Of a DNA stretch of 64,000 bases, positions 1 through 64,000 are shown piece by piece. This DNA is from Yuukianura sp. NJ FZ-2021. Its lineage: Eukaryota. The translations under genes were made by a program, and so were the position numbers. The notes beneath the pieces were generated by a model, which worked only from the letters and a program-made list of their open reading frames with translations, did no database searches and had not been told where the DNA came from. Within the stretch, counting starts at the first letter, position 1. The number at the start of each line of letters is the position of its first letter. The stretch is from positions 1 to 64,000 of the forward strand of contig JAJCTO010000013.1 of NCBI GenBank assembly GCA_046563655.1, written 5' to 3'.

Positions 1-2
1 GA

Positions 3-1013
3 AACCAATTGTGGGGAAGTGGAATTTTGGGGGGAACTGCCAAAAGTAACCGTAACGGAAGTTACGCCAGTGGGGATTAGGGTGTAGAGGAGTCCATAAC
101 CCGGGAAATTCGAGGGCAAAAGTGTGGAAAGGTTATGGGGTGAAGAAATGGTGATGGAGCTGCCGGAATTGGGGGAAACTACGTGGGAAGTGACAGATAG
201 CATGGGAGAAACAGAAGTAGAAGCCGAATTAGAGGAAGTGACTGTAGTTGGGGTAAAAACTGAAGTAGCTGGGGCAGGAATTGAACGAGATGTGGAAGGA
301 ATTGGGGGAAGTGAAGCAGAGGAAGTCGGAATTGGTGGGAAAAGTGGTTGTGGGCGAATTGGTGGGGCAAGTGGACGAATTGGTGGGTTGAGTGGACGTG
401 GGGGGTATGGAGTGGGGCGGGAACTGGAAGATCCAGCTTTGGGGAGTTTTGGTGGGCCATCAGGGAATTTCAAATCCATAAGGGAGGGAACTTTAGAGGC
501 CGCACCTCTCTTAAGGATTGAAGTGGGAACGGTTTTTGAGCCGCTAGGACGGGAATTGGGGTTCAAACAGGATTTGGGGGGAACAACGACGACAGATCGG
601 AGCTTTGGGGTTACAGAAGATGAGGGTGGGGCAGAAACCATCTCTTGGAGGCTACGAAGGGGACCGTGTGCTTGGGTAGAAGAGTGGGGCAGTAGTTGGG
701 GGGTCTTGGGGGGAGTCTTCGGAGGGGCAGGAGAATCCCAATCAACATCGGCAGCGTCCATTGGCGTCGGAGCAGCATTTTGAGCAGGAGTTGATGTAGA
801 CGGAGTTGGTAGTGGCGGAGAGACGACAACAACGGGTGCTGGAAGAGCTGGAGAGGCGATGACAGTGGACGGAGAGGAAGATGACGACGAATCCGAAGAG
901 GAAGGCGAATTCGGAGGTGGTGGAGAGGCTCGTAACAACGCTTCTTCTTCCTCTTTGGCCAAGTCAACTTCAGCAATGCCTTCTTCAGGCCCAAGGTCCA
1001 TCTCCTCGTCCAT
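3..1013 (-). CDS. ORF3 of the retroelement, at least 337 aa and open at the window edge; acidic N-terminus then Pro/Ser/Thr-rich; function unknown
   Basis: Manual translation from ATG 1013 (MDEEMDLGPEEGIAEVDLAKEEEEALLRASPPPPNSPSSS...SSPQNSTSPQLV) has no stop down to base 3. The ATG directly follows a splice acceptor, 33 nt after the pol stop. Absent from the ORF track, probably because it has no stop in the window. Confidence 0.7.
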   Translation of the reverse strand, partial: MDEEMDLGPEEGIAEVDLAKEEEEALLRASPPPPNSPSSSDSSSSSSPSTVIASPALPAPVVVVSPPLPTPSTSTPAQNAAPTPMDAADVDWDSPAPPKTPPKTPQLLPHSSTQAHGPLRSLQEMVSAPPSSSVTPKLRSVVVVPPKSCLNPNSRPSGSKTVPTSILKRGAASKVPSLMDLKFPDGPPKLPKAGSSSSRPTPYPPRPLNPPIRPLAPPIRPQPLFPPIPTSSASLPPIPSTSRSIPAPATSVFTPTTVTSSNSASTSVSPMLSVTSHVVSPNSGSSITISSPHNLSTLLPSNFPGYGLLYTLIPTGVTSVTVTFGSSPQNSTSPQLV

Positions 1014-1046
1014 CTGCAAATAAATAAAAGAACAGTATGAGTAAAA
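1014..1046 (-). promoter_or_regulatory. Putative 3' splice acceptor for a subgenomic ORF3 mRNA
   Basis: Minus strand reads TTTTACTCATACTGTTCTTTTATTTATTTGCAG|ATG: a branch-like TACTCAT, a pyrimidine tract and a terminal CAG. Confidence 0.65.
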
Positions 1047-4000
1047 TTACTCAGTCAGGTGTGCTTTGCGCTGGTATTTTCGCGCTAAACGGAAAGTAGC
1101 TTTAGGGGCAGCAGCGCGTTTTGGGCGATTAGAAATCGGGGGGTTCGTGTTGGCAGGGACACAAACAGCGGGATTTTCGCTAACGACAGGAGGCAGGGGA
1201 TCCTGCGCTTGCGCAATCGATGGAATTGGGATTTCTTGGTCACAACGCGATTCGGGACTTGGAATGACATTATCGGGAGGGTCAGAATTTTGGGGGAGGG
1301 GCGGGTTTGAAGTACTGGGGTCGTTTTGGGGCAATTGGTTCTGTCGTTGGGGTAACTTAATTTGGGTTTGGGGCAGGAAATTTCTGGCGACGGCTGGTTC
1401 GGAAACGACGGGAGGGGGCTCAAAATCGCTGTCACACGACTCGTAAGTGGAGGAACTACTTTCCGCTGACGCAGAGGAGCTTTCCTCACGCGCCTTATAG
1501 GGTTTTAAACGCTGGATATTGACAACTGTCTCGTAGGGCTTATGGGGGACAAGGGAAGTGATACGAACGGTGGAGTTTGCGTAGACTTCTAGGATTTTGT
1601 AGGGACCATTCCATTTGCGGGTGAACTTTTTGACATGGGACTTTTTCCTTTGGAAATTTCTGACAAGAACTTTCATCCCGACGACGTATTTAGGGTAGTG
1701 GACTTGCGTTTGGGCTTGCGCACGGAGGATTTGTTGTTCTCGAGACAGCTCGTGAGCGACATTATTTGCCTCAAATAAACGATCTAAGTAATCGTCTTGG
1801 GGTAACTCGTCAGGGGGCAAAAGGAAGAGCTTGTCAACAGGAAGAACAGGCTCACGACCGTAAACCAAGAAGTACGCAGAGAAAGTCGTAGTTTTGTGGA
1901 CGGAACAATTCAAGGAGAAGACGGCACGGGGAACGTGGAGGTCCCAATCTTTGTGATTGTCGGAAACAAATTTTGCTATGACGGACTTGACTGTGCCGTT
2001 ATGACGCTCACAAACGCCATTCGACTGGGGATGGTAGGAAGTCGTACTGCGGTGTTCAATGGCGTGGTGTTTACAGAACTCAGCGAATTCTTCCGACTGG
2101 AAAACCGAACCACGATCGGAGAGAAGGATTTTGGGGACTCCGTGTCGGTAGAGGACATGTTTCGTCAGGACCTTGATGGCGTGAGCAGAAGTTGCTGCGG
2201 GGACTGGCCAGGCTTCCACGTAGCGGGTGTGGAGGTCAACAATGGTCAAGATGTACGTGTTTCTTCTCGCCGTGAGGGGGAAGGGGCCAATGTAGTCCAG
2301 CGCTAGGGATTGGAAGGGGACAGAGGGAACGTCTAGTCCGACGCTATTTGGGGGTAGGGGGAAGTACCGACGATTGTGGATCTGGCATTCGTGACACGAA
2401 TTGACGTATTTTACAACGTCACGGTACATCCGAGGCCAGTAGAAGCGTGAACGGAGTATATGCCAAGTTTTGTGGAGTCCGAGGTGACTTAGGGAGTCTG
2501 TATGGGCCGATTCCATTGTGGATTTTCTAAGGGACTTAGGAAGAACTAAACGCCACAAGTTACCAAACTCGGAATAATTAATTCTGTATAAAACACCATT
2601 TCGTAGGCTATACTCACGTACGTGTTTCGGCTCTTTAAGGGAATGTTGTTTACCAGACTGCTCGGCTTTAAGATACTCGATTATCGGTGACCAATCCGGT
2701 TCTTTAAGTTGGAGCTCACGAAGTTTGGTGTCACGGACTCTTCGGGGGGCATCTGGGGAAACGTTGAGCGCCAACAAGTGGTGCTCAATCGCTAAATGGT
2801 CAGTGTCGGAAGGGGCAGGGTCAACGGGGTTACGGGAAAGGGGATCCGCGTCTGTGTGTACTCTTCCGTTTCTGTGTATCACCGTAAAGTCGTAAGGTTG
2901 GAGGGCTAGGGACCAACGGGATATTTGTCCGTACGGATCTTTAAATTTTAGCATGTTACAGAGGGAATGGTGGTCTGTAACAACTTTAAAGTGTCTTCCG
3001 TAGAGATAGGGACGGAACTTTTCAACTGCCCAAACGAACGCTTTCATTTCGAGCTGGGGAGTACCAAATTTGGATTCGGAGGGGGAAAGGGCACGGGACG
3101 CATAGGCGACAACTCTTTCTTGTCCATCTTGCATCTGGGTCAACGTAGCACCAAAACCAAGTCCTGACGCATCGCAATGAACTGCTGTCTCCGCTTCCTC
3201 ATCAGGAAACGCTAAGACAGGGGCTGAGGTCAACTTGTCTTTGAGGGTTTGGAAAGCTTCTTCAGCTTCTGGGGGCCAAGTAAAGGGGTCAGTTCGGGTT
3301 TTTGCGCAGAGGACATGGAGGGGACGGGCAATGTTCGCAAAGTTCTCTACAAATCTGCGGTAGTAACTACACAGACTCACGAATGATCTTACACCTCGGG
3401 AATTTTTGGGAGTGGGAAACTCTCGAACTGCGTGGGTTTTGGCGGGGTCAACGGAAATTCCGTCGCGGGAAATTATGTGGCCAAGGAATTTCAGGGAATC
3501 TTCTCCAAAATTGCACTTCTTCGGCTTTAGACTGAGTCCAGCACGTCGAAGGCAGGAGAAGACTTGGGAAAGGTGGTCAAGGTGCTCCTCAAATGTCCGG
3601 GAAAAACAGGTAATGTCGTCAAGGTAGATTAGGGCAACTGTCCATTTTAAACGTCCCAAGACATTGTCTATGAGACGCTGCCAAGTACTGGGGGCATTAC
3701 ACAGACCAAAGGGCATGACGACAAACTCATATTGTCCGTCGGGGGTTACAAAACTTGTCTTTTCGCGATCTTGGGGGTCAACCTCGATTTGGTAGTAGGC
3801 TTGGTCGCAGTCCATGGAAGAGAAGTACTTGGCGCCATTGAGACGATCTAGGGTGTCGTCTATTCGGGGGAGGGGGTAGGAGTCTTTTCGGGTAACTTCG
3901 TTAAGTTTTCGGAAATCCACGCAGAACCTCCAGCTATTGTCTGGCTTCTTAACCAGAAGGACGGGGGAACACCAGGGACTGTCACTAGGGGTTATCGCTC

Positions 4001-6257
4001 CAAGGTCTAGAAGTCTTTCAACTTCTTTCTGGATTTCACGTCTTTCAGTGAAACCAGTTCTGTGGGGATGGGTACGAATGGGAGGGGCATCTCCAGTGTC
4101 TATTTTGTGGGTAACAAGATGAGTTCGTCCTAGGGTTTTGGGGTCAAAGTTGAAAACATCCATGTTGGAAACAAGGAAATTTTTCATTTTCTCTTGCTGT
4201 TCGGGGGTTAGGGTTTTGGAAATTTGGAACGCATCGATCCGTTTTTGAAGTCTCAGAGCCGTTATTTCGGCATCGTCGTCATCATTGACGACAAAATTAC
4301 AAATCGAATGCGCTGGGAGGGAAGATTGGGAAGATTTGTTATGTACAGGGTCGAATTCGTCAAGGTTACAGATCACAGAGGATTCTGCAAAGGGTTCGAA
4401 GGTGCCAATGGAGATATTTTGTAGTAGTTTGACTGGCCGGTCGCTCAAGTTCCAGAGATAGGTGACTCCAGTGCCATCGTGTAAGTGGGAAATTGAATTT
4501 CCTATGGCGACGTGACGAGCATATTGCAGCTCTTTTCTCGGAGAAATTAGGATATCCCCGGTAAACGGAGTATCTGACCGAACGCTGACGCGTTTCATGG
4601 TCCGTGGATTGATGATATAGGAACGAGCCAACCGGAGAAAGTCAGGCGAAGTGGCACTTTGGGACAAATTGGAATTGTCAACGAAGGATGCTTCAGAGTC
4701 CTGTAGAGTACTGGGGTTGGAAGAATCGGAGTTTTCGGACGAACTCTGGGGTTTGGGCTGACACTTTGGAGACTGTTTGGGGGGTTTGGGCTTTACCTTT
4801 CTGGGTTTGGGGACTGGGGGTTCGGGGGGTGAACTGGAGGGATCTGAACCATCTCTATCCGACGGATCGGACAGAGACAGCTTGTGGAGGGCATTAAATT
4901 CGGACTTCTTGACTAGCACGTACTCATTTCTGAGATCAGTGCATTGGAGTTCACCTCTTACGAGGCGTTCGTTGAGGGGGTCGAGGAGAAGCCGCTCGGA
5001 ACGGAGAAAATCCGAACCGATGACTATGTCGTTAGACAAATGGGGGAAAATATGGAAGGGATATTTGAAGGGGACGCCAGCAATGGAGAATTCAATGTCG
5101 ACTGATTGGAGGGAATCGCATGGAATGTAACTTCCAAAAGACAGCTTAACCCTTACGGGTTGAACATTGTTCACATTGGAAACAACGCTGGGGAATTTGG
5201 ACAGAAAACTGGGATGGACACAACAGAGCGAAGCTCCGCTATCGCAAAGGACAGGGATGGTGGTTGAGGCAAAGACAACGTCAATGTGGAATGTGGAATA
5301 CTTTGGGGCATTGAGGGCGGCTATTACATTCGCGGCGGAAACACCACAGGGCAGTTCGGAGTCTGGGTCTGGGGACATTGGGGCTTGGGGCGGAAATACT
5401 GGGGAAACTGCGTCTGCGTCTGGACTGGCTGTAGCAACCCAATCATCAACTCGGCTCACATTGTTCGGATGGATCCCAAATCTGGAGGTCAACGAAAATT
5501 CGGGGCAGGGAGGGGGCATAACGACTGGGGGGTTCAATGGGGGGAAAACACAAAGGTCAGAAGTACCAATGGCTACGGAAACGACAGGCTTTACGGAAAC
5601 TTCGGAAGGCACACAACGGGATTTGGGTCTGGAAACGGCGGGAAAATCCTGTGGAGAGGTTTGAGGTGCCTCCCCAACGACTAAGGGTAAAGTACGGTCA
5701 TTGTGGGGACAACATTTGGGACAGGACACTTTTTGGTTTAGGGCTTGTTGGAGTTTGTTGTACAACTCTTGGGGAATGAGTGGACTCTGAGAACTAGGCT
5801 TTCTGCCAAAAGCCGACAAGTTCTTATAAATGGGGAAAGTTGGTTGTTTGTTTTTTCGTCTTTTGGTTCTTAATTGGGCATTATTTGGTGGTAAGGTCAT
5901 AGTAGGGGTGGGGACTGGAAGCGGCTGTCGTCCCTGCAACGACAGCGCTATTAGTTTTCCGGGGGTTTGGGAACGATGGCGTCTCCAATTTTCTTGAGTA
6001 GATCCGTCATGGCTGAAAAGCCTTGGATAATCCTGGGACCCCAATGGTCGTCTGGGTTCTGGGGGTTTGGAGCAGTTTGTGGGGCTTGGGAGGGTCCAGG
6101 GGATGGTTTGTAAACCACAGAAGTCTGGGGGGCAACAACCTGAGCATAGGACACAGGCTGCTGTGGGAACTGACCATAACCTTGCGGCTGTGTGGGACGG
6201 GGTTTGAGGGGGTGACATCCGTTGGCGAGGGGATCCTTGCCTTGGCTTCTCCACCAA
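1047..6257 (-). CDS. pol: Pol polyprotein (aspartic protease, reverse transcriptase, RNase H, DDE integrase); probably entered by -1 frameshift near 5957
   Basis: Protease LCDSGASL (~5235). RT WRFCVDFRKLN, MPFGLCNAP and YLDD (3615-3626). RNase H HCDASG..E..VVTDH..DADPLSR. Integrase H-H-C-C zinc motif, LALDYIGP / LLSDRG / SNGVCERHN triad and WNGPY. Uninterrupted 1736-codon frame. Confidence 0.97.
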   Translation of the reverse strand: MVEKPRQGSPRQRMSPPQTPSHTAARLWSVPTAACVLCSGCCPPDFCGLQTIPWTLPSPTNCSKPPEPRRPLGSQDYPRLFSHDGSTQENWRRHRSQTPGKLIALSLQGRQPLPVPTPTMTLPPNNAQLRTKRRKNKQPTFPIYKNLSAFGRKPSSQSPLIPQELYNKLQQALNQKVSCPKCCPHNDRTLPLVVGEAPQTSPQDFPAVSRPKSRCVPSEVSVKPVVSVAIGTSDLCVFPPLNPPVVMPPPCPEFSLTSRFGIHPNNVSRVDDWVATASPDADAVSPVFPPQAPMSPDPDSELPCGVSAANVIAALNAPKYSTFHIDVVFASTTIPVLCDSGASLCCVHPSFLSKFPSVVSNVNNVQPVRVKLSFGSYIPCDSLQSVDIEFSIAGVPFKYPFHIFPHLSNDIVIGSDFLRSERLLLDPLNERLVRGELQCTDLRNEYVLVKKSEFNALHKLSLSDPSDRDGSDPSSSPPEPPVPKPRKVKPKPPKQSPKCQPKPQSSSENSDSSNPSTLQDSEASFVDNSNLSQSATSPDFLRLARSYIINPRTMKRVSVRSDTPFTGDILISPRKELQYARHVAIGNSISHLHDGTGVTYLWNLSDRPVKLLQNISIGTFEPFAESSVICNLDEFDPVHNKSSQSSLPAHSICNFVVNDDDDAEITALRLQKRIDAFQISKTLTPEQQEKMKNFLVSNMDVFNFDPKTLGRTHLVTHKIDTGDAPPIRTHPHRTGFTERREIQKEVERLLDLGAITPSDSPWCSPVLLVKKPDNSWRFCVDFRKLNEVTRKDSYPLPRIDDTLDRLNGAKYFSSMDCDQAYYQIEVDPQDREKTSFVTPDGQYEFVVMPFGLCNAPSTWQRLIDNVLGRLKWTVALIYLDDITCFSRTFEEHLDHLSQVFSCLRRAGLSLKPKKCNFGEDSLKFLGHIISRDGISVDPAKTHAVREFPTPKNSRGVRSFVSLCSYYRRFVENFANIARPLHVLCAKTRTDPFTWPPEAEEAFQTLKDKLTSAPVLAFPDEEAETAVHCDASGLGFGATLTQMQDGQERVVAYASRALSPSESKFGTPQLEMKAFVWAVEKFRPYLYGRHFKVVTDHHSLCNMLKFKDPYGQISRWSLALQPYDFTVIHRNGRVHTDADPLSRNPVDPAPSDTDHLAIEHHLLALNVSPDAPRRVRDTKLRELQLKEPDWSPIIEYLKAEQSGKQHSLKEPKHVREYSLRNGVLYRINYSEFGNLWRLVLPKSLRKSTMESAHTDSLSHLGLHKTWHILRSRFYWPRMYRDVVKYVNSCHECQIHNRRYFPLPPNSVGLDVPSVPFQSLALDYIGPFPLTARRNTYILTIVDLHTRYVEAWPVPAATSAHAIKVLTKHVLYRHGVPKILLSDRGSVFQSEEFAEFCKHHAIEHRSTTSYHPQSNGVCERHNGTVKSVIAKFVSDNHKDWDLHVPRAVFSLNCSVHKTTTFSAYFLVYGREPVLPVDKLFLLPPDELPQDDYLDRLFEANNVAHELSREQQILRAQAQTQVHYPKYVVGMKVLVRNFQRKKSHVKKFTRKWNGPYKILEVYANSTVRITSLVPHKPYETVVNIQRLKPYKAREESSSASAESSSSTYESCDSDFEPPPVVSEPAVARNFLPQTQIKLPQRQNQLPQNDPSTSNPPLPQNSDPPDNVIPSPESRCDQEIPIPSIAQAQDPLPPVVSENPAVCVPANTNPPISNRPKRAAAPKATFRLARKYQRKAHLTE
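5920..5960 (-). promoter_or_regulatory. Putative -1 programmed ribosomal frameshift signal (slippery site plus stem-loop)
   Basis: G_GAA_AAC (5960-5954) lies immediately before the gag stop TAA and is followed by a GCTGTCGT/ACGACAGC stem with a 7-nt loop. Pol is in the -1 frame relative to gag. Confidence 0.65.
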
Positions 6258-7317
6258 TTGTGGCAGTAACGCTGGATATGGCCTGTGCGACTACAAAAGT
6301 CGCAAATCGGACGTCCATCTTCTGCACGTCTACGTTGTGGCTGTGTCTGTCCGGCTGCTTGTGCTGCGGGAAGTAGGGCTTGGGCTTGGTACTGAGAGAC
6401 TGGCTGCTGTACTGGGAACTGGGGAGCTGGTAGTGTACCAACTGGGGGGTAATAGGGCTGAGGAGGGGGATTATTTCCAGATTCAAGGGCATGGAGGGAA
6501 AGTACTTGGGATGATATGTCTTTGGGGCGGGTATGAACTTCTGCGACTCTGCGCAGAAGCTTTTGGAAATCAGCAGAAGTGGGAATCGACTGGAGTACGA
6601 AAGACTGTTCCAAGTCTGGGGGTAACCCACGAACGAGGCGCTTGACCTTGGATTCTTCGCTCATGTAGGGGTTGATTTTGGACATGAGTTCCAGTTTTTC
6701 TGCGACGTACTTGTCGATGTTGTCACCCAGTTTTACCGTAGGGCTTTGTTCATGTTACGGAGTTCTTCTGCTCGTTCTCGTAGGGAAAAGTGGGCAACAA
6801 ATCGGGTTTCGAAATCATTCCAAATTTCTTCGGCATCAGCGTTGGTAGCTTCCAGTCGTGCTCGAAAGCTTGGCCACACGGAGGCAAACCACGATTGAGC
6901 AACTCCGGTTACCACACGGTCGAAATGGCAAAGGGCTCCTTTGGGACCAAACCCAGAGTCGGCTAGATCGTACATGTAGCGGGCTAGGAATTCTGCGGGA
7001 TCTGTCGTGCCATCGTATTGTCGGATGTATTTGAATACTTTGATGTCAGGGCGACGATCGTTTGGATTGGGCTGAGCTTGGGTTTGGGGCGGGGGTACTA
7101 TGTGTGGTACATTGGGGGGACTTCCTGCTGGTCTTGGGGACGCAAGTGGGGTAGGGGTTACTGGACGGGGAATACTCGTGGGAACAGGGATTGAAGTACC
7201 CTGGGTAGCAGGGGCTGGGACTGGAATGGGAAACGAGCCAGTGTTTGTTTGACTGTTTCGTCTTTGGTGGGGCTGGGGTGCAATCTCTGGGGCATAGCGC
7301 GTAGCGAACCACGGCAT
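5951..7317 (-). pseudogene. gag: gag of copy 1, split by a 1-nt deletion at ~6733 (real mutation or sequencing error)
   Basis: ORFs 6733-7317 and 5951-6685 match the two ends of the intact 455-aa Gag of copy 2. Copy 1 has cccagttttaccg where copies 2 and 3 have cccagtttgtaccg. CX2CX4HX4C knuckle CDFCSRTGHIQRYC. Confidence 0.9.
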
Positions 7318-7332
7318 TTTGAGGGGGGGGGG

Positions 7333-7707
7333 TTAATACTCGTCAATGACAAGCAATCCTTGGTAACGGGCAAAGATGACTAGGAGGGTTCTGTACCAGG
7401 GACCGAAGAAACTCCAATGGTAGTGGTTGAGCCGGACAATAAGGGCAATGTAGTAGTAGGCTTCGGTATAGGGTAGAACGTTAAGGAAGATCCGGTATTC
7501 GTTTGGGTGTTGTCGTAGCCGGTAAATGGGGAATAGGTGGAGTACGGAAAAGTCAAAGACTGTGGCTAGGATTCCGTAAAAACAACTTTTAGTTGCTGAG
7601 GTTAGGAGGTAGTAGGAGAAAACAATGAGATGAGCACCCAAATAGATGCCAATTAGGGACAGGACAAGGATTACGGATAGTCTCAACCAGTAGAGAAAGT
7701 TCCACAT
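7333..7707 (-). CDS. Leader small ORF, 124 aa, hydrophobic putative membrane protein
   Basis: ATG start, N-terminal hydrophobic stretch LSVILVLSLIGIYLGAHLIVFSYYLL, stop 15 nt before the gag ATG. Intact in all three copies. Confidence 0.55.
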   Translation of the reverse strand: MWNFLYWLRLSVILVLSLIGIYLGAHLIVFSYYLLTSATKSCFYGILATVFDFSVLHLFPIYRLRQHPNEYRIFLNVLPYTEAYYYIALIVRLNHYHWSFFGPWYRTLLVIFARYQGLLVIDEY

Positions 7708-7758
7708 GGGTGGGGGTTCAGGGGCGGGGGGTTTTCAACAGTTACTTGAAGTAACTTG

Positions 7759-7878
7759 CTATTGGGGGAACAGCCGTCTCAGTTGTCGGAGGAGGAATCG
7801 TTCCAAAATGGTTCGTAGGACTTCGTAGACGACAATGAGTACCAGGACCAGAGTTAGCCACACGATCGTTTCAATCAT
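7759..7878 (-). CDS. Leader small ORF, 39 aa, predicted single-pass membrane peptide with Arg-rich tail
   Basis: Manual translation MIETIVWLTLVLVLIVVYEVLRTILERFLLRQLRRLFPQ*. The ATG is 21 nt downstream of a CTAAT...TTTCAG acceptor. Confidence 0.55.
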   Translation of the reverse strand: MIETIVWLTLVLVLIVVYEVLRTILERFLLRQLRRLFPQ

Positions 7879-7899
7879 TCGGGGAGCGGGGATACTTTT

Positions 7900-7920
7900 C
7901 TGAAATATAGGGATAATTAG
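7900..7920 (-). promoter_or_regulatory. Putative splice acceptor in the retroelement leader
   Basis: Minus strand CTAATTATCCCTATATTTCAG|AAAAG (branch-like CTAAT plus TTTCAG), at the end of an AT-rich intron-like stretch. Confidence 0.5.
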
Positions 7921-8070
7921 AATATGGACAAAAAAATAATTGGTTTCTTAATTAGGGGACTAAATTATTTTTAAATTTAAATACCAAAACCTAGAAACAA
8001 AAGAAAAATTATTAAAGAAACGAAGATGGGCTATGGGGCTATGGTTTGTACCAAATTCCACCAAAACCTT

Positions 8071-8205
8071 TTAAATCCGATGAAGAATGAGCCAAAAACA
8101 CGCGAAAACCAAAAGTGCAGTAGTCACTTTGGCTAACGAGAGCCAAACCAACACACCGCAAAACCAAAGAAAGAATTCAACCAAAAGAGGGGAGGGTTGA
8201 ACCAT
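8071..8205 (-). CDS. Leader small ORF, 44 aa from ATG, very hydrophobic (tentative)
   Basis: MVQPSPLLVEFFLWFCGVLVWLSLAKVTTALLVFACFWLILHRI*. Intact in all copies, but lies in T-rich sequence that would bias codons toward hydrophobic residues. Confidence 0.3.
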   Translation of the reverse strand: MVQPSPLLVEFFLWFCGVLVWLSLAKVTTALLVFACFWLILHRI

Positions 8206-9035
8206 AACACACCGACTTTGGGAAAATTTGGGGTGGGTAGGGGCTTTCGGATTCAAAAATCCGAGAAATCCGAAGAATTCCGACGATTAGGTAGGGTACT
8301 GCAACGTGGGGATATGCGAAATCGCAATAGGGGAATTATCCGATGAGTCTGGGGAATGGTCGCACCTGGTTGCGTCCAAGTCGCAAGTGGCTGCGATCGG
8401 CGCCGACTGTGGAGTTGGATGTGGCAGTTGGGGGGATACTCGGTGGGACTAGGGAGATAAATCGCTAAGTGTTTTAGTTTTTGGGAAAATCGGGCAGCGT
8501 TTTGGTACGAAGTGAGGGAATTCCAAATTGGGTTATGTTTCAATAGGGGGGGGGGCGAAGGGGCGGAGAAACAAATTGAAAAACTTGCTAAGTTTTGGGA
8601 ATTGGGAAAAATTTGGGCAGAGTTCTGTTACGGGGTGAGGGAAAGCCAATTTAGGTACTGTTCAGTGGGGGGGAATACAAAATTTTTGAAAAATCGGCAA
8701 AGTATTTGAAATTTTAGAAAATTTTGGACAGGGGTTTGTTTAGGGATTTAGAATTTCAATTTAAGGTAAGGTTCAGGGAAGGGAAGGTCACTTGGAGGAG
8801 AGTAAATGACTTTATGTGGTAGTGGGACTACTTTTGGACTTTGGTGGGGCTGGTGGGGACGAAAAACGCTAAGTTTTTAAATTTTGAAAAAAATTTGCGC
8901 GGGGGAGGGTTAGGGAAAGCGATTTAGCGCAAAAAATGGGGTCACTTTAAGGGAGTAGGGGGATAAACGCCGGGGGGTGGGGCGCTACAACGCAACAAAA
9001 CAACAACCTGACCTTTGATTTGACCTTGGTGGCTC

Positions 9036-9130
9036 TTCGGTGGCTCAGTAGTCGCTCGGAGGGCGGTTGTTCAGAAGAAAGTCGGTGGCTCAGAAGACAA
9101 TCGGTGGCTCAGAAGACAAATCGGTGGCTC
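9036..9130. repeat. Short direct repeats (TCGGTGGCTC[AGAAGACAA]) in the leader
   Basis: TCGGTGGCTC occurs four times, the last three at 19-20 bp spacing. Confidence 0.8.
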
Positions 9131-9257
9131 TCGCTTCTTTGGCTCAAAAGTTTGGAGGACGGAGGAGCTGAAAAAAATCGAAAAAACAATGAAACAAAAG
9201 GACAAAAATTATGCTAAAAAACAAAATTTAAATTAGGGGGGGGGATATTCTGGTGGG

Positions 9258-9910
9258 TGTGAGGGAATTTGAGGTCAAAGGTCAAGGAAAGCCCGTCTGA
9301 GGCCCCACTTAAGAGGAGGTAGACTCCTCAACGGGCCGCCGTGCAGGCACCCGGAATGATGGGTCAATGAACGGGTCACGAGAGTGACCCGGAACAATAA
9401 ATCAGACGTGGAGTGGGCGGATAATGGGGAAAACAAAGTAACCTTACGTTTATTTGCAAATAATCAATGAAAAAACGAAAAAGAACCAAATGGTGGGCTG
9501 TCCAGGGCTTGGTGGGTCTTGTCCAGTGCTTGGTGGGTCTTGTCCAGTGCTTTGTGGGTCTTGTCCAGAGCGGCGTGGCAGCCAAAGATGGCGGACGGAA
9601 AAGTTGGAGTGGAGAGACGTGGATCCGAACTGGACAACTGGCAGCCGAAGACTGAGGAGGAAGTGGGACATGGGATTCTGCCTGTTCACAGGCAGAAAGT
9701 TCTCGAATCTTCTCGAAGGTGCTTTGGGGGATTCGGGAAGGGGGAAAACACACGGCGGAGTGGGAAAAACGCCTTGTCATGTTCCTTTGCAGGAGCATGG
9801 CAAGGGCTAGTGGGGGAAAATACTGGACTTGGGGAGGAGTCTTGGTTTCATTAGAAACCAAGACTAAAAAGAAATGATTTTCAGACGGGAGAGGGAGTAA
9901 CCTCCTCACA
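9258..9910 (-). repeat. Putative 5' LTR, 653 bp
   Basis: Terminal inverted repeat TGTGAGG...CCTCACA, minus-strand AATAAA at 9454-9449, and an abrupt junction to satellite at 9910. The inner boundary is inferred only from the inverted repeat because the partner LTR is outside the window. Confidence 0.7.
9491..9568. repeat. 21-bp tandem repeat inside the LTR (~3.5 copies)
   Basis: Unit GCTTGGTGGGTCTTGTCCAGT repeated head-to-tail. Confidence 0.85.
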
Positions 9911-12900
9911 ACGGCAATGGAACTTCAGGGGAAACCCCATTATTACATTTTCTAAATCAAAATCGAACATTCAGCATTGTTTGTTATCTTGATTAAATTT
10001 TTTAGGAAATACTTTTTTGTGTCATACTACCAACTTGCACTTCCAATAAAGCACACCTGAATAACTGGTGTTCAACAATAATATGGAATTATATTTTAGC
10101 CCAACTCCACTATGCAACAAGTGCATAAATCTAACTGTCATTTTGGTATAAACTAATGTGCGAACTATACAACGAAGTTTTAAACATACTGAAAAATGGA
10201 ATCTATGCCTTGTTATCGCTTATAACCATCTTCATGATACGCATCTAATACCGGTCCACTTTGTCGTAGTGCATCAACGACTATTACACACAGTGAACCA
10301 CTTGTTATCAGCCTTCATCTTTGAGCAAAAAGGAGAAGTGCCGGTGAAATGACAAGCTCGCCCTCACTTCAGATACCAACCAGTACTCATTTTGACACTA
10401 TGAATCGCAATGACTCAGACGGCAATGGAACTTCAGGGGAAACCCCATTATTACATTTTCTAAATCAAAATCGAACATTCAGCATTGTTTGTTATCTTGA
10501 TTAAATTTTTTAGGAAATACTTTTTTGTGTCATACTACCAACTTGCACTTCCAATAAAGCACACCTGAATAACTGGTGTTCAACAATAATATGGAATTAT
10601 ATTTTAGCCCAACTCCACTATGCAACAAGTGCATAAATCTAACTGTCATTTTGGTATAAACTAATGTGCGAACTATACAACGAAGTTTTAAACATACTGA
10701 AAAATGGAATCTATGCCTTGTTATCGCTTATAACCATCTTCATGATACGCATCTAATACCGGTCCACTTTGTCGTAGTGCATCAACGACTATTACACACA
10801 GTGAACCACTTGTTATCAGCCTTCATCTTTGAGCAAAAAGGAGAAGTGCCGGTGAAATGACAAGCTCGCCCTCACTTCAGATACCAACCAGTACTCATTT
10901 TGACACTATGAATCGCAATGACTCAGACGGCAATGGAACTTCAGGGGAAACCCCATTATTACATTTTCTAAATCAAAATCGAACATTCAGCATTGTTTGT
11001 TATCTTGATTAAATTTTTTAGGAAATACTTTTTTTGTGTCATACTACCAACTTGCACTTCCAATAAAGCACACCTGAATAACTGGTGTTCAACAATAATA
11101 TGGAATTATATTTTAGCCCAACTCCACTATGCAACAAGTGCATAAATCTAACTGTCATTTTGGTATAAACTAATGTGCGAACTATACAACGAAGTTTTAA
11201 ACATACTGAAAAATGGAATCTATGCCTTGTTATCGCTTATAACCATCTTCATGATACGCATCTAATACCGGTCCACTTTGTCGTAGTGCATCAACGACTA
11301 TTACACACAGTGAACCACTTGTTATCAGCCTTCATCTTTGAGCAAAAAGGAGAAGTGCCGGTGAAATGACAAGCTCGCCCTCACTTCAGATACCAACCAG
11401 TACTCATTTTGACACTATGAATCGCAATGACTCAGACGGCAATGGAACTTCAGGGGAAACCCCATTATTACATTTTCTAAATCAAAATCGAACATTCAGC
11501 ATTGTTTGTTATCTTGATTAAATTTTTTAGGAAATACTTTTTTTGTGTCATACTACCAACTTGCACTTCCAATAAAGCACACCTGAATAACTGGTGTTCA
11601 ACAATAATATGGAATTATATTTTAGCCCAACTCCACTATGCAACAAGTGCATAAATCTAACTGTCATTTTGGTATAAACTAATGTGCGAACTATACAACG
11701 AAGTTTTAAACATACTGAAAAATGGAATCTATGCCTTGTTATCGCTTATAACCATCTTCATGATACGCATCTAATACCGGTCCACTTTGTCGTAGTGCAT
11801 CAACGACTATTACACACAGTGAACCACTTGTTATCAGCCTTCATCTTTGAGCAAAAAGGAGAAGTGCCGGTGAAATGACAAGCTCGCCCTCACTTCAGAT
11901 ACCAACCAGTACTCATTTTGACACTATGAATCGCAATGACTCAGACGGCAATGGAACTTCAGGGGAAACCCCATTATTACATTTTCTAAATCAAAATCGA
12001 ACATTCAGCATTGTTTGTTATCTTGATTAAATTTTTTAGGAAATACTTTTTTGTGTCATACTACCAACTTGCACTTCCAATAAAGCACACCTGAATAACT
12101 GGTGTTCAACAATAATATGGAATTATATTTTAGCCCAACTCCACTATGCAACAAGTGCATAAATCTAACTGTCATTTTGGTATAAACTAATGTGCGAACT
12201 ATACAACGAAGTTTTAAACATACTGAAAAATGGAATCTATGCCTTGTTATCGCTTATAACCATCTTCATGATACGCATCTAATACCGGTCCACTTTGTCG
12301 TAGTGCATCAACGACTATTACACACAGTGAACCACTTGTTATCAGCCTTCATCTTTGAGCAAAAAGGAGAAGTGCCGGTGAAATGACAAGCTCGCCCTCA
12401 CTTCAGATACCAACCAGTACTCATTTTGACACTATGAATCGCAATGACTCAGACGGCAATGGAACTTCAGGGGAAACCCCATTATTACATTTTCTAAATC
12501 AAAATCGAACATTCAGCATTGTTTGTTATCTTGATTAAATTTTTTAGGAAATACTTTTTTTGTGTCATACTACCAACTTGCACTTCCAATAAAGCACACC
12601 TGAATAACTGGTGTTCAACAATAATATGGAATTATATTTTAGCCCAACTCCACTATGCAACAAGTGCATAAATCTAACTGTCATTTTGGTATAAACTAAT
12701 GTGCGAACTATACAACGAAGTTTTAAACATACTGAAAAATGGAATCTATGCCTTGTTATCGCTTATAACCATCTTCATGATACGCATCTAATACCGGTCC
12801 ACTTTGTCGTAGTGCATCAACGACTATTACACACAGTGAACCACTTGTTATCAGCCTTCATCTTTGAGCAAAAAGGAGAAGTGCCGGTGAAATGACAAGC

Positions 12901-15900
12901 TCGCCCTCACTTCAGATACCAACCAGTACTCATTTTAACACTATGAATCGCAATGACTCAGACGGCAATGGAACTTCAGGGGAAACCCCATTATTACATT
13001 TTCTAAATCAAAATCGAACATTCAGCATTGTTTGTTATCTTGATTAAATTTTTTAGGAAATACTTTTTTTGTGTCATACTACCAACTTGCACTTCCAATA
13101 AAGCACACCTGAATAACTGGTGTTCAACAATAATATGGAATTATGTTTTAGCCCAACTCCACTATGCAACAAGTGCATAAATCTAACTGTCATTTTGGTA
13201 TAAACTAATGTGCGAACTATACAACGAAGTTTTAAACATACTGAAAAATGGAATCTATGCCTTGTTATCGCTTATAACCATCTTCATGATACGCATCTAA
13301 TACCGGTCCACTTTGTCGTAGTGCATCAACGACTATTACACACAGTGAACCACTTGTTATCAGCCTTCATCTTTGAGCAAAAAGGAGAAGTGCCGGTGAA
13401 ATGACAAGCTCGCCCTCACTTCAGATACCAACCAGTACTCATTTTGACACTATGAATCGCAATGACTCAGACGGCAATGGAACTTCAGGGGAAACCCCAT
13501 TATTACATTTTCTAAATCAAAATCGAACATTCAGCATTGTTTGTTATCTTGATTAAATTTTTTAGGAAATACTTTTTTTGTGTCATACTACCAACTTGCA
13601 CTTCCAATAAAGCACACCTGAATAACTGGTGTTCAACAATAATATGGAATTATATTTTAGCCCAACTCCACTATGCAACAAGTGCATAAATCTAACTGTC
13701 ATTTTGGTATAAACTAATGTGCGAACTATACAACGAAGTTTTAAACATACTGAAAAATGGAATCTATGCCTTGTTATCGCTTATAACCATCTTCATGATA
13801 CGCATCTAATACCGGTCCACTTTGTCGTAGTGCATCAACGACTATTACACACAGTGAACCACTTGTTATCAGCCTTCATCTTTGAGCAAAAAGGAGAAGT
13901 GCCGGTGAAATGACAAGCTCGCCCTCACTTCAGATACCAACCAGTACTCATTTTGACACTATGAATCGCAATGACTCAGACGGCAATGGAACTTCAGGGG
14001 AAACCCCATTATTACATTTTCTAAATCAAAATCGAACATTCAGCATTGTTTGTTATCTTGATTAAATTTTTTAGGAAATACTTTTTTTGTGTCATACTAC
14101 CAACTTGCACTTCCAATAAAGCACACCTGAATAACTGGTGTTCAACAATAATATGGAATTATATTTTAGCCCAACTCCACTATGCAACAAGTGCATAAAT
14201 CTAACTGTCATTTTGGTATAAACTAATGTGCGAACTATACAACGAAGTTTTAAACATACTGAAAAATGGAATCTATGCCTTGTTATCGCTTATAACCATC
14301 TTCATGGAACGCATCTAATACCGGTCCACTTTGTCGTAGTGCATCAACGACTATTACACACAGTGAACCACTTGTTATCAGCCTTCATCTTTGAGCAAAA
14401 AGGAGAAGTGCCGGTGAAATGACAAGCTCGCCCTCACTTCAGATACCAACCAGTACTCATTTTGACACTATGAATCGCAATGACTCAGACGGCAATGGAA
14501 CTTCAGGGGAAACCCCATTATTACATTTTCTAAATCAAAATCGAACATTCAGCATTGTTTGTTATCTTGATTAAATTTTTTAGGAAATACTTTTTTTGTG
14601 TCATACTACCAACTTGCACTTCCAATAAAGCACACCTGAATAACTGGTGTTCAACAATAATATGGAATTATGTTTTAGCCCAACTCCACTATGCAACAAG
14701 TGCATAAATCTAACTGTCATTTTGGTATAAACTAATGTGCGAACTATACAACGAAGTTTTAAACATACTGAAAAATGGAATCTATGCCTTGTTATCGCTT
14801 ATAACCATCTTCATGATACGCATCTAATACCGGTCCACTTTGTCGTAGTGCATCAACGACTATTACACACAGTGAACCACTTGTTATCAGCCTTCATCTT
14901 TGAGCAAAAAGGAGAAGTGCCGGTGAAATGACAAGCTCGCCCTCACTTCAGATACCAACCAGTACTCATTTTGACACTATGAATCGCAATGACTCAGACG
15001 GCAATGGAACTTCAGGGGAAACCCCATTATTACATTTTCTAAATCAAAATCGAACATTCAGCATTGTTTGTTATCTTGATTAAATTTTTTAGGAAATACT
15101 TTTTTTGTGTCATACTACCAACTTGCACTTCCAATAAAGCACACCTGAATAACTGGTGTTCAACAATAATATGGAATTATATTTTAGCCCAACTCCACTA
15201 TGCAACAAGTGCATAAATCTAACTGTCATTTTGGTATAAACTAATGTGCGAACTATACAACGAAGTTTTAAACATACTGAAAAATGGAATCTATGCCTTG
15301 TTATCGCTTATAACCATCTTCATGATACGCATCTAATACCGGTCCACTTTGTCGTAGTGCATCAACGACTATTACACACAGTGAACCACTTGTTATCAGC
15401 CTTCATCTTTGAGCAAAAAGGAGAAGTGCCGGTGAAATGACAAGCTCGCCCTCACTTCAGATACCAACCAGTACTCATTTTGACACTATGAATCGCAATG
15501 ACTCAGACGGCAATGGAACTTCAGGGGAAACCCCATTATTACATTTTCTAAATCAAAATCGAACATTCAGCATTGTTTGTTATCTTGATTAAATTTTTTA
15601 GGAAATACTTTTTTTGTGTCATACTACCAACTTGCACTTCCAATAAAGCACACCTGAATAACTGGTGTTCAACAATAATATGGAATTATATTTTAGCCCA
15701 ACTCCACTATGCAACAAGTGCATAAATCTAACTGTCATTTTGGTATAAACTAATGTGCGAACTATACAACGAAGTTTTAAACATACTGAAAAATGGAATC
15801 TATGCCTTGTTATCGCTTATAACCATCTTCATGGAACGCATCTAATACCGGTCCACTTTGTCGTAGTGCATCAACGACTATTACACACAGTGAACCACTT

Positions 15901-16286
15901 GTTATCAGCCTTCATCTTTGAGCAAAAAGGAGAAGTGCCGGTGAAATGACAAGCTCGCCCTCACTTCAGATACCAACCAGTACTCATTTTGACACTATGA
16001 ATCGCAATGACTCAGACGGCAATGGAACTTCAGGGGAAACCCCATTATTACATTTTCTAAATCAAAATCGAACATTCAGCATTGTTTGTTATCTTGATTA
16101 AATTTTTTAGGAAATACTTTTTTGCGTCATACTACCAACTTGCACTTCCAATAAAGCACACCTGAATAACTGGTGTTCAACAATAATATGGAATTATATT
16201 TTAGCCCAACTCCACTATGCAACAAGTGCATAAATCTAACTGTCATTTTGGTATAAACTAATGTGCGAACTATACAACGAAGTTTT
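9911..16286. repeat. Satellite A array 1: 12 full 508/509-bp monomers plus one partial
   Basis: Monomer ACGGCAATGGAACTTCAGGGG...GACTCAG recurs every 508-509 bp, near-identical. Confidence 0.98.
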
Positions 16287-16289
16287 GTC

Positions 16290-19200
16290 ATTGCATATAA
16301 AAAACTAGTGTCTTAGGCGACACAGGGTTTTGTATTTTCAATCGTTGTTGCACATGGCTCTCCCTTCTAGTGTATACACATACAGCCAAACAATTCCACT
16401 ACAGTAAATGCTTGCACACTGTCTCGAATGTGGTGATCACATTCCATCTTGCAGCCCACAGACTAGGGACTAAGAGTTGGTTAGTGTGTTCCTGTAACCT
16501 CATTGTAACCTATGCACGTCTAAGTGTCCCTGTTCACGCAGCGGATTTACCTTTGACCAAATTGCTTATTTTGTGGCTTTATGGCCAACGGTCCACACAT
16601 ACATCTATTTCCACTTGCTATTGTCCACAACTGTCGACTTATGATATTTAATTGAGCAGAGCTACGAAGCCAAAAGGCTCCTAAGCACTAGTTATAATTG
16701 CATATAAAAAACTAGTGTCTTAGGCGACACAGGGTTTTGTATTTTCAATCGTTGTTGCACATGGCTCTCCCTTCTAGTGTATACACATACAGCCAAACAA
16801 TTCCACTACAGTAAATGCTTGCACACTGTCTCGAATGTGCTGATCACATTCCAGCTTGCAGCCCACAGACTAGGGACTAAGAGTTGGTTAGTGTGTTAAT
16901 GTAACCTCATTGTAACCTATGCACGTCTAAGTGTCCCTGTTCACGCAGCGGATTTACCTTTGACCAAATTGCTTATTTTGTGGCTTTATGGCCAACGGTC
17001 CACACATACATCTATTTCCACTTGCTATTGTCTACAACTGTCGACTTATGATATTTCATTGAGCAGAGCTTCGTAGCCAAAAGGCTCTTAAGCACTAGTT
17101 ATAATTGCATATAAAAAACTAGTGTCTTAGGCGACACAGGGTTTTGTATTTTCAATCGTTGTTGCACGTGGCTCTCCCTTCTAGTGTATACACATACAGC
17201 CAAACAATTCCACTACAGTAAATGCTTGCACACTGTCTCGAATGTGCTGATCACATTCCCTCTTGCAGCCCACAGACATCTATTTCCACTTGCTATGGTC
17301 TACAACTGTCGACTTATGATATTAAATTGAACAGAGCTACGAAGCCAAAAGGCTCCTAAGCACTAGTTATAATTGCACATAAAAAACTAGTGTCTTAGGC
17401 GACACAGGGTTTTGTATTTTCAATCGTTGTTGCACGTGGCTCTTGCTTCCATTGTATACACATACAGCCAAACAATTCCACTACAGTAAATGCTTGCACA
17501 CTGTCTCGAATGTGCTGATCACATTCCATCTTGCAGCCCACAGACTAGGGACTATAAGTTGGTTAGTGTGTTCCTGCAACCTCATTGTAACCTATGCACG
17601 TCTAAGTGTCCCTGTTCACGCAGCGGATTTACCTTTGACCAAATTGCTTATTTTGTCGCTTTATGGCCAACGGTCCACACATACATCTATTTCCACTTGC
17701 TATTGTCTACAACTGTCGACATGATATTTAATTGAGCAGAGCTTCGAAGCCAAAAGGCTCCTAAGCACTAGTTATAATTGCATATAAAAAACTAGTGTCT
17801 TAGGCGACACAGGGTTTTGTATTTTCAATCGTTGTTGCACATGGCTCTCCCTTCTAGTGTATACACATACAGCCAAACAATTCCACTACAGTAAATGCTT
17901 GCACACTGTCTCGAATGTGGTGATCACATTCCATCTTGCAGCCCACAGACTAGGGACTAAGAGTTGGTTAGTGTGTTCCTGTAACCTCATTGTAACCTAT
18001 GCACGTCTAAGTGTCCCTGTTCACGCAGCGGATTTACCTTTGACCAAATTGCTTATTTTGTCGCTTTATGGCCAACGGTCCACACATACATCTATTTCCA
18101 CTTGCTATTGTCTACAACTGTCGACATGATATTTAATTGAGCAGAGCTTCGAAGCCAAAAGGCTCCTAAGCACTAGTTATAATTGCATATAAAAAACTAG
18201 TGTCTTAGGCGACACAGGGTTTTGTATTTTCAATCGTTGTTGCACGTGGCTCTTGCTTCCATTGTATACACATACAGCCAAACAATTCCACTACAGTAAA
18301 TGCTTGCACACTGTCTCGAATGTGCTGATCACATTCCATCTTGCAGCCCACAGACTAGGGACTATAAGTTGGTTAGTGTGTTCCTGCAACCTCATTGTAA
18401 CCTATGCACGTCTAAGTGTCCCTGTTCACGCAGCGGATTTACCTTTGACCAAATTGCTTATTTTGTCGCTTTATGGCCAACGGTCCACACATACATCTAT
18501 TTCCACTTGCTATTGTCTACAACTGTCGACATGATATTTAATTGAGCAGAGCTTCGAAGCCAAAAGGCTCCTAAGCACTAGTTATAATTGCATATAAAAA
18601 ACTAGTGTCTTAGGCGACACAGGGTTTTGTATTTTCAATCGTTGTTGCACATGGCTCTCCCTTCTAGTGTATACACATACAGCCAAACAATTCCACTACA
18701 GTAAATGCTTGCACACTGTCTCGAATGTGGTGATCACATTCCATCTTGCAGCCCACAGACTAGGGACTAAGAGTTGGTTAGTGTGTTCCTGTAACCTCAT
18801 TGTAACCTATGCACGTCTAAGTGTCCCTGTTCACGCAGCGGATTTACCTTTGACCAAATTGCTTATTTTGTCGCTTTATGGCCAACGGTCCACACATACA
18901 TCTATTTCCACTTGCTATTGTCTACAACTGTCGACATGATATTTAATTGAGCAGAGCTTCGAAGCCAAAAGGCTCCTAAGCACTAGTTATAATTGCATAT
19001 AAAAAACTAGTGTCTTAGGCGACACAGGGTTTTGTATTTTCAATCGTTGTTGCACATGGCTCTCCCTTCTAGTGTATACACATACAGCCAAACAATTCCA
19101 CTACAGTAAATGCTTGCACACTGTCTCGAATGTGCTGATCACATTCCAGCTTGCAGCCCACAGAGTAGGGACTAAGAGTTGGTTAGTGTGTTCCTGTAAC

Positions 19201-22200
19201 ATCGTTGTAACCTATGCACGTCTAAGTGTCCCTGTTCACGCAGCGGATTTACCTTTGACCAAATTGCTTATTTTGTCGCTTTATGGCCAACGGTCCACAC
19301 ATACATCTATTTCCACTTGCTATTGTCTACAACTGTCGACATGATATTTAATTGAGCAGAGCTTCGAAGCCAAAAGGCTCCTAAGCACTAGTTATAATTG
19401 CATATAAAAAACTAGTGTCTTAGGCGACACAGGGTTTTGTATTTTCAATCGTTGTTGCACATGGCTCTCCCTTCTAGTGTATACACATACAGCCAAACAA
19501 TTCCACTACAGTAAATGCTTGCACACTGTCTCGAATGTGGTGATCACATTCCATCTTGCAGCCCACAGACTAGGGACTAAGAGTTGGTTAGTGTGTTCCT
19601 GTAACCTCATTGTAACCTATGCACGTCTAAGTGTCCCTGTTCACGCAGCGGATTTACCTTTGACCAAATTGCTTATTTTGTGGCTTTATGGCCAACGGTC
19701 CACACATACATCTATTTCCACTTGCTATTGTCCACAACTGTCGACTTATGATATTTAATTGAGCAGAGCTACGAAGCCAAAAGGCTCCTAAGCACTAGTT
19801 ATAATTGCATATAAAAAACTAGTGTCTTAGGCGACACAGGGTTTTGTATTTTCAATCGTTGTTGCACATGGCTCTCCCTTCTAGTGTATACACATACAGC
19901 CAAACAATTCCACTACAGTAAATGCTTGCACACTGTCTCGAATGTGCTGATCACATTCCAGCTTGCAGCCCACAGACTAGGGACTAAGAGTTGGTTAGTG
20001 TGTTCCTGTAACATGGTTGTAACCTATGCACGTCTAAGTGTCCCTGTTCACGCAGCGGATTTACCTTTGACCAAATTGCGTATTTTGTCGCTTTATGGCC
20101 AACGGTCCACACATACATCTATTTCCACTTGCTATTGTCTACAACTGTCGACATGATATTTAATTGAGCAGAGCTTCGAAGCCAAAAGGCTCCTAAGCAC
20201 TAGTTATAATTGCATATAAAAAACTAGTGTCTTAGGCGACACAGGGTTTTGTATTTTCAATCGTTGTTGCACATGGCTCTCCCTTCTAGTGTATACACAT
20301 ACAGCCAAACAATTCCACTACAGTAAATGCTTGCACACTGTCTCGAATGTGCTGATCACATTCCCTCTTGCAGCCCACAGACATCTATTTCCACTTGCTA
20401 TTGTCTACATCTGTCGACTTATGATATTAAATTGAGCAGAGCTACGAAGCCAAAAGGCTCCTAAGCACTAGTTATAATTGCACATAAAAAACTAGTGTCT
20501 TAGGCGACACAGGGTTTTGTATTTTCAATCGTTGTTGCACATGGCTCTCCCTTCTAGTGTATACACATACAGCCAAACAATTCCACTACAGTAAATGCTT
20601 GCACACTGTCTCGAATGTGGTGATCACATTCCATCTTGCAGCCCACAGACTAGGGACTAAGAGTTGGTTAGTGTGTTCCTGTAACCTCATTGTAACCTAT
20701 GCACGTCTAAGTGTCCCTGTTCATGCAGCGGATTTACCTTTGACCAAATTGCTTATTTTGTGGCTTTATGGCCAACGGTCCACACATACATCTATTTCCA
20801 CTTGCTATTGTCAACAACTGTCGACTTATGATATTTAATTGAGCAGAGCTACGAAGCCAAAAGGCTCCTAAGCACTAGTTATAATTGCATATAAAAAACT
20901 AGTGTCTTAGGCGACACAGGGTTTTGTATTTTCAATCGTTGTTGCACATGGCTCTCCCTTCTAGTGTATACACATACAGCCAAGCAATTCCACTACAGTA
21001 AATGCTTGCACACTGTCTCGAATGTGCTGATCACATTCCAGCTTGCAGCCCACAGACTAGGGACTAAGAGTTGGTTAGTGTGTTCCTGTAACATCGTTGT
21101 AACCTATGCACGTCTAAGTGTCCCTGTTCACGCAGCGGATTTACCTTTGACCAAATTGCTTATTTTGTCGCTTTATGGCCAACGGTCCACACATACATCT
21201 ATTTCCACTTGCTATTGTCTACAACTGTCGACATGATATTTAATTGAGCAGAGCTTCGAAGCCAAAAGGCTCCTAAGCACTAGTTATAATTGCATATAAA
21301 AAACTAGTGTCTTAGGCGACACAGGGTTTTGTATTTTCAATCGTTGTTGCACATGGCTCTCCCTTCTAGTGTATACACATACAGCCAAACAATTCCACTA
21401 CAGTAAATGCTTGCACACTGTCTCGAATGTGCTGATCACATTCCATCTTGCAGCCCACAGACTAGGGACTATAAGTTGGTTAGTGTGTTCCTGCAACCTC
21501 ATTGTAACCTATGCACGTCTAAGTGTCCCTGTTCACGCAGCGGATTTACCTTTGACCAAATTGCTTACTTTGTGGCTTTATGGCCAACGGTCCACACATA
21601 CATCTATTTCCGCTTGCTATTGTCTACATCTGTCGACTTATGATATTAAATTGAGCAGAGCTACGAAGCCAAAAGGCTCCTAAGCACTAGTTATAATTGC
21701 ATATAAAAAACTAGTGTCTTAGGCGACACAGGGTTTTGTATTTTCAATCGTTGTTGCACATGGCTCTCCCTTCTAGTGTATACACATACAGCCAAACAAT
21801 TCCACTACAGTAAATGCTTGCACACTGTCTCGAATGTGGTGATCACATTCCATCTTGCAGCCCACAGACTAGGGACTAAGAGTTGGTTAGTGTGTTCCTG
21901 TAACCTCATTGTAACCTATGCACGTCTAAGTGTCCCTGTTCACGCAGCGGATTTACCTTTGACCAAATTGCTTATTTTGTGGCTTTATGGCCAACGGTCC
22001 ACACATACATCTATTTCCACTTGCTATTGTCCACAACTGTCGACTTATGATATTTAATTGAGCAGAGCTACGAAGCCAAAAGGCTCCTAAGCACTAGTTA
22101 TAATTGCATATAAAAAACTAGTGTCTTAGGCGACACAGGGTTTTGTATTTTCAATCGTTGTTGCACATGGCTCTCCCTTCTAGTGTATACACATACAGCC

Positions 22201-22220
22201 AAACAATTCCACTACAGTAA
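16290..22220. repeat. Satellite B array 1: 15 monomers (405/407 bp, two internally deleted 268-bp) plus one partial
   Basis: ATTGCATATAAAAAACTAGTGTC... recurs with periods of 405, 407 and 268 bp. Confidence 0.98.
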
Positions 22221-24340
22221 TTGAGACGATCTAGGGTGTCGTCTATTCGGGGGAGGGGGTAGGAGTCTTTTCGGGTAACTTCGTTAAGTTTTCGGAAATC
22301 CACGCAGAACCTCCAGCTATTGTCTGGCTTCTTAACCAGAAGGACGGGGGAACACCAGGGACTGTCACTAGGGGTTATCGCTCCAAGGTCTAGAAGTCTT
22401 TCAACTTCTTTCTGGATTTCACGTCTTTCAGTGAAACCAGTTCTGTGGGGATGGGTACGAATGGGAGGGGCATCTCCAGTGTCTATTTTGTGGGTAACAA
22501 GATGAGTTCGTCCTAGGGTTTTGGGGTCAAAGTTGAAAACATCCATGTTGGAAACAAGGAAATTTTTCATTTTCTCTTGCTGTTCGGGGGTTAGGGTTTT
22601 GGAAATTTGGAACGCATCGATCCGTTTTTGAAGTCTCAGAGCCGTTATTTCGGCATCGTCGTCATCATTGACGACAAAATTACAAATCGAATGCGCTGGG
22701 AGGGAAGATTGGGAAGATTTGTTATGTACAGGGTCGAATTCGTCAAGGTTACAGATCACAGAGGATTCTGCAAAGGGTTCGAAGGTGCCAATGGAGATAT
22801 TTTGTAGTAGTTTGACTGGCCGGTCGCTCAAGTTCCAGAGATAGGTGACTCCAGTGCCATCGTGTAAGTGGGAAATTGAATTTCCTATGGCGACGTGACG
22901 AGCATATTGCAGCTCTTTTCTCGGAGAAATTAGGATATCCCCGGTAAACGGAGTATCTGACCGAACGCTGACGCGTTTCATGGTCCGTGGATTGATGATA
23001 TAGGAACGAGCCAACCGGAGAAAGTCAGGCGAAGTGGCACTTTGGGACAAATTGGAATTGTCAACGAAGGATGCTTCAGAGTCCTGTAGAGTACTGGGGT
23101 TGGAAGAATCGGAGTTTTCGGACGAACTCTGGGGTTTGGGCTTACACTTTGGAGACTGTTTGGGGGGTTTGGGCTTTACCTTTCTGGGTTTGGGGACTGG
23201 GGGTTCGGGGGGTGAACTGGAGGGATCTGAACCATCTCTATCCGACGGATCGGACAGAGACAGCTTGTGGAGGGCATTAAATTCGGACTTCTTGACTAGC
23301 ACGTACTCATTTCTGAGATCAGTGCATTGGAGTTCACCTCTTACGAGGCGTTCGTTGAGGGGGTCGAGGAGAAGCCGCTCGGAACGGAGAAAATCCGAAC
23401 CGATGACTATGTCGTTAGACAAATGGGGAAAATATGGAAGGGATATTTGAAGGGGACGCCAGCAATGGAGAATTCAATGTCGACTGATTGGAGGGAATCG
23501 CATGGAATGTAACTTCCAAAAGACAGCTTAACCCTTACGGGTTGAACATTGTTCACATTGGAAACAACGCTGGGGAATTTGGACAGAAAACTGGGATGGA
23601 CACAACAGAGCGAAGCTCCGCTATCGCAAAGGACAGGGATAGTGGTTGAGGCAAAGACAACGTCAATGTGGAATGTGGAATACTTTGGGGCATTGAGGGC
23701 GGCTATTACATTCGCGGCGGAAACACCACAGGGCAGTTCGGAGTCTGGGTCTGGGGACATTGGGGCTTGGGGCGGAAATACTGGGGAAACTGCGTCTGCG
23801 TCTGGACTGGCTGTAGCAACCCAATCATCAACTCGGCTCACATTGTTCGGATGGATCCCAAATCTGGAGGTCAACGAAAATTCGGGGCAGGGAGGGGGCA
23901 TAACGACTGGGGGTTCAATGGGGGGAAAACACAAAGGTCAGAAGTACCAATGGCTACGGAAACGACAGGCTTTACGGAAACTTCGGAAGGCACACAACGG
24001 GATTTGGGTCTGGAAACGGCGGGAAAATCCTGTGGAGAGGTTTGAGGTGCCTCCCCAACGACTAAGGGTAAAGTACGGTCATTGTGGGGACAACATTTGG
24101 GACAGGACACTTTTTGGTTTAGGGCTTGTTGGAGTTTGTTGTACAACTCTTGGGGAATGAGTGGACTCTGAGAACTAGGCTTTCTGCCAAAAGCCGACAA
24201 GTTCTTATAAATGGGGAAAGTTGGTTGTTTGTTTTTTCGTCTTTTGGTTCTTAATTGGGCATTATTTGGTGGTAAGGTCATAGTAGGGGTGGGGACTGGA
24301 AGCGGCTGTCGTCCCTGCAACGACAGCGCTATTAGTTTTC
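22220..24340 (-). pseudogene. pol: Truncated, frameshifted pol (protease and RT N-terminus only)
   Basis: G-run frameshifts at ~23910 and ~23425; ends at ..LPRIDDTLDRLN before the RT catalytic motifs. Confidence 0.92.
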
Positions 24341-25699
24341 CGGGGGTTTGGGAACGATGGCGTCTCCAATTTTCTTGAGTAGATCCGTCATGGCTGAAAA
24401 GCCTTGGATAATCCTGGGACCCCAATGGTCGTCTGGGTTCTGGGGGTTTGGAGCAGTTTGTGGGGCTTGGGAGGGTCCAGGGGATGGTTTGTAAACCACA
24501 GAAGTCTGGGGGGCAACAACCTGAGCATAGGACACAGGCTGCTGTGGGAACTGACCATAACCTTGCGGCTGTGTGGGACGGGGTTTGAGGGGGTGACATC
24601 CGTTGGCGAGGGGATCCTTGCCTTGGCTTCTCCACCAATTGTGGCAGTAACGCTGGATATGGCCTGTGCGACTACAAAAGTCGCAAATCGGACGTCCATC
24701 TTCTGCACGTCTACGTTGTGGCTGTGTCTGTCCGGCTGCTTGTGCTGCGGGAAGTAGGGCTTGGGCTTGGTACTGAGAGACTGGCTGCTGTACTGGGAAC
24801 TGGGGAGCTGGTAGTGTACCAACTGGGGGGTAATAGGGCTGAGGAGGGGGATTATTTCCAGATTCAAGGGCATGGAGGGAAAGTACTTGGGATGATATGT
24901 CTTTGGGGCGGGTATGAACTTCTGCGACTCTGCGCAGAAGCTTTTGGAAATCAGCAGAAGTGGGAATCGACTGGAGTACGAAAGACTGTTCCAAGTCTGG
25001 GGGTAACCCACGAACGAGGCGCTTGACCTTGGATTCTTCGCTCATGTAGGGGTTGATTTTGGACATGAGTTCCAGTTTTTCTGCGACGTACTTGTCGATG
25101 TTGTCACCCAGTTTGTACCGTAGGGCTTTGTTCATGTTACGGAGTTCTTCTGCTCGTTCTCGTAGGGAAAAGTGGGCAACAAATCGGGTTTCGAAATCAT
25201 TCCAAATTTCTTCGGCATCAGCGTTGGTAGCTTCCAGTCGTGCTCGAAAGCTTGGCCACACGGAGGCAAACCACGATTGAGCAACTCCGGTTACCACACG
25301 GTCGAAATGGCAAAGGGCTCCTTTGGGACCAAACCCAGAGTCGGCTAGATCGTACATGTAGCGGGCTAGGAATTCTGCGGGATCTGTCGTGCCATCGTAT
25401 TGTCGGATGTATTTGAATACTTTGATGTCAGGGCGACGATCGTTTGGATTGGGCTGAGCTTGGGTTTGGGGCGGGGGTACTATGTGTGGTACATTGGGGG
25501 GACTTCCTGCTGGTCTTGGGGACGCAAGTGGGGTAGGGGTTACTGGACGGGGAATACTCGTGGGAACAGGGATTGAAGTACCCTGGGTAGCAGGGGCTGG
25601 GACTGGAATGGGAAACGAGCCAGTGTTTGTTTGACTGTTTCGTCTTTGGTGGGGCTGGGGTGCAATCTCTGGGGCATAGCGCGTAGCGAACCACGGCAT
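24332..25699 (-). CDS. gag: Gag, 455 aa, intact reading frame
   Basis: CAAAATG start context, Pro-rich N-terminus, capsid-like IRQYDGTTDPAEFLARY..AQSWF segment and a CCHC knuckle. Confidence 0.92.
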   Translation of the reverse strand: MPWFATRYAPEIAPQPHQRRNSQTNTGSFPIPVPAPATQGTSIPVPTSIPRPVTPTPLASPRPAGSPPNVPHIVPPPQTQAQPNPNDRRPDIKVFKYIRQYDGTTDPAEFLARYMYDLADSGFGPKGALCHFDRVVTGVAQSWFASVWPSFRARLEATNADAEEIWNDFETRFVAHFSLRERAEELRNMNKALRYKLGDNIDKYVAEKLELMSKINPYMSEESKVKRLVRGLPPDLEQSFVLQSIPTSADFQKLLRRVAEVHTRPKDISSQVLSLHALESGNNPPPQPYYPPVGTLPAPQFPVQQPVSQYQAQALLPAAQAAGQTQPQRRRAEDGRPICDFCSRTGHIQRYCHNWWRSQGKDPLANGCHPLKPRPTQPQGYGQFPQQPVSYAQVVAPQTSVVYKPSPGPSQAPQTAPNPQNPDDHWGPRIIQGFSAMTDLLKKIGDAIVPKPPEN

Positions 25700-25716
25700 T
25701 TTGAGGGCGGGGGGGG

Positions 25717-26091
25717 TTAATACTCGTCAATGACAAGCAATCCTTGGTAACGGGCAAAGATGACTAGGAGGGTTCTGTACCAGGGACCGAAGAAACTCCA
25801 ATGGTAGTGGTTGAGCCGGACAATAAGGGCAATGTAGTAGTAGGCTTCGGTATAGGGTAGAACGTTAAGGAAGATCCGGTATTCGTTTGGGTGTTGTCGT
25901 AGCCGGTAAATGGGGAATAGGTGGAGTACGGAAAAGTCAAAGACTGTGGCTAGGATTCCGTAAAAACAACTTTTAGTTGCTGAGGTTAGGAGGTAGTAGG
26001 AGAAAACAATGAGATGAGCACCCAAATAGATGCCAATTAGGGACAGGACAAGGATTACGGATAGTCTCAACCAGTAGAGAAAGTTCCACAT
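25717..26091 (-). CDS. Leader small ORF 124 aa (copy 2)
   Basis: Identical protein to 7333-7707. Confidence 0.55.
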   Translation of the reverse strand: MWNFLYWLRLSVILVLSLIGIYLGAHLIVFSYYLLTSATKSCFYGILATVFDFSVLHLFPIYRLRQHPNEYRIFLNVLPYTEAYYYIALIVRLNHYHWSFFGPWYRTLLVIFARYQGLLVIDEY

Positions 26092-26142
26092 GGGTGGGGG
26101 TTCAGGGGCGGGGGGTTTTCAACAGTTACTTGAAGTAACTTG

Positions 26143-26262
26143 CTATTGGGGGAACAGCCGTCTCAGTTGTCGGAGGAGGAATCGTTCCAAAATGGTTCGT
26201 AGGACTTCGTAGACGACAATGAGTACCAGGACCAGAGTTAGCCACACGATCGTTTCAATCAT
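26143..26262 (-). CDS. Leader small ORF 39 aa (copy 2)
   Basis: Identical to 7759-7878. Confidence 0.5.
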   Translation of the reverse strand: MIETIVWLTLVLVLIVVYEVLRTILERFLLRQLRRLFPQ

Positions 26263-27639
26263 TCGGGGAGCGGGGATACTTTTCTGAAATATAGGGATAA
26301 TTAGAATATGGACAAAAAAATAATTGGTTTCTTAATTAGGGGACTAAATTATTTTTAAATTTAAATACCAAAACCTAGAAACAAAAGAAAAATTATTAAA
26401 GAAACGAAGATGGGCTATGGGGCTATGGTTTGTACCAAATTCCACCAAAACCTTTTAAATCCGATGAAGAATGAGCCAAAAACACGCGAAAACCAAAAGT
26501 GCAGTAGTCACTTTGGCTAACGAGAGCCAAACCAACACACCGCAAAACCAAAGAAAGAATTCAACCAAAAGAGGGGAGGGTTGAACCATAACACACCGAC
26601 TTTGGGAAAATTTGGGGTGGGTAGGGGCTTTCGGATTCAAAAATCCGAGAAATCCGAAGAATTCCGACGATTAGGTAGGGTACTGCGACGTGGGGATATG
26701 CGAAATCGCAATAGGGGAATTATCCGATGAGTCTGGGGAATGGTCGCACCTGGTTGCGTCCAAGTCGCAAGTGGCTGCGATCGGCGCCGACTGTGGAGTT
26801 GGATGTGGCAGTTGGGGGGATACTCGGTGGGACTAGGGAGATAAATCGCTAAGTGTTTTAGTTTTTGGGAAAATCGGGCAGCGTTTTGGTACGAAGTGAG
26901 GGAATTCCAAATTGGGTTATGTTTCAATAGGGGGGGGGGCGAAGGGGCGGAGAAACAAATTGAAAAACTTGCTAAGTTTTGGGAATTGGGAAAAATTTGG
27001 GCAGAGTTCTGTTACGGGGTGAGGGAAAGCCAATTTAGGTACTGTTCAGTGGGGATACAAAATTTTTGAAAAATCGGCAAAGTATTTGAAATTTTAGAAA
27101 ATTTTGGACAGGGGTTTGTTTAGGGATTTAGAATTTCAATTTAAGGTAAGGTTCAGGGAAGGGAAGGTCACTTGGAGGAGAGTAAATGACTTTACGTGGT
27201 AGTGGGACTACTTTTGGACTTTGGTGGGACGGGTGGGGACGAAAAAACGCTAAGTTTTTAAATTTTGAAAAAATTTTTGCGCGGGGGAGGTTTAGGGAAC
27301 GCGATTTAGCGCAAGAAATGGGGTCACTTTAAGGGACTGGGGGGATAAACGCCGGGAGGTGGGGCGCTACAACGCAACAAAACAACAACCTGACCTTTGA
27401 TTTGACCTTGGTGGCTCTTCGGTGGCTCAGTAGTCGCTCGGAGGGCGGTTGTTCAGAAGAAAGTCGGTGGCTCAGAAGACAATCGGTGGCTCAGAAGACA
27501 AATCGGTGGCTCTCGCTTCTTTGGCTCAAAAGTTTGGAGGACGGAGGAGCTGAAAATAATCGAAAAAACAATGAAACAAAAGGACAAAAATTATGCTAAA
27601 AAACAAAATTTAAATTAGGGGGGGGGATATTCTGGTGGG

Positions 27640-28292
27640 TGTGAGGGAATTTGAGGTCAAAGGTCAAGGAAAGCCCGTCTGAGGCCCCACTTAAGAGGAG
27701 GTAGACTCCTCAACGGGCCGCCGTGCAGGCACCCGGAATGATGGGTCAATGAACGGGTCACGAGAGTGACCCGGAACAATAAATCAGACGTGGAGTGGGC
27801 GGATAATGGGGAAAACAAAGTAACCTTACGTTTATTTGCAAATAATCAATGAAAAAACGAAAAAGAACCAAATGGTGGGCTGTCCAGGGCTTGGTGGGTC
27901 TTGTCCAGTGCTTGGTGGGTCTTGTCCAGTGCTTTGTGGGTCTTGTCCAGAGCGGCGTGGCAGCCAAAGATGGCGGACGGAAAAGTTGGAGTGGAGAGAC
28001 GTGGATCCGAACTGGACAACTGGCAGCCGAAGACTGAGGAGGAAGTGGGACATGGGATTCTGCCTGTTCACAGGCAGAAAGTTCTCGAATCTTCTCGAAG
28101 GTGCTTTGGGGGATTCGGGAAGGGGGAAAACACACGGCGGAGTGGGAAAAACGCCTTGTCATGTTCCTTTGCAGGAGCATGGCAAGGGCTAGTGGGGGAA
28201 AATACTGGACTTGGGGAGGAGTCTTGGTTTCATTAGAAACCAAGACTAAAAAGAAATGATTTTCAGACGGGAGAGGGAGTAACCTCCTCACA
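27640..28292 (-). repeat. Putative LTR of copy 2
   Basis: Same TGTGAGG...CCTCACA ends, 653 bp. Confidence 0.7.
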
Positions 28293-31200
28293 ACGGCAAT
28301 GGAACTTCAGGGGAAACCCCATTATTACATTTTCTAAATCAAAATCGAACATTCAGCATTGTTTGTTATCTTGATTAAATTTTTTAGGAAATACTTTTTT
28401 GTGTCATACTACCAACTTGCACTTCCAATAAAGCACACCTGAATAACTGGTGTTCAACAATAATATGGAATTATATTTTAGCCCAACTCCACTATGCAAC
28501 AAGTGCATAAATCTAACTGTCATTTTGGTATAAACTAATGTGCGAACTATACAACGAAGTTTTAAACATACTGAAAAATGGAATCTATGCCTTGTTATCG
28601 CTTATAACCATCTTCATGATACGCATCTAATACCGGTCCACTTTGTCGTAGTGCATCAACGACTATTACACACAGTGAACCACTTGTTATCAGCCTTCAT
28701 CTTTGAGCAAAAAGGAGAAGTGCCGGTGAAATGACAAGCTCGCCCTCACTTCAGATACCAACCAGTACTCATTTTGACACTATGAATCGCAATGACTCAG
28801 ACGGCAATGGAACTTCAGGGGAAACCCCATTATTACATTTTCTAAATCAAAATCGAACATTCAGCATTGTTTGTTATCTTGATTAAATTTTTTAGGAAAT
28901 ACTTTTTTTGTGTCATACTACCAACTTGCACTTCCAATAAAGCACACCTGAATAACTGGTGTTCAACAATAATATGGAATTATATTTTAGCCCAACTCCA
29001 CTATGCAACAAGTGCATAAATCTAACTGTCATTTTGGTATAAACTAATGTGCGAACTATACAACGAAGTTTTAAACATACTGAAAAATGGAATCTATGCC
29101 TTGTTATCGCTTATAACCATCTTCATGATACGCATCTAATACCGGTCCACTTTGTCGTAGTGCATCAACGACTATTACACACAGTGAACCACTTGTTATC
29201 AGCCTTCATCTTTGAGCAAAAAGGAGAAGTGCCGGTGAAATGACAAGCTCGCCCTCACTTCAGATACCAACCAGTACTCATTTTGACACTATGAATCGCA
29301 ATGACTCAGACGGCAATGGAACTTCAGGGGAAACCCCATTATTACATTTTCTAAATCAAAATCGAACATTCAGCATTGTTTGTTATCTTGATTAAATTTT
29401 TTAGGAAATACTTTTTTTGTGTCATACTACCAACTTGCACTTCCAATAAAGCACACCTGAATAACTGGTGTTCAACAATAATATGGAATTATATTTTAGC
29501 CCAACTCCACTATGCAACAAGTGCATAAATCTAACTGTCATTTTGGTATAAACTAATGTGCGAACTATACAACGAAGTTTTAAACATACTGAAAAATGGA
29601 ATCTATGCCTTGTTATCGCTTATAACCATCTTCATGATACGCATCTAATACCGGTCCACTTTGTCGTAGTGCATCAACGACTATTACACACAGTGAACCA
29701 CTTGTTATCAGCCTTCATCTTTGAGCAAAAAGGAGAAGTGCCGGTGAAATGACAAGCTCGCCCTCACTTCAGATACCAACCAGTACTCATTTTGACACTA
29801 TGAATCGCAATGACTCAGACGGCAATGGAACTTCAGGGGAAACCCCATTATTACATTTTCTAAATCAAAATCGAACATTCAGCATTGTTTGTTATCTTGA
29901 TTAAATTTTTTAGGAAATACTTTTTTTGTGTCATACTACCAACTTGCACTTCCAATAAAGCACACCTGAATAACTGGTGTTCAACAATAATATGGAATTA
30001 TGTTTTAGCCCAACTCCACTATGCAACAAGTGCATAAATCTAACTGTCATTTTGGTATAAACTAATGTGCGAACTATACAACGAAGTTTTAAACATACTG
30101 AAAAATGGAATCTATGCCTTGTTATCGCTTATAACCATCTTCATGATACGCATCTAATACCGGTCCACTTTGTCGTAGTGCATCAACGACTATTACACAC
30201 AGTGAACCACTTGTTATCAGCCTTCATCTTTGAGCAAAAAGGAGAAGTGCCGGTGAAATGACAAGCTCGCCCTCACTTCAGATACCAACCAGTACTCATT
30301 TTGACACTATGAATCGCAATGACTCAGACGGCAATGGAACTTCAGGGGAAACCCCATTATTACATTTTCTAAATCAAAATCGAACATTCAGCATTGTTTG
30401 TTATCTTGATTAAATTTTTTAGGAAATACTTTTTTTGTGTCATACTACCAACTTGCACTTCCAATAAAGCACACCTGAATAACTGGTGTTCAACAATAAT
30501 ATGGAATTATATTTTAGCCCAACTCCACTATGCAACAAGTGCATAAATCTAACTGTCATTTTGGTATAAACTAATGTGCGAACTATACAACGAAGTTTTA
30601 AACATACTGAAAAATGGAATCTATGCCTTGTTATCGCTTATAACCATCTTCATGATACGCATCTAATACCGGTCCACTTTGTCGTAGTGCATCAACGACT
30701 ATTACACACAGTGAACCACTTGTTATCAGCCTTCATCTTTGAGCAAAAAGGAGAAGTGCCGGTGAAATGACAAGCTCGCCCTCACTTCAGATACCAACCA
30801 GTACTCATTTTGACACTATGAATCGCAATGACTCAGACGGCAATGGAACTTCAGGGGAAACCCCATTATTACATTTTCTAAATCAAAATCGAACATTCAG
30901 CATTGTTTGTTATCTTGATTAAATTTTTTAGGAAATACTTTTTTTGTGTCATACTACCAACTTGCACTTCCAATAAAGCACACCTGAATAACTGGTGTTC
31001 AACAATAATATGGAATTATATTTTAGCCCAACTCCACTATGCAACAAGTGCATAAATCTAACTGTCATTTTGGTATAAACTAATGTGCGAACTATACAAC
31101 GAAGTTTTAAACATACTGAAAAATGGAATCTATGCCTTGTTATCGCTTATAACCATCTTCATGATACGCATCTAATACCGGTCCACTTTGTCGTAGTGCA

Positions 31201-34200
31201 TCAACGACTATTACACACAGTGAACCACTTGTTATCAGCCTTCATCTTTGAGCAAAAAGGAGAAGTGCCGGTGAAATGACAAGCTCGCCCTCACTTCAGA
31301 TACCAACCAGTACTCATTTTGACACTATGAATCGCAATGACTCAGACGGCAATGGAACTTCAGGGGAAACCCCATTATTACATTTTCTAAATCAAAATCG
31401 AACATTCAGCATTGTTTGTTATCTTGATTAAATTTTTTAGGAAATACTTTTTTTGTGTCATACTACCAACTTGCACTTCCAATAAAGCACACCTGAATAA
31501 CTGGTGTTCAACAATAATATGGAATTATATTTTAGCCCAACTCCACTATGCAACAAGTGCATAAATCTAACTGTCATTTTGGTATAAACTAATGTGCGAA
31601 CTATACAACGAAGTTTTAAACATACTGAAAAATGGAATCTATGCCTTGTTATCGCTTATAACCATCTTCATGATACGCATCTAATACCGGTCCACTTTGT
31701 CGTAGTGCATCAACGACTATTACACACAGTGAACCACTTGTTATCAGCCTTCATCTTTGAGCAAAAAGGAGAAGTGCCGGTGAAATGACAAGCTCGCCCT
31801 CACTTCAGATACCAACCAGTACTCATTTTGACACTATGAATCGCAATGACTCAGACGGCAATGGAACTTCAGGGGAAACCCCATTATTACATTTTCTAAA
31901 TCAAAATCGAACATTCAGCATTGTTTGTTATCTTGATTAAATTTTTTAGGAAATACTTTTTTTGTGTCATACTACCAACTTGCACTTCCAATAAAGCACA
32001 CCTGAATAACTGGTGTTCAACAATAATATGGAATTATATTTTAGCCCAACTCCACTATGCAACAAGTGCATAAATCTAACTGTCATTTTGGTATAAACTA
32101 ATGTGCGAACTATACAACGAAGTTTTAAACATACTGAAAAATGGAATCTATGCCTTGTTATCGCTTATAACCATCTTCATGATACGCATCTAATACCGGT
32201 CCACTTTGTCGTAGTGCATCAACGACTATTACACACAGTGAACCACTTGTTATCAGCCTTCATCTTTGAGCAAAAAGGAGAAGTGCCGGTGAAATGACAA
32301 GCTCGCCCTCACTTCAGATACCAACCAGTACTCATTTTGACACTATGAATCGCAATGACTCAGACGGCAATGGAACTTCAGGGGAAACCCCATTATTACA
32401 TTTTCTAAATCAAAATCGAACATTCAGCATTGTTTGTTATCTTGATTAAATTTTTTAGGAAATACTTTTTTTGTGTCATACTACCAACTTGCACTTCCAA
32501 TAAAGCACACCTGAATAACTGGTGTTCAACAATAATATGGAATTATATTTTAGCCCAACTCCACTATGCAACAAGTGCATAAATCTAACTGTCATTTTGG
32601 TATAAACTAATGTGCGAACTATACAACGAAGTTTTAAACATACTGAAAAATGGAATCTATGCCTTGTTATCGCTTATAACCATCTTCATGATACGCATCT
32701 AATACCGGTCCACTTTGTCGTAGTGCATCAACGACTATTACACACAGTGAACCACTTGTTATCAGCCTTCATCTTTGAGCAAAAAGGAGAAGTGCCGGTG
32801 AAATGACAAGCTCGCCCTCACTTCAGATACCAACCAGTACTCATTTTGACACTATGAATCGCAATGACTCAGACGGCAATGGAACTTCAGGGGAAACCCC
32901 ATTATTACATTTTCTAAATCAAAATCGAACATTCAGCATTGTTTGTTATCTTGATTAAATTTTTTAGGAAATACTTTTTTTGTGTCATACTACCAACTTG
33001 CACTTCCAATAAAGCACACCTGAATAACTGGTGTTCAACAATAATATGGAATTATGTTTTAGCCCAACTCCACTATGCAACAAGTGCATAAATCTAACTG
33101 TCATTTTGGTATAAACTAATGTGCGAACTATACAACGAAGTTTTAAACATACTGAAAAATGGAATCTATGCCTTGTTATCGCTTATAACCATCTTCATGA
33201 TACGCATCTAATACCGGTCCACTTTGTCGTAGTGCATCAACGACTATTACACACAGTGAACCACTTGTTATCAGCCTTCATCTTTGAGCAAAAAGGAGAA
33301 GTGCCGGTGAAATGACAAGCTCGCCCTCACTTCAGATACCAACCAGTACTCATTTTGACACTATGAATCGCAATGACTCAGACGGCAATGGAACTTCAGG
33401 GGAAACCCCATTATTACATTTTCTAAATCAAAATCGAACATTCAGCATTGTTTGTTATCTTGATTAAATTTTTTAGGAAATACTTTTTTGTGTCATACTA
33501 CCAACTTGCACTTCCAATAAAGCACACCTGAATAACTGGTGTTCAACAATAATATGGAATTATATTTTAGCCCAACTCCACTATGCAACAAGTGCATAAA
33601 TCTAACTGTCATTTTGGTATAAACTAATGTGCGAACTATACAGCGAAGTTTTAAACATACTGAAAAATGGAATCTATGCCTTGTTATCGCTTATAACCAT
33701 CTTCATGATACGCATCTAATACCGGTCCACTTTGTCGTAGTGCATCAACGACTATTACACACAGTGAACCACTTGTTATCAGCCTTCATCTTTGAGCAAA
33801 AAGGAGAAGTGCCGGTGAAATGACAAGCTCGCCCTCACTTCAGATACCAACCAGTACTCATTTTGACACTATGAATCGCAATGACTCAGACGGCAATGGA
33901 ACTTCAGGGGAAACCCCATTATTACATTTTCTAAATCAAAATCGAACATTCAGCATTGTTTGTTATCTTGATTAAATTTTTTAGGAAATACTTTTTTTGT
34001 GTCATACTACCAACTTGCACTTCCAATAAAGCACACCTGAATAACTGGTGTTCAACAATAATATGGAATTATGTTTTAGCCCAACTCCACTATGCAACAA
34101 GTGCATAAATCTAACTGTCATTTTGGTATAAACTAATGTGCGAACTATACAACGAAGTTTTAAACATACTGAAAAATGGAATCTATGCCTTGTTATCGCT

Positions 34201-35687
34201 TATAACCATCTTCATGATACGCATCTAATACCGGTCCACTTTGTCGTAGTGCATCAACGACTATTACACACAGTGAACCACTTGTTATCAGCCTTCATCT
34301 TTGAGCAAAAAGGAGAAGTGCCGGTGAAATGACAAGCTCGCCCTCACTTCAGATACCAACCAGTACTCATTTTGACACTATGAATCGCAATGACTCAGAC
34401 GGCAATGGAACTTCAGGGGAAACCCCATTATTACATTTTCTAAATCAAAATCGAACATTCAGCATTGTTTGTTATCTTGATTAAATTTTTTAGGAAATAC
34501 TTTTTTTGTGTCATACTACCAACTTGCACTTCCAATAAAGCACACCTGAATAACTGGTGTTCAACAATAATATGGAATTATATTTTAGCCCAACTCCACT
34601 ATGCAACAAGTGCATAAATCTAACTGTCATTTTGGTATAAACTAATGTGCGAACTATACAACGAAGTTTTAAACATACTGAAAAATGGAATCTATGCCTT
34701 GTTATCGCTTATAACCATCTTCATGATACGCATCTAATACCGGTCCACTTTGTCGTAGTGCATCAACGACTATTACACACAGTGAACCACTTGTTATCAG
34801 CCTTCATCTTTGAGCAAAAAGGAGAAGTGCCGGTGAAATGACAAGCTCGCCCTCACTTCAGATACCAACCAGTACTCATTTTGACACTATGAATCGCAAT
34901 GACTCAGACGGCAATGGAACTTCAGGGGAAACCCCATTATTACATTTTCTAAATCAAAATCGAACATTCAGCATTGTTTGTTATCTTGATTAAATTTTTT
35001 AGGAAATACTTTTTTTGTGTCATACTACCAACTTGCACTTCCAATAAAGCACACCTGAATAACTGGTGTTCAACAATAATATGGAATTATATTTTAGCCC
35101 AACTCCACTATGCAACAAGTGCATAAATCTAACTGTCATTTTGGTATAAACTAATGTGCGAACTATACAACGAAGTTTTAAACATACTGAAAAATGGAAT
35201 CTATGCCTTGTTATCGCTTATAACCATCTTCATGGAACGCATCTAATACCGGTCCACTTTGTCGTAGTGCATCAACGACTATTACACACAGTGAACCACT
35301 TGTTATCAGCCTTCATCTTTGAGCAAAAAGGAGAAGTGCCGGTGAAATGACAAGCTCGCCCTCACTTCAGATACCAACCAGTACTCATTTTGACACTATG
35401 AATCGCAATGACTCAGACGGCAATGGAACTTCAGGGGAAACCCCATTATTACATTTTCTAAATCAAAATCGAACATTCAGCATTGTTTGTTATCTTGATT
35501 AAATTTTTTAGGAAATACTTTTTTGCGTCATACTACCAACTTGCACTTCCAATAAAGCACACCTGAATAACTGGTGTTCAACAATAATATGGAATTATAT
35601 TTTAGCCCAACTCCACTATGCAACAAGTGCATAAATCTAACTGTCATTTTGGTATAAACTAATGTGCGAACTATACAACGAAGTTTT
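28293..35687. repeat. Satellite A array 2: 14 full monomers plus one partial
   Basis: 509-bp periodicity with the same start and end phase as array 1. Confidence 0.98.
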
Positions 35688-35690
35688 GTC

Positions 35691-37027
35691 ATTGCATATA
35701 AAAAACTAGTGTCTTAGGCGACACAGGGTTTTGTATTTTCAATCGTTGTTGCACATGGCTCTCCCTTCTAGTGTATACACATACAGCCAAACAATTCCAC
35801 TACAGTAAATGCTTGCACACTGTCTCGAATGTGGTGATCACATTCCATCTTGCAGCCCACAGACTAGGGACTAAGAGTTGGTTAGTGTGTTCCTGTAACA
35901 TCGTTGTAACCTATGCACGTCTAAGTGTCCCTGTTCACGCAGCGGATTTACCTTTGACCAAATTGCTTATTTTGTCGCTTTATGGCCAACGGTCCACACA
36001 TACATCTATTTCCACTTGCTATTGTCTACAACTGTCGACATGATATTTAATTGAGCAGAGCTTCGAAGCCAAAAGGCTCCTAAGCACTAGTTATAATTGC
36101 ATATAAAAAACTAGTGTCTTAGGCGACACAGGGTTTTGTATTTTCAATCGTTGTTGCACATGGCTCTCCCTTCTAGTGTATACACATACAGCCAAACAAT
36201 TCCACTACAGTAAATGCTTGCACACTGTCTCGAATGTGCTGATCACATTCCATCTTGCAGCCCACAGACTAGGGACTATAAGTTGGTTAGTGTGTTCCTG
36301 CAACCTCATTGTAACCTATGCACGTCTAAGTGTCCCTGTTCACGCAGCGGATTTACCTTTGACCAAATTGCTTACTTTGTGGCTTTATGGCCAACGGTCC
36401 ACACATACATCTATTTCCGCTTGCTATTGTCTACATCTGTCGACTTATGATATTAAATTGAGCAGAGCTACGAAGCCAAAAGGCTCCTAAGCACTAGTTA
36501 TAATTGCATATAAAAAACTAGTGTCTTAGGCGACACAGGGTTTTGTATTTTCAATCGTTGTTGCACATGGCTCTCCCTTCTAGTGTATACACATACAGCC
36601 AAACAATTCCACTACAGTAAATGCTTGCACACTGTCTCGAATGTGGTGATCACATTCCATCTTGCAGCCCACAGACTAGGGACTAAGAGTTGGTTAGTGT
36701 GTTCCTGTAACCTCATTGTAACCTATGCACGTCTAAGTGTCCCTGTTCACGCAGCGGATTTACCTTTGACCAAATTGCTTATTTTGTGGCTTTATGGCCA
36801 ACGGTCCACACATACATCTATTTCCACTTGCTATTGTCCACAACTGTCGACTTATGATATTTAATTGAGCAGAGCTACGAAGCCAAAAGGCTCCTAAGCA
36901 CTAGTTATAATTGCATATAAAAAACTAGTGTCTTAGGCGACACAGGGTTTTGTATTTTCAATCGTTGTTGCACATGGCTCTCCCTTCTAGTGTATACACA
37001 TACAGCCAAACAATTCCACTACAGTAA
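35691..37027. repeat. Satellite B array 2: 3 full monomers plus one partial
   Basis: 405/407-bp periodicity with the same junctions as array 1. Confidence 0.98.
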
Positions 37028-40000
37028 TTGAGACGATCTAGGGTGTCGTCTATTCGGGGGAGGGGTAGGAGTCTTTTCGGGTAACTTCGTTAAGTTTTCG
37101 GAAATCCACGCAGAACCTCCAGCTATTGTCTGGCTTCTTAACCAGAAGGACGGGGGAACACCAGGGACTGTCACTAGGGGTTATCGCTCCAAGGTCTAGA
37201 AGTCTTTCAACTTCTTTCTGGATTTCACGTCTTTCAGTGAAACCAGTTCTGTGGGGATGGGTACGAATGGGAGGGGCATCTCCAGTGTCTATTTTGTGGG
37301 TAACAAGATGAGTTCGTCCTAGGGTTTTGGGGTCAAAGTTGAAAACATCCATGTTGGAAACAAGGAAATTTTTCATTTTCTCTTGCTGTTCGGGGGTTAG
37401 GGTTTTGGAAATTTGGAACGCATCGATCCGTTTTTGAAGTCTCAGAGCCGTTATTTCGGCATCGTCGTCATCATTGACGACAAAATTACAAATCGAATGC
37501 GCTGGGAGGGAAGATTGGGAAGATTTGTTATGTACAGGGTCGAATTCGTCAAGGTTACAGATCACAGAGGATTCTGCAAAGGGTTCGAAGGTGCCAATGG
37601 AGATATTTTGTAGTAGTTTGACTGGCCGGTCGCTCAAGTTCCAGAGATAGGTGACTCCAGTGCCATCGTGTAAGTGGGAAATTGAATTTCCTATGGCGAC
37701 GTGACGAGCATATTGCAGCTCTTTTCTCGGAGAAATTAGGATATCCCCGGTAAACGGAGTATCTGACCGAACGCTGACGCGTTTCATGGTCCGTGGATTG
37801 ATGATATAGGAACGAGCCAACCGGAGAAAGTCAGGCGAAGTGGCACTTTGGGACAAATTGGAATTGTCAACGAAGGATGCTTCAGAGTCCTGTAGAGTAC
37901 TGGGGTTGGAAGAATCGGAGTTTTCGGACGAACTCTGGGGTTTGGGCTTACACTTTGGAGACTGTTTGGGGGGTTTGGGCTTTACCTTTCTGGGTTTGGG
38001 GACTGGGGGTTCGGGGGGTGAACTGGAGGGATCTGAACCATCTCTATCCGACGGATCGGACAGAGACAGCTTGTGGAGGGCATTAAATTCGGACTTCTTG
38101 ACTAGCACGTACTCATTTCTGAGATCAGTGCATTGGAGTTCACCTCTTACGAGGCGTTCGTTGAGGGGGTCGAGGAGAAGCCGCTCGGAACGGAGAAAAT
38201 CCGAACCGATGACTATGTCGTTAGACAAATGGGGGAAAATATGGAAGGGATATTTGAAGGGGACGCCAGCAATGGAGAATTCAATGTCGACTGATTGGAG
38301 GGAATCGCATGGAATGTAACTTCCAAAAGACAGCTTAACCCTTACGGGTTGAACATTGTTCACATTGGAAACAACGCTGGGGAATTTGGACAGAAAACTG
38401 GGATGGACACAACAGAGCGAAGCTCCGCTATCGCAAAGGACAGGGATAGTGGTTGAGGCAAAGACAACGTCAATGTGGAATGTGGAATACTTTGGGGCAT
38501 TGAGGGCGGCTATTACATTCGCGGCGGAAACACCACAGGGCAGTTCGGAGTCTGGGTCTGGGGACATTGGGGCTTGGGGCGGAAATACTGGGGAAACTGC
38601 GTCTGCGTCTGGACTGGCTGTAGCAACCCAATCATCAACTCGGCTCACATTGTTCGGATGGATCCCAAATCTGGAGGTCAACGAAAATTCGGGGCAGGGA
38701 GGGGGCATAACGACTGGGGGTTCAATGGGGGGAAAACACAAAGGTCAGAAGTACCAATGGCTACGGAAACGACAGGCTTTACGGAAACTTCGGAAGGCAC
38801 ACAACGGGATTTGGGTCTGGAAACGGCGGGAAAATCCTGTGGAGAGGTTTGAGGTGCCTCCCCAACGACTAAGGGTAAAGTACGGTCATTGTGGGGACAA
38901 CATTTGGGACAGGACACTTTTTGGTTTAGGGCTTGTTGGAGTTTGTTGTACAACTCTTGGGGAATGAGTGGACTCTGAGAACTAGGCTTTCTGCCAAAAG
39001 CCGACAAGTTCTTATAAATGGGGAAAGTTGGTTGTTTGTTTTTTCGTCTTTTGGTTCTTAATTGGGCATTATTTGGTGGTAAGGTCATAGTAGGGGTGGG
39101 GACTGGAAGCGGCTGTCGTCCCTGCAACGACAGCGCTATTAGTTTTCCGGGGGTTTGGGAACGATGGCGTCTCCAATTTTCTTGAGTAGATCCGTCATGG
39201 CTGAAAAGCCTTGGATAATCCTGGGACCCCAATGGTCGTCTGGGTTCTGGGGGTTTGGAGCAGTTTGTGGGGCTTGGGAGGGTCCAGGGGATGGTTTGTA
39301 AACCACAGAAGTCTGGGGGGCAACAACCTGAGCATAGGACACAGGCTGCTGTGGGAACTGACCATAACCTTGCGGCTGTGTGGGACGGGGTTTGAGGGGT
39401 GACATCCGTTGGCGAGGGGATCCTTGCCTTGGCTTCTCCACCAATTGTGGCAGTAACGCTGGATATGGCCTGTGCGACTACAAAAGTCGCAAATCGGACG
39501 TCCATCTTCTGCACGTCTACGTTGTGGCTGTGTCTGTCCGGCTGCTTGTGCTGCGGGAAGTAGGGCTTGGGCTTGGTACTGAGAGACTGGCTGCTGTACT
39601 GGGAACTGGGGAGCTGGTAGTGTACCAACTGGGGGGTAATAGGGCTGAGGAGGGGGATTATTTCCAGATTCAAGGGCATGGAGGGAAAGTACTTGGGATG
39701 ATATGTCTTTGGGGCGGGTATGAACTTCTGCGACTCTGCGCAGAAGCTTTTGGAAATCAGCAGAAGTGGGAATCGACTGGAGTACGAAAGACTGTTCCAA
39801 GTCTGGGGGTAAACCACGAACGAGGCGCTTGACCTTGGATTCTTCGCTCATGTAGGGGTTGATTTTGGACATGAGTTCCAGTTTTTCTGCGACGTACTTG
39901 TCGATGTTGTCACCCAGTTTGTACCGTAGGGCTTTGTTCATGTTACGGAGTTCTTCTGCTCGTTCTCGTAGGGAAAAGTGGGCAACAAATCGGGTTTCGA

Positions 40001-40504
40001 AATCATTCCAAATTTCTTCGGCATCAGCGTTGGTAGCTTCCAGTCGTGCTCGAAAGCTTGGCCACACGGAGGCAAACCACGATTGAGCAACTCCGGTTAC
40101 CACACGGTCGAAATGGCAAAGGGCTCCTTTGGGACCAAACCCAGAGTCGGCTAGATCGTACATGTAGCGGGCTAGGAATTCTGCGGGATCTGTCGTGCCA
40201 TCGTATTGTCGGATGTATTTGAATACTTTGATGTCAGGGCGACGATCGTTTGGATTGGGCTGAGCTTGGGTTTGGGGCGGGGGTACTATGTGTGGTACAT
40301 TGGGGGACTTCCTGCTGGTCTTGGGGACGCAAGTGGGGTAGGGGTTACTGGACGGGGAATACTCGTGGGAACAGGGATTGAAGTACCCTGGGTAGCAGGG
40401 GCTGGGACTGGAATGGGAAACGAGCCAGTGTTTGTTTGACTGTTTCGTCTTTGGTGGGGCTGGGGTGCAATCTCTGGGGCATAGCGCGTAGCGAACCACG
40501 GCAT
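37027..40504 (-). pseudogene. Frameshifted gag (39139-40504) and truncated pol of copy 3
   Basis: 1-nt G-run deletions at ~40303, ~39397, ~38718 and ~37062 relative to copy 1. Confidence 0.88.
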
Positions 40505-40518
40505 TTTGAGGGGGGGGG

Positions 40519-40893
40519 CTAATACTCGTCAATGACAAGCAATCCTTGGTAACGGGCAAAGATGACTAGGAGGGTTCTGTACCAGGGACCGAAGAAACTC
40601 CAATGGTAGTGGTTGAGCCGGACAATAAGGGCAATGTAGTAGTAGGCTTCGGTATAGGGTAGAACGTTAAGGAAGATCCGGTATTCGTTTGGGTGTTGTC
40701 GTAGCCGGTAAATGGGGAATAGGTGGAGTACGGAAAAGTCAAAGACTGTGGCTAGGATTCCGTAAAAACAACTTTTAGTTGCTGAGGTTAGGAGGTAGTA
40801 GGAGAAAACAATGAGATGAGCACCCAAATAGATGCCAATTAGGGACAGGACAAGGATTACGGATAGTCTCAACCAGTAGAGAAAGTTCCACAT
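40519..40893 (-). CDS. Leader small ORF 124 aa (copy 3)
   Basis: Identical protein; the stop is TAG here versus TAA in copies 1 and 2. Confidence 0.55.
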   Translation of the reverse strand: MWNFLYWLRLSVILVLSLIGIYLGAHLIVFSYYLLTSATKSCFYGILATVFDFSVLHLFPIYRLRQHPNEYRIFLNVLPYTEAYYYIALIVRLNHYHWSFFGPWYRTLLVIFARYQGLLVIDEY

Positions 40894-40944
40894 GGGTGGG
40901 GGTTCAGGGGCGGGGGGTTTTCAACAGTTACTTGAAGTAACTTG

Positions 40945-41064
40945 CTATTGGGGGAACAGCCGTCTCAGTTGTCGGAGGAGGAATCGTTCCAAAATGGTTC
41001 GTAGGACTTCGTAGACGACAATGAGTACCAGGACCAGAGTTAGCCACACGATCGTTTCAATCAT
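40945..41064 (-). CDS. Leader small ORF 39 aa (copy 3)
   Basis: Identical to 7759-7878. Confidence 0.5.
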   Translation of the reverse strand: MIETIVWLTLVLVLIVVYEVLRTILERFLLRQLRRLFPQ

Positions 41065-42437
41065 TCGGGGGAGCGGGGATACTTTTCTGAAATATAGGGA
41101 TAATTAGAATATGGACAAAAAAATAATTGGTTTCTTAATTAGGGGACTAAATTATTTTTAAATTTAAATACCAAAACCTAGAAACAAAAGAAAAATTATT
41201 AAAGAAACGAAGATGGGCTATGGGGCTATGGTTTGTACCAAATTCCACCAAAACCTTTTAAATCCGATGAAGAATGAGCCAAAAACACGCGAAAACCAAA
41301 AGTGCAGTAGTCACTTTGGCTAACGAGAGCCAAACCAACACACCGCAAAACCAAAGAAAGAATTCAACCAAAAGAGGGGAGGGTTGAACCATAACACACC
41401 GACTTTGGGAAAATTTGGGGTGGGTAGGGGCTTTCGGATTCAAAAATCCGAGAAATCCGAAGAATTCCGACGATTAGGTAGGGTACTGCGACGTGGGGAT
41501 ATGCGAAATCGCAATAGGGGAATTATCCGATGAGTCTGGGGAATGGTCGCACCTGGTTGCGTCCAAGTCGCAAGTGGCTGCGATCGGCGCCGACTGTGGA
41601 GTTGGATGTGGCAGTTGGGGGGATACTCGGTGGGACTAGGGAGATAAATCGCTAAGTGTTTTAGTTTTTGGGAAAATCGGGCAGCGTTTTGGTACGAAGT
41701 GAGGGAATTCCAAATTGGGTTATGTTTCAATAGGGGGGGGGCGAAGGGGCGGAGAAACAAATTGAAAAACTTGCTAAGTTTTGGGAATTGGGAAAAATTT
41801 GGGCAGAGTTCTGTTACGGGGTGAGGGAAAGCCAATTTAGGTACTGTTCAGTGGGGGGGGGATACAAAATTTTTGAAAAATCGGCAAAGTATTTGAAATT
41901 TTAGAAAATTTTGGACAGGGGTTTGTTTAGGGATTTAGAATTTCAATTTAAGGTAAGGTTCAGGGAAGGGAAGGTCACTTGGAGGAGAGTAAATGACTTT
42001 ATGTGGTAGTGGGACTACTTTTGGACTTTGGTGGGGCTGGTGGGGACGAAAAACGCTAAGTTTTTAAATTTTGAAAAAATTTGCGCGGGGAGGGTTAGGG
42101 AAAGCGATTTAGCGCAAAAAATGGGGTCACTTTAAGGGAGTAGGGGGATAAACGCCGGGGGGTGGGGCGCTACAACGCAACAAAACAACAACCTGACCTT
42201 TGATTTGACCTTGGTGGCTCTTCGGTGGCTCAGTAGTCGCTCGGAGGGCGGTTGTTCAGAAGAAAGTCGGTGGCTCAGAAGACAATCGGTGGCTCAGAAG
42301 ACAAATCGGTGGCTCTCGCTTCTTTGGCTCAAAAGTTTGGAGGACGGAGGAGCTGAAAAAATCGAAAAAACAATGAAACAAAAGGACAAAAATTATGCTA
42401 AAAAACAAAATTTAAATTAGGGGGATATTCTGGTGGG

Positions 42438-43090
42438 TGTGAGGGAATTTGAGGTCAAAGGTCAAGGAAAGCCCGTCTGAGGCCCCACTTAAGAGGAGGT
42501 AGACTCCTCAACGGGCCGCCGTGCAGGCACCCGGAATGATGGGTCAATGAACGGGTCACGAGAGTGACCCGGAACAATAAATCAGACGTGGAGTGGGCGG
42601 ATAATGGGGAAAACAAAGTAACCTTACGTTTATTTGCAAATAATCAATGAAAAAACGAAAAAGAACCAAATGGTGGGCTGTCCAGGGCTTGGTGGGTCTT
42701 GTCCAGTGCTTGGTGGGTCTTGTCCAGTGCTTTGTGGGTCTTGTCCAGAGCGGCGTGGCAGCCAAAGATGGCGGACGGAAAAGTTGGAGTGGAGAGACGT
42801 GGATCCGAACTGGACAACTGGCAGCCGAAGACTGAGGAGGAAGTGGGACATGGGATTCTGCCTGTTCACAGGCAGAAAGTTCTCGAATCTTCTCGAAGGT
42901 GCTTTGGGGGATTCGGGAAGGGGGAAAACACACGGCGGAGTGGGAAAAACGCCTTGTCATGTTCCTTTGCAGGAGCATGGCAAGGGCTATTGGGAACTTT
43001 TGTTAGTGAAGGGGAGGAGTCTTGGTTTCATTAGAAACCAAGACTAAAAAGAAATGATTTTCAGACGGGAGAGGGAGTAACCTCCTCACA
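42438..43090 (-). repeat. Putative LTR of copy 3
   Basis: Same ends and length; 21-nt substituted block at 42990-43010. Confidence 0.7.
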
Positions 43091-46000
43091 ACGGCAATGG
43101 AACTTCAGGGGAAACCCCATTATTACATTTTCTAAATCAAAATCGAACATTCAGCATTGTTTGTTATCTTGATTAAATTTTTTAGGAAATACTTTTTTGT
43201 GTCATACTACCAACTTGCACTTCCAATAAAGCACACCTGAATAACTGGTGTTCAACAATAATATGGAATTATATTTTAGCCCAACTCCACTATGCAACAA
43301 GTGCATAAATCTAACTGTCATTTTGGTATAAACTAATGTGCGAACTATACAACGAAGTTTTAAACATACTGAAAAATGGAATCTATGCCTTGTTATCGCT
43401 TATAACCATCTTCATGATACGCATCTAATACCGGTCCACTTTGTCGTAGTGCATCAACGACTATTACACACAGTGAACCACTTGTTATCAGCCTTCATCT
43501 TTGAGCAAAAAGGAGAAGTGCCGGTGAAATGACAAGCTCGCCCTCACTTCAGATACCAACCAGTACTCATTTTGACACTATGAATCGCAATGACTCAGAC
43601 GGCAATGGAACTTCAGGGGAAACCCCATTATTACATTTTCTAAATCAAAATCGAACATTCAGCATTGTTTGTTATCTTGATTAAATTTTTTAGGAAATAC
43701 TTTTTTTGTGTCATACTACCAACTTGCACTTCCAATAAAGCACACCTGAATAACTGGTGTTCAACAATAATATGGAATTATATTTTAGCCCAACTCCACT
43801 ATGCAACAAGTGCATAAATCTAACTGTCATTTTGGTATAAACTAATGTGCGAACTATACAACGAAGTTTTAAACATACTGAAAAATGGAATCTATGCCTT
43901 GTTATCGCTTATAACCATCTTCATGATACGCATCTAATACCGGTCCACTTTGTCGTAGTGCATCAACGACTATTACACACAGTGAACCACTTGTTATCAG
44001 CCTTCATCTTTGAGCAAAAAGGAGAAGTGCCGGTGAAATGACAAGCTCGCCCTCACTTCAGATACCAACCAGTACTCATTTTGACACTATGAATCGCAAT
44101 GACTCAGACGGCAATGGAACTTCAGGGGAAACCCCATTATTACATTTTCTAAATCAAAATCGAACATTCAGCATTGTTTGTTATCTTGATTAAATTTTTT
44201 AGGAAATACTTTTTTTGTGTCATACTACCAACTTGCACTTCCAATAAAGCACACCTGAATAACTGGTGTTCAACAATAATATGGAATTATATTTTAGCCC
44301 AACTCCACTATGCAACAAGTGCATAAATCTAACTGTCATTTTGGTATAAACTAATGTGCGAACTATACAACGAAGTTTTAAACATACTGAAAAATGGAAT
44401 CTATGCCTTGTTATCGCTTATAACCATCTTCATGATACGCATCTAATACCGGTCCACTTTGTCGTAGTGCATCAACGACTATTACACACAGTGAACCACT
44501 TGTTATCAGCCTTCATCTTTGAGCAAAAAGGAGAAGTGCCGGTGAAATGACAAGCTCGCCCTCACTTCAGATACCAACCAGTACTCATTTTGACACTATG
44601 AATCGCAATGACTCAGACGGCAATGGAACTTCAGGGGAAACCCCATTATTACATTTTCTAAATCAAAATCGAACATTCAGCATTGTTTGTTATCTTGATT
44701 AAATTTTTTAGGAAATACTTTTTTTGTGTCATACTACCAACTTGCACTTCCAATAAAGCACACCTGAATAACTGGTGTTCAACAATAATATGGAATTATA
44801 TTTTAGCCCAACTCCACTATGCAACAAGTGCATAAATCTAACTGTCATTTTGGTATAAACTAATGTGCGAACTATACAACGAAGTTTTAAACATACTGAA
44901 AAATGGAATCTATGCCTTGTTATCGCTTATAACCATCTTCATGATACGCATCTAATACCGGTCCACTTTGTCGTAGTGCATCAACGACTATTACACACAG
45001 TGAACCACTTGTTATCAGCCTTCATCTTTGAGCAAAAAGGAGAAGTGCCGGTGAAATGACAAGCTCGCCCTCACTTCAGATACCAACCAGTACTCATTTT
45101 GACACTATGAATCGCAATGACTCAGACGGCAATGGAACTTCAGGGGAAACCCCATTATTACATTTTCTAAATCAAAATCGAACATTCAGCATTGTTTGTT
45201 ATCTTGATTAAATTTTTTAGGAAATACTTTTTTTGTGTCATACTACCAACTTGCACTTCCAATAAAGCACACCTGAATAACTGGTGTTCAACAATAATAT
45301 GGAATTATATTTTAGCCCAACTCCACTATGCAACAAGTGCATAAATCTAACTGTCATTTTGGTATAAACTAATGTGCGAACTATACAACGAAGTTTTAAA
45401 CATACTGAAAAATGGAATCTATGCCTTGTTATCGCTTATAACCATCTTCATGATACGCATCTAATACCGGTCCACTTTGTCGTAGTGCATCAACGACTAT
45501 TACACACAGTGAACCACTTGTTATCAGCCTTCATCTTTGAGCAAAAAGGAGAAGTGCCGGTGAAATGACAAGCTCGCCCTCACTTCAGATACCAACCAGT
45601 ACTCATTTTGACACTATGAATCGCAATGACTCAGACGGCAATGGAACTTCAGGGGAAACCCCATTATTACATTTTCTAAATCAAAATCGAACATTCAGCA
45701 TTGTTTGTTATCTTGATTAAATTTTTTAGGAAATACTTTTTTTGTGTCATACTACCAACTTGCACTTCCAATAAAGCACACCTGAATAACTGGTGTTCAA
45801 CAATAATATGGAATTATATTTTAGCCCAACTCCACTATGCAACAAGTGCATAAATCTAACTGTCATTTTGGTATAAACTAATGTGCGAACTATACAACGA
45901 AGTTTTAAACATACTGAAAAATGGAATCTATGCCTTGTTATCGCTTATAACCATCTTCATGATACGCATCTAATACCGGTCCACTTTGTCGTAGTGCATC

Positions 46001-49000
46001 AACGACTATTACACACAGTGAACCACTTGTTATCAGCCTTCATCTTTGAGCAAAAAGGAGAAGTGCCGGTGAAATGACAAGCTCGCCCTCACTTCAGATA
46101 CCAACCAGTACTCATTTTGACACTATGAATCGCAATGACTCAGACGGCAATGGAACTTCAGGGGAAACCCCATTATTACATTTTCTAAATCAAAATCGAA
46201 CATTCAGCATTGTTTGTTATCTTGATTAAATTTTTTAGGAAATACTTTTTTTGTGTCATACTACCAACTTGCACTTCCAATAAAGCACACCTGAATAACT
46301 GGTGTTCAACAATAATATGGAATTATATTTTAGCCCAACTCCACTATGCAACAAGTGCATAAATCTAACTGTCATTTTGGTATAAACTAATGTGCGAACT
46401 ATACAACGAAGTTTTAAACATACTGAAAAATGGAATCTATGCCTTGTTATCGCTTATAACCATCTTCATGATACGCATCTAATACCGGTCCACTTTGTCG
46501 TAGTGCATCAACGACTATTACACACAGTGAACCACTTGTTATCAGCCTTCATCTTTGAGCAAAAAGGAGAAGTGCCGGTGAAATGACAAGCTCGCCCTCA
46601 CTTCAGATACCAACCAGTACTCATTTTGACACTATGAATCGCAATGACTCAGACGGCAATGGAACTTCAGGGGAAACCCCATTATTACATTTTCTAAATC
46701 AAAATCGAACATTCAGCATTGTTTGTTATCTTGATTAAATTTTTTAGGAAATACTTTTTTTGTGTCATACTACCAACTTGCACTTCCAATAAAGCACACC
46801 TGAATAACTGGTGTTCAACAATAATATGGAATTATATTTTAGCCCAACTCCACTATGCAACAAGTGCATAAATCTAACTGTCATTTTGGTATAAACTAAT
46901 GTGCGAACTATACAACGAAGTTTTAAACATACTGAAAAATGGAATCTATGCCTTGTTATCGCTTATAACCATCTTCATGATACGCATCTAATACCGGTCC
47001 ACTTTGTCGTAGTGCATCAACGACTATTACACACAGTGAACCACTTGTTATCAGCCTTCATCTTTGAGCAAAAAGGAGAAGTGCCGGTGAAATGACAAGC
47101 TCGCCCTCACTTCAGATACCAACCAGTACTCATTTTGACACTATGAATCGCAATGACTCAGACGGCAATGGAACTTCAGGGGAAACCCCATTATTACATT
47201 TTCTAAATCAAAATCGAACATTCAGCATTGTTTGTTATCTTGATTAAATTTTTTAGGAAATACTTTTTTTGTGTCATACTACCAACTTGCACTTCCAATA
47301 AAGCACACCTGAATAACTGGTGTTCAACAATAATATGGAATTATATTTTAGCCCAACTCCACTATGCAACAAGTGCATAAATCTAACTGTCATTTTGGTA
47401 TAAACTAATGTGCGAACTATACAACGAAGTTTTAAACATACTGAAAAATGGAATCTATGCCTTGTTATCGCTTATAACCATCTTCATGATACGCATCTAA
47501 TACCGGTCCACTTTGTCGTAGTGCATCAACGACTATTACACACAGTGAACCACTTGTTATCAGCCTTCATCTTTGAGCAAAAAGGAGAAGTGCCGGTGAA
47601 ATGACAAGCTCGCCCTCACTTCAGATACCAACCAGTACTCATTTTGACACTATGAATCGCAATGACTCAGACGGCAATGGAACTTCAGGGGAAACCCCAT
47701 TATTACATTTTCTAAATCAAAATCGAACATTCAGCATTGTTTGTTATCTTGATTAAATTTTTTAGGAAATACTTTTTTTGTGTCATACTACCAACTTGCA
47801 CTTCCAATAAAGCACACCTGAATAACTGGTGTTCAACAATAATATGGAATTATGTTTTAGCCCAACTCCACTATGCAACAAGTGCATAAATCTAACTGTC
47901 ATTTTGGTATAAACTAATGTGCGAACTATACAACGAAGTTTTAAACATACTGAAAAATGGAATCTATGCCTTGTTATCGCTTATAACCATCTTCATGATA
48001 CGCATCTAATACCGGTCCACTTTGTCGTAGTGCATCAACGACTATTACACACAGTGAACCACTTGTTATCAGCCTTCATCTTTGAGCAAAAAGGAGAAGT
48101 GCCGGTGAAATGACAAGCTCGCCCTCACTTCAGATACCAACCAGTACTCATTTTGACACTATGAATCGCAATGACTCAGACGGCAATGGAACTTCAGGGG
48201 AAACCCCATTATTACATTTTCTAAATCAAAATCGAACATTCAGCATTGTTTGTTATCTTGATTAAATTTTTTAGGAAATACTTTTTTTGTGTCATACTAC
48301 CAACTTGCACTTCCAATAAAGCACACCTGAATAACTGGTGTTCAACAATAATATGGAATTATATTTTAGCCCAACTCCACTATGCAACAAGTGCATAAAT
48401 CTAACTGTCATTTTGGTATAAACTAATGTGCGAACTATACAGCGAAGTTTTAAACATACTGAAAAATGGAATCTATGCCTTGTTATCGCTTATAACCATC
48501 TTCATGATACGCATCTAATACCGGTCCACTTTGTCGTAGTGCATCAACGACTATTACACACAGTGAACCACTTGTTATCAGCCTTCATCTTTGAGCAAAA
48601 AGGAGAAGTGCCGGTGAAATGACAAGCTCGCCCTCACTTCAGATACCAACCAGTACTCATTTTGACACTATGAATCGCAATGACTCAGACGGCAATGGAA
48701 CTTCAGGGGAAACCCCATTATTACATTTTCTAAATCAAAATCGAACATTCAGCATTGTTTGTTATCTTGATTAAATTTTTTAGGAAATACTTTTTTTGTG
48801 TCATACTACCAACTTGCACTTCCAATAAAGCACACCTGAATAACTGGTGTTCAACAATAATATGGAATTATGTTTTAGCCCAACTCCACTATGCAACAAG
48901 TGCATAAATCTAACTGTCATTTTGGTATAAACTAATGTGCGAACTATACAACGAAGTTTTAAACATACTGAAAAATGGAATCTATGCCTTGTTATCGCTT

Positions 49001-52000
49001 ATAACCATCTTCATGATACGCATCTAATACCGGTCCACTTTGTCGTAGTGCATCAACGACTATTACACACAGTGAACCACTTGTTATCAGCCTTCATCTT
49101 TGAGCAAAAAGGAGAAGTGCCGGTGAAATGACAAGCTCGCCCTCACTTCAGATACCAACCAGTACTCATTTTGACACTATGAATCGCAATGACTCAGACG
49201 GCAATGGAACTTCAGGGGAAACCCCATTATTACATTTTCTAAATCAAAATCGAACATTCAGCATTGTTTGTTATCTTGATTAAATTTTTTAGGAAATACT
49301 TTTTTTGTGTCATACTACCAACTTGCACTTCCAATAAAGCACACCTGAATAACTGGTGTTCAACAATAATATGGAATTATATTTTAGCCCAACTCCACTA
49401 TGCAACAAGTGCATAAATCTAACTGTCATTTTGGTATAAACTAATGTGCGAACTATACAACGAAGTTTTAAACATACTGAAAAATGGAATCTATGCCTTG
49501 TTATCGCTTATAACCATCTTCATGATACGCATCTAATACCGGTCCACTTTGTCGTAGTGCATCAACGACTATTACACACAGTGAACCACTTGTTATCAGC
49601 CTTCATCTTTGAGCAAAAAGGAGAAGTGCCGGTGAAATGACAAGCTCGCCCTCACTTCAGATACCAACCAGTACTCATTTTGACACTATGAATCGCAATG
49701 ACTCAGACGGCAATGGAACTTCAGGGGAAACCCCATTATTACATTTTCTAAATCAAAATCGAACATTCAGCATTGTTTGTTATCTTGATTAAATTTTTTA
49801 GGAAATACTTTTTTTGTGTCATACTACCAACTTGCACTTCCAATAAAGCACACCTGAATAACTGGTGTTCAACAATAATATGGAATTATATTTTAGCCCA
49901 ACTCCACTATGCAACAAGTGCATAAATCTAACTGTCATTTTGGTATAAACTAATGTGCGAACTATACAACGAAGTTTTAAACATACTGAAAAATGGAATC
50001 TATGCCTTGTTATCGCTTATAACCATCTTCATGATACGCATCTAATACCGGTCCACTTTGTCGTAGTGCATCAACGACTATTACACACAGTGAACCACTT
50101 GTTATCAGCCTTCATCTTTGAGCAAAAAGGAGAAGTGCCGGTGAAATGACAAGCTCGCCCTCACTTCAGATACCAACCAGTACTCATTTTGACACTATGA
50201 ATCGCAATGACTCAGACGGCAATGGAACTTCAGGGGAAACCCCATTATTACATTTTCTAAATCAAAATCGAACATTCAGCATTGTTTGTTATCTTGATTA
50301 AATTTTTTAGGAAATACTTTTTTTGTGTCATACTACCAACTTGCACTTCCAATAAAGCACACCTGAATAACTGGTGTTCAACAATAATATGGAATTATAT
50401 TTTAGCCCAACTCCACTATGCAACAAGTGCATAAATCTAACTGTCATTTTGGTATAAACTAATGTGCGAACTATACAACGAAGTTTTAAACATACTGAAA
50501 AATGGAATCTATGCCTTGTTATCGCTTATAACCATCTTCATGATACGCATCTAATACCGGTCCACTTTGTCGTAGTGCATCAACGACTATTACACACAGT
50601 GAACCACTTGTTATCAGCCTTCATCTTTGAGCAAAAAGGAGAAATGCCGGTGAAATGACAAGCTCGCCCTCACTTCAGATACCAACCAGTACTCATTTTG
50701 ACACTATGAATCGCAATGACTCAGACGGCAATGGAACTTCAGGGGAAACCCCATTATTACATTTTCTAAATCAAAATCGAACATTCAGCATTGTTTGTTA
50801 TCTTGATTAAATTTTTTAGGAAATACTTTTTTTGTGTCATACTACCAACTTGCACTTCCAATAAAGCACACCTGAATAACTGGTGTTCAACAATAATATG
50901 GAATTATATTTTAGCCCAACTCCACTATGCAACAAGTGCATAAATCTAACTGTCATTTTGGTATAAACTAATGTGCGAACTATACAACGAAGTTTTAAAC
51001 ATACTGAAAAATGGAATCTATGCCTTGTTATCGCTTATAACCATCTTCATGATACGCATCTAATACCGGTCCACTTTGTCGTAGTGCATCAACGACTATT
51101 ACACACAGTGAACCACTTGTTATCAGCCTTCATCTTTGAGCAAAAAGGAGAAGTGCCGGTGAAATGACAAGCTCGCCCTCACTTCAGATACCAACCAGTA
51201 CTCATTTTGACACTATGAATCGCAATGACTCAGACGGCAATGGAACTTCAGGGGAAACCCCATTATTACATTTTCTAAATCAAAATCGAACATTCAGCAT
51301 TGTTTGTTATCTTGATTAAATTTTTTAGGAAATACTTTTTTTGTGTCATACTACCAACTTGCACTTCCAATAAAGCACACCTGAATAACTGGTGTTCAAC
51401 AATAATATGGAATTATATTTTAGCCCAACTCCACTATGCAACAAGTGCATAAATCTAACTGTCATTTTGGTATAAACTAATGTGCGAACTATACAACGAA
51501 GTTTTAAACATACTGAAAAATGGAATCTATGCCTTGTTATCGCTTATAACCATCTTCATGATACGCATCTAATACCGGTCCACTTTGTCGTAGTGCATCA
51601 ACGACTATTACACACAGTGAACCACTTGTTATCAGCCTTCATCTTTGAGCAAAAAGGAGAAGTGCCGGTGAAATGACAAGCTCGCCCTCACTTCAGATAC
51701 CAACCAGTACTCATTTTGACACTATGAATCGCAATGACTCAGACGGCAATGGAACTTCAGGGGAAACCCCATTATTACATTTTCTAAATCAAAATCGAAC
51801 ATTCAGCATTGTTTGTTATCTTGATTAAATTTTTTAGGAAATACTTTTTTTGTGTCATACTACCAACTTGCACTTCCAATAAAGCACACCTGAATAACTG
51901 GTGTTCAACAATAATATGGAATTATATTTTAGCCCAACTCCACTATGCAACAAGTGCATAAATCTAACTGTCATTTTGGTATAAACTAATGTGCGAACTA

Positions 52001-55000
52001 TACAACGAAGTTTTAAACATACTGAAAAATGGAATCTATGCCTTGTTATCGCTTATAACCATCTTCATGATACGCATCTAATACCGGTCCACTTTGTCGT
52101 AGTGCATCAACGACTATTACACACAGTGAACCACTTGTTATCAGCCTTCATCTTTGAGCAAAAAGGAGAAGTGCCGGTGAAATGACAAGCTCGCCCTCAC
52201 TTCAGATACCAACCAGTACTCATTTTGACACTATGAATCGCAATGACTCAGACGGCAATGGAACTTCAGGGGAAACCCCATTATTACATTTTCTAAATCA
52301 AAATCGAACATTCAGCATTGTTTGTTATCTTGATTAAATTTTTTAGGAAATACTTTTTTTGTGTCATACTACCAACTTGCACTTCCAATAAAGCACACCT
52401 GAATAACTGGTGTTCAACAATAATATGGAATTATGTTTTAGCCCAACTCCACTATGCAACAAGTGCATAAATCTAACTGTCATTTTGGTATAAACTAATG
52501 TGCGAACTATACAACGAAGTTTTAAACATACTGAAAAATGGAATCTATGCCTTGTTATCGCTTATAACCATCTTCATGATACGCATCTAATACCGGTCCA
52601 CTTTGTCGTAGTGCATCAACGACTATTACACACAGTGAACCACTTGTTATCAGCCTTCATCTTTGAGCAAAAAGGAGAAGTGCCGGTGAAATGACAAGCT
52701 CGCCCTCACTTCAGATACCAACCAGTACTCATTTTGACACTATGAATCGCAATGACTCAGACGGCAATGGAACTTCAGGGGAAACCCCATTATTACATTT
52801 TCTAAATCAAAATCGAACATTCAGCATTGTTTGTTATCTTGATTAAATTTTTTAGGAAATACTTTTTTTGTGTCATACTACCAACTTGCACTTCCAATAA
52901 AGCACACCTGAATAACTGGTGTTCAACAATAATATGGAATTATATTTTAGCCCAACTCCACTATGCAACAAGTGCATAAATCTAACTGTCATTTTGGTAT
53001 AAACTAATGTGCGAACTATACAGCGAAGTTTTAAACATACTGAAAAATGGAATCTATGCCTTGTTATCGCTTATAACCATCTTCATGATACGCATCTAAT
53101 ACCGGTCCACTTTGTCGTAGTGCATCAACGACTATTACACACAGTGAACCACTTGTTATCAGCCTTCATCTTTGAGCAAAAAGGAGAAGTGCCGGTGAAA
53201 TGACAAGCTCGCCCTCACTTCAGATACCAACCAGTACTCATTTTGACACTATGAATCGCAATGACTCAGACGGCAATGGAACTTCAGGGGAAACCCCATT
53301 ATTACATTTTCTAAATCAAAATCGAACATTCAGCATTGTTTGTTATCTTGATTAAATTTTTTAGGAAATACTTTTTTTGTGTCATACTACCAACTTGCAC
53401 TTCCAATAAAGCACACCTGAATAACTGGTGTTCAACAATAATATGGAATTATGTTTTAGCCCAACTCCACTATGCAACAAGTGCATAAATCTAACTGTCA
53501 TTTTGGTATAAACTAATGTGCGAACTATACAACGAAGTTTTAAACATACTGAAAAATGGAATCTATGCCTTGTTATCGCTTATAACCATCTTCATGATAC
53601 GCATCTAATACCGGTCCACTTTGTCGTAGTGCATCAACGACTATTACACACAGTGAACCACTTGTTATCAGCCTTCATCTTTGAGCAAAAAGGAGAAGTG
53701 CCGGTGAAATGACAAGCTCGCCCTCACTTCAGATACCAACCAGTACTCATTTTGACACTATGAATCGCAATGACTCAGACGGCAATGGAACTTCAGGGAA
53801 ACCCCATTATTACATTTTCTAAATCAAAATCGAACATTCAGCATTGTTTGTTATCTTGATTAAATTTTTTAGGAAATACTTTTTTTGTGTCATACTACCA
53901 ACTTGCACTTCCAATAAAGCACACCTGAATAACTGGTGTTCAACAATAATATGGAATTATATTTTAGCCCAACTCCACTATGCAACAAGTGCATAAATCT
54001 AACTGTCATTTTGGTATAAACTAATGTGCGAACTATACAACGAAGTTTTAAACATACTGAAAAATGGAATCTATGCCTTGTTATCGCTTATAACCATCTT
54101 CATGATACGCATCTAATACCGGTCCACTTTGTCGTAGTGCATCAACGACTATTACACACAGTGAACCACTTGTTATCAGCCTTCATCTTTGAGCAAAAAG
54201 GAGAAGTGCCGGTGAAATGACAAGCTCGCCCTCACTTCAGATACCAACCAGTACTCATTTTGACACTATGAATCGCAATGACTCAGACGGCAATGGAACT
54301 TCAGGGGAAACCCCATTATTACATTTTCTAAATCAAAATCGAACATTCAGCATTGTTTGTTATCTTGATTAAATTTTTTAGGAAATACTTTTTTTGTGTC
54401 ATACTACCAACTTGCACTTCCAATAAAGCACACCTGAATAACTGGTGTTCAACAATAATATGGAATTATATTTTAGCCCAACTCCACTATGCAACAAGTG
54501 CATAAATCTAACTGTCATTTTGGTATAAACTAATGTGCGAACTATACAACGAAGTTTTAAACATACTGAAAAATGGAATCTATGCCTTGTTATCGCTTAT
54601 AACCATCTTCATGGAACGCATCTAATACCGGTCCACTTTGTCGTAGTGCATCAACGACTATTACACACAGTGAACCACTTGTTATCAGCCTTCATCTTTG
54701 AGCAAAAAGGAGAAGTGCCGGTGAAATGACAAGCTCGCCCTCACTTCAGATACCAACCAGTACTCATTTTGACACTATGAATCGCAATGACTCAGACGGC
54801 AATGGAACTTCAGGGGAAACCCCATTATTACATTTTCTAAATCAAAATCGAACATTCAGCATTGTTTGTTATCTTGATTAAATTTTTTAGGAAATACTTT
54901 TTTGCGTCATACTACCAACTTGCACTTCCAATAAAGCACACCTGAATAACTGGTGTTCAACAATAATATGGAATTATATTTTAGCCCAACTCCACTATGC

Positions 55001-55066
55001 AACAAGTGCATAAATCTAACTGTCATTTTGGTATAAACTAATGTGCGAACTATACAACGAAGTTTT
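43091..55066. repeat. Satellite A array 3: 23 full monomers plus one partial
   Basis: 509-bp periodicity with the same boundary phase. Confidence 0.98.
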
Positions 55067-55069
55067 GTC

Positions 55070-58000
55070 ATTGCATATAAAAAACTAGTGTCTTAGGCGA
55101 CACAGGGTTTTGTATTTTCAATCGTTGTTGCACATGGCTCTCCCTTCTAGTGTATACACATACAGCCAAACAATTCCACTACAGTAAATGCTTGCACACT
55201 GTCTCGAATGTGGTGATCACATTCCATCTTGCAGCCCACAGACTAGGGACTAAGAGTTGGTTAGTGTGTTCCTGTAACCTCATTGTAACCTATGCACGTC
55301 TAAGTGTCCCTGTTCACGCAGCGGATTTACCTTTGACCAAATTGCTTATTTTGTGGCTTTATGGCCAACGGTCCACACATACATCTATTTCCACTTGCTA
55401 TTGTCCACAACTGTCGACTTATGATATTTAATTGAGCAGAGCTACGAAGCCAAAAGGCTCCTAAGCACTAGTTATAATTGCATATAAAAAACTAGTGTCT
55501 TAGGCGACACAGGGTTTTGTATTTTCAATCGTTGTTGCACATGGCTCTCCCTTCTAGTGTATACACATACAGCCAAACAATTCCACTACAGTAAATGCTT
55601 GCACACTGTCTCGAATGTGCTGATCACATTCCAGCTTGCAGCCCACAGACTAGGGACTAAGAGTTGGTTAGTGTGTTAATGTAACCTCATTGTAACCTAT
55701 GCACGTCTAAGTGTCCCTGTTCACGCAGCGGATTTACCTTTGACCAAATTGCTTATTTTGTGGCTTTATGGCCAACGGTCCACACATACATCTATTTCCA
55801 CTTGCTATTGTCTACAACTGTCGACTTATGATATTTCATTGAGCAGAGCTTCGAAGCCAAAAGGCTCTTAAGCACTAGTTATAATTGCATATAAAAAACT
55901 AGTGTCTTAGGCGACACAGGGTTTTGTATTTTCAATCGTTGTTGCACGTGGCTCTCCCTTCTAGTGTATACACATACAGCCAAACAATTCCACTACAGTA
56001 AATGCTTGCACACTGTCTCGAATGTGCTGATCACATTCCCTCTTGCAGCCCACAGACATCTATTTCCACTTGCTATGGTCTACAACTGTCGACTTATGAT
56101 ATTAAATTGAACAGAGCTACGAAGCCAAAAGGCTCCTAAGCACTAGTTATAATTGCACATAAAAAACTAGTGTCTTAGGCGACACAGGGTTTTGTATTTT
56201 CAATCGTTGTTGCACGTGGCTCTTGCTTCCATTGTATACACATACAGCCAAACAATTCCACTACAGTAAATGCTTGCACACTGTCTCGAATGTGCTGATC
56301 ACATTCCATCTTGCAGCCCACAGACTAGGGACTATAAGTTGGTTAGTGTGTTCCTGCAACCTCATTGTAACCTATGCACGTCTAAGTGTCCCTGTTCACG
56401 CAGCGGATTTACCTTTGACCAAATTGCTTATTTTGTCGCTTTATGGCCAACGGTCCACACATACATCTATTTCCACTTGCTATTGTCTACAACTGTCGAC
56501 TTATGATATTTAATTGAGCAGAGCTTCGAAGCCAAAAGGCTCCTAAGCACTAGTTATAATTGCATATAAAAAACTAGTGTCTTAGGCGACACAGGGTTTT
56601 GTATTTTCAATCGTTGTTGCACATGGCTCTCCCTTCTAGTGTATACACATACAGCCAAACAATTCCACTACAGTAAATGCTTGCACACTGTCTCGAATGT
56701 GGTGATCACATTCCATCTTGCAGCCCACAGACTAGGGACTAAGAGTTGGTTAGTGTGTTCCTGTAACCTCATTGTAACCTATGCACGTCTAAGTGTCCCT
56801 GTTCACGCAGCGGATTTACCTTTGACCAAATTGCTTATTTTGTCGCTTTATGGCCAACGGTCCACACATACATCTATTTCCACTTGCTATTGTCTACAAC
56901 TGTCGACTTATGATATTTAATTGAGCAGAGCTTCGAAGCCAAAAGGCTCCTAAGCACTAGTTATAATTGCATATAAAAAACTAGTGTCTTAGGCGACACA
57001 GGGTTTTGTATTTTCAATCGTTGTTGCACGTGGCTCTTGCTTCCATTGTATACACATACAGCCAAACAATTCCACTACAGTAAATGCTTGCACACTGTCT
57101 CGAATGTGCTGATCACATTCCATCTTGCAGCCCACAGACTAGGGACTATAAGTTGGTTAGTGTGTTCCTGCAACCTCATTGTAACCTATGCACGTCTAAG
57201 TGTCCCTGTTCACGCAGCGGATTTACCTTTGACCAAATTGCTTATTTTGTCGCTTTATGGCCAACGGTCCACACATACATCTATTTCCACTTGCTATTGT
57301 CTACAACTGTCGACTTATGATATTTAATTGAGCAGAGCTTCGAAGCCAAAAGGCTCCTAAGCACTAGTTATAATTGCATATAAAAAACTAGTGTCTTAGG
57401 CGACACAGGGTTTTGTATTTTCAATCGTTGTTGCACATGGCTCTCCCTTCTAGTGTATACACATACAGCCAAACAATTCCACTACAGTAAATGCTTGCAC
57501 ACTGTCTCGAATGTGGTGATCACATTCCATCTTGCAGCCCACAGACTAGGGACTAAGAGTTGGTTAGTGTGTTCCTGTAACCTCATTGTAACCTATGCAC
57601 GTCTAAGTGTCCCTGTTCACGCAGCGGATTTACCTTTGACCAAATTGCTTATTTTGTCGCTTTATGGCCAACGGTCCACACATACATCTATTTCCACTTG
57701 CTATTGTCTACAACTGTCGACTTATGATATTTAATTGAGCAGAGCTTCGAAGCCAAAAGGCTCCTAAGCACTAGTTATAATTGCATATAAAAAACTAGTG
57801 TCTTAGGCGACACAGGGTTTTGTATTTTCAATCGTTGTTGCACATGGCTCTCCCTTCTAGTGTATACACATACAGCCAAACAATTCCACTACAGTAAATG
57901 CTTGCACACTGTCTCGAATGTGCTGATCACATTCCAGCTTGCAGCCCACAGAGTAGGGACTAAGAGTTGGTTAGTGTGTTCCTGTAACATCGTTGTAACC

Positions 58001-61000
58001 TATGCACGTCTAAGTGTCCCTGTTCACGCAGCGGATTTACCTTTGACCAAATTGCTTATTTTGTCGCTTTATGGCCAACGGTCCACACATACATCTATTT
58101 CCACTTGCTATTGTCTACAACTGTCGACATGATATTTAATTGAGCAGAGCTTCGAAGCCAAAAGGCTCCTAAGCACTAGTTATAATTGCATATAAAAAAC
58201 TAGTGTCTTAGGCGACACAGGGTTTTGTATTTTCAATCGTTGTTGCACGTGGCTCTTGCTTCCATTGTATACACATACAGCCAAACAATTCCACTACAGT
58301 AAATGCTTGCACACTGTCTCGAATGTGCTGATCACATTCCATCTTGCAGCCCACAGACTAGGGACTATAAGTTGGTTAGTGTGTTCCTGCAACCTCATTG
58401 TAACCTATGCACGTCTAAGTGTCCCTGTTCACGCAGCGGATTTACCTTTGACCAAATTGCTTATTTTGTCGCTTTATGGCCAACGGTCCACACATACATC
58501 TATTTCCACTTGCTATTGTCTACAACTGTCGACATGATATTTAATTGAGCAGAGCTTCGAAGCCAAAAGGCTCCTAAGCACTAGTTATAATTGCATATAA
58601 AAAACTAGTGTCTTAGGCGACACAGGGTTTTGTATTTTCAATCGTTGTTGCACATGGCTCTCCCTTCTAGTGTATACACATACAGCCAAACAATTCCACT
58701 ACAGTAAATGCTTGCACACTGTCTCGAATGTGGTGATCACATTCCATCTTGCAGCCCACAGACTAGGGACTAAGAGTTGGTTAGTGTGTTCCTGTAACCT
58801 CATTGTAACCTATGCACGTCTAAGTGTCCCTGTTCACGCAGCGGATTTACCTTTGACCAAATTGCTTATTTTGTCGCTTTATGGCCAACGGTCCACACAT
58901 ACATCTATTTCCACTTGCTATTGTCTACAACTGTCGACATGATATTTAATTGAGCAGAGCTTCGAAGCCAAAAGGCTCCTAAGCACTAGTTATAATTGCA
59001 TATAAAAAACTAGTGTCTTAGGCGACACAGGGTTTTGTATTTTCAATCGTTGTTGCACATGGCTCTCCCTTCTAGTGTATACACATACAGCCAAACAATT
59101 CCACTACAGTAAATGCTTGCACACTGTCTCGAATGTGCTGATCACATTCCATCTTGCAGCCCACAGATTAGGGACTAAGAGTTGGTTAGTGTGTTCCTGT
59201 AACATCGTTGTAACCTATGCACGTCTAAGTGTCCCTGTTCACGCAGCGGATTTACCTTTGACCAAATTGCTTATTTTGTCGCTTTATGGCCAACGGTCCA
59301 CACATACATCTATTTCCACTTGCTATTGTCTACAACTGTCGACTTATGATATTTAATTGAGCAGAGCTTCGAAGCCAAAAGGCTCCTAAGCACTAGTTAT
59401 AATTGCATATAAAAAACTAGTGTCTTAGGCGACACAGGGTTTTGTATTTTCAATCGTTGTTGCACATGGCTCTCCCTTCTAGTGTATACACATACAGCCA
59501 AACAATTCCACTACAGTAAATGCTTGCACACTGTCTCGAATGTGCTGATCACATTCCATCTTGCAGCCCACAGACTAGGGACTAAGAGTTGGTTAGTGTG
59601 TTCCTGTAACCTCATTGTAACCTATGCACGTCTAAGTGTCCCTGTTCACGCAGCGGATTTACCTTTGACCAAATTGCTTATTTTGTGGCTTTATGGCCAA
59701 CGGTCCACACATACATCTATTTCCACTTGCTATTGTCCACAACTGTCGACTTATGATATTTAATTGAGCAGAGCTACGAAGCCAAAAGGCTCCTAAGCAC
59801 TAGTTATAATTGCATATAAAAAACTAGTGTCTTAGGCGACACAGGGTTTTGTATTTTCAATCGTTGTTGCACATGGCTCTCCCTTCTAGTGTATACACAT
59901 ACAGCCAAACAATTCCACTACAGTAAATGCTTGCACACTGTCTCGAATGTGCTGATCACATTCCATCTTGCAGCCCACAGACTAGGGACTAAGAGTTGGT
60001 TAGTGTGTTCCTGTAACATGGTTGTAACCTATGCACGTCTAAGTGTCCCTGTTCACGCAGCGGATTTACCTTTGACCAAATTGCTTATTTTGTCGCTTTA
60101 TGGCCAACGGTCCACACATACATCTATTTCCACTTGCTATTGTCTACAACTGTCGACTTATGATATTTAATTGAGCAGAGCTTCGAAGCCAAAAGGCTCC
60201 TAAGCACTAGTTATAATTGCATATAAAAAACTAGTGTCTTAGGCGACACAGGGTTTTGTATTTTCAATCGTTGTTGCACATGGCTCTCCCTTCTAGTGTA
60301 TACACATACAGCCAAACAATTCCACTACAGTAAATGCTTGCACACTGTCTCGAATGTGCTGATCACATTCCCTCTTGCAGCCCACAGACATCTATTTCCA
60401 CTTGCTATTGTCTACATCTGTCGACTTATGATATTAAATTGAGCAGAGCTACGAAGCCAAAAGGCTCCTAAGCACTAGTTATAATTGCATATAAAAAACT
60501 AGTGTCTTAGGCGACACAGGGTTTTGTATTTTCAATCGTTGTTGCACATGGCTCTCCCTTCTAGTGTATACACATACAGCCAAACAATTCCACTACAGTA
60601 AATGCTTGCACACTGTCTCGAATGTGCTGATCACATTCCATCTTGCAGCCCACAGACTAGGGACTAAGAGTTGGTTAGTGTGTTCCTGTAACCTCATTGT
60701 AACCTATGCACGTCTAAGTGTCCCTGTTCACGCAGCGGATTTACCTTTGACCAAATTGCTTATTTTGTGGCTTTATGGCCAACGGTCCACACATACATCT
60801 ATTTCCACTTGCTATTGTCCACAACTGTCGACTTATGATATTTAATTGAGCAGAGCTACGAAGCCAAAAGGCTCCTAAGCACTAGTTATAATTGCATATA
60901 AAAAACTAGTGTCTTAGGCGACACAGGGTTTTGTATTTTCAATCGTTGTTGCACATGGCTCTCCCTTCTAGTGTATACACATACAGCCAAACAATTCCAC

Positions 61001-64000
61001 TACAGTAAATGCTTGCACACTGTCTCGAATGTGCTGATCACATTCCATCTTGCAGCCCACAGACTAGGGACTAAGAGTTGGTTAGTGTGTTCCTGTAACA
61101 TCGTTGTAACCTATGCACGTCTAAGTGTCCCTGTTCACGCAGCGGATTTACCTTTGACCAAATTGCTTATTTTGTCGCTTTATGGCCAACGGTCCACACA
61201 TACATCTATTTCCACTTGCTATGGTCTAAAACTGTCGACTTATGATATTTAATTGAGCAGAGCTACGAAGCCAAAAGGCTCCTAAGCACTAGTTATAATT
61301 GCACATAAAAAACTAGTGTCTTAGGCGACACAGGGTTTTGTATTTTCAATCGTTGTTGCACATGGCTCTCCCTTCTAGTGTATACACATACAGCCAAACA
61401 ATTCCACTACAGTAAATGCTTGCACACTGTCTCGAATGTGCTGATCACATTCCATCTTGCAGCCCACAGACTAGGGACTAAGAGTTGGTTAGTGTGTTCC
61501 TGTAACATCGTTGTAACCTATGCACGTCTAAGTGTCCCTGTTCACGCAGCGGATTTACCTTTGACCAAATTGCTTATTTTGTCGCTTTATGGCCAACGGT
61601 CCACACATACATCTATTTCCACTTGCTATTGTCTACAACTGTCGACTTATGATATTTAATTGAGCAGAGCTACGAAGCCAAAAGGCTCCTAAGCACTAGT
61701 TATAATTGCATATAAAAAACTAGTGTCTTAGGCGACACAGGGTTTTGTATTTTCAATCGTTGTTGCACATGGCTCTCCCTTCTAGTGTATACACATACAG
61801 CCAAACAATTCCACTACAGTAAATGCTTGCACACTGTCTCGAATGTGCTGATCACATTCCATCTTGCAGCCCACAGACTAGGGACTAAGAGTTGGTTAGT
61901 GTGTTCCTGTAACCTCATTGTAACCTATGCACGTCTAAGTGTCCCTGTTCACGCAGCGGATTTACCTTTGACCAAATTGCTTATTTTGTGGCTTTATGGC
62001 CAACGGTCCACACATACATCTATTTCCACTTGCTATTGTCCACAACTGTCGACTTATGATATTTAATTGAGCAGAGCTACGAAGCCAAAAGGCTCCTAAG
62101 CACTAGTTATAATTGCATATAAAAAACTAGTGTCTTAGGCGACACAGGGTTTTGTATTTTCAATCGTTGTTGCACATGGCTCTCCCTTCTAGTGTATACA
62201 CATACAGCCAAACAATTCCACTACAGTAAATGCTTGCACACTGTCTCGAATGTGCTGATCACATTCCATCTTGCAGCCCACAGACTAGGGACTAAGAGTT
62301 GGTTAGTGTGTTCCTGTAACATCGTTGTAACCTATGCACGTCTAAGTGTCCCTGTTCACGCAGCGGATTTACCTTTGACCAAATTGCTTATTTTGTCGCT
62401 TTATGGCCAACGGTCCACACATACATCTATTTCCACTTGCTATTGTCAACAACTGTCGACTTATGATATTTAATTGAGCAGAGCTACGAAGCCAAAAGGC
62501 TCCTAAGCACTAGTTATAATTGCATATAAAAAACTAGTGTCTTAGGCGACACAGGGTTTTGTATTTTCAATCGTTGTTGCACATGGCTCTCCCTTCTAGT
62601 GTATACACATACAGCCAAACAATTCCACTACAGTAAATGCTTGCACACTGTCTCGAATGTGCTGATCACATTCCATCTTGCAGCCCACAGACTAGGGACT
62701 AAGAGTTGGTTAGTGTGTTCCTGTAACATCGTTGTAACCTATGCACGTCTAAGTGTCCCTGTTCACGCAGCGGATTTACCTTTGACCAAATTGCTTATTT
62801 TGTCGCTTTATGGCCAACGGTCCACACATACATCTATTTCCACTTGCTATTGTCTACAACTGTCGACTTATGATATTTAATTGAGCAGAGCTTCGAAGCC
62901 AAAAGGCTCCTAAGCACTAGTTATAATTGCACATAAAAAACTAGTGTCTTAGGCGACACAGGGTTTTGTATTTTCAATCGTTGTTGCACGTGGCTCTTGC
63001 TTCTATTGTATACACATACAGCCAAACAATTCCACTACAGTAAATGCTTGCACACTGTCTCGAATGTGCTGATCACATTCCATCTTGCAGCCCACAGACT
63101 AGGGACTAAGAGTTGGTTAGTGTGTTCCTGTAACCTCATTGTAACCTATGCACGTCTAAGTGTCCCTGTTCACGCAGCGGATTTACCTTTGACCAAATTG
63201 CTTATTTTGTGGCTTTATGGCCAACGGTCCACACATACATCTATTTCCACTTGCTATTGTCTACAACTGTCGACTTATGATATTTAATTGAGCAGAGCTA
63301 CGAAGCCAAAAGGCTCCTAAGCACTAGTTATAATTGCATATAAAAAACTAGTGTCTTAGGCGACACAGGGTTTTGTATTTTCAATCGTTGTTGCACATGG
63401 CTCTCCCTTCTAGTGTATACACATACAGCCAAACAATTCCACTACAGTAAATGCTTGCACACTGTCTCGAATGTGCTGATCACATTCCATCTTGCAGCCC
63501 ACAGACTAGGGACTAAGAGTTGGTTAGTGTGTTCCTGTAACATCGTTGTAACCTATGCACGTCTAAGTGTCCCTGTTCACGCAGCGGATTTACCTTTGAC
63601 CAAATTGCTTATTTTGTCGCTTTATGGCCAACGGTCCACACATACATCTATTTCCACTTGCTATTGTCTACAACTGTCGACTTATGATATTTAATTGAGC
63701 AGAGCTACGAAGCCAAAAGGCTCCTAAGCACTAGTTATAATTGCATATAAAAAACTAGTGTCTTAGGCGACACAGGGTTTTGTATTTTCAATCGTTGTTG
63801 CACATGGCTCTCCCTTCTAGTGTATACACATACAGCCAAACAATTCCACTACAGTAAATGCTTGCACACTGTCTCGAATGTGCTGATCACATTCCATCTT
63901 GCAGCCCACAGACTAGGGACTAAGAGTTGGTTAGTGTGTTCCTGTAACCTCATTGTAACCTATGCACGTCTAAGTGTCCCTGTTCACGCAGCGGATTTAC
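55070..64000. repeat. Satellite B array 3: 22 monomers (two 268-bp) plus one partial; runs off the window
   Basis: 405/407/268-bp periodicity. Confidence 0.98.

Follow-up and report, generated by a model that had tools for sequence, protein, structure and literature searches.

The element and its third reading frame

The window, by which we mean the whole 64,000-nucleotide stretch of DNA that was analysed, carries on its minus strand an errantivirus-related Ty3/gypsy retroelement that meets satellite DNA at 9910/9911. Pfam places RVT_1 (769–929), RT_RNaseH (1020–1122), Integrase_H2C2 (1240–1296) and rve (1314–1410) in pol; together with a protease motif, DSGA, read from the pol translation, this gives the Ty3/gypsy (Metaviridae) domain order of protease, reverse transcriptase (RT), RNase H and integrase. 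The features of the element, from its 5′ end, are as follows.

9257–9910, minus strand: probable 5′ LTR, from TGTGAGG... to ...CCCTCACA (TG..CA ends read from the sequence; boundaries tentative)
8206–9670, minus strand: 1465 nt of LTR and leader that contain no ATG, with donor-like sites at 9447, 9012 and 8365
7336–8205, minus strand: three small hydrophobic ORFs upstream of gag (from translations), namely the next three entries
8205–8074, minus strand: small ORF, 44 aa (translation)
7878–7762, minus strand: small ORF, 39 aa, with a TM segment and a basic tail (translation)
7707–7336, minus strand: small ORF, 124 aa (translation)
5954–7317, minus strand: gag, as two overlapping frames in this copy (7317–6736 and 6754–5954; assigned by position and knuckle)
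1047–6257, minus strand: pol (protease, RT, RNase H, integrase) with a Pro/Ser-rich tail (Pfam and translation)
1014–1046, minus strand: 33-nt T-rich spacer (58% T) ending TTTGCAG, a candidate 3′ splice acceptor (sequence)
3–1013, minus strand: ORF3, 337 codons, open at the window edge (ATG at 1013–1011; translation)

The 3′ LTR lies outside the window and the 5′ LTR call rests on one LTR, inside which an AATAAA occurs near 9455. The small upstream ORFs begin at the sole leader ATGs downstream of the LTR. The gag frame is interrupted near 6733–6754 and, because of this break, the copy is probably non-autonomous; the second gag piece has a CX2CX4HX4C knuckle, read from the sequence, and Pfam matched neither piece. 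A search of the whole window against Rfam, which also covered a possible spliced-leader RNA gene in the satellites, returned no match.

A preliminary description of this DNA had pointed to a third ORF beginning 33 nt past the pol stop, with an ATG at 1013 and at least 337 codons, and both the sequence and its translation bear this out. The spacer between the pol TAA (1049–1047, minus strand) and the ATG is exactly 33 nt long (ttttactcatactgttcttttatttatttgcag), and the protein begins MDEEMDLGPEEGIAEVDLAKEEEE. ORF3 runs off the window unclosed at base 3 and is therefore missing from the listing of closed ORFs, which accounts for its reported absence from the ORF track. It lies in the same frame as pol, from which it is separated by the TAA and 11 sense codons, a relation that the preliminary description did not mention.

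Coding character and composition of ORF3

ORF3 looks coding, and its openness is more than would be expected by chance. Of 2000 dinucleotide-preserving shuffles, one leaves the frame open, and the other two minus-strand frames over the same region contain 6 and 11 stops. Base composition differs strongly by codon position (χ2 = 74.8, p = 4e-14; both halves significant), amounting to a three-base periodicity as strong as that of pol, and the same test applied to leader, LTR and satellite controls gave p = 0.4–0.9. Third-position composition is also like that of pol, and the in-frame micro-repeats of the ORF measure 21 nt and 12 nt, lengths divisible by three. The antisense strand, too, has an open frame of 227 codons across the region.

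The 337 visible residues comprise 19.9% Pro, 19.0% Ser and 8.6% Thr. The first 30 have a net charge of −10, which by this simple measure indicates no signal peptide, and this acidic head of about 30 residues gives way to a body of low complexity that is basic and rich in Pro, Ser and Thr, in which four PPI[R/P] repeats occupy residues 210–236, much as had been described. The highest 19-residue Kyte–Doolittle mean is 1.48, so no segment of the visible part is of transmembrane grade. There is a single Cys (residue 149) and there are four His, with no CCHC or C2H2 motif in residues 1–337; likewise, no R-x-K/R-R followed by a hydrophobic peptide was found in the visible residues. The earlier statements that ORF3 has no signal peptide or transmembrane segment and almost no Cys accordingly hold for the visible part.

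No homologue of ORF3 was recovered. An exhaustive HMMER search of 1.84 billion representative proteins gave 0 matches, a search for homologous proteins of 185–590 aa found none, viral contigs gave no match, and the ESM Atlas gave no usable one; at E ≤ 0.01, Pfam assigned no family, Baculo_F included, to the 337 visible residues. Closer to the element, phmmer and blastp searches over all ORFs of the 97 related loci yielded nothing significant for ORF3. Among prokaryote genome contigs, three matches in Steroidobacteraceae MAGs (34–37% over 83 Pro/Ser-rich residues) were rejected as compositional.

We also compared ORF3 with other copies, using DNA contigs from four runs, three of them from a single sample (organism A) and the fourth of small share (organism B); one of the runs, X4, had no cover over 1–334. 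No contig joined the region of about 1013 to the leader, a result that, for DNA, has no bearing on splicing. None of the 11 variant codons listed in ORF3 makes a stop. Four are synonymous and seven non-synonymous, a split that does not indicate purifying selection, in a sample too small for dN/dS. Over ORF3 the listed contigs depart further from the window, with more gaps, than do most of the contigs listed over pol.

One may postulate that ORF3 is no working gene at all, and is instead a decaying or never-translated, low-complexity, C-rich stretch that happens to be open. Such a stretch would fit the variant counts, the divergence and gaps of the contigs over ORF3, the low complexity, the open antisense frame, the empty homology searches and the broken gag of this copy, yet it accords poorly with a frame that so few shuffles keep open and with a periodicity that matches pol in strength and is lacking in the non-coding controls. 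The layout, moreover, is common in position and composition to the clade of well-diverged elements described below, and we consider this explanation unlikely.

The env slot in related elements

In a pol tree of 81 sequences (the window element and 80 loci), the window element groups with L001, L002, L005, L024 and L035 at an SH-like support of 0.997; pol proteins across this clade are only 44–52% identical. The 3′ region is kept in three members, the metagenome elements L001, L005 and L035, and in each of these the conserved pol end is followed by a spacer of 26–119 nt that is 50–55% T and ends in CAG, with an ATG 2 nt later. The ORF3 that opens there is in frame +2 relative to pol in all three, such that the in-frame arrangement is found in one of the four clade members. 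Net charge over residues 1–40 is −10 to −13 in all four ORF3s, and only 0.4% of 506 background ORFs reach −10.

Two of these relatives have complete ORF3s, of 213 aa in L001 and 145 aa in L035, both of which end in a basic region with a CCHC knuckle, preceded in L001 by an arginine-rich run. The two proteins align with each other at E = 1e-5, through the knuckle, and no hydrophobic stretch was noticed in either sequence. The L001 ORF3 matched only itself among 5.8 billion proteins, and a profile built from the ORF3 N-termini of L001, L005 and L035 did not recover the ORF3 of the window element. As no significant sequence homology links the latter to its counterparts, a shared E-x-LL-R-x-SP resemblance is best regarded as anecdotal. 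By analogy, the knuckle in the relatives offers a lead to what the unseen C-terminus of the window's ORF3 may contain, rather than a result for it.

Elsewhere in the tree, the same slot is occupied differently. In the sister clade, L085 has a Baculo_F envelope (E = 2.4e-11) directly after the same pol-end motif; this envelope has a signal-peptide-like stretch and a furin-type site, and continues the pol frame without an intervening stop. L080, on a nearby branch of the pol tree, has a Baculo_F match at E = 2.5e-39. In a neighbouring clade the env slot holds C2H2 zinc-finger ORFs (L010, L012, L016, L031, L036 and L047). The relatives' ORF3s with CCHC or C2H2 fingers differ in this respect from the window's ORF3, which has no such finger in residues 1–337.

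Given this setting, the visible ORF3 could be the beginning of an atypical envelope or membrane protein whose signal, fusion and anchor segments lie beyond the window. It occupies exactly the slot in which the sister and nearby clades have Baculo_F envelopes, its last ~45 visible residues are richer in aromatics than earlier segments and contain two N-x-S/T sequons, and its C-terminus lies outside the window. An envelope would nevertheless have to begin with a net charge of −10 and continue for 337 residues without a hydrophobic segment, unlike the F-type starts of L080, L083 and L085, and the complete ORF3s of L001 and L035 have a zinc knuckle at the end and no hydrophobic stretch. The Baculo_F profile that matched L080 and L085 as positive controls did not match the visible part of ORF3. 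We find an envelope identity quite improbable, and the view that ORF3 does not resemble an envelope protein, put forward in the preliminary description, stands for the visible part, which has no Pfam match, signal peptide or transmembrane segment.

Proposed expression and likely role of ORF3

Env-carrying Ty3/gypsy elements are reported across metazoans (PMC13524379), and two further accounts describe a spliced sub-genomic RNA as the established mode of env expression (PMC4402516, PMC10309623). The AG of the candidate acceptor upstream of ORF3, at 1015–1014, directly abuts the ATG. A T-rich tract and YAG within 25 nt mark just two of the 91 ATGs of the element strand, at 1013 and at 1001. The same acceptor-like signal is found at 6 of 11 downstream ORF starts in relatives as against 464 of 26127 (1.8%) of all locus ATGs (binomial 7e-9, under a rule chosen post hoc), and L005, outside the 11 starts counted, has it too. 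With a stricter pyrimidine rule, 2 of the 11 starts pass, along with that of the window element; both rules were fixed after the data had been seen, and an earlier version was too strict even for the window element.

The 1465-nt leader stretch has no ATG, compared to a shuffle average of 10.5 (0 of 1000 shuffles as low), and a splice from leader to ORF3 would therefore make the ORF3 AUG the first. Both of the donors previously suggested, near 9013 and 9447, are present, as aag/GTCAGG at 9012 and aac/GTAAGG at 9447. Leader donor candidates score 6.7–7.6 bits, no higher than sites within coding sequence, and none of them stands out. A 37-nt intron from the GT at 1050 to the AG at 1014 was considered and rejected; it is very short and shifts into a frame that closes at 611.

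In the mechanism that we propose, ORF3 would be translated from a sub-genomic mRNA for which the T-rich tract and the CAG at 1014 serve as the 3′ splice site; with a leader free of AUG in front of it, the ATG at 1013 would then be the first on the message. Splicing may join this site to a donor within the 5′ leader, to a trans-spliced leader or, alternatively, to an upstream coding exon in frame.

ORF3 could also be coding and yet be expressed from an unspliced mRNA that starts at an internal promoter near the pol end. Some Oikopleura Tor elements express env in this manner, without splicing, according to one report (PMC4402516), and no strong donor was found in the window element. The T-rich tract and CAG at the ATG of four clade members and several distant relatives are acceptor-like, however, and the long ATG-free leader suits a spliced 5′ UTR; although a promoter is compatible with both observations, we regard it as decidedly unlikely.

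A further alternative is that occasional read-through of the TAA at 1049–1047 makes ORF3 a C-terminal extension of Pol, that is, a long disordered integrase tail that might serve, for example, in targeting. We consider this very unlikely: the shared frame, the Pro/Ser-rich pol tail and the in-frame junction in L085 are in its favour, but the ORF3s of the three closest relatives are in the +2 frame, so that one in four in frame is about what chance would give, folding of the RNA 3′ of the stop is matched by 58 of 200 shuffles (z = −0.69), the T-rich spacer differs from the coding sequence that flanks it, and TAA is the least leaky stop codon. In alignment A1, 14 of 16 relatives' pol proteins reach the pol end, and in these the stop comes at one shared position, following a basic R(R/S)xRxR...RY-type motif; because of this conserved end, we take ORF3 to be a separate gene and not a pol tail.

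We judge it on balance probable that ORF3, in the env slot, is an accessory gene of non-envelope type that evolves fast and would be reached by splicing, that it most resembles CERV of Cer1, and that its likeliest role is as a regulator of the element's own RNA. The preliminary description had likewise proposed a spliced accessory gene of another kind than env, with host interaction, anti-silencing or targeting as conceivable functions; the coding-looking and non-envelope visible part, the recurring acceptor-like signal and the CERV precedent all speak for an accessory gene of this kind, in which the splicing step itself is one that we infer. ORF3 may act as a nucleic-acid-directed regulator in export, packaging or transcription of the element's RNA, rather than in cell entry. 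The analogues that suggest this role are the relatives' proteins with their acidic head and basic CCHC tail, the C2H2 ORFs in the neighbouring clade, and CERV. A folded domain of ORF3 may lie beyond the window.

As presented in two reports (PMC10309623, PMC3315495), CERV is encoded by an env-position ORF of Cer1, a Ty3/gypsy element of Caenorhabditis elegans, lies in the polyprotein frame behind a TTTCAG acceptor, and is needed for genomic RNA export. The visible ORF3 likewise fills the env slot without resembling Env, follows a consensus 3′ splice site signal and shares the polyprotein's frame. The acceptors are alike in being T-rich and ending in CAG (TTTCAG in C. elegans and TTGCAG in one other species, TTTGCAG before ORF3). 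Each of the two proteins lacks homologues beyond its close relatives and diverges fast; CERV has a Cys-rich putative zinc finger where relatives of the window element have CCHC or C2H2 fingers.

The two also differ. According to the same reports, the env-slot ORF of CERV is the C-terminal half of a five-exon protein with its first exons from gag, whereas in ORF3 an ATG abuts the acceptor; the H, M and G domains of CERV are folded in the AlphaFold prediction, whereas the 337 visible residues of ORF3 are low-complexity; and the splicing and RNA-export role of CERV were shown by experiment, whereas ORF3 is known from sequence alone. No similarity to CERV was found, as judged from the ORF3 searches of the 1.84 billion representatives and the ESM Atlas, which gave no match and no usable match, respectively.

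Other systems are more distant. The Baculo_F Env of Drosophila gypsy and the errantiviruses shares with ORF3 its slot directly after the conserved pol end; unlike it, the 337 residues have no signal peptide, furin site, fusion peptide or transmembrane segment, and one Cys. Regulators of the Rev, Tat and Tas type in complex retroviruses are small accessory proteins made from spliced mRNAs that combine acidic or leucine-rich parts with basic, nucleic-acid-binding ones; the likeness is architectural only and implies no homology, no response element was identified, and the window element is a Metaviridae-type retroelement, probably of an invertebrate animal. Plant Ty3/gypsy elements are described as often having extra ORFs in the env position that lack clear homology and a known function (PMC10309623, PMC11963269). 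These belong to another host kingdom and to other lineages.

A broader reading, which we put forward tentatively as possible but doubtful, is that the env slot behind a conserved acceptor is an exchangeable cassette, in which the Baculo_F envelope has been swapped for a fast-evolving regulator of element RNA with an acidic head and a basic tail, Rev/CERV-like or transactivator-like, in the clade of the window element, and for C2H2-finger proteins in the neighbouring clade.

Complex vertebrate retroviruses are characterized by their regulatory accessory genes. In the literature on invertebrate retroelements, CERV of Cer1 is the sole non-envelope env-slot gene with a tested function that we found. 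Without expression, ORF3 would be no more than a low-complexity orphan ORF lying among repeats. Expression of ORF3 and of its counterparts in L001, L005 and L035 would mean that a regulator behind the same acceptor has taken the place of env more than once, with the C2H2 ORFs of the neighbouring clade adding to these cases, and the elements would form a natural set of variants for asking how such retroelements export and control unspliced RNA. Were the cassette reading true, there would be 'complex' retroelements with regulatory genes outside the vertebrate retroviruses and Caenorhabditis.

The element and its surroundings

The window is eukaryotic DNA with a G+C content of 42%. Satellite repeats, in units of 509 bp and 407 bp, make up most of it, and the features that concern us lie largely within a retroelement at its left end.

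Features of the element and adjoining satellites
Left end of window, minus strand: Ty3/gypsy-type retroelement
16290-22220: 407-bp satellite
9911-16286: 509-bp satellite
9910-9257, minus: probable 5′ LTR, recognised by its TG..CA ends and the satellite junction
After the probable 5′ LTR, minus: leader of nearly 2 kb
From 8205, minus: small hydrophobic ORF, 44 aa
From 7878, minus: small ORF, 39 aa, with one TM-like helix, a Tyr and then a basic tail
From 7707, minus: small hydrophobic ORF, 124 aa
7317-6736 and 6754-5954, minus: gag in two overlapping frames, CCHC knuckle in the second
6257-1050, minus: pol (Pfam RVT_1, RNase H, Integrase_H2C2, rve), stop TAA at 1049-1047
1013 to the window edge, minus: ORF3

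The gag frame is interrupted near 6733-6754 (gag region 5951-7332, minus strand), and the window copy is therefore probably non-autonomous; neither of the two pieces had a gag or capsid match in Pfam. The full element, with every one of the three bins of ORF3, is represented in public DNA contigs from three runs of a single sample, and a fourth run under another organism label covers 707-1472 at ~94-95% identity, so the element is a multi-copy family.

Two further copies of the segment 3837-16286, ~99.7% identical to it, lie at 22220-34670 and 37027-49469. The result is a higher-order repeat of ~14.8 kb in three copies (~99.7%), composed of 3837-9910, which is two-thirds of the element from its 5′ end, and two satellite arrays; copies 2 and 3 carry an element truncated at 3837, where 407-bp satellite adjoins. 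Positions 1-3836, with ORF3 and the 3′ third of pol, are present only once in the window. The 509-bp satellite is extremely abundant, its bin depth exceeding that of the element by a factor of more than 100 in the sequencing runs compared.

An open frame behind pol

Between the pol TAA (1049-1047) and the ATG at 1013 lie 33 nt, ttttactcatactgttcttttatttatttgcag, and from this ATG ORF3 runs without a stop through 337 codons, as far as the window edge. The preliminary description was borne out on re-reading in all it said of the sequence (spacer, ATG, open frame, composition and repeats); a point absent from it is that ORF3 shares the frame of pol, with only the stop and 11 sense codons between them. 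The product begins MDEEMDLGPEEGIAEVDLAKEEEE, with a net charge of -10 over its first 30 residues, and is net basic over residues 121-290. Pro, Ser and Thr make up 47% of the visible product, which has four PPI(R/P) repeats and one Cys.

Several statistics indicate coding. The frame stays open in only 1 of 2000 dinucleotide-preserving shuffles, and the other two frames of the same strand contain 6 and 11 stops. Base composition differs by codon position (χ² = 74.8, p = 4e-14, each half significant) in a manner similar in kind to pol (χ² = 103), and no such periodicity was seen in the leader, LTR and satellite stretch used as controls (p = 0.4-0.9). Third-position composition is like that of pol, and the only tandem micro-repeats, of 21 and 12 nt, are each a multiple of three. 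ORF3 is more than a chance open frame, and the observation is confirmed.

Among the variants listed, 11 codons of ORF3 are changed (4 synonymous, 7 non-synonymous, none to a stop) and pol has 4 synonymous and 2 non-synonymous changes, a sample that, with 1226 further differences beyond it, is too small and too selected for dN/dS. Most contigs listed over pol show fewer differences and gaps than the contigs listed over ORF3, a pattern compatible with weak constraint or with a disordered protein that evolves fast. On balance we regard a non-functional open frame as unlikely.

The visible 337 residues had no match in Pfam. No homologue emerged from 5.8 billion proteins searched by word index, from 1.84 billion representatives searched exhaustively with HMMER, from the ESM Atlas or from viral contigs. 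Three matches to prokaryote MAGs were rejected as Pro/Ser-rich compositional matches.

The env slot in related elements

The closest named pol proteins are pseudoscorpion transposon ORFs (41-55% identity), and unnamed metagenome proteins reach ~50%. Among 17 aligned pol proteins, those extending to the pol end stop at one common point, immediately behind a basic R(R/S)xRxR...RY-type motif (...RPKRAAAPKATFRLARKYQRKAHLTE in the window). Because pol stops in relatives at the same point after this conserved motif, the stop at 1047 is where pol naturally ends; ORF3 is not a pol tail severed by recent mutation.

We estimated a FastTree phylogeny from 745 RT-to-IN positions of 81 sequences, namely the window element and those 80 of 97 related loci whose coverage of the query was 60% or more. 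The window element groups with loci L001, L002, L005, L024 and L035 (SH-like support 0.997), and L007, L008 and L085 form the sister group (0.949). The three clade members that retain the post-pol region all repeat the layout of the window.

Post-pol layout in the window element and three relatives (AG-to-ATG, nt between AG and ATG; charge, net over ORF3 residues 1-40)
Window: stop TAA; spacer 33 nt, 58% T, ends CAG; AG-to-ATG 0 nt; frame relative to pol 0; charge -10
L001: stop TAG; spacer 119 nt, 55% T, ends CAG; AG-to-ATG 2 nt; frame +2; charge -13
L005: stop TAA; spacer 38 nt, 53% T, ends CAG; AG-to-ATG 2 nt; frame +2; charge -11
L035: stop TGA; spacer 26 nt, 50% T, ends CAG; AG-to-ATG 2 nt; frame +2; charge -10

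A net charge of -10 is reached by only 0.4% of 506 background ORFs from related loci. The in-frame relation to pol is not conserved, given that the frame is +2 in all three relatives. Under a rule chosen after seeing the sequences (a YAG no more than 25 nt from the ATG, with 10 or more T among the preceding 18 nt), an acceptor-like signal precedes 6 of 11 downstream ORF starts in relatives, compared with 464 of 26127 ATGs (1.8%) in the loci (binomial 7e-9, post hoc). Among the 91 ATGs on the strand of the window element, only that at 1013 and one 12 nt later pass; a stricter pyrimidine rule is passed only by the window element, L001 and L010.

The ORF3s of L001 (213 aa) and L035 (145 aa) are complete, with an acidic head, a basic tail and a C-terminal CX2CX4HX4C knuckle (Pfam zf-CCHC below cutoff in L035); they align to each other (E = 1e-5), and no hydrophobic stretch was seen in them by eye. 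The L001 ORF3 is also an orphan. Direct searches failed to show homology between the window ORF3 and the env-slot ORFs of relatives, a profile from the N-termini of L001, L005 and L035 did not recover it, and an E-x-LL-R-x-SP likeness among the four N-termini is anecdotal.

Other relatives carry envelopes in this slot. L080 has a baculovirus-F-type envelope (Baculo_F, 2.5e-39), L083 an F-like envelope by motifs, and L085, in the sister clade, a signal-peptide-like stretch and Baculo_F domain directly after the pol-end motif, in frame and without a stop. From these slot contents, ORF3 occupies the exact place of the relatives' env, with something else there in the clade of the window. Every feature of an F-type envelope that was tested is absent from the 337 visible residues, which also contain no hydrophobic segment of membrane-span grade; an unusual membrane protein seems quite improbable.

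Further arrangements were observed. In L085 env is fused in frame to pol, a single 2387-codon frame (948-8108) running from gag-PR-RT-RH-IN into Baculo_F; from the pol-end motif to the signal-peptide-like stretch it contains no ATG. Six loci of a neighbouring clade have post-pol ORFs with C2H2 fingers and long Ser/Thr/Pro- or acid-rich tails: in L047 two C2H2-type fingers lie between an acidic start and a coiled-coil-like tail, and in L010, L012, L016, L031 and L036 one initial finger precedes a long stretch rich in Ser/Thr/Pro (the Pfam zf-C2H2 match passes the cutoff in L010 and falls short of it in L036; read from sequence in the others). The L012 and L016 ORFs look clearly related by eye, and a T-rich CAG lies just upstream of the ATG in four of the six (L010, L012, L016, L047). 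L008 has a gag-like ORF (3239-4363; capsid-like region and CCHC knuckle) ~200-300 nt past the pol end with no recognisable LTR between, which may be a tandem or circular-form assembly. Separately, L093 encodes a 2565-codon chromodomain-bearing gypsy-type polyprotein (4386-12080); it also has a match to Dam (PF05869, 3.6e-8), located between RNase H and integrase, and one to a C-5 DNA methylase (PF00145, 5e-5) after the chromodomain.

Possible routes of expression and comparison with CERV

No ATG occurs in 1465 nt of the leader (9670-8206), a striking absence: 1000 shuffles contained 10.5 ATGs on average, and all had at least one. Splicing from this stretch to 1014 would make the ORF3 AUG the first in the mRNA, because the spliced-in leader contains no ATG. 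Donor-like sites at 9447, 9012 and 8365 score 6.7-7.6 bits with the donor matrix used, no higher than sites within coding sequence. A trans-spliced leader joined to ORF3 would give the same DNA picture, as would an upstream coding exon spliced in frame, as in CERV, the env-slot gene of the Caenorhabditis elegans Ty3/gypsy element Cer1. An internal promoter would also look identical in DNA and has precedent in some Oikopleura Tor elements (PMC4402516); we consider it a rather doubtful source of ORF3. Read-through of the pol TAA, possible given the common frame, is very unlikely, since no stimulatory RNA structure was found (z = -0.69), the in-frame arrangement is not conserved in relatives and the 33-nt spacer is unlike coding sequence.

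The only pre-gag ATGs (7336-8205, minus strand) open the three small hydrophobic ORFs, of which the 124-aa ORF had no match in Pfam. Their position is reminiscent of sORF1 and sORF2, which lie upstream of gag in MDG1-group elements of Drosophila; sORF2 there is a short TM protein with a proposed role in cell-to-cell transfer (PMC11952523).

The preliminary description proposed a spliced, non-envelope accessory gene. This is the best-supported reading, if unproven, and it is strengthened by the comparison with relatives, which that description did not include; the C-terminal part of ORF3 lies beyond the window. We lean modestly towards ORF3 being a real, separately expressed, non-envelope gene that uses the acceptor at 1014.

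Env-carrying Ty3/gypsy elements with F-type and gB-type envelopes are reported across metazoans (PMC13524379), and non-envelope ORFs of unknown function are described as common in the env slot of plant elements (PMC10309623). The nearest described case is CERV (PMC10309623, PMC3315495), a large ORF that occupies the env position without resembling Env, shares the polyprotein's frame and carries a Cys-rich putative finger. ORF3 has no detectable sequence relation to CERV. The two agree in position, acceptor, orphan status and frame relation, but unlike CERV ORF3 has its own ATG at the acceptor and is low-complexity over at least 337 residues. By this analogy, ORF3 would be a CERV-like accessory gene of the env slot, a variant of an already described type.

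Follow-up and report, generated by a model that had tools for sequence, protein, structure and literature searches.

Among described systems, the nearest to the locus examined here is the Drosophila MDG1 group of retrotransposons, which comprises 412, mdg1, Stalker, Blood and Tabor. According to the report on these elements (Voichek et al., bioRxiv 10.1101/2025.03.14.642691), their unspliced RNAs carry two short ORFs ahead of gag, both of which are translated: sORF1, of about 110 aa, is a nuclear protein with a helix-turn-helix, and sORF2, of 63-107 aa, is a FAST-like transmembrane protein through which the elements are transferred from soma to oocyte. The same report gives 105 insect 'sORF2/FAST-like' candidates, recognised by a length of 60-210 aa with a single transmembrane domain in N-out/C-in orientation, a 10-50 aa ectodomain with an MGxxxS/T N-myristoylation motif, and at least three K/R within the 15 residues after the transmembrane domain. 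As described there, the reovirus FAST proteins (p10, p13, p14 and p15) are single-pass, N-out proteins of 80-200 aa with an ectodomain of roughly 30 residues bearing a fatty-acid or hydrophobic patch (via bioRxiv 10.1101/2025.03.14.642691).

The MDG1-group sORFs, described in 2025, provide a case in which env-less elements pass from soma to oocyte, and how widely this strategy occurs, and with how many protein solutions, is what gives comparable elements their interest. The element analysed in the present study is a concrete candidate for a second architecture: along the 2.3 kb of its leader, AUGs survive only where they start one of three small hydrophobic ORFs. Two further systems are relevant for comparison. 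Rice tungro bacilliform virus expresses its ORFs I-III by polycistronic translation, through leaky scanning via AUG-free upstream ORFs. Viroporins are small viral membrane proteins grouped by what they do, which is to form channels as oligomers, and are not a sequence family.

Based on the order of its Pfam domains (PR-RT-RH-IN), the element is a Ty3/Gypsy LTR retrotransposon on the minus strand of the window, which is the whole 64,000-nt stretch of DNA analysed, and additional sense ORFs precede gag, in agreement with the assignment made by the sequence-only reading. Its features, in the order in which the element is read, are the following:

9259..9910 (approximate), minus strand: 5' LTR, beginning TGTGAGG at 9910 and directly adjoining a 509-bp satellite
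8206..9258, minus strand: upstream leader, degenerate ~110-nt repeats with many indels between genomic copies
8205..8071, minus strand: ORF-A, 44 aa, N-terminus MVQPSP, start context tgtgttATGg
7879..8070, minus strand: A-B spacer, AT-rich, without ATG
7878..7759, minus strand: ORF-B, 39 aa, N-terminus MIETIV, weak start context ccccgaATGa
7708..7758, minus strand: B-C spacer, C-rich, with listed indels at 7718 and 7725
7707..7333, minus strand: ORF-C, 124 aa, N-terminus MWNFLY, weak start context ccacccATGt
5951..7317, minus strand: gag of copy 1, start context ctcaaaATGc, in two frames with a break near 6733
1047..6218, minus strand: pol, 1723 aa, in the -1 frame relative to gag and overlapping it
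3..1013, minus strand: ORF3, at least 337 aa, cut by the start of the window

The Pfam matches in pol were RVP_2 at residues 315-417 (weak, E 0.052), RVT_1 at 756-916 (E 4.5e-37), RT_RNaseH/RT_RNaseH_2 at 981-1109, Integrase_H2C2 at 1227-1283 and rve at 1301-1397. Gag contains a CX2CX4HX4C knuckle (CDFCSRTGHIQRYC), and in the second copy of the element it is an uninterrupted frame of 455 aa (25699..24335) that matches Retrotrans_gag with 34.1 bits against a cutoff of 24.1. ORF3 matched no Pfam family; its acidic N-terminal motif, which is followed by a Ser/Pro-rich stretch, is common to ORF3 of five related metagenome contigs. In these five relatives ORF3 is 158-225 aa long, acidic and Cys-rich, and no envelope signs were seen in it, so the lineage looks env-less, as had been suggested.

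The 3' boundary of the LTR (about 9258-9310) is approximate because the 3' LTR falls outside the window, and the leader length of ~1.9 kb given previously is therefore to be read as approximate only. The LTR contains a 21-bp x3.8 repeat at 9491-9568, its last ATG lies at 9671, and an AATAAA at 9454-9449 is the sole one on the element's 9.9-kb sense strand. A poly(A) signal between the ORFs that would yield a short transcript, as in 412, was rejected, with neither AATAAA nor ATTAAA present in the leader. Inspection by eye showed no clear TGG-type PBS at the 5' end, the only end of the element that lies in the window. The closest DNA relatives of the element are metagenome contigs with up to 70% RT identity, and no match was obtained for the RT query among viral and prokaryote-genome contigs. 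Neighbours of pol in the ESM Atlas were mixed (Arthropoda, Chordata and Streptophyta).

The three hydrophobic-type sense ORFs of 44, 39 and 124 aa reported ahead of gag do exist, each with an ATG start under the standard code, and the last of them ends 15 nt before the gag ATG (7317). They are the only ORFs that the leader's ATGs open. Its sense strand (9670-7318, 2353 nt) holds three ATGs, where dinucleotide shuffles have 19.6±3.7 and in 2000 trials never fewer than seven, and these three coincide exactly with the starts of ORF-A, ORF-B and ORF-C in all three copies of the element present in the window. The antisense strand of the same interval carries 34 ATGs, and gag/pol 11-12 per kb. Within the upstream leader there is no ATG in any sense frame (7.2±2.3 in shuffles), and the bodies of the three ORFs are likewise free of ATGs in every frame, for which P(0)=0.025 in the case of ORF-C.

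The interval 3837-16286 is repeated at 22220-34670 (99.69%) and 37027-49469 (99.62%), and the copies of the unit are 99.4-99.6% identical overall. The duplicated unit consists of a 407-bp satellite, the element portion 3837-9910 and the 509-bp satellite, and copies 2 and 3 end inside pol; the three copies are segmental duplicates rather than independent insertions. The additional ORF clusters are:

25717..26589, minus strand: ORF cluster of copy 2, starts at 26589/26262/26091, proteins identical to copy 1
40519..41392, minus strand: ORF cluster of copy 3, starts at 41392/41064/40893, proteins identical to copy 1

It had been pointed out that the ORFs stay intact in all copies while gag/pol carry frameshifts. 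This is literally so but has no weight as evidence of selection, because the copies are near-identical segmental duplicates and six of the seven frame-changing differences in gag/pol lie within runs of 5-6 C, the exception being the break near 6733 in gag of copy 1; differences in these C-runs may reflect slippage or assembly error. Differences per site among the copies are equal in the ORFs (1/630) and in gag/pol (9/3434; Fisher P=1.0), which bears out the accompanying caveat that the copies are too alike to demonstrate selection.

Coding-type composition was assessed with a period-3 chi-square compared against 3000 shuffles and against upstream-leader windows, with gag1 as positive control (chi2 23.1). 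Hydrophobicity was expressed as GRAVY relative to dinucleotide shuffles, and hydrophobic segments were taken from Kyte-Doolittle windows. Period-3 values of 29.7 for ORF-B and 30.3 for ORF-C were reached by 0/3000 shuffles each and by none of the upstream-leader windows, and GRAVY values of 1.10 for ORF-B (-0.22±0.36 in shuffles, reached by 0/2000) and 0.67 for ORF-C (0.23±0.20, P=0.0145) were also above expectation; the two measures overlap in part, since T at codon position 2 enters both, and it was for their hydrophobicity that the ORFs had been chosen. At the third codon position ORF-C (C 0.46, G 0.10) resembles pol (C 0.36, G 0.15). ORF-A gave a chi2 of 3.3, no coding signal, and the signal was absent also from the A-B spacer (5.5). 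The GRAVY of ORF-A was 1.60 compared with 1.05±0.30 in shuffles (P=0.027), with 0.66 and 0.78 in its other two frames, and the ORF is T-rich at all three codon positions. Composition, named beforehand as a possible source of the hydrophobicity, thus largely accounts for ORF-A, whereas ORF-B and ORF-C are hydrophobic beyond T-richness, since both exceed dinucleotide shuffles. ORF-A is probably a translated upstream ORF and not a selected protein.

The three products differ in their predicted layout and are not paralogous, as no mutual similarity was detected (z between -0.2 and 1.9). ORF-A is a single hydrophobic stretch of about 34 residues followed by one R. ORF-B comprises a four-residue N-terminus, one hydrophobic helix (about residues 5-20, with Tyr18 at its end) and an Arg-rich, amphipathic tail with five Arg in residues 22-35 (R22, R27, R31, R34 and R35); against Pfam nothing was above threshold, DUF2109 (E 0.076) remaining below the cutoff. 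ORF-C, a Tyr-rich product with 15 Tyr, has its hydrophobic segments at about residues 8-35, 43-60 and 106-119 and one K in the 15 residues after the first helix.

A phmmer search of ORF-C against 1.84 billion representative proteins returned a single match, P0001, a protein of 112 aa from a soil catalogue (E 5.6e-6; ORF-C residues 4-104). The two share 41% identity and 63% positives over 71 aa by BLASTP, and their Smith-Waterman score of 153 compares with 41.8±7.4 for shuffled sequences (z=15; z=10 with block shuffles). Conserved residues include polar and charged ones (C42, D52, R63, R65, E82, Y84-86, R92 and H97), and P0001 also lacks an internal Met. Judged by this alignment, ORF-C and P0001 are homologous beyond composition and constitute a previously unnamed family. 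Of the single substitutions possible in ORF-C, about 4.9% introduce a stop, and an open 112-codon homolog at 36-41% identity would therefore be unlikely under neutrality. With a profile of the two sequences, a word-index protein search recovered only P0001 at near lengths and nothing among longer proteins, and ORF-C alone gave no match at near lengths. The profile found no relatives in metagenome, viral and prokaryote-genome contigs and had 0 matches at E<=1 among PDB sequences; ORF-A, ORF-C and P0001 had nothing above threshold in Pfam, and ORF-C had no usable match in the ESM Atlas. An AF2 model of ORF-C from the two-sequence alignment suggests two long helices at low confidence (pLDDT 68.5, pTM 0.37), and this low-confidence model had 0 Foldseek matches in the PDB.

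Conservation in diverged relatives, which the sequence-only reading had made a test of the ORFs, gave a mixed picture. Diverged genomic copies were drawn from a read-derived listing, in which runs X1-X3 are one sample and all counts refer to the pieces and indels listed, the full set having a further 53 indels, 514 substitutions and 685 pieces. Three listed pieces at 86-89% identity cross ORF-C with 0 gaps (7239-7713, 67 differences; 7395-7652, 32; 7489-7680, 21), and these may belong to one subfamily, since the runs are one sample; six listed pieces of the upstream leader have 2-18 gaps each. Within 7333-8205 there are six listed indel rows at five places; every one lies in spacer sequence (243 nt in total), and the 630 nt of ORF contain none. 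Four of the six fall in the A-B spacer, at 7880, 7930 and 7985, and an extra base at 7880 occurs in most of the genomic copies listed. On the other side, the relatives L007 and L008 (60-65% RT identity, 976-982 nt upstream of gag) have no sense ORF of at least 35 aa and none resembling ORF-C in this region, and tblastn found nothing. The lone sense ORF of at least 30 aa in these two leaders is a hydrophobic one of 34 aa in L007 (493-597) with no tblastn match to ORF-A, ORF-B or ORF-C. The leader of L008 is ATG-poor (3 compared with about 17 expected), so an AUG purge can exist without such small genes.

Compared with the MDG1 group, the present element is alike in being Gypsy-type and apparently env-less, in placing small sense ORFs on the unspliced RNA after the LTR and ahead of gag, and in having at least one small transmembrane protein, here a predicted one; it is probably a variant of that sORF-before-gag layout. 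It is unlike the group in having three ORFs instead of two, the comparison being one of descriptions and not of sequences. As a set, the published sORF2/FAST-like criteria are not matched by ORF-A, ORF-B or ORF-C. ORF-C is within the length range whereas ORF-A and ORF-B are below it; by Kyte-Doolittle windows alone, ORF-B has one helix, ORF-A one stretch and ORF-C at least three segments; the MGxxxS/T motif is absent from all three, whose N-terminal ectodomains are 4-7 residues with hydrophobicity from residue 4-8; and the polybasic region is present in ORF-B only. ORF-B does resemble sORF2 in its transmembrane helix ending in Tyr and its polybasic amphipathic tail, but at 39 aa it is shorter than sORF2, and it has no 10-50 aa ectodomain. 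ORF-C, with several predicted hydrophobic helices, has no counterpart among the MDG1-group sORFs in that report. The likeness to reovirus FAST is that of putative small membrane proteins in a non-enveloped, capsid-forming element, with a polybasic juxtamembrane region in ORF-B only; in contrast to FAST, ORF-A, ORF-B and ORF-C are essentially without ectodomain and ORF-C is probably not single-pass. With viroporins the ORFs share a small size (39-124 aa), one to few hydrophobic helices and adjacent basic residues.

We propose, with moderate confidence, that the AUG-purged leader encodes two genuine membrane proteins, ORF-B and ORF-C, preceded by ORF-A as a plain uORF. The ~2.3 kb from the last ATG of the LTR to gag would be the 5' part of the unspliced genomic RNA that ribosomes scan, and its purging of AUGs would allow them to reach gag, the three AUGs that were kept each opening a small ORF. 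The leader is probably polycistronic and read by leaky scanning, with at least two small membrane proteins encoded. ORF-A, whose AUG is the first after the LTR and stands in a good context, would be translated and scanning would resume afterwards, while ORF-B and ORF-C, which have a pyrimidine at -3 and lack internal AUGs in all frames, would be translated before gag through leaky scanning. The arrangement is like that of rice tungro bacilliform virus in its long 5' region whose only AUGs are consecutive ORF starts, in weak upstream start contexts without internal AUGs, and in leaving the major downstream ORF reachable. It differs in that the mechanism here is inferred from sequence and in the good start context of ORF-A, because of which the first step points to reinitiation and not to pure leaky scanning. 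ORF-B and ORF-C would insert into membranes and may have an accessory role in the element's cycle, in particle assembly or cell-to-cell transfer, that is analogous but not homologous to that of MDG1-group sORF2. Several observations count against this proposal: L007 and L008 lack the ORFs, the latter being purged anyway, P0001 is the sole homolog found, and the good context of ORF-A would cut the flow of ribosomes to ORF-B, ORF-C and gag. Reinitiation would also be expected to work poorly past an ORF as long as 124 codons. Should ORF-B and ORF-C prove to be expressed and active at membranes, the sORF concept would extend to proteins that are not FAST-like, and the element would be a clear-cut case, provided by nature, of a retrotransposon with polycistronic translation.

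An unlikely alternative, and the one that survives best, is that the ORFs are regulatory uORFs, with AUGs kept to throttle or time gag/pol translation and with functionless peptides whose hydrophobicity is incidental. Translation control clearly matters in a leader so purged of AUGs, and the purge of L008 without long ORFs fits the same explanation, as do the short, strongly initiated, non-periodic ORF-A with its compositional hydrophobicity and the position of the ORF-C stop just 14-17 nt before the gag AUG across the three copies. Such uORFs need no protein conservation, yet ORF-C matches P0001 at conserved polar residues despite heavy divergence, the periodicity of ORF-B and ORF-C is as strong as that of gag, and the ORF bodies are free of listed indels. 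At 124 codons, ORF-C is moreover long for a regulatory uORF. Were the ORFs merely regulatory, the AUG purge would still document strong selection on gag translation from a very long leader.

That the ORFs arose by chance in a C/T-rich, stop-poor leader, with T at codon position 2 mimicking hydrophobicity and no selection involved, is distinctly improbable. Length alone is insignificant and was rejected as evidence: a longest ORF of at least 124 aa has P=0.086 when the whole leader is shuffled (0.017 for 7318-8260), and a second 124-codon stop-free stretch, without ATG, occupies 8627-8256. The compositional hydrophobicity of ORF-A, the relatives L007 and L008 without ORFs and the inability of the window's three copies to show selection would also be expected by chance. 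Against this, the sole three ATGs in 2353 nt all open long ORFs, and the probability that three start positions drawn at random in the leader would give ORFs at least as long as these (39, 44 and 124 codons) is about 0.001. ORF-B and ORF-C beat shuffles in both hydrophobicity and period-3, which the open stretch 8627-8256 (chi2 6.1, no signal) does not, and the open, diverged homolog of ORF-C is unlikely under neutrality.

A stronger version of the preferred membrane-protein reading, in which ORF-B, as a minimal transmembrane helix with an Arg-rich tail, and ORF-C, as a conserved Tyr-rich protein of several helices, act jointly as a membrane module for envelope-independent particle assembly or cell-to-cell transfer that is unrelated to sORF2/FAST in sequence and architecture, is highly speculative and would carry little of our confidence; if it were true, small movement proteins before gag would have arisen more than once, beyond the insect MDG1 group.

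Finally, the idea that ORF-C supplies Gag with a membrane anchor at its N-terminus, by readthrough of a single stop codon, is barely credible and largely refuted by the differing frames of the copies: in copy 1 the starts of ORF-A, ORF-B, ORF-C and gag share the same remainder modulo 3 and between ORF-C and the gag ATG lie just a stop and five sense codons, but this frame relation is lost in copies 2 and 3, the spacer is a C-run of varying length, most listed genomic copies have the extra base at 7880, P0001 stops about 20 residues before ORF-C does, and, as weak evidence, no fused ORF-C-Gag appeared among the longer proteins of the word-index search. In copy 2 the ORFs are out of the frame of gag; in copy 3 the frame of ORF-A differs from that of ORF-B and ORF-C, which in turn differs from that of gag, and the stop codon of ORF-C is TAG, replacing TAA.

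The window begins with a Ty3/Gypsy LTR retrotransposon on the minus strand (copy 1), in which the three consecutive sense ORFs of 44, 39 and 124 aa that a sequence-only reading had reported before gag are present exactly as claimed.

Features of copy 1, with the sequence context of each start codon
9910 down past the window start, minus: Ty3/Gypsy LTR retrotransposon
9910 to about 9258-9310, minus: 5' LTR, beginning TGTGAGG
LTR end to 7318, minus: long leader
8205..8071, minus: ORF-A, 44 aa; tgtgttATGg, G at -3 and +4
7878..7759, minus: ORF-B, 39 aa; ccccgaATGa, weak
7707..7333, minus: ORF-C, 124 aa, stop 15 nt ahead of the gag ATG; ccacccATGt, weak
7317..5951, minus: gag; ctcaaaATGc, A at -3
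6218..1047, minus: pol, 1723 aa, -1 frame
1013..3, minus: ORF3, cut by the window edge

Pfam domains in pol follow the order RVP_2 (weak), RVT_1, RT_RNaseH, Integrase_H2C2 and rve, and the gag of copy 2, intact at 455 aa, matches Retrotrans_gag at 34.1 bits.

The strongest new feature of the element is the purging of AUGs from its leader. After the last sense ATG of the LTR (9671), the only others in any frame up to the start of gag are those at 8205, 7878, 7707 and 7317, which start ORF-A, ORF-B, ORF-C and gag. Three ATGs thus fall in the 2353 nt of sense strand from 9670 to 7318, against 19.6 ± 3.7 expected from dinucleotide shuffles, none of 2000 of which held three or fewer (minimum 7). 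In the same stretch each remaining ordering of A, T and G is found 15-29 times; the antisense strand carries 34 ATGs, and gag/pol has 11-12 ATGs per kb. The ORF bodies contain no internal ATG in any frame (P(0) = 0.025 for ORF-C), each of the three copies has the same three-ATG pattern, and the probability of obtaining ORFs as long as 39, 44 and 124 codons or longer from three random start positions in the leader is about 0.001. Transcription probably starts between about 9670 and 9455, in which case the ORF-A AUG would be the first on the RNA. The layout is as expected for a 5' region that would be scanned and polycistronic, with leaky scanning and reinitiation reaching the downstream ORFs; rice tungro bacilliform virus is the classic case of a polycistronic 5' region with leaky scanning. 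We consider the most likely reading, with moderate confidence, to be an AUG-purged leader that is polycistronic and would express, before gag, two or more small membrane proteins with an accessory role at membranes.

The coding potential of the ORFs was examined by comparing the GRAVY of each with dinucleotide shuffles of the same ORF, and by a chi2 test of period-3 composition using 3000 shuffles and windows of the upstream leader as comparison.

Hydrophobicity and period-3 composition
ORF-A: GRAVY 1.60, shuffles 1.05 ± 0.30 (P 0.027), other two frames 0.66 and 0.78; chi2 3.3 (P = 0.79)
ORF-B: GRAVY 1.10, shuffles -0.22 ± 0.36 (0 of 2000), other two frames -0.92 and -0.91; chi2 29.7 (0 of 3000 shuffles; reached by no upstream-leader window)
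ORF-C: GRAVY 0.67, shuffles 0.23 ± 0.20 (P 0.0145), other two frames 0.03 and 0.04; chi2 30.3 (0 of 3000 shuffles; reached by no upstream-leader window)
gag1: chi2 23.1 (positive control)
A-B spacer: chi2 5.5 (no signal)
ATG-less open stretch 8627-8256: chi2 6.1 (no signal)

Both tests split the ORFs in the same way, with ORF-B and ORF-C positive and ORF-A not, although the two overlap, each being driven by T at codon position 2, and both apply to ORFs picked for hydrophobicity beforehand. T-richness as the full cause of the hydrophobicity, one of the outcomes named as counting against the sequence-only reading, is contradicted by the shuffles for ORF-B and ORF-C and partly holds for ORF-A. 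ORF length alone is weak evidence, the probability of a longest ORF of at least 124 aa being 0.086 in whole-leader and 0.017 in local shuffles; a second stop-free stretch of 124 codons at 8256-8627 (minus), in another frame and with no ATG, serves as an internal negative control for length. ORF-B and ORF-C exceed what chance gives, and ORF-A is probably just an upstream ORF. Comparison of the three led us to reject their being paralogs of one another.

ORF-C has no Pfam family and no near-length match in a word-index protein search. Its sole phmmer match among 1.84 billion representatives is P0001, a 112-aa protein from a soil catalogue (E 5.6e-6, 36% identity, query residues 4-104). BLASTP aligns 71 residues of the pair with 41% identity and 63% positives, and their Smith-Waterman score lies 15 SD over shuffles and 10 SD over block shuffles preserving the hydrophobic layout. 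Conserved residues include C42, D52, P60, R63, R65, E82, Y84-86, R92 and H97, and internal Met is absent from both proteins. In ORF-C a stop would arise from about 4.9% of single substitutions, which, together with an open 112-codon relative this distant, argues for selection on the ORF-C protein. ORF-C belongs with P0001 to a small unnamed protein family, for which profile searches of proteins and scans of three contig collections returned no further members. The AF2 model of ORF-C is weak (pLDDT 68.5, pTM 0.37, two long helices), and no match was found by Foldseek or in PDB or Atlas.

Self-comparison of the window shows that 3837-16286 recurs at 22220-34670 (99.69%) and 37027-49469 (99.62%), as a composite unit of 407-bp satellite, the 5' part of the element (3837-9910) and 509-bp satellite. 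The three copies are therefore segmental duplicates of one unit rather than separate insertions, and do not provide independent evidence. Since the unit ends at 3837 of the element, copies 2 and 3 are cut inside pol. The array looks pericentromere-like, with a retrotransposon fragment trapped and then amplified.

Satellite arrays
9911-16286, 28293-35687, 43091-55066: 509-bp satellite
16290-22220, 35691-37027, 55070-64000: 407-bp satellite

A higher-order repeat extends over 3837-64000, its unit being repeated at 22220 and 37027 (99.4-99.7% identity), and the 407-bp satellite has a 268-bp variant. The ORF-A, ORF-B and ORF-C proteins are identical in all three copies, and the sequence-only reading had stressed that they stay intact while gag/pol is frameshifted. 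This carries no weight, as that reading had half suspected, because the ORFs show no deficit of inter-copy differences (1 in their 630 nt, against 9 in the 3434 nt of gag/pol; Fisher P = 1.0) and six of the seven frame-changing differences in gag/pol lie within runs of 5-6 C, where they could reflect slippage or assembly error; the exception is in copy-1 gag near 6733. The gag frame is common to all three ORFs in copy 1, which prompted the idea of ORF-C as a readthrough extension of Gag. This was rejected: in copy 2 the ORFs are out of the gag frame, in copy 3 ORF-A differs in frame from ORF-B and ORF-C and these from gag, the spacer between ORF-C and gag is a C-run whose length varies, and most genomic copies have an extra base at 7880. 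The common frame is an accident of copy 1.

Many further copies at 80-99% identity occur in three public runs of the same organism, from one sample, and in a run of a second organism. Three listed pieces span ORF-C gap-free at 86-89% identity (7239-7713, 67 differences; 7395-7652, 32; 7489-7680, 21), and six listed upstream-leader pieces have 2-18 gaps each. Among the 12 listed indel rows, six fall at five places inside 7333-8205, all in spacers (7718, 7725, 7880 twice, 7930 and 7985) with none in 630 nt of ORF, and listed gag differences are spaced by three; beyond those listed are 53 further indels, 514 further substitutions and 685 further pieces. Contigs of one run (X1) join across 6922-7337 and 6986-7326, leaving out 414 and 339 nt and having 3 and 11 other letters at the junctions; the Pro-rich N-terminal part of gag and the region of the ORF-C stop are thus missing from some genomic copies.

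Relatives by RT were found in 23 metagenome contigs (38-70% identity), only two of which, L007 (65%, 976 nt) and L008 (60%, 982 nt), reach far enough upstream of gag. Conservation of the ORFs in diverged relatives, a proposed tblastn check, was not borne out in these 976 and 982 nt, which hold no ORF-C-like frame and no sense-strand tblastn match to the three ORFs or P0001. The cluster would thus be confined to a narrower sub-lineage, or P0001 may represent an older, patchy gene. The L008 leader is ATG-poor too (3 versus about 17 expected), so that a leader can be purged of AUGs and yet lack such genes. Upstream of the L007 element lies an 87-aa frame open at its 5' end (L007:2-265, plus); its composition is that of an ordinary protein, and it may belong to a flanking host gene or to a different mobile element.

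ORF3 of the window (3-1013, minus) is expanded to at least 337 aa and Ser/Pro-rich, with its C-terminal end beyond the window, and has no Pfam match. In five relatives an ORF3 of 158-225 aa follows pol, sharing with it an acidic N-terminal motif (EEMEL..SDEE.LL-like) and continuing through a Ser/Thr/Pro linker to a CCHC-like knuckle and a second Cys cluster.

ORF3 of relatives
L002:5936-6412
L005:5958-6446
L012:3285-3773
L003:4234-4728
L008:6690-7367

By this comparison ORF3 is a conserved accessory gene of the lineage and may be a nucleic-acid-binding or export-type factor. Its appearance is not that of an envelope protein, and the lineage is therefore probably env-less, in agreement with the sequence-only reading.

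Short ORFs ahead of gag in the 412/mdg1 lineage, mentioned in that reading, are indeed published. In MDG1-group elements (412, mdg1, Stalker, Blood, Tabor), gag is preceded on an unspliced RNA by sORF1, a nuclear helix-turn-helix protein of about 110 aa, and by sORF2 of about 70 aa. The latter is a single-pass, FAST-like membrane protein that is located at follicle-cell protrusions and lets capsids enter the oocyte, and 105 ORFs similar to it occur in insect Gypsy consensus sequences (Voichek et al., bioRxiv 10.1101/2025.03.14.642691). A 2026 PNAS paper (PMC13486581) describes sORF2 as conserved across drosophilids. The proposed envelope-independent transmission module therefore matches a published mechanism (Voichek et al.), but the ORFs themselves depart from it. 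In that work, sORF2/FAST-like proteins are defined by 60-210 aa, a single N-out transmembrane domain, a 10-50 aa ectodomain with MGxxxS/T, and at least three K/R within 15 residues past the transmembrane domain, and none of the three ORFs shows this full set. ORF-A (44 aa) and ORF-B (39 aa) are below 60 aa, the motif and ectodomain are absent from all three, and ORF-C has several hydrophobic segments; only ORF-B resembles sORF2, in a five-Arg tail after a predicted helix ending in Tyr. A fusogen or transmission role would be a lead by analogy only, and we regard it as improbable.

The sole AATAAA on the sense strand of the element is at 9454, just downstream of a 21-bp x3.8 tandem repeat in the LTR (9491-9568, minus). 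Plus-strand GC skew of +0.15 to +0.46 across the element (1-9910) indicates a strongly asymmetric, C-rich and G-poor sense strand, and its sign flips in the satellites. The AT-rich A-B spacer (7901-8070, minus) contains polypyrimidine-plus-AG motifs resembling splice acceptors, such as tatatttcag just upstream of ORF-B. The upstream leader is the most variable part of the element, with 28 differences in 1104 nt among the three copies and likewise among genomic copies. It contains degenerate repeats of ~110 nt at 8440-9260 (minus), with shared cores spaced 110, 274 and 404 nt, and a 19-bp x3.1 repeat at 9071-9130. Some insect Gypsy elements have binding-site arrays in their leaders, and the upstream-leader repeats may be such an array.
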